Source: Tubulanus polymorphus (taxonomy: Eukaryota > Animalia > Nemertea). From it: a DNA stretch of 64,000 nt. Positions 1 through 64,000 of this stretch are shown here, piece after piece (within the stretch, counting starts at the first letter, position 1; every line of letters starts with the position of its first letter). Made by a program: the position numbers and the translations under genes. The notes under the pieces were generated by a model. The model saw nothing but the letters and a program-made list of their open reading frames with translations, had not been told where the DNA came from and did no database searches. The stretch lies in contig NC_134030.1 in the NCBI RefSeq assembly GCF_964204645.1, positions 11,305,947 through 11,369,946 of the forward strand, read 5' to 3'.

Positions 1-3000
1 TAGTTAATGAATAATTAATCTCTTTTTCTCTTTTCCTTACGTTTTTATCCTAGTTGGTCAAGAGTCCAAGTTGGCCATGTCCGAGTGAGGCGATGTTTAC
101 CGTAAGGGTTTGTGTCTGGTCACCATATCTGTGACGGGTCGGGAATAGTGGTGACTAAATTTGGAATAGTGATTCACGACGAGGTATCAAGTTAGATACA
201 ATGTTAATGACTAGTCGTTTTAGTCGATAATTCTTTAATCTTTATTTATCGTGACAATTCCTAAATTCACCAATTTTCACTCTTTTTATGGCAAAATGAA
301 TGAATATTAATTCAAAGACTCTGGTATACTTTTTGTTTTCTCAAAATGAGTGGTGATTCCTGATTACCTGGTCAGGATACAATGTTAACGACAATAGTCG
401 TCCATGTGGATTAGTTCGAAATCCCTGATGCCCTTGTAAGTCTAAAATTTCCTCTTTTTATAGGAAATGAATAAGGTCAAATAATCTGCAATAATTTGCA
501 GTCTTGCGGAAATTTGAGTGTACTATTTGCCAAAAAATATCAACAATGATTTTGTATTCTAATAAGAGGCCAGGTTGAGGATGTTTTTTTATTTCGAGAG
601 AAAATGATAATGTTATCATGATACGTATCAATTGGATTAATTCCGAATTGTTTGTATCAAGGATATACCGTAATAACAATGATAATGATAATGCTGATGA
701 TGATGACAATGACGTAATGACAAAAAGACAATAATAAAACTTTCTTTTTATATTGCGCAATATCTACGCAATATCTGCACTTTACATAAGATGAGAAAAG
801 TAGATTAATTAAGTAATCAGCGGTGAAATACTCGACAATGAATAACTGCGACGACGACGAAATTATTTTATTATTAAAGCACAAACCTATTCTATTAAAT
901 AGTAGCAGCCTTGTTACACCTTTCTACAAATCATCCTTCCATCAACACTTTTCATACGGAGAAGGAAATTTGCCTGATATTCGAAAAGCTGTAAGTCTTC
1001 ACAGATTCCTCCTTCAGACACATGAAGCTCATGGACATTCATATGTTTCAGGATGGGGGAATATATTAATGGGAGCATCTCGTCTCTGTAGCTATTTCCT
1101 GAAAATGGGGCCACCTTTGATAGATCACGTGAGATATATTACATTTTACAAGTATATATGTATGTCTATATAGATTTGGAAACTAGCTGCGATTATAACT
1201 GTTTCTTCATTTTTTAGTTGATTTTTTCAAAATATTTGAACGATTGATTGGTGCCGAGTCAATACAGTTTGCCAACGGATGCTGATGATCGTCAAAGGAG
1301 AAAACTTTACGATGGCTCGTCAAGGCTCATACAGTAATCGGGAAGTGAGCGCTTTGAACCCGTATTTTAACGAGTTAATTTCTTTTAGACATTTGAATAT
1401 GAAGATTATGTTATAGCCATATCGAAATATATACGTATATATGCACATGTATAATGTACGTATTATCTAGGTACTTTAGAAACCTCTATCTTCAGAAGAA
1501 CTGATTAACAAATGGGCCACAGTGACTGATGATCAACATGTTTCTGTCGGAAAATGACATGACAGCACTTGCTTTGAAATCTAATGCTAAGGGAAGTTGA
1601 CGACGTGCTAGAAGTTTAAATTGCGTTTCATTCTCTCTTAGGCCTGGGCCGAAATGGATCATGCCATTTCTGCACTATCTTTAACTCCCACGAGTACTGA
1701 CTAGAAACACTACAAATCAGGTGCCTTAATTCAGTCAACATAAATTAGTTCCATAAATTGTTATAAGAAAAATCATTGCGTAAACGAATTATATCTATCG
1801 ACTATATTTTACTACAGCTCTGAAAGGGTAGAAATCAAAGGTTGCCGAATTAGTAGATACCGCCATAACATCTGTCTGCTTATGGAAGACGCATTGTTCT
1901 TGATATTAGGCCAAAAATGATACCTCGTTTCTCATTTCTGGCCGGATGCAAAAATCTTAGGCTTAGAGACCCGGTAAAATAATAACTTGCCAGCCTGGTG
2001 GTTGAAAATAAGTTCTTGGTTTACGAGAAATATAATAAAATAAAAACCGACCGGGCGAATGTCAGTATGTCTTCCTGCCGTTCTTTTTTCATTTTATTGG
2101 GGTTCGACCTTACCGGTATTAGAGGTCACGAGTTTCGCTACAAAGTTGAAATGTTACCTCACGGTTGGTGAGCAGTGATGAATTGTTTAACCGATAAATT
2201 TGTTTAAAAAATTATATCAAATGTCTTGTTGTGTTTGAAATCGGACACAGGCACGCAAGATCTGTCTGCTTTGGTCCTTTGTGTCAATCAGGAAATTTCC
2301 CGCATGATTCCGGAGAAGATTCTTCCGGAAGTTACTGACTTTTTTTCTGTGCAATTCCTGGACATGAAGGGCATATTGAAGACTAAAGGACATTTTTGAC
2401 AATGTTTTCATTCAGTGTGAGTACAATACATGTATGTAGTAATGATTTCTCAGTTCTGGTGTGAATGCCCGTAAACCTCTTTATGACACATTTTACTTGT
2501 ATAAGCTGGGTATCCTAGCTTTAAAAAAAATGAAAGGTTGCTTGCAAATAATTTTATTATAAATAAGAATGTCGCATGCCTGGTAAATTTTCAAACGTTC
2601 ATGTTTTTTGCCTGCTTGGTCATTTTCATGGACTTTTAAAATGTGACCCAAGTTATTATTTTTTGGCCTTATTCTAGAATCAGATTATGACGATGAACAG
2701 ATAATTGCAGATTTTCTGCTGCAGGATATCACACGACTCCACCCAATACAGTTTGAGTGGCACTGATAAAACACTTTTATTTAAATGAAAAAGTGAATAA
2801 TTTTCATCCAACTTTCTGTATGCCATGTTTCATCGAATTGCGATTGCAACTATAATTTTCTCTTCAGTGCTGATATGGGCATTTCATTTTCTGGCAACGT
2901 ATTCCGATGTATAAGACAAACTCTTTAAAGAAGTACCAAAAACATTGAACGAAATTGAATGAAGACGTGACACCCAATATGATTACACAATCGAAGTCAG

Positions 3001-3816
3001 CATACATGTATATAGTTGATGCGTTCCTTCTAATTGTTGTATTTAATTGAAGTCAACAAATTTGCAACAGGTAACTAATGAAACTTTGCGATGTGCTGTT
3101 GTAGCCCCTATTGGTGTTTGTGTCAATCCGAATCTCCTAGGGGGATACATATGTTGTTCCACAAGGGGTAAGCGTTTTTTATACGCTGCATGTTTATGAT
3201 TGGATGGTGAGTGGTTTATTTTGTACATTTTAAAAATACAGACACCAGTAATCCATGCATAAGAGGTTCACTTTCAAGATGAAACGTTTTATTCACAGCC
3301 CCACAAGTAAGTATGCGAATAGTAAAAAAAAACATTCTTCAACGCGTCCCTGTAGATTCTAATACTTGATTGGACTAGATCCAGAAATTCTCGAATGAAC
3401 AAGTTAGAACTCGTCCACCTCACGCCTTTGAACCGTATGGACGCTGGGAAAAGAAATTATCAGACAATTTGAGATAAAGATAGGGGTTCCTGAACAGATT
3501 ATCTCGCCAGTGTATGGTCTAGTAACACATCCCGACAAAGAGATCGGGATTACTATTTCCGAAAGAATGCAATGAATTTCATTTTTGCTTGAATAAATGT
3601 TCGAGTAGATTTAAGCCGAAAGGGATGGGACAAATTGGCTTCCGTGAGATTGGACGCCCAGGCCAGAAACGCTCGTGTGATCGTGACTGTAGTGACAAGA
3701 ACTCTGCGTAAACTCATTTGAAAACTGAAAAAATTACCAAAGTAGTGGAGTAAGAGGTATTTCATTTTTAGAGGACAGTTTATTTAAGCTCTAAATTAAG
3801 ATCCACACTTATTCCT

Positions 3817-6800
3817 TTATTCATTGCTGAAAAAAACCAGAAATTGAAAAAAATCCCTTAACTTAAATCTGAATAAAAGATCATATTTTAATGGGATATA
3901 TCATATTAATCTGTTCAGTATTCTGCCATTTTGGTGGGTGTTCTTTATCAACTTACCAAAATCCGCATGTTTTTCTACACTTGATACTCATGTAGCCGGC
4001 AAAGCCCCTATCTGTACACCACTTCTTCTTCTTCCACTGAGGACATTTCGGCGATTCGTCAAAACACGCTGAAAAAACCGTTATATTAGACACGTATTAG
4101 CAGATTTACTGACTTCGTCGTGTCTGAAATGGAGTCTTCGATGGGCCAAGTGGTAGATAAAACTATGCAAGGGTAGGTTATTGAGATTCCGACAGAATCC
4201 ATACACCTTTCTAATCTTTTACAAGCTGTCAGCCTAAAGAATCCCGACGAATCCTTTCCATTGAACAACTCACAGGCCAATCTCATGTAATCATTTTGCC
4301 CAGAAGCCCGGGTAATTTGTAAATCTTTCTAGACATGCCCCTGATTTCCAGTCTTGCAATGAGTAGCGTATAACGTTATATTCTATCAGTATCATGATAC
4401 ACGTTTTATGAGGCGTTGATAACGTGATTATAGCTTGCGTAGGCGGAGCTAAATTGACTGCTCTAAAGCTCAGAAATCCATCAGTGAGCCAAATAGGCCT
4501 GAAACCTCACAACTCACTACTTCTATTCGCTATCTCGTAAACACACACAATGCAGTGAAACGCTCGGATACATTTTTGTGTTTCATGTTCCCTAGTTTCC
4601 GAGTGTGCGTTGAGCTTAATTAGCCACTATAACCAAACGCATAGCTCTTCTCAATTTTCCTAGCCCTATAGTGTACTCACTCGGCGGTTTAATTCCGCTC
4701 CCGGGTGGGCATCCATAAAATTTCTGGACCATTTCCACATCGCGAGTGTGCAGTTTGCGAGCCCCGATGTATGCTGCCGAGTCTTTCGGTTCCATTGTCG
4801 GCTCGCCATTAGAGCTTCAAAGTGAAAAGTAGGGAACATAAGACAAAACGAGGTTAACGTCTACACCTAATGAATTAATATCTTTGTCAAGTGCTTTCTA
4901 ACCATAATATTTAACGTGGATTTTCCTCTCGCAGTGGATAAGTGCTTTTCTCAAAAAGTCTTAAATCGGAAAAATTTGTTTGCAGTTAGAAGGTATACCT
5001 GAAGGCGTATCTGCCGTAATGCATTATTGACTCATACTCGTAAGGTAGTCCTTGATTGTTCGTATTTGCTATATCAAAGTTGTGCTCTTTTCCTAAAAAA
5101 ACGATTACGATAATGTGTATTGAATATCGTGTCGTCATGTGATATGAAAATAAAAAGAATCAGTAACCTAAATTGCATTACATAACATTTTAACAACCTA
5201 GAATATATAATGAAGTGATCCTTATATAAATTGCTAAAATTCATGAATGAATATTTGTATTTATATTATGTTTTTCATTTTTTTCGGACAAATACCGCAA
5301 GATATCATTTTAAAATAACTGAGGCCACAAATCGTCGATGTGTGATTGTTATTGTCAAGTACAAAAAATAAGGAAATTCTCGAGATCTTATTGTAAGAAC
5401 GCAAATTCTCTCGATATAAAAAACAAATCTTAACGTGGGAAACAAATATTAAAGTCGAGAAAAGATATTACTATATGTTTCTTCGATATAAACTTTGCTT
5501 TTACATTTTCACCCCGAAACCACCACCATGTGTATTACGTGCTATCCGCACCGGGTTGGATATTTCCCCAGTTTATTGTCAGGTATTTGTCTCGATCTGA
5601 ACGACTTTGTTCGTGTTTGAATCCCAAAGCGTGTAGAAATTCGTGCTGTATCGATGTCGAACAGCGGGACTCCTGTAGCGACATGTATTGCGTACCACCT
5701 TGCATACCGACAGATGACCGACACCTGCAATATGTAGAATACACACTAGTTTTAGTAAAATGGTGTACAGGTAAATCACTAGATAGCGTGAAAAGGCCAA
5801 AAAATTTCGGTAAAATTATCCAGATAATAAGATAAAAATCCACTATCTACAGATTAAAAGAATTTTAAAATCAAGAATTTATTTATTCGAACAATCTAAA
5901 ATATATAAAATACACGACGTTTCGATCTCACCCTAGAGATCATCGTCAGGTTAATTGTGTAATGCGGCGTTAAGTGAAATTATTTATACTTCCAGCAATT
6001 ACACTAAACGCCACATAGTTGAGTCTGCCCTAAATACTCGTCACTCAGATATTAGTACTAATTTAAATAATGAATTTTCTCCGCACAATTCCCTTCTTTC
6101 TAATTATATTACTTCATGCCTTGCCAAACACTAATTACTTACTCACTCACCAATTTACTCAATTAACCTGTTCTCCTGTTTTTAGTCTATATCTCACACC
6201 TGACGATGATCTCTAGGGTGAGATCGAAACGTCGTGTATTTTATATATTTTAGATTGTTCGAATAATTAAATTCTTGATTTTAAAATTCTTTTAATCTGT
6301 AGATTAACGTTCCCCTGTTCCCCTGTATTAGTGTCTTTGGTGGTGGATTGATTACCCGTAGCCGCTATAAATTGATATGTAATCTCTCTGATTCGTCCGT
6401 TCGATAAACTCGATACAGGAACCGACTCTGGTTTTAAGTTGCTTCAGGGCTGAACGGATTTTCTGCTGCATGCGCGTACCTATACAATACATAATATGTA
6501 CTCATTTTAGCAGCGGGAACAAAGTACGCCTAACGAACTACATTGGGAAAAAACGTGCAAACGTGTGAATAACATCTCAAAATCTGATAAGCACATTTGA
6601 CCGATTGGTAGTCATAAGATAAATTACATGAATCGCAGATGCTTATTGCGTAAAAACTCGTACTTTAGGAGCTAGGGCCGAAAAACTGAATTTTGGAAAT
6701 CAGGGCCCCATTTTCTGCACCTCAGGGCCAAAACGGTTGATCTTATGAAAAGGTGCCACTGCAAAAATTTACTTCAGGTTATGAGCTATAACTTTCCTGC

Positions 6801-8170
6801 TGACGTTACACTAAAATCTCAATCATACTAAACTATTCGACCTCTTAAATTTGAAAAAACATTATTATTTCATAGAGATCTGTTTAGAATTGACAGAAAA
6901 ACCGAAGAAATAAATCATTTCGAAGTTTCCTGTGTGGAAGAAAAATTTGAACATGAATGATATGATAGAGTTTCTGCGGTTGTAAACAGCCGTTAAAATG
7001 ACGTTTGGTGGGATTGTGGTGAATTTCTACTTACTCATTTCGCTCATGTCATATACAACCTTTCCCTGCGGCCATTTTCGAGCGTGTGCGTATGCATTCT
7101 TAACCTAGAGAGGTAATAGCAGAAATACGCTTTAAAACTCAATCAAATAAATAGAAGGGACTGTTCCCGATCACGAGCTAAAAATATGTTCTTCATAAAA
7201 TAATCATGTAGTTATATGCCAAACATAGAGATTTTTAAAACCAGTCAGAAATTTTTGATACGGTTTTGAAAGAAAAATCGTATTGAAAGAAGTCGCAGGT
7301 TGCACACTATACACCGAAACCAACAAGTCGTCGAATCTTATCAAAATACAAGATGTAACATCAGGGAAAATCCATTGTGGCCACAAGTCGGCTTCTTTTT
7401 GTAACGTTATATTAAGTATTTTATACTAGAGGTAAATTGCTCCAATGAAAATAAATTTGAAAATTCATTCAAATTCATTCAAAAGTATAATGACAAGCCA
7501 CTTACGGTTTTTCCCCTGATAATATCGCCTTCGAATGCTCCGGAAAACTCGTCAAAATGCGTTCCTGAAGATCAAAATATTTAGCATTGCATTCAATTTC
7601 GATTAGTCATGAAATCACCGTGTAAAGGTATCGAACTGGCAGCCTAGATAACCACCACCATATCAAACATTCGTCATATTTTGTCTTCTGCTGGTGGTTT
7701 ATTTGTTGATTTAATTTCAATCAATTGAAGCCTGAAGTATGAAGCATAAAACCATGGGCGGATGGTGAAACGCTTTTTGTGTTAGTGCAGGCTTTGATTA
7801 ATTGGGAGCAGATGAAGTGAGGGCAGTAGACATTTTTTAACATTTCAATTTTTAGAATTTATGAATTTCAAAAGATGCATAGCAAATTTTGATGATTAGA
7901 AACTGTTGCTTGTATTAAACTTACTCTTGTATTCCTCGAATTGGCGGTTAGTCTAAGAAAAAAAGGTAATTTGATGATTGTTCGCGAAAAGATATTACAT
8001 AAGTCATATCAAAAGAAGTTACACCAAAAATGGGAATCACAGATTAGAAATCCTAACATTGAAAGAAAATGATCTAACTTTGTGTAATGATGTTAATTAC
8101 AATTCAACCCTACCAGGCCGGCTCTGACGCCTGTCCATAGCACCACCACAGCAATGACCGTCCAAAGCAT
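3817..8170 (-). CDS. Astacin-family (M12A) zinc metalloprotease with C-terminal ShKT domain, multi-exon host gene
   Basis: Hand-assembled GT-AG exons with compatible phases: 7564-7506 (propeptide FEGDI), 7104-7035 (KNA..RKWPQGKVVY), 6479-6356 (CIEFIERTNQRDYI), 5724-5552 (HEFLHALGFKHEQSRSDRD zinc motif), 5092-4999 (Met-turn SIMHY), 4814-4681 (..KFYGC), 4068-3957 (ShKT CFDESPKCPQWKKKKWCTD..MSIKCRKTCGFC), 3826-3817 (C-N-E-stop). A putative signal-peptide exon at 8170-8114 (MLWTVIAVVVLWTGVRAGL) is phase-incompatible with the next exon found, so the 5' end is uncertain. Confidence 0.9.
5845..6304. mobile_element. Penelope-like retroelement remnant (inverted pseudo-LTR arrangement) in an astacin intron
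   Basis: 107-bp inverted repeat at 5845-5951 / 6198-6304 with one mismatch. Each arm carries CTGACGA...GAAACGTC, typical of Penelope pLTRs. Confidence 0.75.
6196..6237 (+). ncRNA. Minimal type I hammerhead ribozyme (Penelope type)
   Basis: ACAC-CUGACGA-U-GAUCUC(UAGGGU)GAGAUC-GAAAC-GUC-GUGU: conserved core, 6-bp stem II, stem I ACAC/GUGU, ACGU palindrome in place of stem III, GUC cleavage triplet. Confidence 0.75.
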
Positions 8171-9930
8171 TTCCAAAAAAGTTTTGAAACATCTTAACGG
8201 ACACGAACGCTTAAATATCAAAACTTTCGGTGACCTGATATCTCCCCGGTAGAACCCAAATCCGGTAGCATCGATAAAATTATTAAAGATTTGAGATTTT
8301 ACCAGGTGGTACACTGTAGATAACTGCTGTTTTTCGTTTATCGCACGAATGCATGTTCCACAGCCATTGGGCAAGATAATATTTGAGGCTAAAAGGTGGC
8401 CAGTCATGCTCTTGACTTGTTGATTTCGAAAGTGACTGATTCATGTATTTTTTTCAGATGCCGATCATTCCTAAAGGTACCGAATGTATGGATAAAAGCT
8501 CATGATCTTGATTTCTCTTACGTCGTTTGGAAGTAAAACGATTATCTCATTTCTTAATGTGTTTAAATTAATGATATGAATATGATGTAATTGTGATTGA
8601 TTCAATCTAGTGTAACAAATATCCTTGAATTATTTTAATTGTTTCTGTCATGTAACTTGTAATTGTCAATGTGTATGCATGTAAGTGTGTGGGCAACTGG
8701 GCTAGTTAATAATTCGAACTAGTTAATTTTTCGCTAATTCGCGTTTGTGAAACAAATTTAACCATCGAATTAACTTTAAACCCGAAGACGATCCGATCAT
8801 ACAAACACTGCCACTCCTTACCTCTCAATCAAATCAGATTTACGATTGGTTTCTCATCGCGCCCCTCTACTGCAACTCTACTTTTAGTTCCATTATTATT
8901 TGAACGCCACTGTTTCAAGTAATGAGTACCTCTCTACCGACTAGCGTGCCATCTATCCACGAGCTGCTGATTGCGAACCTTATTGATTTATCGCCGTCTG
9001 CTATGTGTATTCTATAGCGCGACTAGCCGTATATGTTGATAGATAATGAGAACGGTGAACCAACATGTGTCACGTCCGCCTCCACATGACACAACAATCT
9101 TCTGACAATCCCGAAAGTATTCGCTGTAACACTGGATCATAACATCAGTACTTGGTACTTGGCGTTTTCATGCCACAAATGTTACCGCCATACAGGCGTT
9201 GTAGCTCATTGTAAATGCCGTGGCATCGACATTTTACGTCGAGCGCAAAGATTTTGGCTTGTTGATTGTCAGCACCATCCGGAAATACGTCATCTGAAAA
9301 GTTAGCGCTTTCATTCCCGCACGAAGTTGACTTTGTTCCAAGTATCAGTCCGCCGTTCAACCGCATCACCAGTCCCTTAGCGCAGGTCTTCTAAATATTG
9401 GCTGTCACTATCAATAGATGCACACTTGAGATGCAGACCAGATTCCTCAATATCCTTGATTTTCCATCCAATAGCTCTCGCTGAGGGGTTCTTGGCGTGC
9501 CCGGTTACGTCAGGTGTCCTTCTTGACAAGTCACCACTACCATTAGTTGCGGAGCCACTGACTGGTTCCGATGATGTCGTGTTTGTCCGATTGGTCCTCA
9601 CAGCCGATGTTAATTGCCTGGGATGCGTTTTCCCTTCTTCCGTCGTCCAGCGATCCGTATACTGTTGGTATCGACAATCGAGATGAACGTTGAGTGGCGC
9701 ATCTGCTGCAAATCCCCTCAGTCCTGCGGCGCTGGGACCTGATTTGCCCGGTGTTCGGTCGACCTTGTCATATAACTTGTGCTGCGGATTCCACTTGTTG
9801 AACATGCGCGTCGCATTGATTTTAATGACATCATCCAGGACAGGCCCCATTTAACGATGAGATCCGATATAAACTTTGGCTGCCCATAGAGACTTGACAC
9901 CGCATTTAGGTTCCAGAAAAGACTAACATT

Positions 9931-10644
9931 TCAAATGTCTTTCTCATTGACAGATTTCATACACGTTGACGCGAGCTTTGCGAGTACGTCACAATTTGGT
10001 TCACTATCCTGTGGTTTAGGACGCGTTAATTTCAATCCACTGTAGAGCTGTGCTGAACATCTCGAATATAGCACAGCTACTGCTACATCCCATAGGTAGG
10101 CATCGGTCGTAATAGTAGTCTCCATCCCAGGATATTCCCAAAAGGGGTATTGCGATTGGTAGAGAGGGATGATGCGGAAGGCCGACTTGATGTCCGTCTT
10201 AGCTAGGTAGCAGCCCCTACCTAGGCGTTTAATAATCGCGATTGCATCCGATACCCTAGTATATTGGACTGATGCAAATTCGTCAGGAACACCTTCATTC
10301 ACTGATTCACCCTTTGGATAGCTAAGGTGGTGTATTAGGCGGAATTCCCCAGGAGAAATGGCGGATTTGCAAAAGGGCCCGCTATTCGGCCTGCCATAAC
10401 CTCCTTTTGCAGCTTCTGCTGGGTTACGATGTTGTATTTCACCCCTGAATTGAATATGGAAGCCCTGCTGGAACCCTAAGATTAACACTTGCACAATATT
10501 TGGGTCATAACTGGATAAATAGTGGGGGAGTCTACTGACTCTTACTGAAGTTGGCAGCTTGACCTGTTTTAAACCCGGTCCCCTCTCTGGGGCAGGCCGA
10601 CCTGACCCCTGCTGCACTGGAAAGATTGGTGAGCTTGTCCGCAC
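9931..10644 (-). pseudogene. DIRS/Ngaro-type tyrosine-recombinase retrotransposon reverse transcriptase, truncated and frameshifted
   Basis: FRLIHHLSYPKGESVN, SVQY and AKTDIKSAFRIIPL, then a frameshifted LPMGCSSSCAIFE. No RNase H or YR downstream. Confidence 0.85.
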
Positions 10645-10649
10645 CTATA

Positions 10650-11434
10650 ACACGAGTGCTCGAATGTACAGTTAGGTTTGGTGCAGCGTGAAATGATTGA
10701 AATGAGTGAAATGCAAAGCAGTGGCCTGCTGGAGTCTGCTGGGATGGTGGCCGGTGAAAATACTGCTTTGGCCTATTAGATTGAACTGGATTGAAGGCTT
10801 GGTTATAAATTCGGGTATGTATCAGATCCCATTGCAGTTCAATCCTCGACTAATTTAACAGGCGAAATTCCGCATCATATGCCTTCCAGTCACCAGCGCG
10901 TGCTGCAATGTGATGGATGAGGGACGAATAGGCAATTAGTTACCGTGCCTGTGCAGGTTGTGCCTGTACATATACCGCCATAAAGACGTTGAATGCAGTC
11001 GTCCATTGCTCAATGGAGTTGATGTGGACAGATCGGGGTCCCTTTTTAACCTTCCAAACCGGGGTGCCTCTCACCCGATCGAGGCTGTATTCCACGGAGC
11101 CGTTTGAATACACAGAGGTGTGCAGCAAGACCCCCAGCTCTACGTATCTGTTGCCCTGAATCGCCTTCTTTATATCAGGACCGACTGAATCGGCCAGAGA
11201 ATCGGGGATCTCATCTAGTTGACCCTGAACCAAGTTCCCCATCAATTCGTTACCTGCCTGGTCGCGATCCATCGTAATGTCACCGACCACTTGATCAGCA
11301 ATGGAGTGCTGATTAGCCGCAGTTCCGGCTGACGCCTCCACTGATCGCCTGGCAGTCACTTGCCCCAGACTGGATGGAACTGTTGGTGGCACTGCACCAA
11401 GGGGCAGCGCCGGACAGAATGTACCCGTACACAC
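10650..11434 (-). pseudogene. DIRS/Ngaro gag-like ORF, disrupted
   Basis: IKKAIQGNRYVELGVLL and INSIEQWTTAFNVFMAVY, then DWKAYDAEFR and a Cys/His-rich remnant immediately upstream of the RT. Confidence 0.75.
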
Positions 11435-11715
11435 AGTAAGCTGCGAACCAAAAATTGAAACTGTAATATTGGGCGGTGTGACGTGACGCGGCCGGGCAGA
11501 ATGTACCTGTGCGACGAAAATTGAAACTGTAATTGAAATAATTGAAAAATTGATATAAGCCTACTGGATGGACAGTCCATAAGTTGTTACGAGCTCTGAT
11601 CGTACCCTAATAAATGTATGTTAAAGTTTGCCATAATACGCCTATAGGTGTATGTGAATTTATAAGGTAGGCTAATTATCAATGCTATGCGTTGGGTCGC
11701 TCGACTAGGAGCCAG

Positions 11716-12348
11716 TCAGGACTTTCTGGCCATATATGATTGCCCCTCTGACTGCAGCACTTGGTACTTGGTGTTAGCCTGAGTGTTTAGATGGATTCCG
11801 TCCGTTAACTGATCCGTCCAGTTCCCTGCTGCCGGATCCTGGGCCAGACCCTTTGACTTCCAGAATGTGGTATTTGGCTCGGCGGATAGAACAACTTCCA
11901 AGTACTTATCCAAAACCATGACCGTGTTGTTGTAGTCTGGCACCGAATCGGGTACTTTGTACCTCTTCATCGCCCTCAATACTATAACATGGCCCACTCC
12001 CACCCCTAGGAAATGCTCCGCCAATTGGTAAATGTCGTAGCCCAATTTAGCGGGGTGACACCCTGGGATACATAAGTCATTCGATCCGATGTCCAGGATG
12101 AGGACCCTAGGGGTGAAACATATCATATGCGGCAGGAGGCCGTAAAGAGTATCGACTTTCGCGCCACCTAATCCGACCACAGAGGTCAAAGTTGTCTTAG
12201 GGTCTAAGTTGAAATTCCCACCAAAAACAGGGTACTCTGAGCTTTCAATATAATTATGCAGTCTCTTTACAAATGGATGGCCTACCACCATACACTTAAA
12301 AGGCACGAGATTCTGTGCCTGCCTAGAGCCGAAGCGAAAATAAGCCAT
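11716..12348 (-). CDS. SGNH/GDSL hydrolase-like ORF of the DIRS/Ngaro element
   Basis: Blocks VVGHPFVKR (Ser replaced by Pro), GLGGA, ILDIGSNDL and DGIHLN. Intronless and adjacent to gag/RT on the same strand. Confidence 0.75.
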   Translation of the reverse strand: MAYFRFGSRQAQNLVPFKCMVVGHPFVKRLHNYIESSEYPVFGGNFNLDPKTTLTSVVGLGGAKVDTLYGLLPHMICFTPRVLILDIGSNDLCIPGCHPAKLGYDIYQLAEHFLGVGVGHVIVLRAMKRYKVPDSVPDYNNTVMVLDKYLEVVLSAEPNTTFWKSKGLAQDPAAGNWTDQLTDGIHLNTQANTKYQVLQSEGQSYMARKS

Positions 12349-14238
12349 TTGTAATTGATATCAAGATGCACAAAATTACGAATCTGTGCTACTGAGCAGA
12401 GTAGGCCTAGCCGTAAATAACTGGACTAGCGGGTTAAAGAGAAAATAGCCCGAAGAAAGCACTGACGCGGTGCCTGAGCGAAGAAAGGGTTATTGTGTTA
12501 TCGACTAGTTGAGTGCCGAATGGCCTATTATTGTGCGTTCAATAGAACATGGCCCGTTACAAACAGAGTGAGGTAACGGAACAACTTGCAGTAGGGAAGA
12601 TAAAAAGATACAGATAAACAGGTGGATACAGCGGAATTAACGAAATTAAATTTGTTATCGATTGCCCCGATAGTGTCTGTGGATCTACGGCGTGAAACCA
12701 ATTATACTCCCCGATAGGTGCCGCCTGCAGACGGCCGGCACCTATAACCGGGTTCCCGGAATAACACGGCTGTTCGGTGCAGCATAAACATGTTAACAGG
12801 GGAGTAAACTTCCTTTTCGTAGCATGCCGTGGAAAACGACGTTCCGCGAACCACATCTTTTTCTTTGCTGTGCCTTTTATACCCCTTGGCCTTCGCTTCA
12901 AAGCCGCTTGCGCAAAAGCAACACAGTGTCGCCATCGTGGATCAACTGTGGCAAGTGTCGTCGTCTGACTTTGCCTCCACGCGAAACCGCGTGTGGAGGC
13001 AAAAATAGAATGCTCGCGTAACCTCATCGCTAAGCCGCGCCCCCTGTTATGACGTCAAAATGACGCTCTTATGACGCTGACACTGCGCAGCGCGAGGAAT
13101 ATTTGAATTCCGCACTTCTCGTCGTTATTCGATGATTTAACAAGTTTATTTATCCAATCGATCCTCCAAAGAGTAAACAATGAAAAGATATGACGTTCGA
13201 GCGGGGCCATGTTTTAGTGGCTATGATGCAGCCGTGTTTACGACGATACTCAATGTTTGTATAAATGAATTACTCAAACATTGAATACCGGTATTCAAAT
13301 AAGGCGGACTCAGAGTTCAAGCGTGAAATGTTATTTTCACTTTATCCAATTGAACGGATTACCGAATAACACCGGTATCCGTTTAGGCATAGATGTAATG
13401 TAGTTAAGGTAGTCGAGTGATGGTCGAGTGTACCACAGCCATGAAAATAGTTAAATAGAGTGATGATCGAATGGATATCTCGGCATAGGTATATGGAAAT
13501 AGAACCGCAGTCGAATGGACTACCAACCTAAATTGAAATGAAATCGAGTGGATGAGCTGGGGGAGGGGGTTGATCCAATTCATTGACGGCTGCATTAGTA
13601 TACGCAGTATACGGAGCTCCGCGAACCGGCCATTCTCAGGACTGGGTGAATTATGAGTCACCGATTATGTAACTCGCTTGGTTTGGCGCCGGTTGTCGTA
13701 CCCGTTGCCGGGCCGAGTGAAAAACGCCCGATATTGTTGTAGATGTGCTGATCTCAGGAATGCAGACCTTTCACCCAGTCCTGGCAGGTTGGCTTTGCAG
13801 GGGAGCGCCCCCCCCCTAAAATTTCAAGGTGCCCTAAAAAAGATGTGTTTAATTGGGTTTTTCAAAAATATATATAGTTTACTTTTCCCGTGACTTTCAT
13901 GGGGGGCTAGACCACTCTTCCTTTTCGACTCTTATCTTTGGCTATCTAATACATGTCTAGGATATAGGATTCGCAAAGGCTCCCAGGTGCCACCAGAAAA
14001 GCCCAGATAGCTCTAAAATTACATCAAATTTAGGAAATACTTGAACTTACCAGAGCTTTAGGCTGCTGCTATATCAAGCTTCCCCACGTAGATACCTACG
14101 TCACTTTCTCCTATCTTCTAATGTCTTATGTTTGACGTAAGCACGTAGGTTGCTTGTTAACTGCAACCACTTCCTTGAACTCCAGCTTCCTTTCCCGTTA
14201 TCTAAACAACTAATATATCACCGCAATATAACCACCAG

Positions 14239-14365
14239 GGGCCGGTTGCTCAAAAGTTGGTTAGAGTTAACCAGTGGATAGTTGATATGGTGACAATTGA
14301 AATTTCATTGTTACTATGGTATTTAACGGCCGGTTATCTTTAACCAACTTTTGAGCAACTGGCCC
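14239..14365. mobile_element. Harbinger-like MITE
   Basis: Near-palindrome GGGCCGGTTGCTCAAAAGTTGGTTA...TAACCAACTTTTGAGCAACTGGCCC flanked by a CAG direct repeat. Confidence 0.8.
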
Positions 14366-16231
14366 CAGATGTTTTTGTCGTTTACTTTTCTCCCTAAATC
14401 AGAAAGGCAGGAAACCATCTTTGGGCACAAACCATCTTCGTGGAAAGAATAGCGCCTACCAGCGCCGGATTTCTTGATCAATATATCGGAATACCAGCTT
14501 TCCCTAGAAGAAACCGAGGTACACTATGCTATGAAAACCATCAACGAACTCCACCGACGTATCGAAAATATTGTGTATAACAAAAATAGGACGATAACTT
14601 ATGGTGAACCGAATGTCAATATAGCTCCTTCCTTGAAATTATCAGACATACAACCAGCGCTACCGGTCAGCGGCTCAACTTTGAATCAACGTTCATACGG
14701 TACTATTGAAAGACTTTGAAAAAAGGATACTCAGATCTGCTCGTTCGACAAAGACAACGAATTTGGGCGTTCATGGATATTTTGAAAAATTGGACAAAAC
14801 TTTGTTTGACGAAAGTAACTTCACCGTTAGAAAAAATCGCCCGATCGGAAGCATCGAATGATAATGATAATATTCAAAAGAAAACAAGAGGGTTTTGTGC
14901 AAATTAGCAGGCTGAACCTTAGTTCCATTCGAATGGCAATGGGGTTCTCCGGCAAATATAAATATCCAAATAAATGGATATTTGTTGGTTCCGTGATTTT
15001 AGTAATTTATGTAGAAGCCTCGGTTTGAATACTGATTTCATAGATAATATGCAACGAGTTGACAGCCAGTGCAAACGTGTATTGATTTATCAATCATGAA
15101 ATTCATGCCAGGAAAGAAAATTAGTTTATTAGCTTAGCTTAGGTGCGGGGTCCTGGGTTGGTAAATAGAATTGGGTTGTATATCACTTTATTAATGTTTT
15201 GTAGATATGTCACAGGATTTACATGACTTCCGAGATCTAACAAAACAATTACACTGTTAAAAACTATGGCTAACTATCAAATTACTCCCGGAACAATGTT
15301 GGAGTAAAAAAGCTCATGTATTTTCAGTGCTATTTGAATTATTAATTAATTATTAATAATTATTATTGAATCTAATTTATATAATGCATGGTGACTTAAT
15401 CCCGTTTACTTAAAATATTGTTAGTCTATGATATTTGTTTGTAAGGCTTTTAATAACTTGGTTTACGGGTAGACCTATTCAAATATCATTTCACAGAAGA
15501 ATAAAAACATTTAAAAAATTCCTTTGAGATAAAATCACTTTTTGAAGGAAGAGTGAACCGTCGATAGGGCAATGTACATATGCCAGAACAAAAGATTCTT
15601 GGAAAGTTCGAATTCTGCACACCGCAATCGATAAAGAACCTCGCGTTTTTCAACCTTTTTCATCATTCAAGACAGGATTCTCTTTCGGCGGAGGTGAAGG
15701 AAAATTTCTTTGGATCAACTTCGTTCCACGGACGGGAATAAAAATAAAAAGGAATTTATTTGTATTAGACTTTTCCTCAAATTTCGTAGGTACACCAAGC
15801 TATTAGAAATGCATAAAGAAGATGATTATAACTACATGTCACAATAATAAAATGAATACAGCTCAAATGGATATTTTGCAAAAGTTCCAAACGAAGAACT
15901 AGAATACGCAGAATCAGAGTTTTGAATCCGGTAGTCAAAGTAAAGCTTGAACCGCGTAACTAAAATTGGCAGTTGATGTTCCTTGCCGCTGATAAAACGG
16001 CGCATCCTATTGATCACTTTGAAGATCTTCACCAACAAAAACAATTGACAACCCAATCATTGATTCATTTACCCGCAGCTTTATTGAATCTAATCGTAAC
16101 ACGATATCTGATGACTGAGTTACAAAGATAAATTCTTTTCGAGCTTTTTCAGCTAACCGTTGTTCAATTTCGATGGGATATACCCCAAACCCCCATCAGT
16201 ATATCCCATTTTGAACTTCTATCACCTACGA

Positions 16232-16768
16232 TTAAGAACAAAATCCTTTACATTGGCCGCGGCAACACTTCGAAGCACTGCCGACACACACCATACCCTT
16301 TGTCAAGCAACCTATATTTAAAATAAACCATGAAATGTAAAATGGAATTTCGAGGTGGAGCACGATTTTACTTAAATTGAAGAAATAATTGAACCCCCAA
16401 CCCCGGATGTAGGACCGGTGATAATCCTGACGACGAAGGTGGTAGATGCCCTCGTTCATGTCGACCATTCATACAAACAAATAAATACCGATGTTTAGGA
16501 AATATATGTATATAATAAGGAAAAATTAAATTGGATTTTTTTCAGAATATAAGTATGTTATATTATCCATGTAATGCAGTTTATCACATAGATTCGTTCG
16601 ATCGATAAACAACTACGTACTAAATGTTTACTGATGATTGAGACTTGAACTCGACATATTATTCATGGAATCCTATGAAATTGTCTATTATTTTCCTAGT
16701 CATAACTCACCTTCTGCAAATGCCACGGTACTGACCACAATCACAACAATAGCGCATATGCGGGTCAT
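16232..16768 (-). CDS. Small secreted cystine-knot (C-C-CC-C-C) peptide, toxin/defence-like
   Basis: Exon 16768-16711 encodes signal peptide MTRICAIVVIVVSTVAFAE with a GTGAGT donor (phase 1). Exon 16311-16232 has a TAG acceptor (phase 1) and encodes GCLTKGMVCVGSASKCCRGQCKGFCS-stop. A possible propeptide exon lies at 16470-16402 (phase 1-1, contains RR). Confidence 0.7.
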
Positions 16769-18865
16769 TGAATAAGCAAACATTTTCAACACCTAGAATG
16801 TGAATTGAATGTATATACTAGCAATTTGCGGGGAATCCAAAATATTCTGATTTTTCAGCAATTGTTGATAGGCTTTCTGTGAATAAACCTTTTGTCAGAT
16901 GATGGTACTCGTATGACGAACTAAAAGGAAACGCTAGCGCGGCAGGCGCAAAATGCAATACGAGCGCTGTAGGGGGTTTGTGGACCTCCCCAAGACTTTT
17001 GAAAATCAGATCCTCTCGAATGCATTTTCCTGGTTTTCAGGACTTAAATTGATCGGTCACATTTTAGTCACTCAAAATTTATCGATGAATACTTACGGTT
17101 ACAGGTTGAGTTTTATCAACTGATATTTTGCAAACTGTAAAAGCTAGAATAAAAGTGAAGTCAGTTTTCAAAAGAGACAGACTTTCAGATGATATACGTT
17201 TGATGGCAGTACTCTAAATAACCAGGAGGGAATTTATCACTACTATATACTACACTACTGTTTCTGATGTGGTAAATGATGCTCACAGTCATTTCCGTAA
17301 TTTCTTATATGCTTCCTTCATCCGAGAAAGACAGTAAGCGCGATCAAAAATAGGGAGGGGGGATTGAATCAGCGCCTTCTCAGCCCCGTTATCTAGTCGA
17401 GAATCATTTGATTGAAATTAGTTCCTCACCCCAGTTATGAGAAAAATTTGGTTATGAATTTTAGCTTATATTAGAATCTCCATCGGTTAAAATCTAAAAA
17501 TGCTTTAAACTACTACTATATTTGACAGCATGATCAGTGACACGTCTTGAACAATCATTACACGCTTGCTATCACAATACGTTTGTCATGTACTTACGGT
17601 TTTGCCTTCGAGTTAAAGTGTAGTTGCTGCATTCAATATAGGAACCTATATGTAGAAAATTTGCTCATGAATTGACACTTTAGATATTTGATATACTATT
17701 TACTTTTCTATTCGTGTTTTTCAATTTGCCGGGTTTTAAATTCAGTAATTGAATCTAGAGTGAGAACGTGTGATACATGAAAAAATTTCATCTCAGTCAA
17801 TTATTTACTAACCATTCAAGACCCGATATTATCTAGTAACTAATAAACGTATTCCACCGTGTCAAATTAAACCCATGTAAAACTGTGGAACTGGGTACAT
17901 AGTTATTTAAACTCACACGTGGAACTGGATTCAGAGTCCAAATAACTCTTTACAATTGAGGATTTTGGTTCATAGCCCCGAATAGAGCGTTAAAATAAAT
18001 GTTGGTACCAATCTTGGTAAACTCTAAATAGATAGAGCGAGCAGCTACAGATCAATTATTTAGTATATCACATCAGATTACATGAAAATACTTTTCTACT
18101 TGGATATTTTACGAACCAATCATGCAGTTCCTCAAGTAGTATCTTGGTTTAGGGGTGTTTTCAACTGTTAATTGTGTGGGTTAAAATGTGACTCGGAAAC
18201 ACTTTCACACGTGTTTCTTAATGCAAGTTGAATACGTTCATCAGTTAGCTACACTGAACTACAGATGCGGATAGTTAAAATCCCAAATAAATTGAAACAA
18301 TAAATATCAACTCAAATCTAGCCGGACGAGTTTGGAATTTCTAGCGATAGCGCAACTGCTACGCTAGGTCACTCCTGGATACAGCGAAATATCTTTACGG
18401 AAATTTGGGAGGCCGGGATTCAGAAGAAAAGAAAGCAGCGATGTCATGTACAACTTGGGGGGACCCATTTTCGGTATCGGATGATTTCTAAAAGAATGAT
18501 TTCCGAGATGATGAGTTTCAAATTCGCAGGTTTTAATTGACAATCTTTTTCTTGAAGAAAAGGACAACTTCAATGGGAAGGCAGGGTCTGGACTGCCAAA
18601 ACCACCCACTAAATCTAACCCTGCATTAGTGAATAAGAAGTTTGAGATCGATGGAAACCAAACAGTATAGATCTGAATGAACGGATTAGAGATGTCCAAC
18701 CTGATATGCATCTAAACCAAATTGTGCCAGTCGGGTCAATCAAGGCGACTGTTACAAACGACAATAGACTTCTGCTGAATTTCCTTAATAGATCGACCAT
18801 TTTAGTGAAAAAGGAAGTATTTTCGCAAGTTTGACAAATCATTTTGCATGTTTGTATTATAGCTG

Positions 18866-18888
18866 ATATATATATATATATATATATA
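18866..18888. repeat. (AT)n microsatellite
   Basis: About 11 AT units read directly. Confidence 0.9.
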
Positions 18889-20199
18889 TTTACATCCGAT
18901 CATTATCTATCTATTCCGAAAGTTATATATATATATTATATATACATACATACATCAGCTGTGACTGATGCCCCATCGGCTTTGTTCACAACGATATATG
19001 ATATATAATGTTGTAAGTTTTCAATTCATTCAGTCACGTCGAGTGAAGGAAATTTAAATCCAATTTCACACTTCACGGTAAATATCGATATATGAAATTT
19101 CAATAATGCTACGCGGCTGGGAATCAATATTAAACATTTAGCTGAGAACAATTATTCATCGCGAACTGAAATAATTGGCTCTTAATAGTTTGATAGTTAA
19201 CACTTCAATATCATACGAAATACTTCTAAGAGCAAAACCGACTACACTATTAATAGCCTTTATCTGGGAACACGAAGGTATAACAAATGTGGTGGGTCAA
19301 TATCCGCCGGTAACCGGTAATTTTTACCGGCCTGCCGATGTCTAGTTACCGCCTGAAAAAAATCCCGCTTGAAATTTTTCGGGAGCTACCTTCCCGGGAC
19401 TCGAACTCACACGAGTTGTGATACGCGCACGTCTTAGAACTAACGACAATTATTAGATATGGCGGCACCCCCTAAAGAAGCGATGCCAGTTTTCGTTACT
19501 GACATTTTAAGCAAGGTTCGTTGAGTTATTGTGTCGATAAAACAACGATAATATACTTGGTTTCGAGGCTTCAATAACAAGAAAGAGTGAACGGCTTTCA
19601 TACACAAAAATTTAAGCAGTTAGCAGCGCGACGCTGTTCCGTCATACGTTACTCCACACCACGTGTATACTACTGCCACTGCTGTAACTACATGTATTAA
19701 CTATTGCACGCGCTCTCCGTAGTTTCGTTAATAATCAGTTGATTTACCTTTATTTTGCATCAATATGTTTAGTACGGATTTTGCATTACGAAATAAACGA
19801 TGATTTTGGCTTAAGATGCTACATTTCATTATGATCAAATTCGAATGCTGCAATGCAAGCGGGCCACTGACGACTGTGGTGTATAAAGCCTGCTGCTGCT
19901 GCTGGATGTCATTGTTATTAAATAGCTAAAATATGGAATGGATGCTCAGTAAAGACATGGATTTCAAAATACGGTTGTGAATATGGTTATGAACTTACAA
20001 AATCAGGAGTACGGGTTGGTTATTCACTTCCACTGCTGGTAAATCGGGGCGGCATCACGTGCGCTTAAACATTCACTGCGGGCGTGTTGCATAGCAATGA
20101 ATTAGCAATGAATTAGATATATGTAAAATGTCGTCACTTGCATCAGAGTTGCGTCAACTTTTACTGGGAAACATCGGGGTGTAGGCGCTAGATTAAAGA

Positions 20200-21524
20200 G
20201 AGAACAAGATATTAAGTTAGGCCAAGAAAAAGATGCGTTTATGTTGCTTTTATGGTGCTTGGCCCACACATTTGCGTTGGCTACTAACGATAGCAACGAA
20301 TATGTCCGCTATATCGTTCATTGAGGAGGACCTCAGGACCCTCTGGAAATTCTTTGAGAAAGGCCCAAAACGAGTAGCAATCTATTCTAAAATCAATTTA
20401 GGATACAGGCAGAGAAATTCAGAACCAAATGAGGTGAGACGAAAATCTAAACGAGTTGTTAAAAGCTGCAGGACTAGATGGTTGAGTTTGGGAAAACGCA
20501 TCACGGCTGTAAAAAAAATTCATTCCACTTGACTGTCACTACACTTCTACAATTAAAGGATTCAGATCCACCTAGTGCTGTCAGTTTATTCAAAAAGCTC
20601 AACTGCATTAAATTCATTGGTGCAGTATACATTTTTGAGGCAGTATTGCCTCGTTTGAATGCACTCAGCAGATGTTTTCAGGCGTTTGTCTTGAATTTTC
20701 GCACATAAAGCCATGTATCGAACACTGCAAACCGGAGTTAAATGAGTTAATCGTTGACAAAAAACCAATTGTTACCTTAGAAAAAGATGTAGGTGAAGGT
20801 AGACAATTGACACGGAACGGTCTTGAATTGGATTTAACAGCAGGATCGAAAGTTGTTCTGGAAAGCATGTTAGAAAAGTAGTAAAAATTTCAGCTCTAAA
20901 AACATATCGATGAAAGGTTCGAATCAAGTGCCCCTATACCGAAAACATTCACAATATTTGATCCTACACTTCTGCCAAAGAAAGATGATGTTGCTGTATT
21001 CAGGACTCATGGCAAAGAAGAAATGAGAAAGGCAATTCCTAGCTTTACTGTACTTCAATTTTAATGAAAGCATGTATCTAAATAATCACCGGAATGCTAA
21101 TGAATTATTTTTTAGATAACTAACATGTACTCTTTTGACAGACTGGTAAAAGTTGAACTGTTAGCAGAGTGGAAGCTTTTTAAATTTCATATGGCTGAAT
21201 TTACTTAACCAAGACAGACAGGCAAACTGCTTGAACGTACGTTCGCCTACCACCTACGTGTTGAACAAGTTGTTAGGTATGAAGGAAACCTTTCCAAATC
21301 TGTCCATCTGTCCACTGTGGCCGAGGCAATACTTTCATTGGCATTCAATGCCTGGTCTAACCGTGGAGCAAGCACGTTAAAACGCATAAAGACTAGACTT
21401 AGAAACTCGTAAGTGCCATGAATTCTTTTTCACATTTGCCTAAAATTCATTTGAATTTTGTTTTCAGTTGCATTCAACATTACTACTTACTTGTCGTTTT
21501 TTTCCGAGATTGTCAGACGATATG
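20200..21524 (+). pseudogene. Decayed hAT (ZNF862-like) transposase, 5' part
   Basis: LWKFFEKGPKR, SCRTRWLS, VLPRLNALSRCFQ and KRIKTRLRNS, with stops, frameshifts and introns (e.g. GT 21409 to AG 21508). Confidence 0.8.
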
Positions 21525-21596
21525 AGTAATTGGAAGATGTGGGTTTCAGATCAGAGTACTAGAGTACTAGACACCACTCATCACCACAAGTAATTT
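21525..21596 (+). repeat. Left terminal inverted repeat
   Basis: Exact reverse complement of 36688-36759. Imperfect similarity continues to the ATAAATGGG start of the first gene at each end. Confidence 0.97.
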
Positions 21597-22938
21597 TTTT
21601 TCCTAATAAATGGGGGAGAATGAACACCAGACAGAAAACAATAATGTTAATAAAAATCAATATTATTGCCCGTATTGTAAAAAATACATCGATAAATCTA
21701 ATAAATCTAAACATGAAAAATCTTCAAATCATATAAAAAATGTTATAGATTTTGAAACTTCAGAAAATTCCAATGAAAGAAAAGAACGATTAGAAAATAT
21801 GAATGTGGATGAAATAAAATGTGAAGTTTGTAATGAATTTATAGTAAAAAGGAATTATAATAGACATCTCGAATCACAAAAACACCATCAAAATTTGAGT
21901 AATAATGTTTTAGGAAAAGATTATTTTGACGATAAACCTCAAAAAGTAAAAAAACCAACTTCAAAAACTAAATCCATTTCAAATAAACCTTACATGGAAA
22001 ATGTTAGAAATTATATTGATTCACTAGAAATAAAAGATACAATTGAAATTTTAGAAACATTACATAGTTAAATTGGCCCTGCAGCTATTATATTTAGATT
22101 TTTTAAAGGTACAACAATAGAATATTACAGTACATTTAATGAAATAATAGAAAAAATACTAGATTTGATAACAGATGTTGAATATCCGAAAATTAGTATC
22201 TCAGGGAAAGTAAGTTTTATAAAGTCAGAAGAAAAAATGAATTATAATATTCAAACACACTCTGAAGAAATAATTTCAAAAACACAAATAAAAGAGAAGT
22301 TAGAAAAAATATTTAATGAACTTAAACGTCATATTGAAGAAAGATATTTTGAGGGTTCTGGCTTAACATTGAACGAAATTATATATTTAGATTTAAATGT
22401 TTATAATACAAAAAGGAATAAAACATCAAAAAGTAATAAAATGTTTAAAAATGATTCAAACTTTACAACAGAAAAGGATATTAAAGCATCATCTTATATT
22501 AAATTACCATTTACAACAAAAGCAGTAATAAATGTTCAAAATGAAGATAATAAATGTTTACTATGGTCAATTATTAGTTGCTTACATCCAACACAGGGAA
22601 ATGTTTGTAGAATAACAGATTATCGGAAATATGAAACATTATATAGAATTGATCAATATCCAGTAACTATAAAAATGATTCCTAAAATAGAAAAAGTTAA
22701 TAATTTAAAAATAAATGTATTCGAATTAATGCAATTACCAAAGACAAAAGGTGAAAATATTAAAGATTATACATTGGAAGCTTTATATTTAACAGAATAT
22801 TATGATGATGAAAATGCTATAGATTTGTTATATTATAAAAAAGATGAAAATGAACATTATATATGGTTAAAACAAATTGATTTATTCTTTAGAACAGAAA
22901 GTGATCATCATCATCGTAAAATTCATCTATGTAGAAAT

Positions 22939-23018
22939 CGACTTATTATGTCGAAATTCGACTTAATAAGTCGAAATTGTGAAAAAACTTTCTCGTATGT
23001 CACCTAGGGGCTTCCGTA
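22939..23018. mobile_element. ~80-bp foreign fragment (end of a non-autonomous DNA transposon) at an internal polB deletion
   Basis: CGACTTATTATGTCGAAATTCGACTTAATAAGTCGAAA...TATGTCACCTAGGGGCTTCCGTA has short internal palindromes and a composition unlike the viral DNA. It joins ..HLCRN directly to ..RFLDSY. Confidence 0.55.
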
Positions 23019-24401
23019 GGTTGCATTAGATTTTTAGATTCTTATAGATTTCTAGCAAGTTCATTAGATAATTTATCAAAAAGTTTAGTTGATAATGATT
23101 TTATAATAACTCGATATTATTATTCAAATGAACAAGATTTTAAATTATTGAGATATAAAGGTGCAATTCCTTATTCATTTTATAAAACACACAATGATTT
23201 TAATGTAACAGAATTATTAAAAGATCAATTTTATGATCAATTAAAAGAGGAGTACGTGAAAGACGAAGTGTTTAATAGAACATTAAATATTTGGAATCAT
23301 TTTAAGATGAAAAATCATGGTGAATTAGTTGATTTATATTTAAAATCAGATGTTATGATATTGGCTGACATATTTGAAAAATTTAGAGAAGTTAATTTGA
23401 ATCATTTTAATGTTGATCCTTGTTATTGCTACTCTAGTCCTGGTTTAACCTGGCAATGTGGTTTAAAATATACAAATGTAGAATTAGATTTATTAAAAGA
23501 ACCAGATATGGTTTTATTATTTGAAAAATCAATTAGAGGTGGAATTAGTGGTGTTATGGGAGATAGATATTTTAAAGCAAATGGTGAATATAAATTATTA
23601 TATATTGACGCCAATAATTTATATGGTTGGGCAATGATGCAACCTCAACCATATAAAAATTTTATATTAACAGAAGTTGAAAATTATGACAAAACTAGTT
23701 GGGAAAGCGCAATTATGAGTTTAGAAGATGAAGCACCAATTGGTTATTTCTTTGTAGTTGATTTAGAATATCCTGAAAATATAAAGTTTAAAACAAGAAA
23801 CTTACCTTATTGCCCAGAACATTTAACTGTAGATGATAGTTATTTAAGTGAATACCAGAAGAAAATAAAACCGAAAGATCATGTTTTTACAGAAAAATTA
23901 ATACTTACTCAAAATAATAAATACAATTATATTGTTCATTATAGAATGTTAAAATTTTATCTAAAACAAGGAATGAAATTAAAGAAAGTACATAGATATA
24001 TTGAATTTAATCAATCGAAGTGGTTAGAAAAATATATAGATTTCAATACTCAACAGAGAACCATATCAAAAACAGATTTTGAAAAAGATTTCTTCAAATT
24101 AATGAATAATAGTTTTTATGGTAAAACATGTGAAAATATTAGAAATAGAAATGATATTGAATTAGTAAATAATTCTGAACGATTAAGACATTTACAATCG
24201 AGTCCTAGACATTTAGGAAATAAAAGATTTGAAGATTATTTAACAGCAGTTAAATTAAAAAGAACGTCAATGAAATTTAATAAACCTATATTCATTGGTT
24301 CAACTGTTTTAGGAGTATCAAAATTATTAATGTATGATTTTTATTATAATGTTTTACAACCACTTTTTGGGGAAAAGCATATTGAAATATTATATTTTGA
24401 T

Positions 24402-25465
24402 TCTGTAACAGCTGACACCCCAATATTATTAAAATGTAATGATAAAATATTAATAAGAAGAATTTCAGAAATAATTCCAAAACAAAATGAATGTTATATT
24501 TCATATGGTGAAAAAGAATTAATACAAATAAATGGTTTAATGGATGTTTGGACAAGAAATGGATGGAAAAAATTAAAGAATATTATTAGGCATAAAACAA
24601 ATAAGAAAATCTATAGAGTTAGAACTAAATTAGGATTTGTAGATGTTACAGAAGATCATAGTTTAATTAAACGAAATGGCGATGAAATAAAACCAACTGA
24701 TATAAAAATTGGAGATGAATTATTACATAAAAGATTTTTCCAAAGAATGAATCATATGTCATTTGATGAAATAATTGATAATATTTATAATATAGAACCC
24801 GAAACATTAGAAGAAAATGAATATTTTATCAAAGGATTTTTCATGGGTGATGGTTCAGCAGGTGTGTATAATTATGTTAATCGCACTCAATATTGCTGGT
24901 ATTTATGCAATCAAGACTTAAAATTATTAGAAAGAATAAAGAAATTCTGTGAAGAAGTTTATCCAAATAAAACATTTAAAATCATGGATGTTATGAAATC
25001 AACAGCAGTTTATAGAATACTTGTAAATAATCCTAAAGATTTTGCTATAAAATATAATGATGAATTCTATATTCATGCAATAGTTAAAAGTAATACTTCA
25101 ACAAAAGAAAAGATAGTTCCAGATTATGTATTAAATGCAAAAAATAATTTAAGAAAATGGTTCTTCATTGGATTCAATGCTGCAGATGGTTCAAAAAGTT
25201 TCAAAAACCGCAAAACAATATCTTTAGCTCAAAAAGGAAAAGTTGCTATATCAGGATTGAATATATTATGCAGTTCATTAGGATTTAATATGAATATTGG
25301 ATTGATTAAATCTAAACCAAATTGCTTTAATTTAAGACATGTAGAAAATGAGTTAACAGAAGAAGTTGAAGATTTATTTGAAATATATAACCCAACTGAC
25401 TATGTTTATGATTTATCAACAGATGATGGAACATTCAATTCTGGGTTCCCATTAATCCAAAAAAT
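24402..25465 (+). mobile_element. Intein with LAGLIDADG homing endonuclease inserted in polB motif C (~355 aa)
   Basis: Block A SVTADTPILL right after YFD; block B GFVDVTEDHSLI (TxxH); LAGLIDADG motifs FIKGFFMGDGS and FFIGFNAADGS; block F YVYDLSTDDGTF. Adding one A to the A6 run at 25459-25464 gives block G LIQKN|TDAY in frame with the polymerase C-terminus. Confidence 0.93.
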
Positions 25466-25894
25466 ACCGACGCCTACATACTAAAAATCAAGACAAATGA
25501 CATAACAAAAGACTTAAAAACATTAAATCATCATTTTGATTTTAGCAATTATCCCAAAGATCATGAACTATTTAGCAATGATAATAAAAAGATTCCTGGT
25601 AAGTTTAAAGATGAATTAGGGGGTGATGAAATGATTGAATTTGTTGGGATAAGAAGTAAAATGTATAGTTATAGAACAAAAGATCATGAAGCTAAAAAGT
25701 TAAAAGGAATAACAAAACATGTGGTTGATAAACATATAGAATTTCAAGATTATATAAAGTGTTTATATAACTCAATTGTAATGAAACATAAAATGAATTG
25801 TTTAAGATCAGAAGATCACGAGATGTACAATCATGAAGTTGAAGAAACTAGTTTGAATCCATTTTTTTATATTTTCCATATCTTCTTCTGTTAA

Positions 25895-26887
25895 TTAAGG
25901 TTTTTCATAATAATCGTTAAATAATAAATATAAATACATTTTCTTTTGTTTTGTGTTAAATGTTGACGGAATAATTGTTTTTATAATATCTTTTTTAGTT
26001 ATTTCACCATTTTTATTTTCTATTATTTTCATTTTTTCAAGCCATTGCATATATTCTGGTGTATGATCTTCTATAGAAAATATTTTAAAAATTTCATCTA
26101 GATAATTTAATTTTGGATCTATGAGAAAATTTCTAGTTTTTTCTTCACCCCATAAATTCTTTTGCCATCCACATTCATTACAAAATAACACAGTACCTTC
26201 TTGTCTTAAGGTCGCATAACTACATTGTGGACATTTTCGTTTATAATTTATTGGTAATAGATCTTCATTAAGCTCTTGGTATTTTCTTACGTTTTCTTTA
26301 TGTTTTATTGTTCTATTATGTAGATTTGAATTACTTGTTGTAATAATCAATTTACAATATTTACAATAATATGTTTTTCTTGTTAATTCATTATATTGTT
26401 TTTCTAACTTTTCAACTGTTTCTTTATTATCTGGTAACGTTTTCTCATATTTTATTTTTTCTAATAAATTATTTTTTCTTTCGTTGAATTCAGTTTCAAA
26501 TTTATTAGAAATTTTATCTATATGTGCTTTACGAAATTGATGATTCTCCCTATCTTCTATATTTTCAGGTCTATATTTTATTCGACAAGGCTCACAGAAA
26601 TGATCTTTTATATTATCCTTATCATAGAATAAGAAAGGTCTTTTCCAAATACCTTCAGGTTCAACTTCAACAGAATTACTTTCATTACTATCAACATTAG
26701 CCGTTGCGCCATTAATTCTACACTTCTCTGAATGTTTTTTAACATAATTTCTTGAGAATAATTTATTACATTTTGGACAGTTTAGTTTAGGGGGTTTATA
26801 ATTTTCATCATGTTTTTTCATATGTCGAGCCATATTACTTTTTCTTAGAAATTCACCACAAATTTCGCATGCTATCTTCTCATCCAT
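25895..26887 (-). CDS. Multi zinc-finger protein of the Polinton
   Basis: CEICG..RHMKKH, CPKC..KHSEKC, CEPC..HQFRKAH, CKYC..HNRTIKH and CPQC..CNEC. Starts with ATAAATG. Confidence 0.8.
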   Translation of the reverse strand: MDEKIACEICGEFLRKSNMARHMKKHDENYKPPKLNCPKCNKLFSRNYVKKHSEKCRINGATANVDSNESNSVEVEPEGIWKRPFLFYDKDNIKDHFCEPCRIKYRPENIEDRENHQFRKAHIDKISNKFETEFNERKNNLLEKIKYEKTLPDNKETVEKLEKQYNELTRKTYYCKYCKLIITTSNSNLHNRTIKHKENVRKYQELNEDLLPINYKRKCPQCSYATLRQEGTVLFCNECGWQKNLWGEEKTRNFLIDPKLNYLDEIFKIFSIEDHTPEYMQWLEKMKIIENKNGEITKKDIIKTIIPSTFNTKQKKMYLYLLFNDYYEKP

Positions 26888-26955
26888 TTATTTAGGAACA
26901 ATTTTATTAAAATTAATTTTTAGTGATGAGCGGTAATTTTTTTATGTTATAAATA

Positions 26956-27744
26956 ATGGTAGAATTAAAAGAATACAGAATATTTGTTGATTCTAGAAAA
27001 CTTACAAATTATAAATCACATAATTTACTAGTTCAATTAGATAGAGAATTTAAGAATTGTGTTGATTTAAAACTAGTAAATATAAGTTTATGTAACTCAT
27101 TTTACAATATATCGGATAAAACTGATGAACATAGAATCCTTTTTATTTTTGATAAAATTAGAAATAAACGGTTTCAACTTTATCTAACACCAGGATTATA
27201 TAATTTAGAAACATTAGCGCAAGAAATTAATCGGAAAGCTCGGATTGTGTTAGGTAGTGATTCTAAATTTTCAATTAGATTTATAAAAAGTGATAGTTCT
27301 GATAAAATTAAAGTAAAGTTTGATGATGAAAATATTAGTCCTGATTCATTGATGTTAAGAAGACATGCTTACGCGGTAAAAAAACCTTTTGCTAAACTGT
27401 TAGGAATTCCTCCAGATAAACTTATTGTTGGAAACATATACGGTATATCAAATTTAATACCTTTTACACATTTTTATATTTATTGTAATTTAATTGATCC
27501 TACAAAAACATTCGAAGCAACTAAAGATATAACTTGTAATTCTAGTATACTAAATATTTTACCATTGAAGAATGTTAAACAATTTGGAACGCAAATAAAT
27601 TATAATTTAGCTGAATGTGATTTTAAACCTTGTATTCCTCAATTTAACAATTTTAAATTAGAAATAAGAAATCATAATGGTTATTTAATTGATTTGAATA
27701 ATTTTCCTGTGATATATGAATTAGTTTTAAGATGTAGAGAGTAA
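26956..27744 (+). CDS. Minor capsid protein (penton, single jelly roll)
   Basis: Typical Polinton pattern: NSFYNIS, PGLYNL, KLLG, FYIYCNLI, and C-terminal LEIRNHNGYLIDLNNFPVIYELVL. Confidence 0.8.
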   Translation: MVELKEYRIFVDSRKLTNYKSHNLLVQLDREFKNCVDLKLVNISLCNSFYNISDKTDEHRILFIFDKIRNKRFQLYLTPGLYNLETLAQEINRKARIVLGSDSKFSIRFIKSDSSDKIKVKFDDENISPDSLMLRRHAYAVKKPFAKLLGIPPDKLIVGNIYGISNLIPFTHFYIYCNLIDPTKTFEATKDITCNSSILNILPLKNVKQFGTQINYNLAECDFKPCIPQFNNFKLEIRNHNGYLIDLNNFPVIYELVLRCRE

Positions 27745-27760
27745 TTTTTTCATTATATAA

Positions 27761-28111
27761 ATGAATATAACTGTTGGACCGAGTATATGTTTTGGGTTTG
27801 ATTTTAAACGTGTGAAAGAAATGAAATTTCACATTAATGATGTAATTACACAAATCAAAAATATTGCATTTTCTAATGAAACAACATTTAAGTATGAAAA
27901 AACAATAGATAAAGAAACTTTAAATGTAGAAAAGATTACTAATTTAATTAGAGAATCTTTAAGATTTTATGAATTAGATGAAGATTTTATCATCGATGAT
28001 ATTAAAAAAATAATAATTGAAATATATACAAATGAAACTAGTAATGAAATAAATGTTGAATTAATCATAAATAAGTTAACTAAATATTTTGAAGATAGTA
28101 ATTTTTTTTGA
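27761..28111 (+). CDS. Hypothetical Polinton protein
   Basis: 116-aa ORF with ATAAATG start in a tightly packed array. Confidence 0.6.
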   Translation: MNITVGPSICFGFDFKRVKEMKFHINDVITQIKNIAFSNETTFKYEKTIDKETLNVEKITNLIRESLRFYELDEDFIIDDIKKIIIEIYTNETSNEINVELIINKLTKYFEDSNFF

Positions 28112-28118
28112 TTAATAA

Positions 28119-28340
28119 ATGAGTGATAATAAGTGGATAATAACTGGATTATATAATGGCGCCTTACTATCAGTTGGAACTGTTGGTTATTCAATGGTAT
28201 TAAAAAAAGTATTTAAAATAGGAAGTGTTAATGTTGATAGATTTGATATAAATGATATCTTAAAATTAACATTAGCAGTTACTTTATCCAATTTAACTAT
28301 TGATTATTTGGAAAAACAAAAATATATTCCTCCCATATAA
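28119..28340 (+). CDS. Small hydrophobic Polinton protein
   Basis: 73 aa, two hydrophobic segments, ATAAATG start. Confidence 0.7.
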   Translation: MSDNKWIITGLYNGALLSVGTVGYSMVLKKVFKIGSVNVDRFDINDILKLTLAVTLSNLTIDYLEKQKYIPPI

Positions 28341-28364
28341 ATGCATAATTTTTTTGTTAAATAA

Positions 28365-28787
28365 ATGGCTTCTGCAATTATAACTATTATAGGATCAGCA
28401 ATTGTTAACGCTTTAGCATTTACTGGTGGTGGATATTTATTTAAACATATTGATAAAAATAGTTCATCAGGAGAACAAAGAAGACATAACTTAGCATTAG
28501 AGAAATACAATAAAGCAGCAGAAGAATATAGAGAAAAGAGGCAAAACTATATGGATTATATTAACAAAGAATTATATGATCAGAAGATTTCACATAGAGA
28601 TTTTCAATCAGTCGATGATGCAATGAGTTTATATAACGCGGTAACCAATAAAGAAAAATTACATCTATACAAACCTAAATTATCAGATTATTATACCCCA
28701 AGTAAAGAACAACAGAAATATGAAATAATTTGGATTTTAGGTGGAACAGTTATTGTTATATTTGTGGCGTATAAGTTTACTAATTAG
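28365..28787 (+). CDS. Polinton membrane protein (hydrophobic N-terminus, helical middle, C-terminal TM)
   Basis: MASAIITIIGSAIVNALAFTGGGYLF...IIWILGGTVIVIFVAY; ATAAATG start. Confidence 0.75.
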   Translation: MASAIITIIGSAIVNALAFTGGGYLFKHIDKNSSSGEQRRHNLALEKYNKAAEEYREKRQNYMDYINKELYDQKISHRDFQSVDDAMSLYNAVTNKEKLHLYKPKLSDYYTPSKEQQKYEIIWILGGTVIVIFVAYKFTN

Positions 28788-28807
28788 TATTTTTTTTTGC
28801 TAAATAA

Positions 28808-29238
28808 ATGGAAGATAAACTTGATAGTATTGATATTATTCCTCATGATATAAATAAAACTAAATTAAAAATATATTTAGAAAAACAAATATTAGAATTT
28901 GAAAGTGACTTAAAGATAAAAAAGAAAAAATATTTAAAAAGTAAAATTATATATTATTTGATTATAAGTGGTTCGGTTACAATTAGTTCTGTAATAACAT
29001 TTCTAGCAATATTCAGTCCATTAACACCTTTAGCTATATCAATTGGTGTGTTAGGATTAAGTTCAAGTGTTTTAACCGGTATAAGTAAATTAAATATAAA
29101 AAGTAATAAAGAAAAAATAAAACTAATATAAAAGAAATTAATAAATTATAGAATACACTAGATTATATAATAAGTTTAAATGGCCATATAAAAGTTGAAG
29201 AACAAGATACATTATTAAAAGAATTAATAAATTATTAA
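28808..29238 (+). pseudogene. Two-TM Polinton protein, 3' end disrupted
   Basis: Two adjacent hydrophobic helices. Coding-like sequence continues past the stop at 29131 in a shifted frame. Confidence 0.6.
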
Positions 29239-29254
29239 TTTTTTAATTAAATAA

Positions 29255-30633
29255 ATGGTAGATAGTTTTCCAAAAGCTTTCCAATATAATAAATCAATTA
29301 AATATAATATTCCAGCAATAGATTTTAATAAAGATATTACATATAGAAATGAAGTTTTAGATTCATTAACTAATTTAGAAATTTATGTTACTGAAACTAA
29401 TAATTTTAATGCAAAGATGGAAAATATATTCCATGTATATTTAATTAATTTTAAAAAATTGAAAGATGAAAAACAATGGTTATTAAAATCTAATATGAAG
29501 TATTGGCAGAACCAATTAAATTTTGCTGTTTATTGTGCAACAACAGGATGTGGAATGATCGTTTGAATAATTCTAGATATAAATTAATTCAAAGTTTATT
29601 TAGATTTCATACATACTTTCAAATCAGAATAATATTAAATGAATTAGAGTGCGCTTTACCAGGATCTAGATATTTTAAGGAATTAGATAATAATATTAAT
29701 TTATCAAAGTTTTATAAAATTTGCAATGAATTTAATATAGATATAAATAATTCTGATTTTAGAACAAAAATTGGAACAATAAGATCACTTCCTTGCCCTA
29801 AAAAGATTGCAGAATATTGTGCACTTCCCATACCATCTAATAGTTTTTATAATATCTATAGTAATAAATTAGGTTATGGTAAAATAGAAACTAAGGATTT
29901 AGAAACATTAAATTTCAATAAATTACCGACATTTTATGATAATTTAAAACAAGAAAACAATAATGGTTGGGTTTATTTCATTTTAGAAAATAATGAAGGT
30001 TTTACAAAATCAGGTATACAAAGAATAAATCAATCTATTAGAACTTATTTGATATGTATTTTAGGTGCGCAAGTTGAAACCAGATCCCCGATAATTGGAA
30101 ATTTGAATACATCATTCGATACACAAAAACAATTTAAAGTTTTATTTGAAGATTCCATACATAATGATAAAAATAGATCGATTCCAGAAAACATTGTAAG
30201 ATATCAAAATTATCTAGATAAATCACATATTAGATTAAATTATTGTATAGGTCCTAATCTATTAATTATTTCTAATGATTTAGTATTAAAGATGGGAAAT
30301 ATAATTGGTTATAATAATCTAATTAAAACTGCAACAATAAATAATTCATTTGGATTGAATGATATAAATAAAAAGATAATTACTGCTCCAAAATTAATGG
30401 AAGGTGAAAAAAATAAAAAACATATTCAATCAACAGAAACTAAAACTAAGAACATTAAATTGGATAATGACTCCAAAATAAAAGAATACAATACATCAGA
30501 AGATATAAAAACTGGTAAGATTCAACATGAAATAATTAAACTAAATGATGATAATAAATCCCATGAAAATACTAAATTAGCTTTAACTTGTATAGGAATT
30601 GTAATCGGAGGAATATTATATTTTAAATTTTAA
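29255..30633 (+). pseudogene. Conserved Polinton protein with C-terminal TM, frameshifted
   Basis: ORF 29255-29566 (WQNQLNFAVYCATTGCG) overlaps 29503-30633 (FRFHTYFQIR..GFTKSGIQRINQSIRTYLICILGAQ), with a shift near 29550. Only one ATAAATG start. Confidence 0.75.
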
Positions 30634-30649
30634 TTTTTTTATTATATAA

Positions 30650-31961
30650 ATGGATGTAGAAGGTGGAGAAGATATTGGAATGGATCCTTTTGATGAACCT
30701 GGTATAAGTGATGAACAACCACCTGATTTTGATGAAACAAGTTTTAATGACGGTAATGAGCCAGAATATAATAATAATTTAAATATGCCTGATTATATTA
30801 AAAATGCAAAATCACAATTAAATCCTGAAAATTTAGACCCAGATTTAGTAAAACAAGATTTAGATAATTTAAACAAAATACCTAAATTAGAAGATTTAAT
30901 TGAAAAATCTAAACTTAACATAAATGATGAAGACGTTGGACTTTTAGCAGATCAATTAAAATTTTTAGATAATGGTAAATGTTATTATCGTTTGAAAGGT
31001 GATTATTATATTGATATCACTTCTAAAAATAATAAAAAGAATATTAGCGGAATCAACTTTGAAAAGTTTAAAACCAGATAAAATTAAAATAATAAGTAAT
31101 AGTAATGAAATAACTGATGTTACACAAAAAGAAATAGATGATAATATAGACGTATTTAAACAAAGAATTAATGAATTATTTGAAATAATCAAAAAGAAAT
31201 CAGAAACAGAAACAACTTCTAAACAGAATATAACTTCCAAAAATAGTAAACTTAAATCAAATAAAGTTCCAATTGAAAAACTTTTACCGAATGGATTACT
31301 TGATGCAACAGATCAAGAATTAGAAGATTTAGATATATTTTCTGATAAATCAATTAGAGAAATTATTAGTATAAGACTTGCATCTGATAAAATTGCGCAT
31401 GATAAAAGTATAAGAGATTTTAAAATTAGAACTTTAGAAAAAGAATTAACTGATAAAAATAAAGAAATAGAACAATTAAAGTCTGATTTAGATCATCAAG
31501 TAATTGATGAAATGGAATATAGGCAAAAAGAATTACGTTTAGAAAAAGAAAAAGATGATTTAGAATATAACATAGAATTACAAAAAGAAGAAATTAAATT
31601 ATTGTTAAAATCATATGATTATAATATTAATAGATTAAAAGTTATTTTTAAAGATTTATTGATAAAACCAAATTCTGAAATATCATTGAAAGATAGAATA
31701 AAATTATTATTTAAGTTTGAAGGAATAACAATTCTTTCAATTCTAACAGCTGTAACTATGTTATTTACAACAATTGGTTTAGCAATATCAAATGCTTTAA
31801 AATCTACTCCTACTCCCAATAAACCAGATAAACCCCCAGATAATAATTCTATACAAGATAAAGTTAAAGATGGTATAAAGAAATTAGCAAAATATTTATG
31901 GGAACTATCTAAAAAATCTGCTGCATCTTTACTATTTTTTTGGGCTAGTGAATATGATTAA
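30650..31961 (+). pseudogene. Acidic N-terminus / coiled-coil / TM Polinton protein, frameshifted
   Basis: Overlapping ORFs 30650-31081 and 30999-31961 with a shift near the A-run at ~31035. Long charged coiled coil followed by GITILSILTAVTMLFTTIGLAI. Confidence 0.7.
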
Positions 31962-31991
31962 AAATAAATGATTAATTTTTCTGTTAAATAA

Positions 31992-33232
31992 ATGAGTGGG
32001 AGTTATATAAGTCCTTCTAAGATTTCTAGAATATCTAATGCTATTAAAGCAGAAAGATCACATCATATAATTACTCATAATCCTTCTAATATTAATCCTG
32101 ATGAAACTTTATATGTTAGAATTCCGAGATTAACACAAAATACTTTTTATGTTCCAAATAGTATTTATTTATCAGCTGATTTAAAAGTAACTGGTCATGA
32201 TAATAATTATGTTGTCGATAATGTTGGAAGATATTTGATTAAAAAATTAACTATAAAGATTGGTCCAGAAACAGTTTTCTCATTAGATGATTATAATCTA
32301 TTTATGCATTATAAAGATTTATGGTTAACTAAAGAAAATAGAAATAATATGATATTTCAGGGTATTCAATCGGAAAACCATAATAAATTAAGATCAGGAG
32401 CTAATGACGCAATAGTAACTCGTGCCACAGATAATTTGATTAAAAAGATTTATGGAAGCAATATAAAATTCCATTAGACTTTGAATTGATAAATAATAAT
32501 GCACCTTTATATAAATATGCAATTCAAGAAGATATTATATTTGAGATAACATTTGCTCCTGTAAATGAAATTGTATTATCTAGCGTTGTTAAAGATATGG
32601 GTTATAAATTATCGAATATATGTTTAGAATATAACACAGTAACTAATGAAAATATTGTTAGCACAATTCAAACTCAATACAATCAAGGATTTTCATTATT
32701 ATATGATTATATTGATAAATTTAAAACTGTAACTATTAATGCAAATGATGAAATAATTAATGAGAATATTAACTTCCCAAGAAGATCTATTAAAGGTATA
32801 TTAATATTTTTTACCATTGCAACATATTCTAATGGCGCAATAAAGGTTGATAATTATTATAATCCTGAAATAACAAAAGTAGAAATAACTATTGAAGGAA
32901 TAGCAAATAAAATATTTTGTCAAGGAATGAGAATGATAGATCAGTGGCCAGAAATTAGAAAACATTTTATGAATGAAAAAGTAAAATCATTTGAAAATTG
33001 TAATATTAATCAAATTGATTATTATACCGGCAATAAATACGCATTATGGTTAGATTTTAGAACAACAGAGGATAATTCATTACATGGTTCTGGAAAAAAA
33101 CTACAGAACACTAAAGATGGAATACAATTATTCATGAAAAAGAAAAGAGGAGACATTAAAATGCACATTTATATTATATCTGATGCACAATTAAATATTG
33201 TAAATTCACAATTAGATAGTATTCAATATTAG
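31992..33232 (+). pseudogene. Major capsid protein (double jelly roll), split by a 1-nt frameshift
   Basis: ITHNPSNI..LYVRIPRL; one added A at ~32460 restores KYKIPLDFEL; then LSNICLEY, FPRRSIKGIL, YALWLDFRT..LHGSG and YIISDAQLNI. About 413 aa in total, beta-rich. Confidence 0.8.
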
Positions 33233-33262
33233 AAATATAAAGTTAAAATTAACGATATATAA

Positions 33263-34390
33263 ATGGGAGGTAAAAAAAACTCCTAATACTAAAGAACAAT
33301 ATTTAAGAAATTTATATTACAACCCTGAGAGTTCGGTTGCTTATTCTTCTACCAAAAATATATGGCGTCAAGTAAAACAAGATAAATTAGATAAGATAAT
33401 CCCACAAAATTTAGTTAAATATAAAGATATAAATGAATTTATGTTAGAACAACCAACATACACAACACATAAAAAAATTGTTAAAAAATATAAAACTCGT
33501 AAAACTATGGTAAGTTATGTAGATCAACAGTGGCAAGGAGATTTAGTTGATATAAAAAATGTTAAGAAAGATAATGATGATTATTGGTGGTTATTGAATA
33601 TAATTGATATTTTTAGTCGTTATGTATGGAGTTTCCCACTTTATAGAAAAGATGCTGTACAAACATCAAATGTTTTAAGAAAATTTCTTTCGGATGATAA
33701 ACTAAAACCAGAAAAATTACAATTTGATGATGGAAAAGAGTTTGATAATTCACTTGTTCATGAACTCTTAGATAATCATAATATTAATTATTTTTCAACA
33801 AAATCGGATAAAAAAGCAGCAGTTGTTGAACGATTTAATAGAACATTGAGAACAAGAATGTGGAAATATTTTACAGCAAATAATACTTTTAAATGGATTG
33901 ATGTTTTACCAAAATTGATAGAAGGATATAATAATTCTTATCATTCTTCTATTGGAATGAAACCTATTGATGCTAGAAAACCTGAAAATGCTGAAATTGT
34001 TTGGAATAATTTATATGGAGCATTTCTTGTAGATGATTTTGGTGAACCTAAATTTAAAGTTGGTCAAAATGTTAGAATTTCTAAGTATAAAAAGATATTT
34101 GATAAAGGATACGATCGAAATTTTACTAGAGAAATATATAAAATAAAAAAGGTAATAACAACAAAACCATATGTCTATAAAATAGAAGATTTAGATAGTG
34201 AAGAAGTTGATGGCTACTTTTACGAAGAAGAATTAAGTTAAACTCCTGAAAATCTAGAACAAGAATATAAAATTGAAAAAGTATTAAAAACAAAAACTAT
34301 TAAAAGAAAAAATATTCTTTAGTAAAATGGGTTGGATGGCCAGATAAATTCAATGAATGGATATTATCAAGTAAAATTAAAAATATATAA
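33263..34390 (+). pseudogene. int: Retroviral-like (rve, DDE) integrase with C-terminal chromodomain, disrupted
   Basis: WQGDLVD, IDIFSRY, QFDDGKEF and KAAVVERFNRTL. N-terminal YYNP is reached via a frameshift in A8 at ~33273. After the TAA at 34239 comes YKIEKVLK..LVKWVGWPDKFNEW (chromodomain). Confidence 0.95.
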
Positions 34391-34999
34391 ATGAATAAAG
34401 AATTATTTATATTTGAGCCTCATAATATGTTAATATCTGGCGTAACAAATTGTGGAAAAACTTATTTTATATTAAATTTATTAGAAACTGTTTATGAAAA
34501 CTATTTTGATAATATAGTATTATTTTGCCCAACATATGAATTTAATCAAACTTATGATAGAAATATTACTAGAAATAATAAATTTATTATATTAGATCCT
34601 AAAACAGTAAAAGAAAATTTAGATAATTGTATTAAAATAGCAATTGATATTTATAAAGGATCAAATACATTATTCATTATAGATGATTGTGCTAATCTAC
34701 ATGATTCAAAAGTTAGAGAAAGTGAGTTATGTTATTTAGCTTTCTCTGGGAGACATTTCGGGATAACAACATGGGTTTTAAATCAAAAATATAATTCAAT
34801 TGTTAAAGACTTTAGGGAGAATATAAGATTTCTAGTTTTATTCTACAATAAAGATAGAAAATCAATGAAAAATGCACTTGAGGAAAATGATATTATTCCA
34901 CATGATTTACATAATGAATATATGGATAAGTTGAAAAATATTAAAAGATCAAAATTACTATTTAGATTACAACACCCATTTAAATATGAATTTATTTAA
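34391..34999 (+). CDS. A32/FtsK-like DNA packaging ATPase
   Basis: Walker A GVTNCGKT, Walker B LFIIDD, SGRHFG, LNQKY and REN motifs. Confidence 0.93.
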   Translation: MNKELFIFEPHNMLISGVTNCGKTYFILNLLETVYENYFDNIVLFCPTYEFNQTYDRNITRNNKFIILDPKTVKENLDNCIKIAIDIYKGSNTLFIIDDCANLHDSKVRESELCYLAFSGRHFGITTWVLNQKYNSIVKDFRENIRFLVLFYNKDRKSMKNALEENDIIPHDLHNEYMDKLKNIKRSKLLFRLQHPFKYEFI

Positions 35000-35000
35000 A

Positions 35001-35274
35001 TTCAACTAGCTTGTTAATCTAGTTGAATTCTAGTTACATTCTAGTTGAATTCTAGTTATTGGTAGTTGTAACAAAAATCAACTAGATTTAACAATATTTT
35101 AACTAGCTTGTTAATCTAGTCTAATTCTAGTTACATTCTAGTTGAATTTTAGTTGTTAGTAGTTGAAACAAAAATCAACTAGATTTAACTAGAAATAAAC
35201 AGAAACAACAATATTTCAACTAGCTTGTTAATCTAGTTGAATTCTAGTTGAATTCTAGTTGCAACATCACAACT
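35001..35274. repeat. Internal higher-order repeat of CTAG-centred units
   Basis: Three ~100-bp units beginning (C)AACTAGCTTGTTAATCTAGT, built from 11-bp TTCTAGTTGAA-like subunits. Confidence 0.9.
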
Positions 35275-35292
35275 AATTTTTTTGTTATATAA

Positions 35293-35898
35293 ATGGTAGG
35301 TGAAAAGAAAAGAAAATCTGAAAATGGTGATGTTCCAATTGAAAAAACTTTAGATGATTTAGGAATAACAGAAACAAAATTAACTCCAGATGATGGTGCT
35401 TTAAATAATGTTACAACAAATAATAATCATGAATATTATCTTTATTGTAAACATCAATTAGAAATATTAATAGCATCTGGAAAATGTAAAAATTTTGTCG
35501 GTAAAAATTTAACTTATAATGAATTAGATACAATGAAATCAGATGAAATTATTAGATTATTTAAGATTTATGAAGCCGCGAGAACAGCTAGAATTAATGA
35601 CGCGATATCAGAAAATGTAGTAAAAGGTTATAGTAAATTATGTAATTATATACTACCAATTGAAGATGAAAATAGATTATATTCCGATTTAAAAAATGAT
35701 TATTTAGTTATGACTGAATTAAATAAATGGATTGGATATTTATCATTTCAATTAGGTGGATTTATGACATTATTATCAACTGGGGTTATAACATTTTCAA
35801 ATATTGAAAGTAAAAATATTTCTATAATAAATGAGCGAGGTGGAAGAAGTGAAGGAATTAACTGTGAAGAAAAAACCGAGATCACAGAAACAAATTGA
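35293..35898 (+). CDS. Hypothetical Polinton protein with a hydrophobic segment near the C-terminus
   Basis: 201-aa ORF with ATAAATG start. Confidence 0.7.
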   Translation: MVGEKKRKSENGDVPIEKTLDDLGITETKLTPDDGALNNVTTNNNHEYYLYCKHQLEILIASGKCKNFVGKNLTYNELDTMKSDEIIRLFKIYEAARTARINDAISENVVKGYSKLCNYILPIEDENRLYSDLKNDYLVMTELNKWIGYLSFQLGGFMTLLSTGVITFSNIESKNISIINERGGRSEGINCEEKTEITETN

Positions 35899-36188
35899 AT
35901 GGTCTCGGCAATTAGGAATTAAATCACAAGAATATAAAAAAAGCTGTGAAAGAAAACATAAGTAATAAAAATGGTGAAAATATTGTTATTTCTACTCCTT
36001 CTGATAATAGAATATTTGATAAATATCTATATTTTACGGTTGGATTTGTAATTGTATTCATTTTGATTGGGCGTAATTGGTATAAGAAATCAAATAAAAT
36101 TCATGATATTAATAATTCTGAAACAACTGCTATCAAAAATGAAAATACTTCTGAAATTCCAAAATTGATAATTAAAAAAATGGATTAA
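35831..36188 (+). pseudogene. Small TM protein, probably frameshifted
   Basis: An ATAAATG start at 35831 (MSEVEEV..RSQKQIEWSRQLG) joins ORF 35946-36188 (YLYFTVGFVIVFILIG) through the A-run at ~35940. Confidence 0.55.
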
Positions 36189-36348
36189 TATTTTAGAAAA
36201 AAAGCAAAAAAATAATTTTTTTTAATCAATTGAATATTAATTGAATATCTCACTACTTTTGTCTATCTATGAGGAGCAATTAAATTGTCCAGATAAGTCA
36301 TTTCGGATTCTAGATATTCATTATTTTTATTAATTTATTTTTTTAAAT

Positions 36349-36674
36349 TTAATCAACAATTTCTAAATCATGATGGCCATCTTCATTTTTCCCATGATAG
36401 ATTATTTTAAATCCTTCTAAATCTTTTAATTCCTCTGTACTCAATGAAACCCATTTATCAGGTAAAAACACTTTAAATTCTCGCGATGTGCTAACATTAC
36501 AGTAGCTTAAATTCGCTGATACTTTTCTCCATATTTAGTTTTTATCTTTTCTAATTTCAATATTTTATGTTCAATTTCTTTTGTAACATCAACTAACTTT
36601 TTTATTTCAAATTGTTTTTTTGCTGGTTTTATTCTGTTATTTATTGTTGCTAAGAATGCTTTTCTATCTCCCAT
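36349..36674 (-). pseudogene. Small inward-facing Polinton gene next to the right TIR, disrupted
   Basis: TTATAAATG start, MGDRKAFL..KIKTKYGEKY, then a stop and shift near 36481-36520, then EFKVFLPDKW..IIYHGK..LEIVD-stop. Confidence 0.6.
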
Positions 36675-36687
36675 TTATAAGGAAAAC

Positions 36688-36759
36688 AAATTACTTGTGG
36701 TGATGAGTGGTGTCTAGTACTCTAGTACTCTGATCTGAAACCCACATCTTCCAATTACT
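36688..36759 (-). repeat. Right terminal inverted repeat
   Basis: 72/72 match to the left TIR. Confidence 0.97.
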
Positions 36760-36999
36760 GATATGCTGGAGTCACTATTGCAAAGTTCAATCAATGGTCC
36801 TGATACTGCTAATGGTAATGAGGTGGATGAATTGATTCAGGAAGTATTGAGAATCTGGCATGAAAAGAAACACCGCAAAAAAATGAAGTCGAATTCGGTT
36901 GGTGTAGACCAACACAAGAACTTTTCTGATGATGATGAACTCTCAAATACTTCTTCAGATACTTCCATGGATTCTTGTTTGTCCGATTTTGATAAATAA
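36760..36999 (+). pseudogene. hAT transposase C-terminus (remainder of the dimerisation domain)
   Basis: Removing the Polinton and one TSD copy restores KRIKTRLRNS-LSDDMLESLLQSSINGP, followed by W..KKHR and an acidic tail. Confidence 0.85.
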
Positions 37000-38101
37000 A
37001 CTTTGTAGAATTCCAGTTAAAAATCTGTGTTTTATTCATTAAACAAGTGTTTAATAATATTTCTTGTGTTTGTAATTTTGTCGTCAAATATTTCAGCATG
37101 AACTTCTGAAAAAGAATTAATGAAAACTTAATATTTATTAGGTACATGCTTAATTTCTTCGATTAATTTCTATCAATCTATCATATGTACATACGTAATC
37201 CACCATCATGTTCCTGTTTGGGGCTTTATGTTCAGCTAGATTTAAAAAAGAAATATTCTATGGAACTATGCAAAACCAAATGCATCTGAGATGGCTCCAG
37301 AATGCAGGAAAATCCGTCAAAATTGAAAATTTCCTCGGGGGGTGGACCCCCAAACTCCCCTTGCTCTCTGGACGCCTTGGGTGCCTCGGGTGTTGCTGCT
37401 GTTACCCGCCCAACATTTACTGTTACCGGATACAGATTTTCATTTTGACAGCACTTTTGGCCCACGAGCATTTTTGGTTCGTTCTAAATTTAGCCCGGAA
37501 CATTTAGTATTCACATGGGTGCCAAATGGGCCCGAGCCTGTTTGGCCCGACCAAAAACGTCGGACCAGGCCCGAGCCAAATTTTAGCACCAGACAAATGA
37601 TTGCGTTTGAATTGCAACTGGCACCGGAAAGAGATCCACTTCGCTTTGTTTGAGCATTGTTTGGTATCGAGTGAATCGTTTGCGTGTAAACGCGCTCTCT
37701 GTTTAGGCACGGGCCAAATCGTATCCGTGTGATCGCGGCTGTTTACATGCATATAAATACAGAATGAACTGTGCACAAGATTACATCCTCGCTTGCCAGG
37801 GATCCGGTATCGTTCCCCGAACTCGCTTCCGCCAACGGGGAACATGCCATATACTTAGATCGATTCAAAATTATCATTGATTAAATTGAACGAACCGAAA
37901 TTACATGCGCCGTTCGTACGGCAAATTGAAGAACTGAGTTATATTCACCTGTTCGTTGAAAATGAACTAATTTTCACTGCGTATATATGAGTGTATTGTA
38001 GCGACATCTGGTTGGTGCCGATATATAGTTGGCCTAAACACTATGAGGCACCAGTACCAACGGATGACCCAAAAGAAGGTTCAAAGCTCATAACCAGTAA
38101 T

Positions 38102-41100
38102 AACGCGTTCTCAAATGTTTTGATACTTTCTCAGTTTGTATCAAAAATATTGCCGATTTTTGGTCCTTAAGTCCTGAAAAATGATAAATTTACAGTGTAA
38201 AATCGTACAAACGTGTCATCTATACCTCAAAACACTTTATTTCCTGACCAATTTATGATGTTATGTGTGGGCCATAGACCTCAATATCTGCCTGTGATCT
38301 CAACTTTCAATTAAGATTACGTAAGCTACTCGTGCCCAAAACGCGGCAGGCGCACAATAGAAAGTTACGCGCAGGGTACTTTTATTGTCGCCGACAAAGA
38401 GGACCGATATTTTGCTAATTGGATTCGGGAGGTTTAAACCTCCCAAGGTCAATTTACTAAAATTGTGACCTTCAGGGAGATTCTACGAAAGGCCGATCGT
38501 TATCAATTTTGGTTGAACTTGATACCATAATGCTCGCTGGTTTTAATGTCAAACCATGTAGTCCATATTTGGTAAGTTGTAAATTACGTAAAACCGAAAG
38601 AAAAACCAATTATTGGATCGAGTTTTTCCTAATTACACGAATTACGTGAAATATCTAATAAATGAAATGTATACACAATACCAATAAGAACAACCTGATT
38701 TGATTCTGTTCAGAATTCATTCCTATATTTTCGTCATAAAAATCGGAGGCAGTATTTCTCATTGATTTTTTCAATAGCGTCATTTCAGCCATGGACTGTA
38801 AAAATACGTTACTGATTCCATGGTTAAGCTCGTTTTCGAGTAAAATATTGCATTTGATTCATTTCTCGTTGTGGTTTTGTCAAAGCTATATTTTCACAGT
38901 CCGATCAGTGATACAAATAGCTAGTCAGTTACCAACGGTATAGCCAATAATCTACAGAACCACCCGAACAGCGAAAATTAGCAAATTGTACCAGTGATAC
39001 CAGTTTTTGTCATGATTTTATCGAACATGTCATTCAATAATCGATGTGATCGGGTAAAAACTCGCCCCGTAAAGGTCCCTTTCAGTAAAAATCCCCTTGT
39101 TAAATATACCCCAAGGTAAAGGCCCCAGGTAAAAAACCCGAATAAAGATTTTTCAGTGTCTAGTTGGATGTTCTTTTCTTGTTCCTCTGTATACCTGTAT
39201 ACCTTCTCTATCAGATAGAAATGTTGTTAACTGCAACTATCCGTTAATCAAACTGTTGAATTATTTTTGATAATCGGGAGTGATGAAAAGTTAGGAATGA
39301 AAATTAACGGTTTAGCTACTTATATATAGTTTAAAATCATGTATTCTGCTTTAATAAATGCACTGTTTTATCTAAAAATATTATCTGACCCGAGTGCCTC
39401 AATCACAGTCCATCTCACTGATTACTTCATCACAAATAATCACCAGCCATTGAAATGTTTAATCCTCATACAATACAATACAATTATCTCAAATCTAAAT
39501 TTCATGAGATAAATGCCCCTAGATTTCATAGGTTTTATTCCAACTGTTGCGACAGTCATATCAAAACTGGACCATTCATATCAATAGACGTTAAACTGGA
39601 CTGTTAATATATGAAAAGTCTTTAAGGCCATATCATATATCTGAAGTGCGCTATGTTTTGCCTTGCAGTAACAATTTGATTTGTCACATGATTACTCAAT
39701 ATCTTCATATAATTTCCAAATAAACGAATACATTTCCATTGTTATGTTAAATGACATCAGCAAAAGCAAATAGACACAAACTACTAAACTACTGTGTTTA
39801 GGATGGTTTAAGAGATTGGACGCCGATTGATACGAAAAGTAGATTTCATGCAATCATTTTCTTTCTTTAAAATCGTTGCGAATTAACGCGCGAGTGTTCG
39901 ACTCTGGACGAACGGTTAATAGAATTTTATCGGGTTAGTCTTTCTATAGCCGACTAGCTATTTAATACCAGTGATTAAGCCATAAGTAAATAAAGAAGTT
40001 ACTTGGGATGTTTAATCAATTGATGACAATGTACAAGTAAAACCAGGCCTATGAGACACCCGTAATGTAAAATGATATCATGCAAGATATTCATATAAGC
40101 GTATTTTAGTCCTGATTTGAATGAATGTACCCACATTTTAGGCAATGAATCGAGACTTGGTTTTATCCCATAGCGTCAGCGCTAGTACATGCTTGAGATG
40201 AGATTGTTGGTTTATATTTTGAACTCTGTTAAGAAGTTTTGTACATTTAAGCGTGAATGACGCACTGTGATGAACTATGTACGAAATAACATATTAAATT
40301 CAATGAAAGAATCTTAATGTTCCAAAAGGAATATAAGTGTAGTTAAGATTAATAGTTCTTTTTTTTTCTTAATGAAAACCGATGATATAAAATAATTTAG
40401 CTTATTATCCCCAAAGTAAAAATCCCCCGGTAAAATATTCCCAATATTTGATTTAACTAACATAAAATCAACACAATTTATTATGTTCAAAAAAACTCAA
40501 CTCATAGATTCAAGATTTCATTGCACTTCTATTAACTGAAGATGATAGTAATGATGTATAGATGTATAATATGATGAACGAACGTTTGATGAGGAATAAC
40601 TACTGTGGTTAGATACAATTCTCATTCTTAGGATACGAATCGGTTGATTGAATTCGGTCGTTGAAACTACTGGCTAATTTACAGTGGTCACTATTGAAAC
40701 GATTAATTGAAGTGCCCTTGAAATCAAGATAGATTCCTGTTGCGTAAATTAACTAATTTTTAAGCGACCACCTTCTATTGTCGGTATTCGGTTAGCTCTT
40801 GGTTAGCCAGAGGTTTTACCATACAGACTCGGACTAGATGATTAAATTAAATCTTTGAATCAAAATATTGTCACTGGAGTAAATATATATTCCTTATTAC
40901 ACTTTCAGCAGTGATCATATTTTACATGTAAATTGAAGGTATTACTGTCATCTAAAGTTAATAAGGGATTAGAATCGCAAAATTTAAGTTGTTCAAAACC
41001 AACATGAAAATGAGAAGAAAATACACAATATCCGTGTATGGTGAATAACGAGACAAATCCCACAATGAATTCAGCTAAAAATCAAATGTTCTACGAGCAA

Positions 41101-44100
41101 TGTTTCGGCTAATGCTATTAGCCATCATCAGACCCCCGTCAACATGAAAATATTGATAAGTAAATCGAATCCATATCATAAGCATACTATACCACAAGTT
41201 AAAAAGAGTTATTTAGTTCGAATTAAAATATAGTATGAATAAGAATATGAAAAGATAGTATGAATAAAAAGTTCATTAATTTCATTTATTCTATGAATTT
41301 ATTTAAAGATTTATTTCATCAAAAGAGATCAATGCACAGTTAAATATATTGCAGTTGTATTGTGAATGAATATGTTTGAATAAATATCGTGCTTTCAAAT
41401 GTTCTTGAAAAATCGCCAAGTGAGGATTTTACCTAGATTTTACCCCAGGCCCTAAATCCAGTAGGTTTATGGCGAAAGGTTAAGATTAGGAATGTATTAG
41501 CAATATGATTTTTTGAAACAGTATTTTGTCTCCCGATGATTTGATTTGCAGGTCAGACTTATTGTTGACCAAAGTTCTTAAAGTGAATTGCTTTAAAGTA
41601 ATAAATATCAATGAAACAATATCATAAATTTTGAAGTGAGTTATTTTGTAATAATCCAATTTAAGTGCACTCCGATGCATGCTAAATTCTTATAAATTCA
41701 TTTATAAATTCAATTTATACATTTTCCCTCCTCACTTGTAATTTTATATTAGTTTTACTAATGAACATAACAGTGACTTGTGCCTAATGTCAATAAGCAG
41801 CGATTGGGTGCCGCCTTTCTGTGTTAATCTATCACGAAAGATTTAACTCGATTAGAGCCGCTGAATACGTATTTCTTTGCAGCCTAGAGTTTATGCATAC
41901 ATGTTCTAAATCAAGACAATATGCTCTATATCAGAGCCTATACTAAAGCATGCACTCATAATTCGTTGAAGAGTCCGAGGCTTAATTGTGAGAGTTGTTA
42001 TACAATGAGTAATTAAATGGTGGGATTACAATGGGAGAGATCATTTCATCAGCCACATCGTTGCCCCAGGGAGTTAGTTATATTCGTTATAGCCAAAATA
42101 CCTTGACCATGGACTCTAAAACGTCCATGACTTGACAGAATATAGAAATTTGCCCAGAAAAAGTTATGCATATTCCAACAAAAAAAGAATCAATAAAGAC
42201 TTATATTATTTGAATTTAAATGAAGAGACGAGTAGTACTTTAAAGGTTAACTATTTATTTCGACGCACGAGCTTTCGCTTCTGATGTATAGAAGCTTCAA
42301 TGAGTGAATTATTAGAATTGGTGCATTTAGTAAATTCCGGAAACAAAACCTAGTCTTAAGAACTACCATTAACCAAGTTTCAAAGAATTTTGTTCCCTTA
42401 TGATATTGAATGGTGTGAAATTGAAGTGTCCCTAATGATATATCTTTATTTAAGTTCAACTAACTTACCCAGTTAGTGATGATAGTTGAATAATTAACAA
42501 AATAATAGTTGGAATATCGTTTAGGACAAATTAGGATTTTACCGGATAAGTTTTTTCCTAATAGGCTACCTTTTTGAAGAGCATGCATCCTGAGATACGT
42601 ATACAAAAATTCGTTTGACGCTAAATGCAGAGTTTTCACGGTAGAACATATTTGGACATCAATTAATCACGTGAAGGAGATGAAATGACAATTTGTCACT
42701 GCTGAGCTTATTTTCCTTCACTGAACTTTTTCTAAGTTTTTTCAATATTCTCTAATCCGACATTATATACGCTGCGAACTAACTGTACACAATTTCGGGT
42801 TTGGGTTGTTTTTGGAAAAAACAGATTCCCAGAAAATTGTAATTTTTGGGTTCTTGAAAACGGTCAATATGTTATAGCAGGTTAATGTATAAACCGCATA
42901 GAATAGCTACAATAAACAAAATGTATCCAGGAAAATATATATTTCAGAACACGATCGATTTCACTGAATTTAGCCTCATCATGTAGGATAAAATGAACTT
43001 CTGTTGATATTGCGATTGTGCTGTCGTTAGCTGTCGCATAGCTTATTCGAATCGCTATCGAAAGTAACAAAACAATGGTCACATGTGTCAATGAACTTAT
43101 CGCTATTCGAAGTAATGGGCGTATTGAAAAATTTCTCAAGCACTTCGAATTTCCGATTGCTTAATCGCCAAATTTGCATTCGAAATATTAAGCCAATCTA
43201 TTCTAATTCATACCTGGTCGTGTTATAAGCAATTCAAGCGTTTAGTTTGTACTTTAAAATAGAATGAAATAGATTTATTGATGAAATACAAAACAAGTCA
43301 AACAAACTCAACTAACTGACTACTGCTGAGTTATTTATATTTGATGAAAGAACATATTCTAGTTACTGACATTGGCTCGCACCTTGATTATTGTCTAAGT
43401 TGTACTATAACTTACATGCCAATGGATGTTTGTATGCGCCTCTCTGATTGGCTAGAATCCTTGCATTCGATAGAAACTGACGGCATCAGTGAACTAACGG
43501 GGAAATTAGAATTGTATGTTTGACCACGGATTCTTCGTTTTTGAGTCCATGGTTTTGGCTCTGGTTTTATCGTGAGTTTGATTAACGTACATTGTAGAGA
43601 ACAATGGTGGGGATTCGAATAACGTGCATTCTTTATTCAGAAAGAGTATCATTACGTATATACATATAGAAATTAATACAATAACTTTAATCAGAATTAT
43701 CTCATCACGCAGAACCAGTGAAATAGCCGTTGTAAAGCCGCAAAGTAAATTGAATCAATGAGTAGTGCTCACGCATTTGTTTCCATTTCATAAGAATCAA
43801 TTCCAAACAGATGAATCAGATTCGAATTTTTGCTTCTTCGTTATGCAAAGTTTTTTTTTATACCAGGGACTCTTAAACGATTTAGGTTTTAGAGTCCATG
43901 GTTATATGAATATCTTATGATTTCTCAACTTTCATCAAATACTTAGGAATGCCATTGAAAGATTTTCAAACCATTAAACGTTTGGGTAAAAAGTTCTGCT
44001 AAATTTGATTACCATCGGCTTTTTAGATAATCTCCACGAAGGTCACAATTTTAGTGATTTGACCTTGGGAGGTTTAAACCTCCCGAATCCAATTTGCGAA

Positions 44101-44407
44101 ATATCGGTCCTCTTTGTCGGCGGTAATGAAAGAATACATAGAGCGAAGTTTCTATTGTGCGCCGGCCGCATTTTGTTCACGAATAGCTTACGTAATAAAT
44201 TGAAAGTCGAGATCACAGGCGGATATAGCGCTCTATGGCCCACACTCAATTCATAAACTGGTCCGCAAATAAAGTGTTTAGAAGTATATTTGACACGTTT
44301 GTACGATTTTGCGCTGTAAATTTATCATTTTTCAGGACTCAAGGACCAGAAATTGGCAATATTTTTGATACAAACTGAGAAAGTATCAAAACATTTGGGA
44401 ACGTGTT
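38102..44407. mobile_element. Large non-autonomous DNA element, or two inverted copies, with ~410-bp imperfect inverted repeats
   Basis: 38102-~38515 is the reverse complement of ~43995-44407 (shared AAATGTTTTGATACTTTCTCAGTTTGTATCAAAAATATTGCC and GGGAGGTTTAAACCTCCC). Both outer flanks read TAAT. Confidence 0.65.
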
Positions 44408-44849
44408 TAATACCTATCAATTAACTTTGTTTTTGCGTGAGTTTTGAGTTTTGCGGTTATGGATTTACCGCTATCGATCAGCCTTCCCCCTACTTAAATG
44501 CATATCATGAATTTGGGTAGGTTTTATGAGTATAATATAATGAATAACGCATTCAAGCTCATTCAAGCTCGTGCCGAGTGAGGGTTCGGGGGCAACGAAT
44601 AAATCCCCTAAATTGTTGTCATTTTTGGTTCAAGACGTTTTGAAATGTGGATACAATTTTCACATTTTTTTGGAAAATTAAAAGTAATCCATTCTAAAAT
44701 TGTTTATTCAGGTATCGGTACCCGAGCACGTCATATTTTTTATCTGTCCTTTGTCCATAGGAAACTGCCTCTTTTCGCGTTGAAAAAGTACCTTTTTCTT
44801 GAAATAGAAACTGCCCCTCAAAAAGCACGGTACGGGCCTGATAAAAACG

Positions 44850-45825
44850 ATGGTTGACCAAGGGATTATCAAACTGAGTACAAAATGCGATCAATTATAT
44901 AGCAAAACAGTTAACTATAACGAGATGATGAAAAAATATGTAAATTACACAAATCATAGGAATTGATTTGGTTAAATAAAAAGGAGAGCAAAACGTGATT
45001 GCAAAATGTTAAGCTTTAAACATAATACTAAGAAGCTGTTGGACTTGCTTAAAACAACAATGAATAAATTAGATGATAAATTGGGGATTATTGATAACTT
45101 TACTTTGAACTGAAGTAGCTAATTCAGTATGAATAGGCCACGCAAAAATTGCTTCTCATCAGTTTCATTTTCCACGCGCGTCACAAAAAAAATTCGTCGG
45201 TAAGAAATAAAATAATGAGGCGCATCAAGCATGCAGCATCTGTTTTAAATTGAAGACTCCCGAACGCATCTCGATAAACAACCAAATCGCTCGTTTTACT
45301 TCACTGTCGATTCCGTTAACGCAGTGCTTCCATCCTGATTCAAGGTAGTTAACGCCTAAATTTACCCATTAAAAAAAGATCAAAAGCTAGTTACCCTCGT
45401 CACTTTGTGAATTTTGAATAACAAGGCTTTTCATTTCATCTTTTAAAAGGAAACCTGCAGCCCTCGTCCCTTTTCCAAAAAGGGCTGATGAGATACAGGG
45501 GCATCTCTTTGCGTGGCCATAGGTTGATAAAGCCTTTTGTTGCTATTTCAGTGCAGTTGGGGCGGAATTTGCTATTAACATATCAAAATCAAACAGAAAT
45601 TTTGATCAGTATTTAGAAAAAGTGAACCATGATTCTTTTTTAATGCACCTGACTAATGAAAACGAAATGTCAACTTCATGAATAATGATAATACCAAAGT
45701 TGATAATACCAAATAAGATTCTAGAACATATCAAGGAAGAAACTTAATACTGTTAGTATTCTATTCCACAAATAGAAGGTGCATGCCCCTCTATTCAAAA
45801 TAAGCTGAGGTTATACCAGTAAACA
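44850..45825 (+). pseudogene. Highly decayed CR1/L2-like LINE ORF2 fragments
   Basis: KHNTKKLLDLLK, YFSAVGAEFAINI..FDQYL..SFLMHLTNENE and AEVIPV, with many stops. Confidence 0.45.
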
Positions 45826-46669
45826 ATCATAATGTGAATTATTACAATTGCGAATCAAGGTTATTTAATATTCAAAAAATATTAATTGAAAATATGAATG
45901 ATATATACAGAGTGATTTGAACGGATTTGGGCGCTAGTCCAGTATACGACATTATAGTGCGTGTGTAGAGTTATACCGCGTTATTCGGTCAGTGTTCACC
46001 GCAGTTGACCGTTGACAGTCGACACCTACAGTAAACTATGAGAACAGATGGCAACCTGTCAACCCGTCAACCAGAACTGAAGAACGACAGTTATTCCACC
46101 CCTTCAACAGCCATTTGTGTTCATAATTTTCAATTTTTTTTTTCTGATAAATCCATTGCGTATTATGAAGTTGCGGATGATTTGGATGATAATTATTGGC
46201 ATTTCGAAACACAAAAAGGCACTCATGTATATATAAAGTTCAAATATAATATATCTAGATAGCTATTAAAATTGGTTGAAGTTTTTTCGAGGACACATCA
46301 TGGTTATTGGCTGGATTTTTTTTATGTTAATGTGACAAATCTTTGGTCCAAAATAAGTTTTTAGCATCGTTTAAAATGTGAATGATTAGGGTTAGGATCA
46401 CAGATAGAGGTTTGGGGGCTCATCAATTCAGGAATTAGTTAACTATACCATTGGCAGTTGGCAGTTGTTCCTCTGTTAAGGAACATGAATACATCATTTA
46501 ATATTATAGACATGTGACGCTGCTGCATATATCTCCACTGATGTGTATGTCTGCACATCAACCAACCTGTCGAAGACGAGTTTCCTGTTAGTATATAATA
46601 CTATGTGTCCAGGGACACCATGTCCACTTGGGAAATGGTTTCAAATGCTCAACAATCTAACAATTTCAA

Positions 46670-47392
46670 TATTCAATGCCTCCTGGTAACCATATACTAA
46701 AATAAATGACCTTGAAACTCACCACAATCATAGAATATGTCAGCAGCTATGATTTTGAAATTGATCGTGATAACAAATGCTTTGTTACCAATTTGATAAG
46801 GAAATACTAAGTTGTTCTACTATTCAACGCCCCCTGGTGACCATATGCAAAACCCAATGACCTTGAAACTCTCCACGATCATAGAACATGTCATGAACTA
46901 ATACTTTGCAATTGATCATGGTAACCAAATATCCCTAGGTACCAATATAATAAGGAAATACTAAGTTCCTCTCCTACTCAACGCCCCCTGGTGACCATAT
47001 AGAATAACATATGTCCTTGAAACTCACCACAATCATAGACGATGTCATGAGCTACAACTTTGCAATTGATTGTGGTAACAAAATATGCGTAGGTACAAAT
47101 TTAATATAGAAATACTAAGTTATTGTATTATTCAACGCCCCTGGTGACCATATTGAAAACCCAATGACCTTGAAACTCACCACAATCATGAAACATGTCA
47201 TGAACTACAACTTTGCAATGGATCTTGGTAACAAAATAGCCCTACGTACCAATCTAATAAGGAAATACTAAGTTATTCTACTATTCAACGCCCCCTGGTG
47301 ACCATATGCAAAACCCAATGACCTTGAAACTCACCACAATCATAGAACATGTCATGATCTACAACTTTGCAATTGATCATGGTAATAAAATA
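46670..47392. repeat. Tandem repeat, ~154-bp unit, ~4.7 copies
   Basis: Recurring TTCAACGCCCCCTGGTGACCATAT...TGACCTTGAAACTCACCACAATCAT...GGAAATACTAAGTT. Confidence 0.93.
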
Positions 47393-49602
47393 TCGGTTGA
47401 GTTGCGCCTTAACAGAGATATAATATCAATATGATATTGGAAACTTAAGTGCAGATAATTTTTAATACTTCGTTGAGCAAAGCTTTGAATTATTTATGAT
47501 AATAATGACATATAAACCTGGAGGATTTGGTCTTTTAGTCTTCTATCAACCAATCTTAGAAATAGTGGCTCGTTATATATTTCCTTAGTGTGAAATAATG
47601 TGCTTAGCCTGAACCTTAAGTAGTCAGGATTTTAAATAGCTGTATGTGCGAAAATATATCGACATAAAATTTAGACTTAGAGATGCAATAAAAAAGTTAA
47701 TATGCGTAATATTCTCGTTTTTGGATTTTAATGTTTTAAAAATCAACTTAAACTTAGCCAAAAAGTGTGGGGCCCCGCCTACAGTTCTGTACATTTGTTT
47801 GAAAACCAATTTCTTCGATTGGAAATCATTTAAATGTATCTTGGACGACCAACCAATCCGGTGCACCTTAAACGTTGTACCAAAAACTTTAGAGCAGATG
47901 TATAACGTTAACCGCTTTGAGTTCATAACGTTAAGCGGTGTTCTGCGTACAAATGAGCACAGAACTGTAAAATGTACTATCCACATTGATTTTTCAAAGG
48001 CCCATATTAGGGAAGTTGTATAACATGACTTTTTTAACCAATGAGTTGACTATTTTGATTTTTTATTGATAGTATAATTATTTTGATGTTTTTCAAAGCT
48101 GGAAGAAAAAACGTCAGAATACTTATTTCAAGCGAATTTATCATGTTTGAAAATCTTTAGGTTAAAGACGAGGGAAAGTTCGCATATTAATATTTTTCTA
48201 ATAAAAATAATGTCAATTAAAATGAAATTAAAGATGGATTTGTTAATCTTAAGCTTTTTAGAGTGAATTCGCAGTTTTATCTCTAAGATTAATGCTTTTA
48301 TGTTAAACTGTTTTCGCTATACAATTCACGTGTTTGTTCATGAGGAACTTATGATAAATTCTTTGAGTATAATATCTGTCATTTAGCAGCGTATAATAGT
48401 TGTCATAAGAATTAAACGACATACATGTTCATCATCATGTTATTACTCTTCAATTGTTAATAGTTTAGTTTATAGCAACTTTTTCACCGTTGTATAGAAT
48501 TCAGTGGTTCATGTGATAGCGATTTAATTAAGGTCCTATCGTTAAATAGAGTAGAGTTTCTTGATAAATGAGGATATATGAACATTAGTAAATTGTCCTA
48601 GTTTATAGTTTATACGTCCATTATGGTTGGTCTTTTTTGAAATACAGTCATCGTGGTTGAGGAACTTATATTATAATTCCTTTAGCACGTAATCTGGCAT
48701 TTTCTATAATTGTTGAATGAAAATAAATATGATTCACGTTAAAACCTTTCAATCGTTTCATGAAGCTTTTAATAGCAACAATCAAATGTTGATTCAAATG
48801 AAGCCCTTTGGGCTTGGCCCTGCTTTGTTTATTTCATCGTTGTTTCTACCATGAGTTTTCTTGTCTGACACTAAACGCGGTATATCGTTCTCATATTCGA
48901 GAAGTTTGAATTGGTCAGTGATGGTCAATTTATGAACTTATCAAAGAATTGTTTGGTTTGAATAGAACAACGATTAGTGATTGGCTGACTTGGCCAACTT
49001 GTCACACCCCGCTGAATCCAAAATGACTTATCATCATTTACCATCAAAGAAGGCCAAAGGCCTATGTACAGACTTGATATATTATGGCTGCTGACTAGCT
49101 TTATCTCCCGATAGCTGTCATCATAAAGCAATTCTATTGTTTAAGTAGCAATAAAAAGCGATAAAGATCTTAATCCCCCGAAAAGTGAATGTATTAGGAT
49201 CGCAGCTAGAACGTCATGCAGAGAACGTGTCTGGGTGGGTGGGTACAGGATCGTAGAGCTAGATCACTGTGGAGACAACCACTGCCAGGACTGGGTGAAG
49301 ATCACGGACGACCTTCACTCACCTCGATATTCCTGTTGATTTTCTTTGGCCACGCCGAACAAAAGTGCCTTCTTTGGCAAAACCTACGTTTTTTCTACAA
49401 TGTAGAATTCTATATCATGGAGTTGAAAGAGAGCCTCCCGCCACTATTTATTCATTGAAAATTAAATCTGGCCAGATTCAAATTCAGCAATGGGCTAATA
49501 GTGTGGCAGTGCGCTTCACCAAGTTTTGACTATGACATTTAATATGAGTACATATGGTAGCAAATGAGTATTCGGTGAAGCAATGATAATTGTTGATGGT
49601 TA

Positions 49603-50696
49603 CCGGTGTTGTCATTTCGCGGAATGACGGAATCGCAGAATTAAAAAACACGGAATTTCTTCACTTTCACTATAGATAGTAACCGGGTTTTCCCGCGGAG
49701 ATATCCGGTGTCGGACAAGGTACCGGACCAATCAATGCACTGAGTTAGCTTCGAATCACACTATTAGCATGTAATTTCATCTGACATTGTTCTATGATAC
49801 CGTTCAGTTACCAGCTGCAGCAACAGTCAGAATGTAGTCGGAAAAAGAGATTGGCACTAGTGCTAAACATCAGTTATCGAAGTTAATCGACTTTTTGCGA
49901 ACTTCTTAGTAGATTAGAGCACGGTCGCTCTAGGTTGGGCCGTAGTTTCAGATGGCCGCAAACGTGAAATATGCCACTACCAATCATGAAACGCGGTTCC
50001 TTAAAAATCATTTTGATAGAAACCGCCGTCTAGTACCGATTACGTTTTTCAGACCCAAGGAATCAACGCGGAGAAGCAACTAAGTAACAGCTTTCTCTTC
50101 ACAAATAATGGAGTTTAAAAAATACCATTTTATATGTAATCTTTAATATCATTTAACAACTCTTCTAGATACACCACACTCGCATTTATCACAATTTGGA
50201 TGCACGAGACGCATTTAAAGTCCAAAGCCAGAATATGCATAATGTGTATCAGTTTTCGTCTGACATCGTTCATTTTGAGATATTTCTCTTGACCGTATAA
50301 AAACATACCTCAGTTTAGTCTTAATACGACCAGTGAAAGAGTGCAGTCTGGATAAATCGTCGTTTTTATATCCATTTTACAATGCAGCATTAATGAGTTA
50401 AAGGTTTATTAATGGTAACATACACAGAACTCGTAGATGCTGTCTCAATGTTGATAGATTAATTGCCTACGTAGGTTCTCCAATTTCTGGGAGTATCGTT
50501 AATTAGTTGAGTGACGATAGTAATAGATAATCCCATAGACCTACCAGGTACCGGCAATGAAAACATGCGTCCGGTGCCTTGTCCAACAAGGGGTATCCCT
50601 GGAAAAACTCGGTTACTATGTATAGTGAAAATGAAGAAATTCCGTGTTTTTTTGAAAATTCAGCGATTCCATGATTCCGCGATATGACAACACCGG
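49603..50696. mobile_element. Non-autonomous DNA transposon with ~125-bp imperfect TIRs
   Basis: CCGGTGTTGTCATTTCGCGGAAT...ACCGGAC versus GTCCGGT...ATTCCGCGATATGACAACACCGG. Confidence 0.8.
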
Positions 50697-51936
50697 TTGG
50701 CTACCCGGTATCTACTTAATGCCTAAATCTAGCGTTTTAGGGGATACACCTAGAATAGATTAAGGCCCTTAATGCAGTGTGCAGAGGCAGTGGAAAGCGT
50801 AAGTAGTTAGTAAGGGGCTGGTTTACACTCTCTACGACTATTTATTTCGATTACTTTCTTTCCAGCTATTATTCATGGAATGAACTGGCCACTACGGTCT
50901 TCAATTCTTTTGCGGCTTCTTGCAGCTGGTAACAATATATCTAAACCACAGCGTGCAAGTGTACGTTTCAAATCAAGCTTTTTGTCATTGGGAGTCAAAG
51001 TCGTAACTTAAGCGTAACTGTCTCAGATGCTGTAAGTAACTGACGTTTTGTGTAATTGTTTTATTTCTTATGCCATGTTTACAATATTTGGATTAGTAAT
51101 CAGTCGTGTCAATAAGGTACATGCAGAATTGGATTCATTGTTATTGGTATGATAATTCATGGGCGTCAAGAGTCCTGTGATATACCTTTGATATGAAGCT
51201 CTTAAAGTTTTATCAGAGACTTGTTTTGGAATAAACTGAATATTCATAAAATACCAATGCCACATGGCTTAAAGGTGTCTATGCTCTGCGAGACAGTAGT
51301 AATAGACTTTTTCACGACAAACGCACGATTCAAATTGGACTCCTAAGATATCTATCATTAATTAAGTAAATAATTCTATGTAATCGTTTAAATACAGGTG
51401 GAAAGAGGTCAGATGGCATGAAAATTGACTGTGGGTGACTAATTGGTGCGAGTAGACCAGGCGTTGATGTTTCAAAAGGTGTAGCCAAAATGGTTGTATC
51501 ATCAGGGGTAGACAAATTATCCGAAGATAAATGAAAACTTCACCTCGTCGATCGTCAGTTAATTTTGCTGAAATTGTTTCGCCTGGATAAATCAACACAT
51601 CATTCAGTTCAAAATCTGTGTTCAAGAGAATTTCTTTCAATAAAATGAAAATTTATTTGACCAGTTTTTATGTATTCAAGATTGAATTTAAATTGATCTT
51701 AAAACCAGAGACAGCATTCTTCAGAAATTTAGATAATCCTAGACTCATAATCAAATTCTATGAAATCAGTTAAGGTCTTTTGCTCGAATCAAGCCGAGGG
51801 CTCAGGTGGCTAAAATTCAATTCCTCAATGTCCAATAATGCAGAGTACGATGGAGTTCACACACTGAAAAACGTTGGCCTGTGTAAGTTTAATTTGGATA
51901 AAACAGCGATATAGTGACCGCCCTGCTCCGCTGCAT

Positions 51937-52260
51937 CAGGGCCGACGGAAGGAGAAACACATTGGTCCGGCTACTTCTTCCAGGGAGGAGGTATTTGCGA
52001 GCGCCCAAGGCGCGAAACACTTGTGGGGGATCTGGGGTCCCCTTTTTGAAAAAGCTTTTGAAATGTTTCAAACCAGGAGATGCGTCTAACTACATCCTGG
52101 CATGAAATACATCGGGACAAAATTTACGGCACGATGATACTAGTTCTTATGCAAAATTAAGCACGATTATCGGCATCAATATATACATGTATTACGTCAA
52201 AAAATGAATGATCGGCTAAGTTTTGGTCCGGTCAAGGCCGTCCCGTTTCCGCCGGCCATG
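51937..52260. mobile_element. Short non-autonomous DNA transposon
   Basis: Ends CAGGGCCGACGGAA / TTCCGCCGGCCATG, flanked on both sides by TGCAT. Confidence 0.55.
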
Positions 52261-54261
52261 TGCATCTGAGACATAAACAAGTTTGACTGTATTGATTCGA
52301 CGCTTTGACAAACGGATTCCTAAGCAAGATGACCTGACAAATCAAATGAAAATTACGAAACATAACAACAAAATTGATTGATCAATCAATGCCTTACGTC
52401 TTCAAAAAATTTTCCCGGAAATATTTCTTTTTCTGGCCACCACCTGCCTCGACACGAGACTTTCAACATGATGCAACTGCCACGAGGGGACCATATGTTC
52501 GGTATTCTCAAAGCCATTTTGACTAGACTTGGTACATTAGTTCTTTTTACATGGTAGCTCTTATGGATCCACATATCCAGCATATTGTTGACCCAGGTTA
52601 CGCTTCTAGGAAATAGTCCTACGTTATGGACGGATTAGAATCATTTCGAAGAAATCTTTTTTGCGTTTCCCATTGCGACATATGAACCAGTTAGGCAGAA
52701 ACCCGTTCTCGCTGCTATGCAGCTATATTTGAAACACTGGATACACGAATGAAAAATGCGACCACGGTGTCAGAAATTGATTAATCATGTAGACGTAAAA
52801 TCGTAAAAAAGGTGCCCAGGTTGGCGGGTTCCGGGGGGCTATCTGACCTTGTTTAGTTTGTAGACTGAGAGCCGCGAACGCTGATACAGCGAGTGTGCTG
52901 CACACGTGTAGATTGTGTTTACAAACAGAATGGGGAGCATGTGCACTTAAAAGCGGATAGATTATGACTATGTACAAAAAAATGTGTGTGATTTTTGAAA
53001 TTTATTGCCAGTTTCAATGTTGCGCCATTCTCGCGAGATTTTCAACAACACGGAAGTAACGTGTGGTAAATCATGACTACCCACCCACCCTCTCATTGTT
53101 GTCCCAGAACTGAACGTTCCGCACTGAATACAAATTAGTAATACATCTATAATTTTATAAATGGCCATACTTTTAACTTGTAATTGAAATTCATGTACAA
53201 TTTCTAACATTGAAACAACATCGCGATGTGGGGCCAATACGTCAAGCGATACAAAACAATCTAAAAAATGGGTTAAAATTCGTCGTCTATAACCGAAATG
53301 AAATAACGCATTCGGACTTATCCGGAACTGCATTCAACACATCATTGAAAGTCAACCGTGAAACATGAAATAATGTATATGGACTGAAATACGTAATTTT
53401 AACTCATGTAACAGGGTAATTTATTGATCACGTCAAGAATCACCATCTAAAATTACAGATTAATTCATACATCTGCTGGTCATCAAGCACGCCGCAGAGC
53501 AATTTGTATATTTTCCAAACCTGGCTAGTTAATTGCAAAACAAAATACCGCATTTTTAATCTAAGCTCGCATGCAGATTCCTTTATTTACATGTATTTAC
53601 TGTGCATTTATTTACTGTGCCTCAATATGACATCTTAATTAAATTGTTAAAGCCGCTCGGATTCGAACCTAAAACATATTACGTACGGCATCATCAGGAT
53701 ACCATCTCTGGGATTCTCTCAGCGCGAGGCAGTGCGCGGTTGAATTTTGAAAGTGTAGTCAGTTTTTAAATTGGCATTCGTTGGATAACTAATTACGAGT
53801 GAAGGTTAAGCACTAATTATCTATAGATAATATTATAACCAATGGTTGTTTTGCAGATCAGTATGGTTGCAAAACCTGTATAAACCGTTTAATCTCAATC
53901 CATTTTCAATCGGCGGTCACATCGATTAACGACATACACCGATCACCAAGCAAGGAAGGATTTCTCGTTTCTTTGTCCAGGGTACCCCGGTATTATTGTT
54001 ACTTATGAAAACTAGTTGGGGTGGCTTATTATCATCATTGGCTATTTTGGTTTTTTTGGCTACATCTCACGCCAAACAAGAGGTCCACGGGTCTATTACT
54101 TCATGACGCAGTAGAAGAAAAATGATCCAGTATTCAAAGTTTTACTTAAAAGAAAGATACACATTGTAACGATGTAACAAGCTTTAAAATCATAATTTCA
54201 TAGTAAAATCTGTATTTCTGAGGGATACCTACGTTGGCACATACGTGGGGAAGTTACCTTA

Positions 54262-54580
54262 AGCCGGGCGTAGGTTGACCTTGCGACGCGACGCGATCAT
54301 TGCGTTGCGTCACAAGTGGGAGCGTAAGTCGGTTGCGATGCGATTGTCAGCAACTGTGTGCAACTAGTTGCTCCCAGTCGCAAGAGCGCGTGATCGGTTG
54401 CGACGGTCGCGTCGCGTCGCAGAAAGTAGAACATGTGCGACTCATTGCGACTGGCGTCGCTGGCAGTCGCAACCCGTCGCTGGCAGTCGCAAGGTAGCGT
54501 AGGTCGGTTGGTCGTTGCGGTCGCAGTGAGTCGCGTCGCAGTGAGTCGCAAGCCGTCGCAAGGCCGACCTACGCCCGCCT
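54262..54580. mobile_element. Harbinger-like MITE rich in GTCGCA/TGCGAC units
   Basis: TIRs AGCCGGGCGTAGGTTGACCTTGCGACG / CGTCGCAAGGCCGACCTACGCCCGCCT with a TTA TSD. Nested in an older inverted repeat (~54199-54250 / 54716-54754). Confidence 0.8.
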
Positions 54581-56820
54581 TTAGTTTGGGAACTATAACA
54601 CTAAACATTCTTTGGAGTACCCCGTACCGTACGGTGGCGCCGCCACGAGCCTCAATTTTTTTCCGAAACTCGGCGTAAAAAGCCGAGCGGGAAAGGCGGG
54701 CGGGAATATCCTCTGCCCCACGTAAGTATCCTCAGAAATACAAAGTTTACTATGAAAAATTATATAGGGCCCTGACGACAAGGAAAATTATCTAGATCTT
54801 GGAGTCATGAACCGTGACGGCTGGTCCGGCAGAGCAACTCGAAACGACCGCACCGAAACCCTGAGGCCCAATTAGTAGTGGCTGACTACTGACTTGCTTT
54901 GAAAAAATTGACTGGCCAGTCATCATCTGCCTGGACCTGTGCTGGTCGGACCGAGACCTTGGAGTCAGTGATGCGCTACGCTCTTCGTGACGGCTGATTC
55001 CGGCCGCTGAACTTTCCCAGCCTAGGTCACGCCGCTCTGTGTGCCGAGCGGCTGCCGACTTGAAAGGCCTCCGGGGCCGATGTTCCACCAGCTTAATTTT
55101 CAATAAGCGGTAAACATTTTACCTACCAAAGTTCTCATACCTAGTATCATGAAAATGCATCAAGAATTGCAGGCCGTTTCGTGCTAGAAATGCAAAAGGG
55201 CAACCCGGCGGCTATATTTGAAAGCCGATGACCTCCATATACAATAGGCATGGACTTACCTACCCTGATCCTCACACCAAATTTAGCGGAAATACATCAA
55301 GAATTTCGGGCTGCATCGTGCAAACACGAAATTCAAGATGGCCACCCCAATGGCAGCCATATTTGATCACCAATCACTATCTTACAATAGGGATTTCCTG
55401 ATTTCTGCAGGAATATAGATACGAAAGAAATAACCCATATGGTTCATGTACAACACTGAACTCAACTTTATTATACGACTCAACATACACAATATAATGC
55501 CAGGTGAGGAATGAAGGAGGCTTACAGAAATAAAGGCCAAATCCCGAGTTAATACCACAAACACATAAGCCAAACCAATTCAGGACACTACCGGGTCCCA
55601 AAGGTCAACATATCATAACCGACGATAAATAACACTGCAGCTCGAGTGCGGGTCGAGATAGAATCTCCAAAGAAGACGCTATTAGGCAGCATTCAAGCAA
55701 ATTCAAAAGTACCGAAAAAGTTGCATGCCGTCCAGAAGCTATCCCTTCAACTTCAAACAAAACTCGTCGAAATAAGCGAAAGAAGATATACTAATTGATG
55801 TACATGCCCACTTGACGTATCGGCCCCACTCCGCACGGTGGCGCCACCCCGCGGGATTTACGCGAAGCAGCAGAACACAAACACGACCACTCTCTCAATT
55901 TTCAATGATAGAAATCGTGTGTGCATTTCAATTATTTCGGCTGTTAGGGTTTTAAGGCACAATATAAGTTGATGATGTGATATGGCGATGTTAATTAATG
56001 ATAATTCCGCAGTGAAGCTAGTCACGAACGGTGCCGATTGAGTGTACAGCTGCCAAAAACACTGAAATGTGCGTAGTTGCGTAACTATTTGCAGTGAATT
56101 GCAGACGAAACATGAAGCCTTAACGGCCGTTTAAAAAAAATTATACCAATCGCAATTGTAAAATAAAAATGAGATAGAACCTAAGTTAAAATTCTGGCCA
56201 TTTCTAAAATGTTATTAATTATTATTACTAATTTTTAGTCAGTGCGGAACGTTTAGTTTTCCAACAATAATGAGGGGTGGTAGGTAGTCATGCAATTCAA
56301 GTCATCATTTATTACACGTTACTTCCGTGTTATTGAAAATCTCGCGAGTCCTGGACTAAACCCCAATGAACAATGTGATCTTTGTGCTGGCCACAAATGC
56401 ACAGAGATCACACTACACTACCCATTACACACTCCAGTACCCACAGCTTTCATATATCCATCCAAATATTTAGTGGCTTTCTTCCTGGATATATTTTGTA
56501 TCTGTGCTTTATTACCATTACCAGAGTGCAAGAGTGTATACATTTAGTGTGATTGACCGCATGAGTGTGTGTGAGTATGTTTAATAAAGGCGTATGACTG
56601 TATTTGTATATGAGATGTGTTTGTGTGAATCAGTGTGTGCTGGGGGATTAGAAACCTTTATAAGTCTTTGTTGGCTTCATCTAATCTTCATTTTAATGAA
56701 TATCTCATATTTTGTATATCTCTTTGTGACGTTGTAATTTATTGTTGAAATTAGATTATATATATAGCTGCAAAGCAGCGATAACGGGTTTTCTGCACAG
56801 TCTTAGAATCCTGTTCAACG

Positions 56821-57053
56821 GTGGATTTCGACGAAGCATTTGATAAGGCACAACATCAGCCATTACTAAACAGGCTATTAGGAAACAGTATCAATGATAG
56901 GTTGCCCAAATGGCTCAGCAGTTATTTCTGAACGAAAACTTGTAGCCGAAATCAACGGAACGCCTCATCTTGGAATAAGTCGGTCAAACTAGTGGAGTCA
57001 CGCAAGGTAGTATCCTAAGTTGTCTTCTGTTTAATGTCCTGACAAATGACATA
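56821..57053 (+). pseudogene. LINE (CR1/L2-like) RT fragment
   Basis: VDFDEAFDK, KWLSSY and SGVTQGSILSCLLFNVLTNDI. Confidence 0.8.
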
Positions 57054-57419
57054 CACAGTAATCCAACATATATCAGACCGAGTAAATTTTCAAATCGACC
57101 TTAACACGCTGTTCGACCAAAAAACTTAATGTTCCAACAAGAAAATCTTGTTCGAATGAAAATAATTCTGTTTGATCGAACAATACGCTTTTTGCTTGAA
57201 CCAAAAATTTTCTTCATTCTGACAAAAAATGTGTTCGAATAAAAAGCTATGTTATTGTTGAAATGAAAAATTTTTAGTGCCGGCAAAAAAATTTGGTCGA
57301 GCGAAAACAATTTTTTCGAACGAATGTTTGAATAAAAACAATTCTGTTCGATTGAACGGAATACTTCATACTTTCGGTTCGGGGAAAAAACTTTTTTCAA
57401 TATACTTGTTCGAGTATAT

Positions 57420-57747
57420 TTTATATTTTAATTGTCTTCTGTTTCTTATTATTATCTTTATCAAAATAATCTTCACCTAAAATATCATTATTCTTATTTC
57501 AAATATGACTTATAGATTTTAAATGTTCTTTATAATATCTTTTATCACTAAATGATTGATTACATGTATCACATTTGTATGTTTCTTTTTCATTCTTTAA
57601 TTCTTCTAATTTAGTTTCTAATATATCATCTTCATATTCTAGTTTCAATTTATTCTCTAAATGTGTTTTAGTTTTATTGTGCCTTGCTTTTTGGGATTTA
57701 TCTATATTGATATTACATGTTGGGCAGTAGTACTTATTTGCTTCCAT
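57420..57747 (-). pseudogene. C2H2 zinc-finger fragment, probably from a second Polinton
   Basis: KYYCPTCNINIDKSQKARHNKTKTH aligns with QYYCPYCKKYIDKSNKSKHEKSSNH at the polB N-terminus. Same AT-rich composition. Confidence 0.65.
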
Positions 57748-58145
57748 TTTAATACTAAAATTTTTATTAAAATTGATTTTAGAAGTTCAATCACATTTTA
57801 CTAACACTTTTAATGTTTAAAAATCTAACTCACACAAATATGAATATTGAAATAATGTTGTAAATATATCTATATATCTATTCTATAAGAGCTTACACTT
57901 TTAAATGTTATTCATTTTAAGAGTAATAGGGATAATAGGCTTTCAGGTTAAAGGTTGAACGGGCGGGTGAGTAAAAAATGAAAAACATGAAAATAATAAC
58001 AATTTCTACTTGAATTAGGAGTGAAACTCATAAAAATAAAAAATAAATTCGAGCGTGTGAGAATTTATTTTTTATTTCTATGAGTTTGAGAAAATGCGTA
58101 AAATTCCTATCTGCTTCTGGCAATAAGATGTGTAAGAACGCTTTC

Positions 58146-58440
58146 TCAATGTCTGAAGTTATAGCTATCTGTGTAGACGAAAACGCATCGATATCGCTGT
58201 GATGTCGTACGAGGACCCTGGTCCAGACAACCGTTTAAACTAACAAAATTATACGGCGACTTATAGCTACAATCATAGACGATTCGTAAAGGTGTTGTCT
58301 TCGATGGACGATAGACGGGGTGGTGTGGTAAATAGTGTGAATTAATGTCCGACACTTTTGCATCTGGAATTCGTTCGATGAAGCCCCGATTTTCTTGTTC
58401 GGCAATAATTCGATTGTAATTCAACAAAGTATCACCATCT
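58146..58440 (-). pseudogene. BEL/Pao LTR retrotransposon pol fragment
   Basis: GFIE, HYLPHHPVYRPSKTTPLRIVYDCS and SLNGCLDQGP. Confidence 0.88.
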
Positions 58441-61400
58441 TACCCTACCATCTTATAACCTTCATAAACACGCCATGAAGGTAAAAACCATTACTTGTTT
58501 CTGCATAGTCTACTACTTGGTTTTAAACATAATTCATTCTTATAGAGCATTATTGGAAACATAAAAATGCCACGGTAATGGAAGCAAAGGACTGGACTGC
58601 TTGCCATGGCATCGGTGTCGAATTATGCGCCCGACAGTAAAGGTCAAAGGAATCGTACTTAAAGTGGGAACTTCAAGAAATAGAGGCACGCGTGACAAAA
58701 TGAGATGTGGGACCATAGGCATTATACAATAAATGTAGCATATTTAATCTAGCATATCGGCATATCTAACATATGAGCCTGCTGTCCTCAGATAACAATC
58801 CATTAGATTTAAAGACAATAAGTTTCGTAGAAGTGTATTAAGTTTTCATGTTTGTAATACATCTTCATTCACATATAAGGAATATATATAAAAGCAGCAT
58901 GAAGCAAAATTTATCGCGGTTAAGGCTGTAAAGGCTCAAGACGATACAATATTGCTAAATTATTTTGATTTCTTTAAAGCAAATGTCAATTATTAAACAA
59001 TCGTATAATGGAAGAGTCATATTACATGCACGTCCTCCAGGATTTTCTTCTTCGTTTATAGAAAATCTTAAGTAGAGGTCCTGAGGCTCGAAATATACGT
59101 GCTCGATCAAATATTAGACACGGTATGGACTGAGATTGGATACGATTGGAGGGGATGAAAATTACAGAGAATCAAAGAAGTTTCATCGAATCCAACACAT
59201 TTTCAGGATATCATACTAAAAGGATTACGCGTGATGATGTATAGTAAGTAAAATAACGCTCACTAAAAGCTTGAAGCGCGAGGTTTTATTGGAAATGAAC
59301 TAGAACACGCTCGATTTAGTAATTAATTTCCGGTTCTGACGAGCGCCAATCAACGAGAAATTCCATAAATTTTCCAATAGTGCAAAAAGAAATTCATCCC
59401 CAAAAATCATATCAACTGAATATTTCGCCGAAATCGATCTTGAAATTAAATTTTTCATTCTTGAAATATAATCCCGAAGTCAAACAACTGCAAGTTCACA
59501 TGCACACGTGTTGATTTCTGCAGCTACTCCTTTCAAAGAGAAGACTTTGCTCTGATTGGTCGTTTGTGGTCGGTTCACGAAAACTAGCGAACGGCCGCTA
59601 TGCTATCCAGGTCAAATGACGTCAGCAATATATAGCATTAACAGTTCATTCTAGGGCTTTAGCTTTTGCAGAGCATCATGTTGTTTAGAACAGGACAGTA
59701 TGGTACATGTATTCTTTAACATAGAATTATCATATATACGTCTTTAATCATGGAATAGCAATTATACGACTGTTTTCGACCAGTCAAACGTTGTCCACCA
59801 CTTTCAATTGAGGGGAGCATCTGAAAGGAATAGTTCTTGTTAATGAGGTAAAAAATCAAACATCAGAAACGTGATTTTATATGAAAAATTGATAACGTCA
59901 CTTACAGCGAATAATTTCGAAAGCTTCGAAAGTAGCTGCAATGTAAAATAATTTGTGATATTGAAATGATGTGTTTGGTAAACATACATAAACTCCACTT
60001 TTCATAAATTGAGGTCTATGATTGCAGTATACACCATAAACATGTAGATTAGGGATTTCTGGGTAGAGAAAAGATGGCAATGCGTACGTACGTACTACTC
60101 CCATCGATCAGAGAGCATTCATGGTCCTCAGAACTTATCGGAGAACCTGCATCGACACTGTTCAGGTACAAAGACAAAGGGAAATGGATTTGTCCTGTTA
60201 AGTTTTAATCAAGTTTAGTTGGGAGACTGCTGATGAACGGATGAACAACTGAATAGCTAAATTTTGCCATAATAACACGATGATTAGCTTGAAAATAAAG
60301 TGCAATATCAAGACTGAAGTGGGTCTACTGAGTGGTACATGTAACCTATGATAAGTATGACAAAAAAATTCAAGGGCTGGCGAAAAAGGTTTTCAATTTC
60401 ACCAATTTCACAAACAACTTCCCGAGTCAAAGGATAAATAATGGAGACAAGAAACAATTATGAAATTAGATTTTGGCTTTTACCTTCATTCTTTTGAAAA
60501 ATCTAACTTAATTTAATAAAAAACCTACAAACTTTTCCTGAAATAAAACAACAGCCCCAAGCCGGTCAGCTTTTCATAAAATGGTAAATGATACATTCTG
60601 TGAGTATATACATTCTGTTATATTTGTCAAAATACACTTCTAGCTTGGGGATACCTATAATTTACACATTCGGTCGAGTTTTCACGGACAGGGAGCTGGC
60701 AGGAACAAATCCCTTTTCCCATGGTTTTATTGATTTGAATGTGGAATAGAATTGAATTGGATTTTCTGAAAATTGCTCAATAAAACAAAATTGAATTGGA
60801 GTTTTATTTGTTCAATAAAGTTAAATTGAATTGCATATGAGAGTTTTTCAGAATAAAATTTGATTGAATTTGCAGTTTGAGCACATGGCTAATTAGCATA
60901 TCAAGGTCTTCCATGCGATTTGAGAAAAAGCTATTTTCCCGGACTATGCATAATTGCCAATGATATTTTCTATAGTGCAAATAAAACTATTCCTCCTAAA
61001 ACCATAATCAACTAAAAGTTTTACAGAAATCGATCTTGAAATACAATTTTAGATCTTGAAATAAAACGCGGAAGTAAAACAGTAGACGATACTGCAGGTT
61101 CACGTGAACACCTGCAGATTTTTGCGGCTAAGCTAATCATAGAGGAGTCTTTGCTATCTGAATGGCTTTTCAAAATCGATATTTTTTCGTTCAGATTTTC
61201 ACGGAAAAGCTCATATAAATTTTAATGAGGTCCTTTTTCAAAATTCCACTCGTTAGGATTCGGAGAATGGATAATGCTTTAATTAACAATTTGTACGAAA
61301 TGCCCAGTTGCACAGTCAAAGGACCTTAGGTCCAGAAACCATGTAATTTAAATTCGCTCCATTTGTATAGTAAAAGGCAACAAGAAAATTAATTTTAATA

Positions 61401-64000
61401 AATTATTTGACGCCTGCGAAAAAAATGTAAAATTTCTTGGATAATCTTATGTGGAATTGCAAATTTGAAATCGAATTTTTATGAAATTTGGGCTATTATG
61501 AGATTTGGCGATTGGGTAGACGATACAGGTCTTCGACTGTACTGATTATTGGTTCAATTTTTTTATTGAAAGTTGGCAATGCATGTCTGCTTCATCATGA
61601 ATTCGAGCATATCGTTTCAGGCCTAGCCAGCCGGCCCGGTCCCGGTTTGGCTGTCACTCGATTTCCTATCTTGAGTCTGGGTTGAGTTAGACATTGTCAT
61701 GTAAAACACCTTGTTTATGATACTCTGTATGAATAACTCGTGTGTCTTGTATGTTGTATTTTCTTATTTTAAAATTTGTAACTTTATTGAATCTGGAAAT
61801 TTAATCCCGGAATTTCAATGTAATAGGGATCGATAAATAATTGAAATCAATTGAAATCATATATTTACACATTTTTATATGGACCGCTTATAGCCGCTTA
61901 TGAAATTCACGCCGGCCCGACACAGATTGTAGATAGCTTTGTCATTCCACCAGTACCCCCATGTCATCATGGTCTTACTTTTATATCGGACTTCCGTATC
62001 GTGTATACATCCGCCATTTAACCAAATCCGATTTACTTATCATTTCTATTTATGCCTGCCGCTTCTGATACAATCATACATCTTTTACTATTAAAATACG
62101 TTTTCTATTGATATTCAATGCAATATAACATTTCGACGTTCAAACAGAGGTCATTATATAATCACAGGAAGACATTCTACATCTTAGTCAATAATATTTT
62201 GCCAAATAGCTTGTATGTGTACACATACCCTGTGACGTTTTGCACATCGATTTACGGTTTGTCGTTTGTAAAATGACGCTGAATGGTTAACATTGTTTAG
62301 TTTTCATAATGGTAACGTTTTAAAAGGCATCAAAAAATTACTAGGAAAATTCATTTTCAAATTAGGAGGCTTACTATTTCATAGTCTTAGGAATAAATAC
62401 TCTCAATAATGCTTTGTTCTTCAGATGCACAATGAGATCTGAAGGCACTCTTTGTTAACCAAGTAATATTCTGACATCCGAGTCGATTATTTGATAATGT
62501 TGTTCGGGCTATAATATGTCACTGGGGTATAAAACATCTACAGATCTACTTAATAAGTGACCTTTACGGTGAAATCTATTTCTGCTTGATTACCTATAAA
62601 ATCCTATATAGGTGGGAATATAATCCAGTACTATCGTGTCAAATGTGCCCACCGATAAATCAGGATAGGGAACTTATGCACATTTTGCCAATCACTGATA
62701 AGTCAGTTTACAAGAGTCACCGACAGCCTTTTTTAAGAACAAAATTCGTCCATTATGACGTAGGCCTACATCAATTTCTTCCAATCTCAACCATATTAGG
62801 TGTACTTACATAGTGGGTTTCTATTGATATGTTCCACGGCAGTTGAGAAACATTTAACCATCCTCTGAAACAGTTCATCTGAAATAGGATAATAATTATG
62901 AGTAGAGCTGCAAAGCAACGACACAGAGAAAATTATCTTATGCTTGAATGTTCTCTGGAAATTATAGGCTACTTATCATTTCACCTCTCTATTTGATCTA
63001 ACATGATCTAGTAAATCATTGATAGCTATTCTACATAAACTTGGAATAATCATTTGACAAATGATTACTCCAAGATATGAGGTACCGAGTCTTATGGAAT
63101 CGATTGCATCCCATCCGTATAGCAAATGCTAATACGTAAATGTACATTTATCTAAGGTGGAGTTGAGGTAGCACTATCAACAAATTGAAGAAAAGGCTAA
63201 CGAATGGCCAGACGGACCAAAGGCAAGACTTGCTTTTTCATGAATTCTAAATATATCAAAAATATTCACGTTACATAGTTATCCTCAACAGCACCAGGTA
63301 CTGTAGAATCCAGAACCGATTTGAATGTGGAAATTTGAGATAATCATATCAAAAAAAAAATCTTTTAAATGCGATACCATATTATGCCAACTCTCAACAC
63401 AGTAACACATAAGAACATACGAAACGTGGCCCACAAGTTGTTTGTCCTTTCGGTGTGGTATGTGGATCGCTTCTAATAAGCCAACAGAATAGGAAGTTAT
63501 TTGTATACATGTACTTCTCAATTCTGGTTACCAGTTCACTGTTTTCATACCGTATTTTCTGGCCAATTTGACTTTCTAACCTCAGATTGTTAACCAAAAT
63601 TATCACAATGGGCTAAACGGATACGATCTGACCTAAAAATCACTAGCTGACAGTGTCACTCTTATGCTCCCATATAATCAAGATGAGCAGTCCATCAATT
63701 AATTTGAGGTCATAATTTACTACCAATTATCTATTTTCAACAATTTTTTACTTCGTTTATTTCATCAGCTCACAGCAGCACATTTGTATATACGCGTGTA
63801 TTACTGGTTGCTGCATACAACACTCTCACCACATCGTTGCAAACAGCAACCAGTAATTTTTGCAGTATGCCTAGTGCTAATATCCAGGCCTACAGCAAAA
63901 AGGCCTATGAAAAATATCTGAATTTAACCCTGTCTTCAGCCCAATCACTTCTGCATCACCGAATATCCCAAACTTGTTAAGTTAAATTTGTTAAGTACAA

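Follow-up and report, generated by a model that had tools for sequence, protein, structure and literature searches.

Late promoters of vaccinia virus are described as a T-containing core followed at 5-7 bp by TAAAT(G/A) (PMC5294985), which acts as a slippage initiator (PMC6211774). Virophages and their helpers share late promoters (PMC6428243), and such sharing is reported for Mavirus/EMALEs and Sputnik with CroV and mimivirus (PMC6428243, 10.1101/2025.10.09.676808). It is not confined to lavidaviruses, as the Polinton-like virus Gezel-14T/PgVV carries helper promoter motifs and produces monocistronic RNAs, with an early motif of the mimivirus type, AAAATTGA, at five of its starts and an alga as host (10.1101/2022.07.28.501842). 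The Polinton-like viruses AHEV_PLV1/2 and CBEV_PLV1 are linked to poxviruses, being co-packaged with entomopoxviruses, and a term search of the available text of that source returned none of the words promoter, motif or transcription (PMC11296320). For canonical Mavericks, no description of promoters was found in the available parts of PMC8097293 and PMC8502044, and literature searches yielded no report of poxvirus-type late promoters at Polinton gene starts.

The locus described here lies in a stretch of 64,000 nucleotides from the nemertean Tubulanus polymorphus, hereafter the window, in which positions 21525-36759 are a complete but decayed Polinton-like provirus with 24% GC. The 90-bp terminal inverted repeats (TIRs), 6-bp target-site duplication (TSD), pPolB, rve integrase, A32 ATPase and capsid gene occur together, and the ends read AGT...ACT with GATATG on both sides. 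The TIR arms are identical up to the start codon except at 2 positions. The features are, in window coordinates:

21519..21524, + strand: left target-site duplication GATATG (right copy at 36760-36765)
21525..21614, + strand: left TIR, ~90 bp, beginning AGT, with a T-run inside and the start signal ATAAATGG at its end
21610..25894, + strand: protein-primed B-type DNA polymerase gene with N-terminal zinc fingers, its motifs seen in the translation
24402..25460 (end approximate, broken), + strand: intein with LAGLIDADG endonuclease, after the Asp of the YxD-TDS polymerase motif
25895..26887, - strand: zinc-finger protein gene with ATAAATG start
26956..27744, + strand: conserved gene with variant start TATAAATAATG plus T-run
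27761..29240, + strand: four small genes starting at 27761, 28119, 28365 and 28808, each with T-run and ATAAATG
29255..30633, + strand: lineage-conserved gene with C-terminal membrane anchor, broken near 29557, T-run and ATAAATG
30650..31961, + strand: conserved coiled-coil/membrane gene, broken near 31050, T-run and ATAAATG
31992..33232, + strand: predicted double jelly-roll major capsid gene, broken near 32460, T-run and ATAAATG
33263..34390, + strand: rve integrase gene, ATAAATG without T-run
34391..34999, + strand: A32-type packaging ATPase gene, intact, ATAAATG start
35004..35261, no strand: non-coding repeat block, 97-bp unit x1.9 with 11-bp subunits
35293..36188, + strand: two lineage-conserved genes starting at 35293 (intact) and 35831 (broken)
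36507..36674, - strand: first piece of a small broken gene, ATAAATG start within the right TIR
36670..36759, - strand: right TIR, with a start signal identical to that of the left TIR

The polymerase gene contains a stop near 22070 and frame breaks near 23000 and 25460, and its 3′ end is probably cut short; the piece in the window gave no PF03175 match, and its closest long relative, P0215, has PF03175. The integrase gene is broken near its start and near 34240-34310, and the gene at 28808, also broken, has a SLATT-like counterpart in the related locus L001. Both the integrase (PF00665, E 2e-10) and the ATPase (PF04665, E 3e-13) are nevertheless recognized by their profiles. The capsid gene gives 73-75% against its intact L001 orthologue, the structural model of which (pLDDT 66) matches iridovirus, PBCV-1 and virophage capsids at E about 1e-13; on the basis of this model the product is assigned as a double jelly-roll major capsid protein, a 415-aa capsid with the best fold matches being NCLDV-type. 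The product of 26956..27744 is likely the minor capsid (penton) protein, judging from size and position. Among proteins without an assignment the largest have about 440 and 490 aa, a conserved 442-aa protein has a predicted fold of pLDDT 39 only, the 35293 protein had no usable Atlas match, and profile searches of three protein families against solved structures gave no matches. The provirus family is present in many chromosomal copies, an outcome that a purely nuclear cycle would also give and that speaks against a pox-like helper. In the runs X7 and X8, matches were confined to chance pieces of 21 bases.

The TIRs, AGT terminus, 6-bp TSD, pPolB, rve integrase, ATPase and capsid genes are those of canonical Mavericks/Polintons and adintoviruses (PMC8097293, PMC8502044). 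Unlike in these, no adenain-type cysteine protease was matched among the provirus ORFs or their orthologues in related loci, a very divergent one being possible, and PF21738 is matched by 0/67 members of the capsid family and Capsid_N by 6/67, in a comparison that held no reference Mavpol or PgVV capsids. AHEV_PLV1/2 and CBEV_PLV1 differ as well, since they are described as having an adenain protease and no rve integrase, a distinction made by description and not by sequence (PMC11296320). With Mavirus/EMALEs and Sputnik, as these are described, the provirus shares the make-up of an integrating virus with pPolB and rve integrase and a single conserved motif at nearly all starts that varies between clades, whereas the motif itself, the capsid type and probably the host group are different and no maturation protease was found. 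The provirus is thus virophage-like in function at most and not a member of the virophages, given its NCLDV-type capsid fold and the protease result. Scans of viral contigs with the ATPase, two ATPase alignments and the pPolB P0215 found no Polinton.

The first-pass annotation had reported ATAAATG over 14 start codons of the element, and all 14 indeed carry the motif, with the ATG where it had been placed, while the start at 26956 reads TATAAATAATG. In alignments the 15 starts match the N-termini of orthologous proteins from related loci, and therefore are real gene starts. Those at 21610, the first ATG within the left TIR, and 36674 on the reverse strand are the two TIR copies and count as one observation. 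TAA immediately precedes the ATG at 14/15 of these starts, compared with 32/577 other ATGs. As the starts might have been picked by motif, ORFs were also counted mechanically, and with a threshold of at least 70 codons TAA was found before 11/19 starts versus 35/571 other ATGs; seven of the eight misses are internal ATGs of broken genes and the remaining one is 26956. Enrichment over the AT-rich background is likewise borne out by 300 dinucleotide shuffles of the whole element, with 27 ATAAATG against 12.9 ± 3.5 (max 25) and 11 TTTT-N4-14-ATAAATG against 2.1 (max 7). TAAATG by itself shows only a modest excess over the shuffles (46 vs 32.1, max 46), so the signal is positional rather than a bulk excess.

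The upstream T-run that had been noted before most starts stands for 10 of the 14 TAAATG starts, where at least four T occur at -22 to -7 (7/32 for non-start TAAATG), and is missing at 26887, 33263, 34391 and 35831. Such a run ends at -9 to -13 in 11/15 window starts, and T is found at -14 in all 15. In the four small genes the T-run and ATAAATG are accommodated in gaps of 7-24 bp. TTTTTNT, named in the first-pass annotation as the poxvirus early terminator, is present before 8/15 starts, but the T-run does not behave as a terminator, since it precedes starts that have no upstream gene (21610, 26956) and keeps a fixed distance from the ATG; the spacing is that of vaccinia late promoters, so the run is part of the start signal. 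The early-type promoter motif AAAATTGA occurs five times in the provirus, always within genes and never before a start.

The same arrangement extends through 31 non-redundant related loci, in which TAA precedes the ATG at 119/135 starts and 140/3604 other ATGs. T at -14 is found in 99 of the 119 start TAAATG, and T at both -14 and -12 in 77/119, as opposed to 26/140 non-start TAAATG. Conservation reaches relatives whose ATPases are about 45% identical and whose GC is as high as 0.45: among relatives with GC of 0.35 or more, 59/72 ORF starts have the motif, 95% of those with T at -14. In L009, L011 and L012 the divergent starts form palindromes in which the ATGs stand 4-6 bases apart, and elsewhere among the related loci, in several cases, two divergent ATGs overlap, which suits a minimal initiator. 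The locus L039 was dropped as a control because its other ORFs are bacterial genes. Coding strands also avoid T-runs (z -5 to -7), but this was discarded as specific evidence because the giant-virus control does the same (z -3.4). The motif might also occur outside this lineage.

That composition alone produces the pattern, in an element so poor in GC and with ORFs called from the first ATG after a stop, is very improbable; the modest bulk excess of TAAATG would suit such an artefact, but the motif holds at GC 0.35-0.45, equally AT-rich giant-virus loci with ORFs called alike have TAA before the ATG at only 4/34, and the triplet before the ATG in relatives is TAA in 119 cases, TAG in one and TGA in none, while the stop codons of the same ORFs are TAA 74, TGA 27 and TAG 21. 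TAAATG could instead serve in the processing of polycistronic or tandem transcripts, through stop-start reinitiation, as a poly(A) signal belonging to the gene upstream, or as an acceptor for trans-splicing, the T-run then being the pyrimidine tract. Intergenic gaps of 0-30 bp would fit this, as would the 57/119 motifs, about half, that also spell AATAAA or ATTAAA, and the TAA of the ATPase ATAAATG does double as the integrase stop codon. Yet in only 7/49 tandem cases is the TAA the stop of the upstream gene, the motif is equally frequent at divergent (37/42) and tandem (49/52) starts, the poly(A)-type hexamers are alike at both (18/37 and 24/49), and the last 12 bases are without AG at 86/119 starts of relatives and, by eye, at 15/15 in the window, all of which leaves a processing role improbable.

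Transcription by host RNA polymerase II, with the motif as a compact lineage-specific core promoter or an A-rich Kozak-like context and no helper, is somewhat less far-fetched, though still unlikely. It agrees with the nuclear, multi-copy integration and with TATAAA in 6/14 window motifs, but a T at -3 makes a poor context for translation, coding strands contain AATAAA about as often as expected (201 vs 191, with no host-gene control), and opposed starts can be only 4-6 bases apart. Adintovirus transcripts are reported from fish tissue (PMC8502044), whereas with a TATA box overlapping the start codon transcription would begin some 25-30 bases downstream of the ATG (PMC5294985). We give about the same low weight to another viral polymerase, either that of an as yet undescribed large DNA virus other than a poxvirus or an enzyme carried in the capsid and supplied in trans, with TAAAT having converged or been inherited. 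For most giant-virus lineages we know of no late promoters, which leaves room for this reading, and the intein derives from non-pox giant viruses; the full layout with its invariant G and T core nonetheless fits the vaccinia description, the intein-sharing giant viruses do not have the motif, and no polymerase gene was found in the provirus. Initiators of the TAAA type also exist outside the poxviruses, since yeast linear plasmids pair a TAAAN slippage initiator with a polymerase of their own (PMC6211774), but, unlike these virus-like elements, the provirus has no detectable RNA polymerase or capping enzyme.

The promoter-like reading of the motif thus holds up, given its fixed core-spacer-initiator geometry, its conservation in the lineage, its presence at divergent and TIR starts and its absence from AT-matched giant-virus genes. 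The signal would consist of two parts, a T-rich core about 11-16 bases upstream and, after a short spacer, TAAATG on the start codon. Two sequence elements of a poxvirus late promoter are present, TAAAT(G/A) over the start codon and, about 5-7 bp before TAAAT, a T-rich core, and the core ending 5-9 bases before TAAATG and the GC-tolerant spacer are again like those described for vaccinia (PMC5294985). Differently from vaccinia, the motif is found in a 15-kb integrated element in which no RNA polymerase was detected, and it lies on every gene class including the DNA polymerase, none of the starts being preceded by an early-type promoter. The sequences show the motif with its fixed spacing, conserved in the lineage, and no RNA polymerase gene was detected in the provirus; we put at roughly 0.6 the probability that the signal is a poxvirus-type post-replicative promoter, to be read by the RNA polymerase that a pox-like large DNA virus would supply on co-infection. 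Putative transcription by a helper polymerase best explains the motif. No RNA polymerase subunit, including the pox type, was found by Pfam or NCBIfam in the provirus, where the sole RNA-polymerase model match falls within the intein, and no poxvirus-specific gene was found either.

Two further arguments of the first-pass annotation for a virophage-like lifestyle carry less weight. The intein is giant-virus-like as proposed, its nearest carriers outside Polintons being delta-like polymerases of giant viruses (36-41%); these are not poxviruses and their own genes are without TAAATG, so the intein gives no indication of a poxvirus. An intron-free gene set would not be diagnostic of such a lifestyle.

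One relative departs from the TAAATG pattern. The locus L016 has orthologues of nine provirus genes and TATA within 14 nt of 8/16 starts versus 15/385 other ATGs, most of these starts with an ATT(T)T/TTTT tract upstream, and TATA plus an upstream T tract is the layout given for asfarvirus late promoters (PMC5294985). Since L015 and L016 are near-identical, the case amounts to one element together with two starts in L014, and a position nested within the TAAATG group is not firmly supported (AU p 0.067). An asfarvirus-type TATA initiator in this relative hints at helper switching.

Tentatively, and with somewhat less than even confidence, a broad protease-less Polinton-like lineage in probably animal genomes may be satellites of Pokkesviricetes, mostly with pox-type late promoters and with a sub-branch switched to the asfarvirus type. 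The finding touches on the transcription of integrated animal Polintons and on their possible dependence on large DNA viruses. Promoters of helper type on all genes would predict pox-like viruses in hosts with none known, and they would then be a fossil record of unseen pox-like invertebrate viruses, usable to predict helpers. If this is right, a Polinton clade can swap its promoter type as its helper changes, and the virophage lifestyle would no longer be confined to protists and mimiviruses but would include a widespread Polinton lineage and poxvirus-type machinery.

A conserved two-part signal, consisting of a T-rich core and a TAAATG that overlaps the start codon, sits at almost all gene starts of the window element and of nearly all its sampled relatives. 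The ATAAATG that the first-pass annotation reported in the element is present at each of the 14 starts for which it was named, and TAA lies immediately 5′ of the ATG at 14 of the 15 named starts versus 32 of 577 other ATGs. The two terminal starts are the two copies of the terminal inverted repeat (TIR) and amount to one observation. With mechanical ORF calls the corresponding figures are 11/19 and 35/571, and seven of the misses fall on ATGs in the interior of broken genes. TAAATG in bulk is mildly enriched (46 versus 32 in shuffles), and the composite of T-run and ATAAATG strongly so (11 versus 2.1). Over the 15 starts, A is found at -18 in 13 and at -17 in 12, T at -14 and A at -4 in all, and positions -10 to -7 form a spacer of mixed bases. 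The replication genes likewise carry the two-part signal, and an early-type motif is found at none of the element's starts.

The ATPase alignment yields at least 38 related metagenome loci with 42-82% identity, and in all 38 TAAATG stands at 129 of 180 ORF starts versus 161 of 4693 other ATGs. In a non-redundant set, which leaves out the near-duplicates L031 and L034-L036 and the other-motif loci L014-L016, the counts are 119/135 and 140/3604. The enrichment at starts also holds against an AT-matched background: four giant-virus loci of GC 0.24-0.26, two of which (L040 and L041) are closely related, give just 4/34 under identical ORF calling, whereas loci with GC of at least 0.35 retain TAAATG at 59 of 72 starts. 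Neither composition nor ORF calling thus accounts for the enrichment. A long T-run is present in only 24 of these 59, yet T occupies -14 in 95%.

Other readings of the motif fit poorly. The TAA could be the stop codon of the previous gene, but it serves as such in just 7 of 49 tandem cases; the motif is found at 37 of 42 divergent and 49 of 52 tandem starts, and TAA is the only stop triplet used before the ATG, though these ORFs end in all three. A poly(A) hexamer is spelled in half of the motifs, but equally where no gene ends, and in a count covering the viral coding strands alone AATAAA is not avoided. Most motifs also lack the AG of a trans-splice acceptor. The T-run had been likened to an early terminator, a view that does not survive: its distance from the ATG is fixed, and it is present ahead of 21610 and 26956 although no gene on that strand terminates there, so that it is part of the start signal. 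Avoidance of T-runs in coding strands is also present in the giant-virus control. In three related loci (L009:1585-1597, L011:1427-1437 and L012:1017-1027) a single palindromic start signal serves a pair of opposed genes whose ATGs are 4-6 bases apart, and in L017, L019-L024, L028 and L037 there is an overlap of 13-22 bases between the opposed ATGs.

The element itself is a 15.2-kb island (21525-36759) of 24% GC, with inverted repeats of about 90 bp beginning AGT at its ends and a 6-bp GATATG duplication on both sides. The features of the window are:

about 9300-13100 (-): decayed, GC-rich element in which one ORF is GDSL/SGNH-like (weak Pfam match) and one fragment resembles a DIRS-type reverse transcriptase (by eye; no Pfam match)
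about 20200-21420: adjoins the element; resembles a decayed hAT-type transposase (by eye; no Pfam match)
21525-21614: left TIR, stopping exactly at the start signal
24402-25460: LAGLIDADG intein in the protein-primed polymerase (pPolB), allelic with giant-virus PolB inteins
29255-30633: gene for a strongly conserved protein (400-440 aa among orthologues, alignment A3) with an invariant cysteine motif and a C-terminal membrane anchor; a search found no family or fold
35004-35261: block of non-coding repeats (units of 97 bp and 11 bp) separating the ATPase from the next gene, possibly an origin or packaging signal
36670-36759: right TIR, likewise stopping exactly at the start signal

Comparison of the TIRs places an inward-pointing promoter-like motif at each end. 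The element codes for a B-type polymerase with the intein, for an rve integrase and for an A32 ATPase. It also has a capsid gene; the closely related locus L001 holds an intact orthologue of it, which is 73-75% identical and is predicted to fold as a double jelly roll. Neither an adenain protease nor an RNA polymerase gene was found among the element's ORFs and their orthologues in related loci, and 0 of 67 capsid relatives match PF21738; the element is therefore classed with Polinton-like proviruses rather than with canonical Mavericks. Of its roughly 15 genes, eight are broken in the window copy, and a depth of 116-1096 across the element in one DNA run, versus about 11 in a single flanking bin, suggests roughly tens of diverged family copies. 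The flanks point to an invertebrate animal as the probable host. L001 also carries a deoxynucleoside kinase gene (10340-10981 (-); PF01712, E 2e-31) that starts with the T-run and TAAATG. Lineage ATPases with 57-59% identity in protein clusters P0055 and P0073 are labelled Bartonella, lie on very short contigs and are probably eukaryotic contamination.

The intein is inserted after the Asp of YxD-TDS, identically in relatives, and it is shared by at least four further pPolBs. Within the protein size range 1270-3625 aa, its best matches are other pPolBs (62, 46, 40 and 39%), followed by RNA-primed polymerases (up to 41%). Two of the latter were tested and are delta-like; one of these polymerases comes from a giant-virus genome bin. 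The earlier description as giant-virus-like thus stands, but not as a pointer to poxviruses; by its matches, the intein shows contact with the former and not the latter. TAAATG is lacking at the genes of these intein-bearing giant viruses.

The locus L016 (twin L015; GC 0.49) has orthologues of nine window-element genes, and TAAATG at 0 of its 16 starts. Instead, TATA lies within 14 bases of 8/16 starts versus 15/385 other ATGs, and in most cases it is preceded by a T-rich tract at a distance of about 10 bases. L015/L016 as a whole, and L014 at 532 and 1125, keep the gene set of the lineage, yet in place of TAAATG they have a TATA(G)A initiator that follows a T tract. This layout resembles asfarvirus late promoters, which according to extracts of PMC5294985 combine TATTT (-15 to -11) with TATATA. 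L015:4427-4933 has a weak, below cut-off Pox_VLTF3 match (E 6e-4). In the ATPase tree L016 clusters with the TAAATG elements, and a quick capsid tree nests it among them (SH-aLRT 97), although the data do not reject an outside placement (AU p 0.067). This gives a lead towards a promoter-type switch within the lineage that comes from essentially one element.

The order of T-rich core, spacer and TAAATG on the start codon is that of vaccinia late promoters, in which, according to parts of PMC5294985, a T-containing core is followed after 5-7 bp by TAAAT(G/A) over the start site; slippage at this initiator yields 5′ poly(A) leaders (extracts of PMC6211774). Yeast linear plasmids also use a TAAAN initiator (same extracts), but encode their own polymerase, whereas none was found in the window element. 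Its genes would instead be single units transcribed by a helper's post-replicative machinery, and the helper would most simply be a pox-like virus. Poxviruses carry their early machinery inside the core, so post-replicative promoters alone would suit incoming naked DNA. No pox-specific gene was found in the window element. According to portions of the respective articles, PLVs have been detected in the occlusion bodies of entomopoxviruses (PMC11296320), and an entomopoxvirus gene has a homologue in coral polintoviruses (PMC11131425).

No report of pox-type promoters in Polintons was found in the openly accessible literature searched, mostly main texts; the term 'promoter' is absent from PMC11296320, PMC8502044, PMC11131425, 10.64898/2026.10.13.758929 and 10.1101/2024.03.23.586382, and the accessible part of PMC8097293 holds no relevant promoter statement. 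Sputnik and mavirus share promoters with their helpers (PMC6428243, in part), and analogous helper-read single genes are proposed here; Gezel-14T does so as well (excerpts of 10.1101/2022.07.28.501842), but with an early motif, whereas the signal of the window element is of the late, post-replicative type. The start signal is a real feature, and probably a variant of the already known virophage-style promoter sharing.
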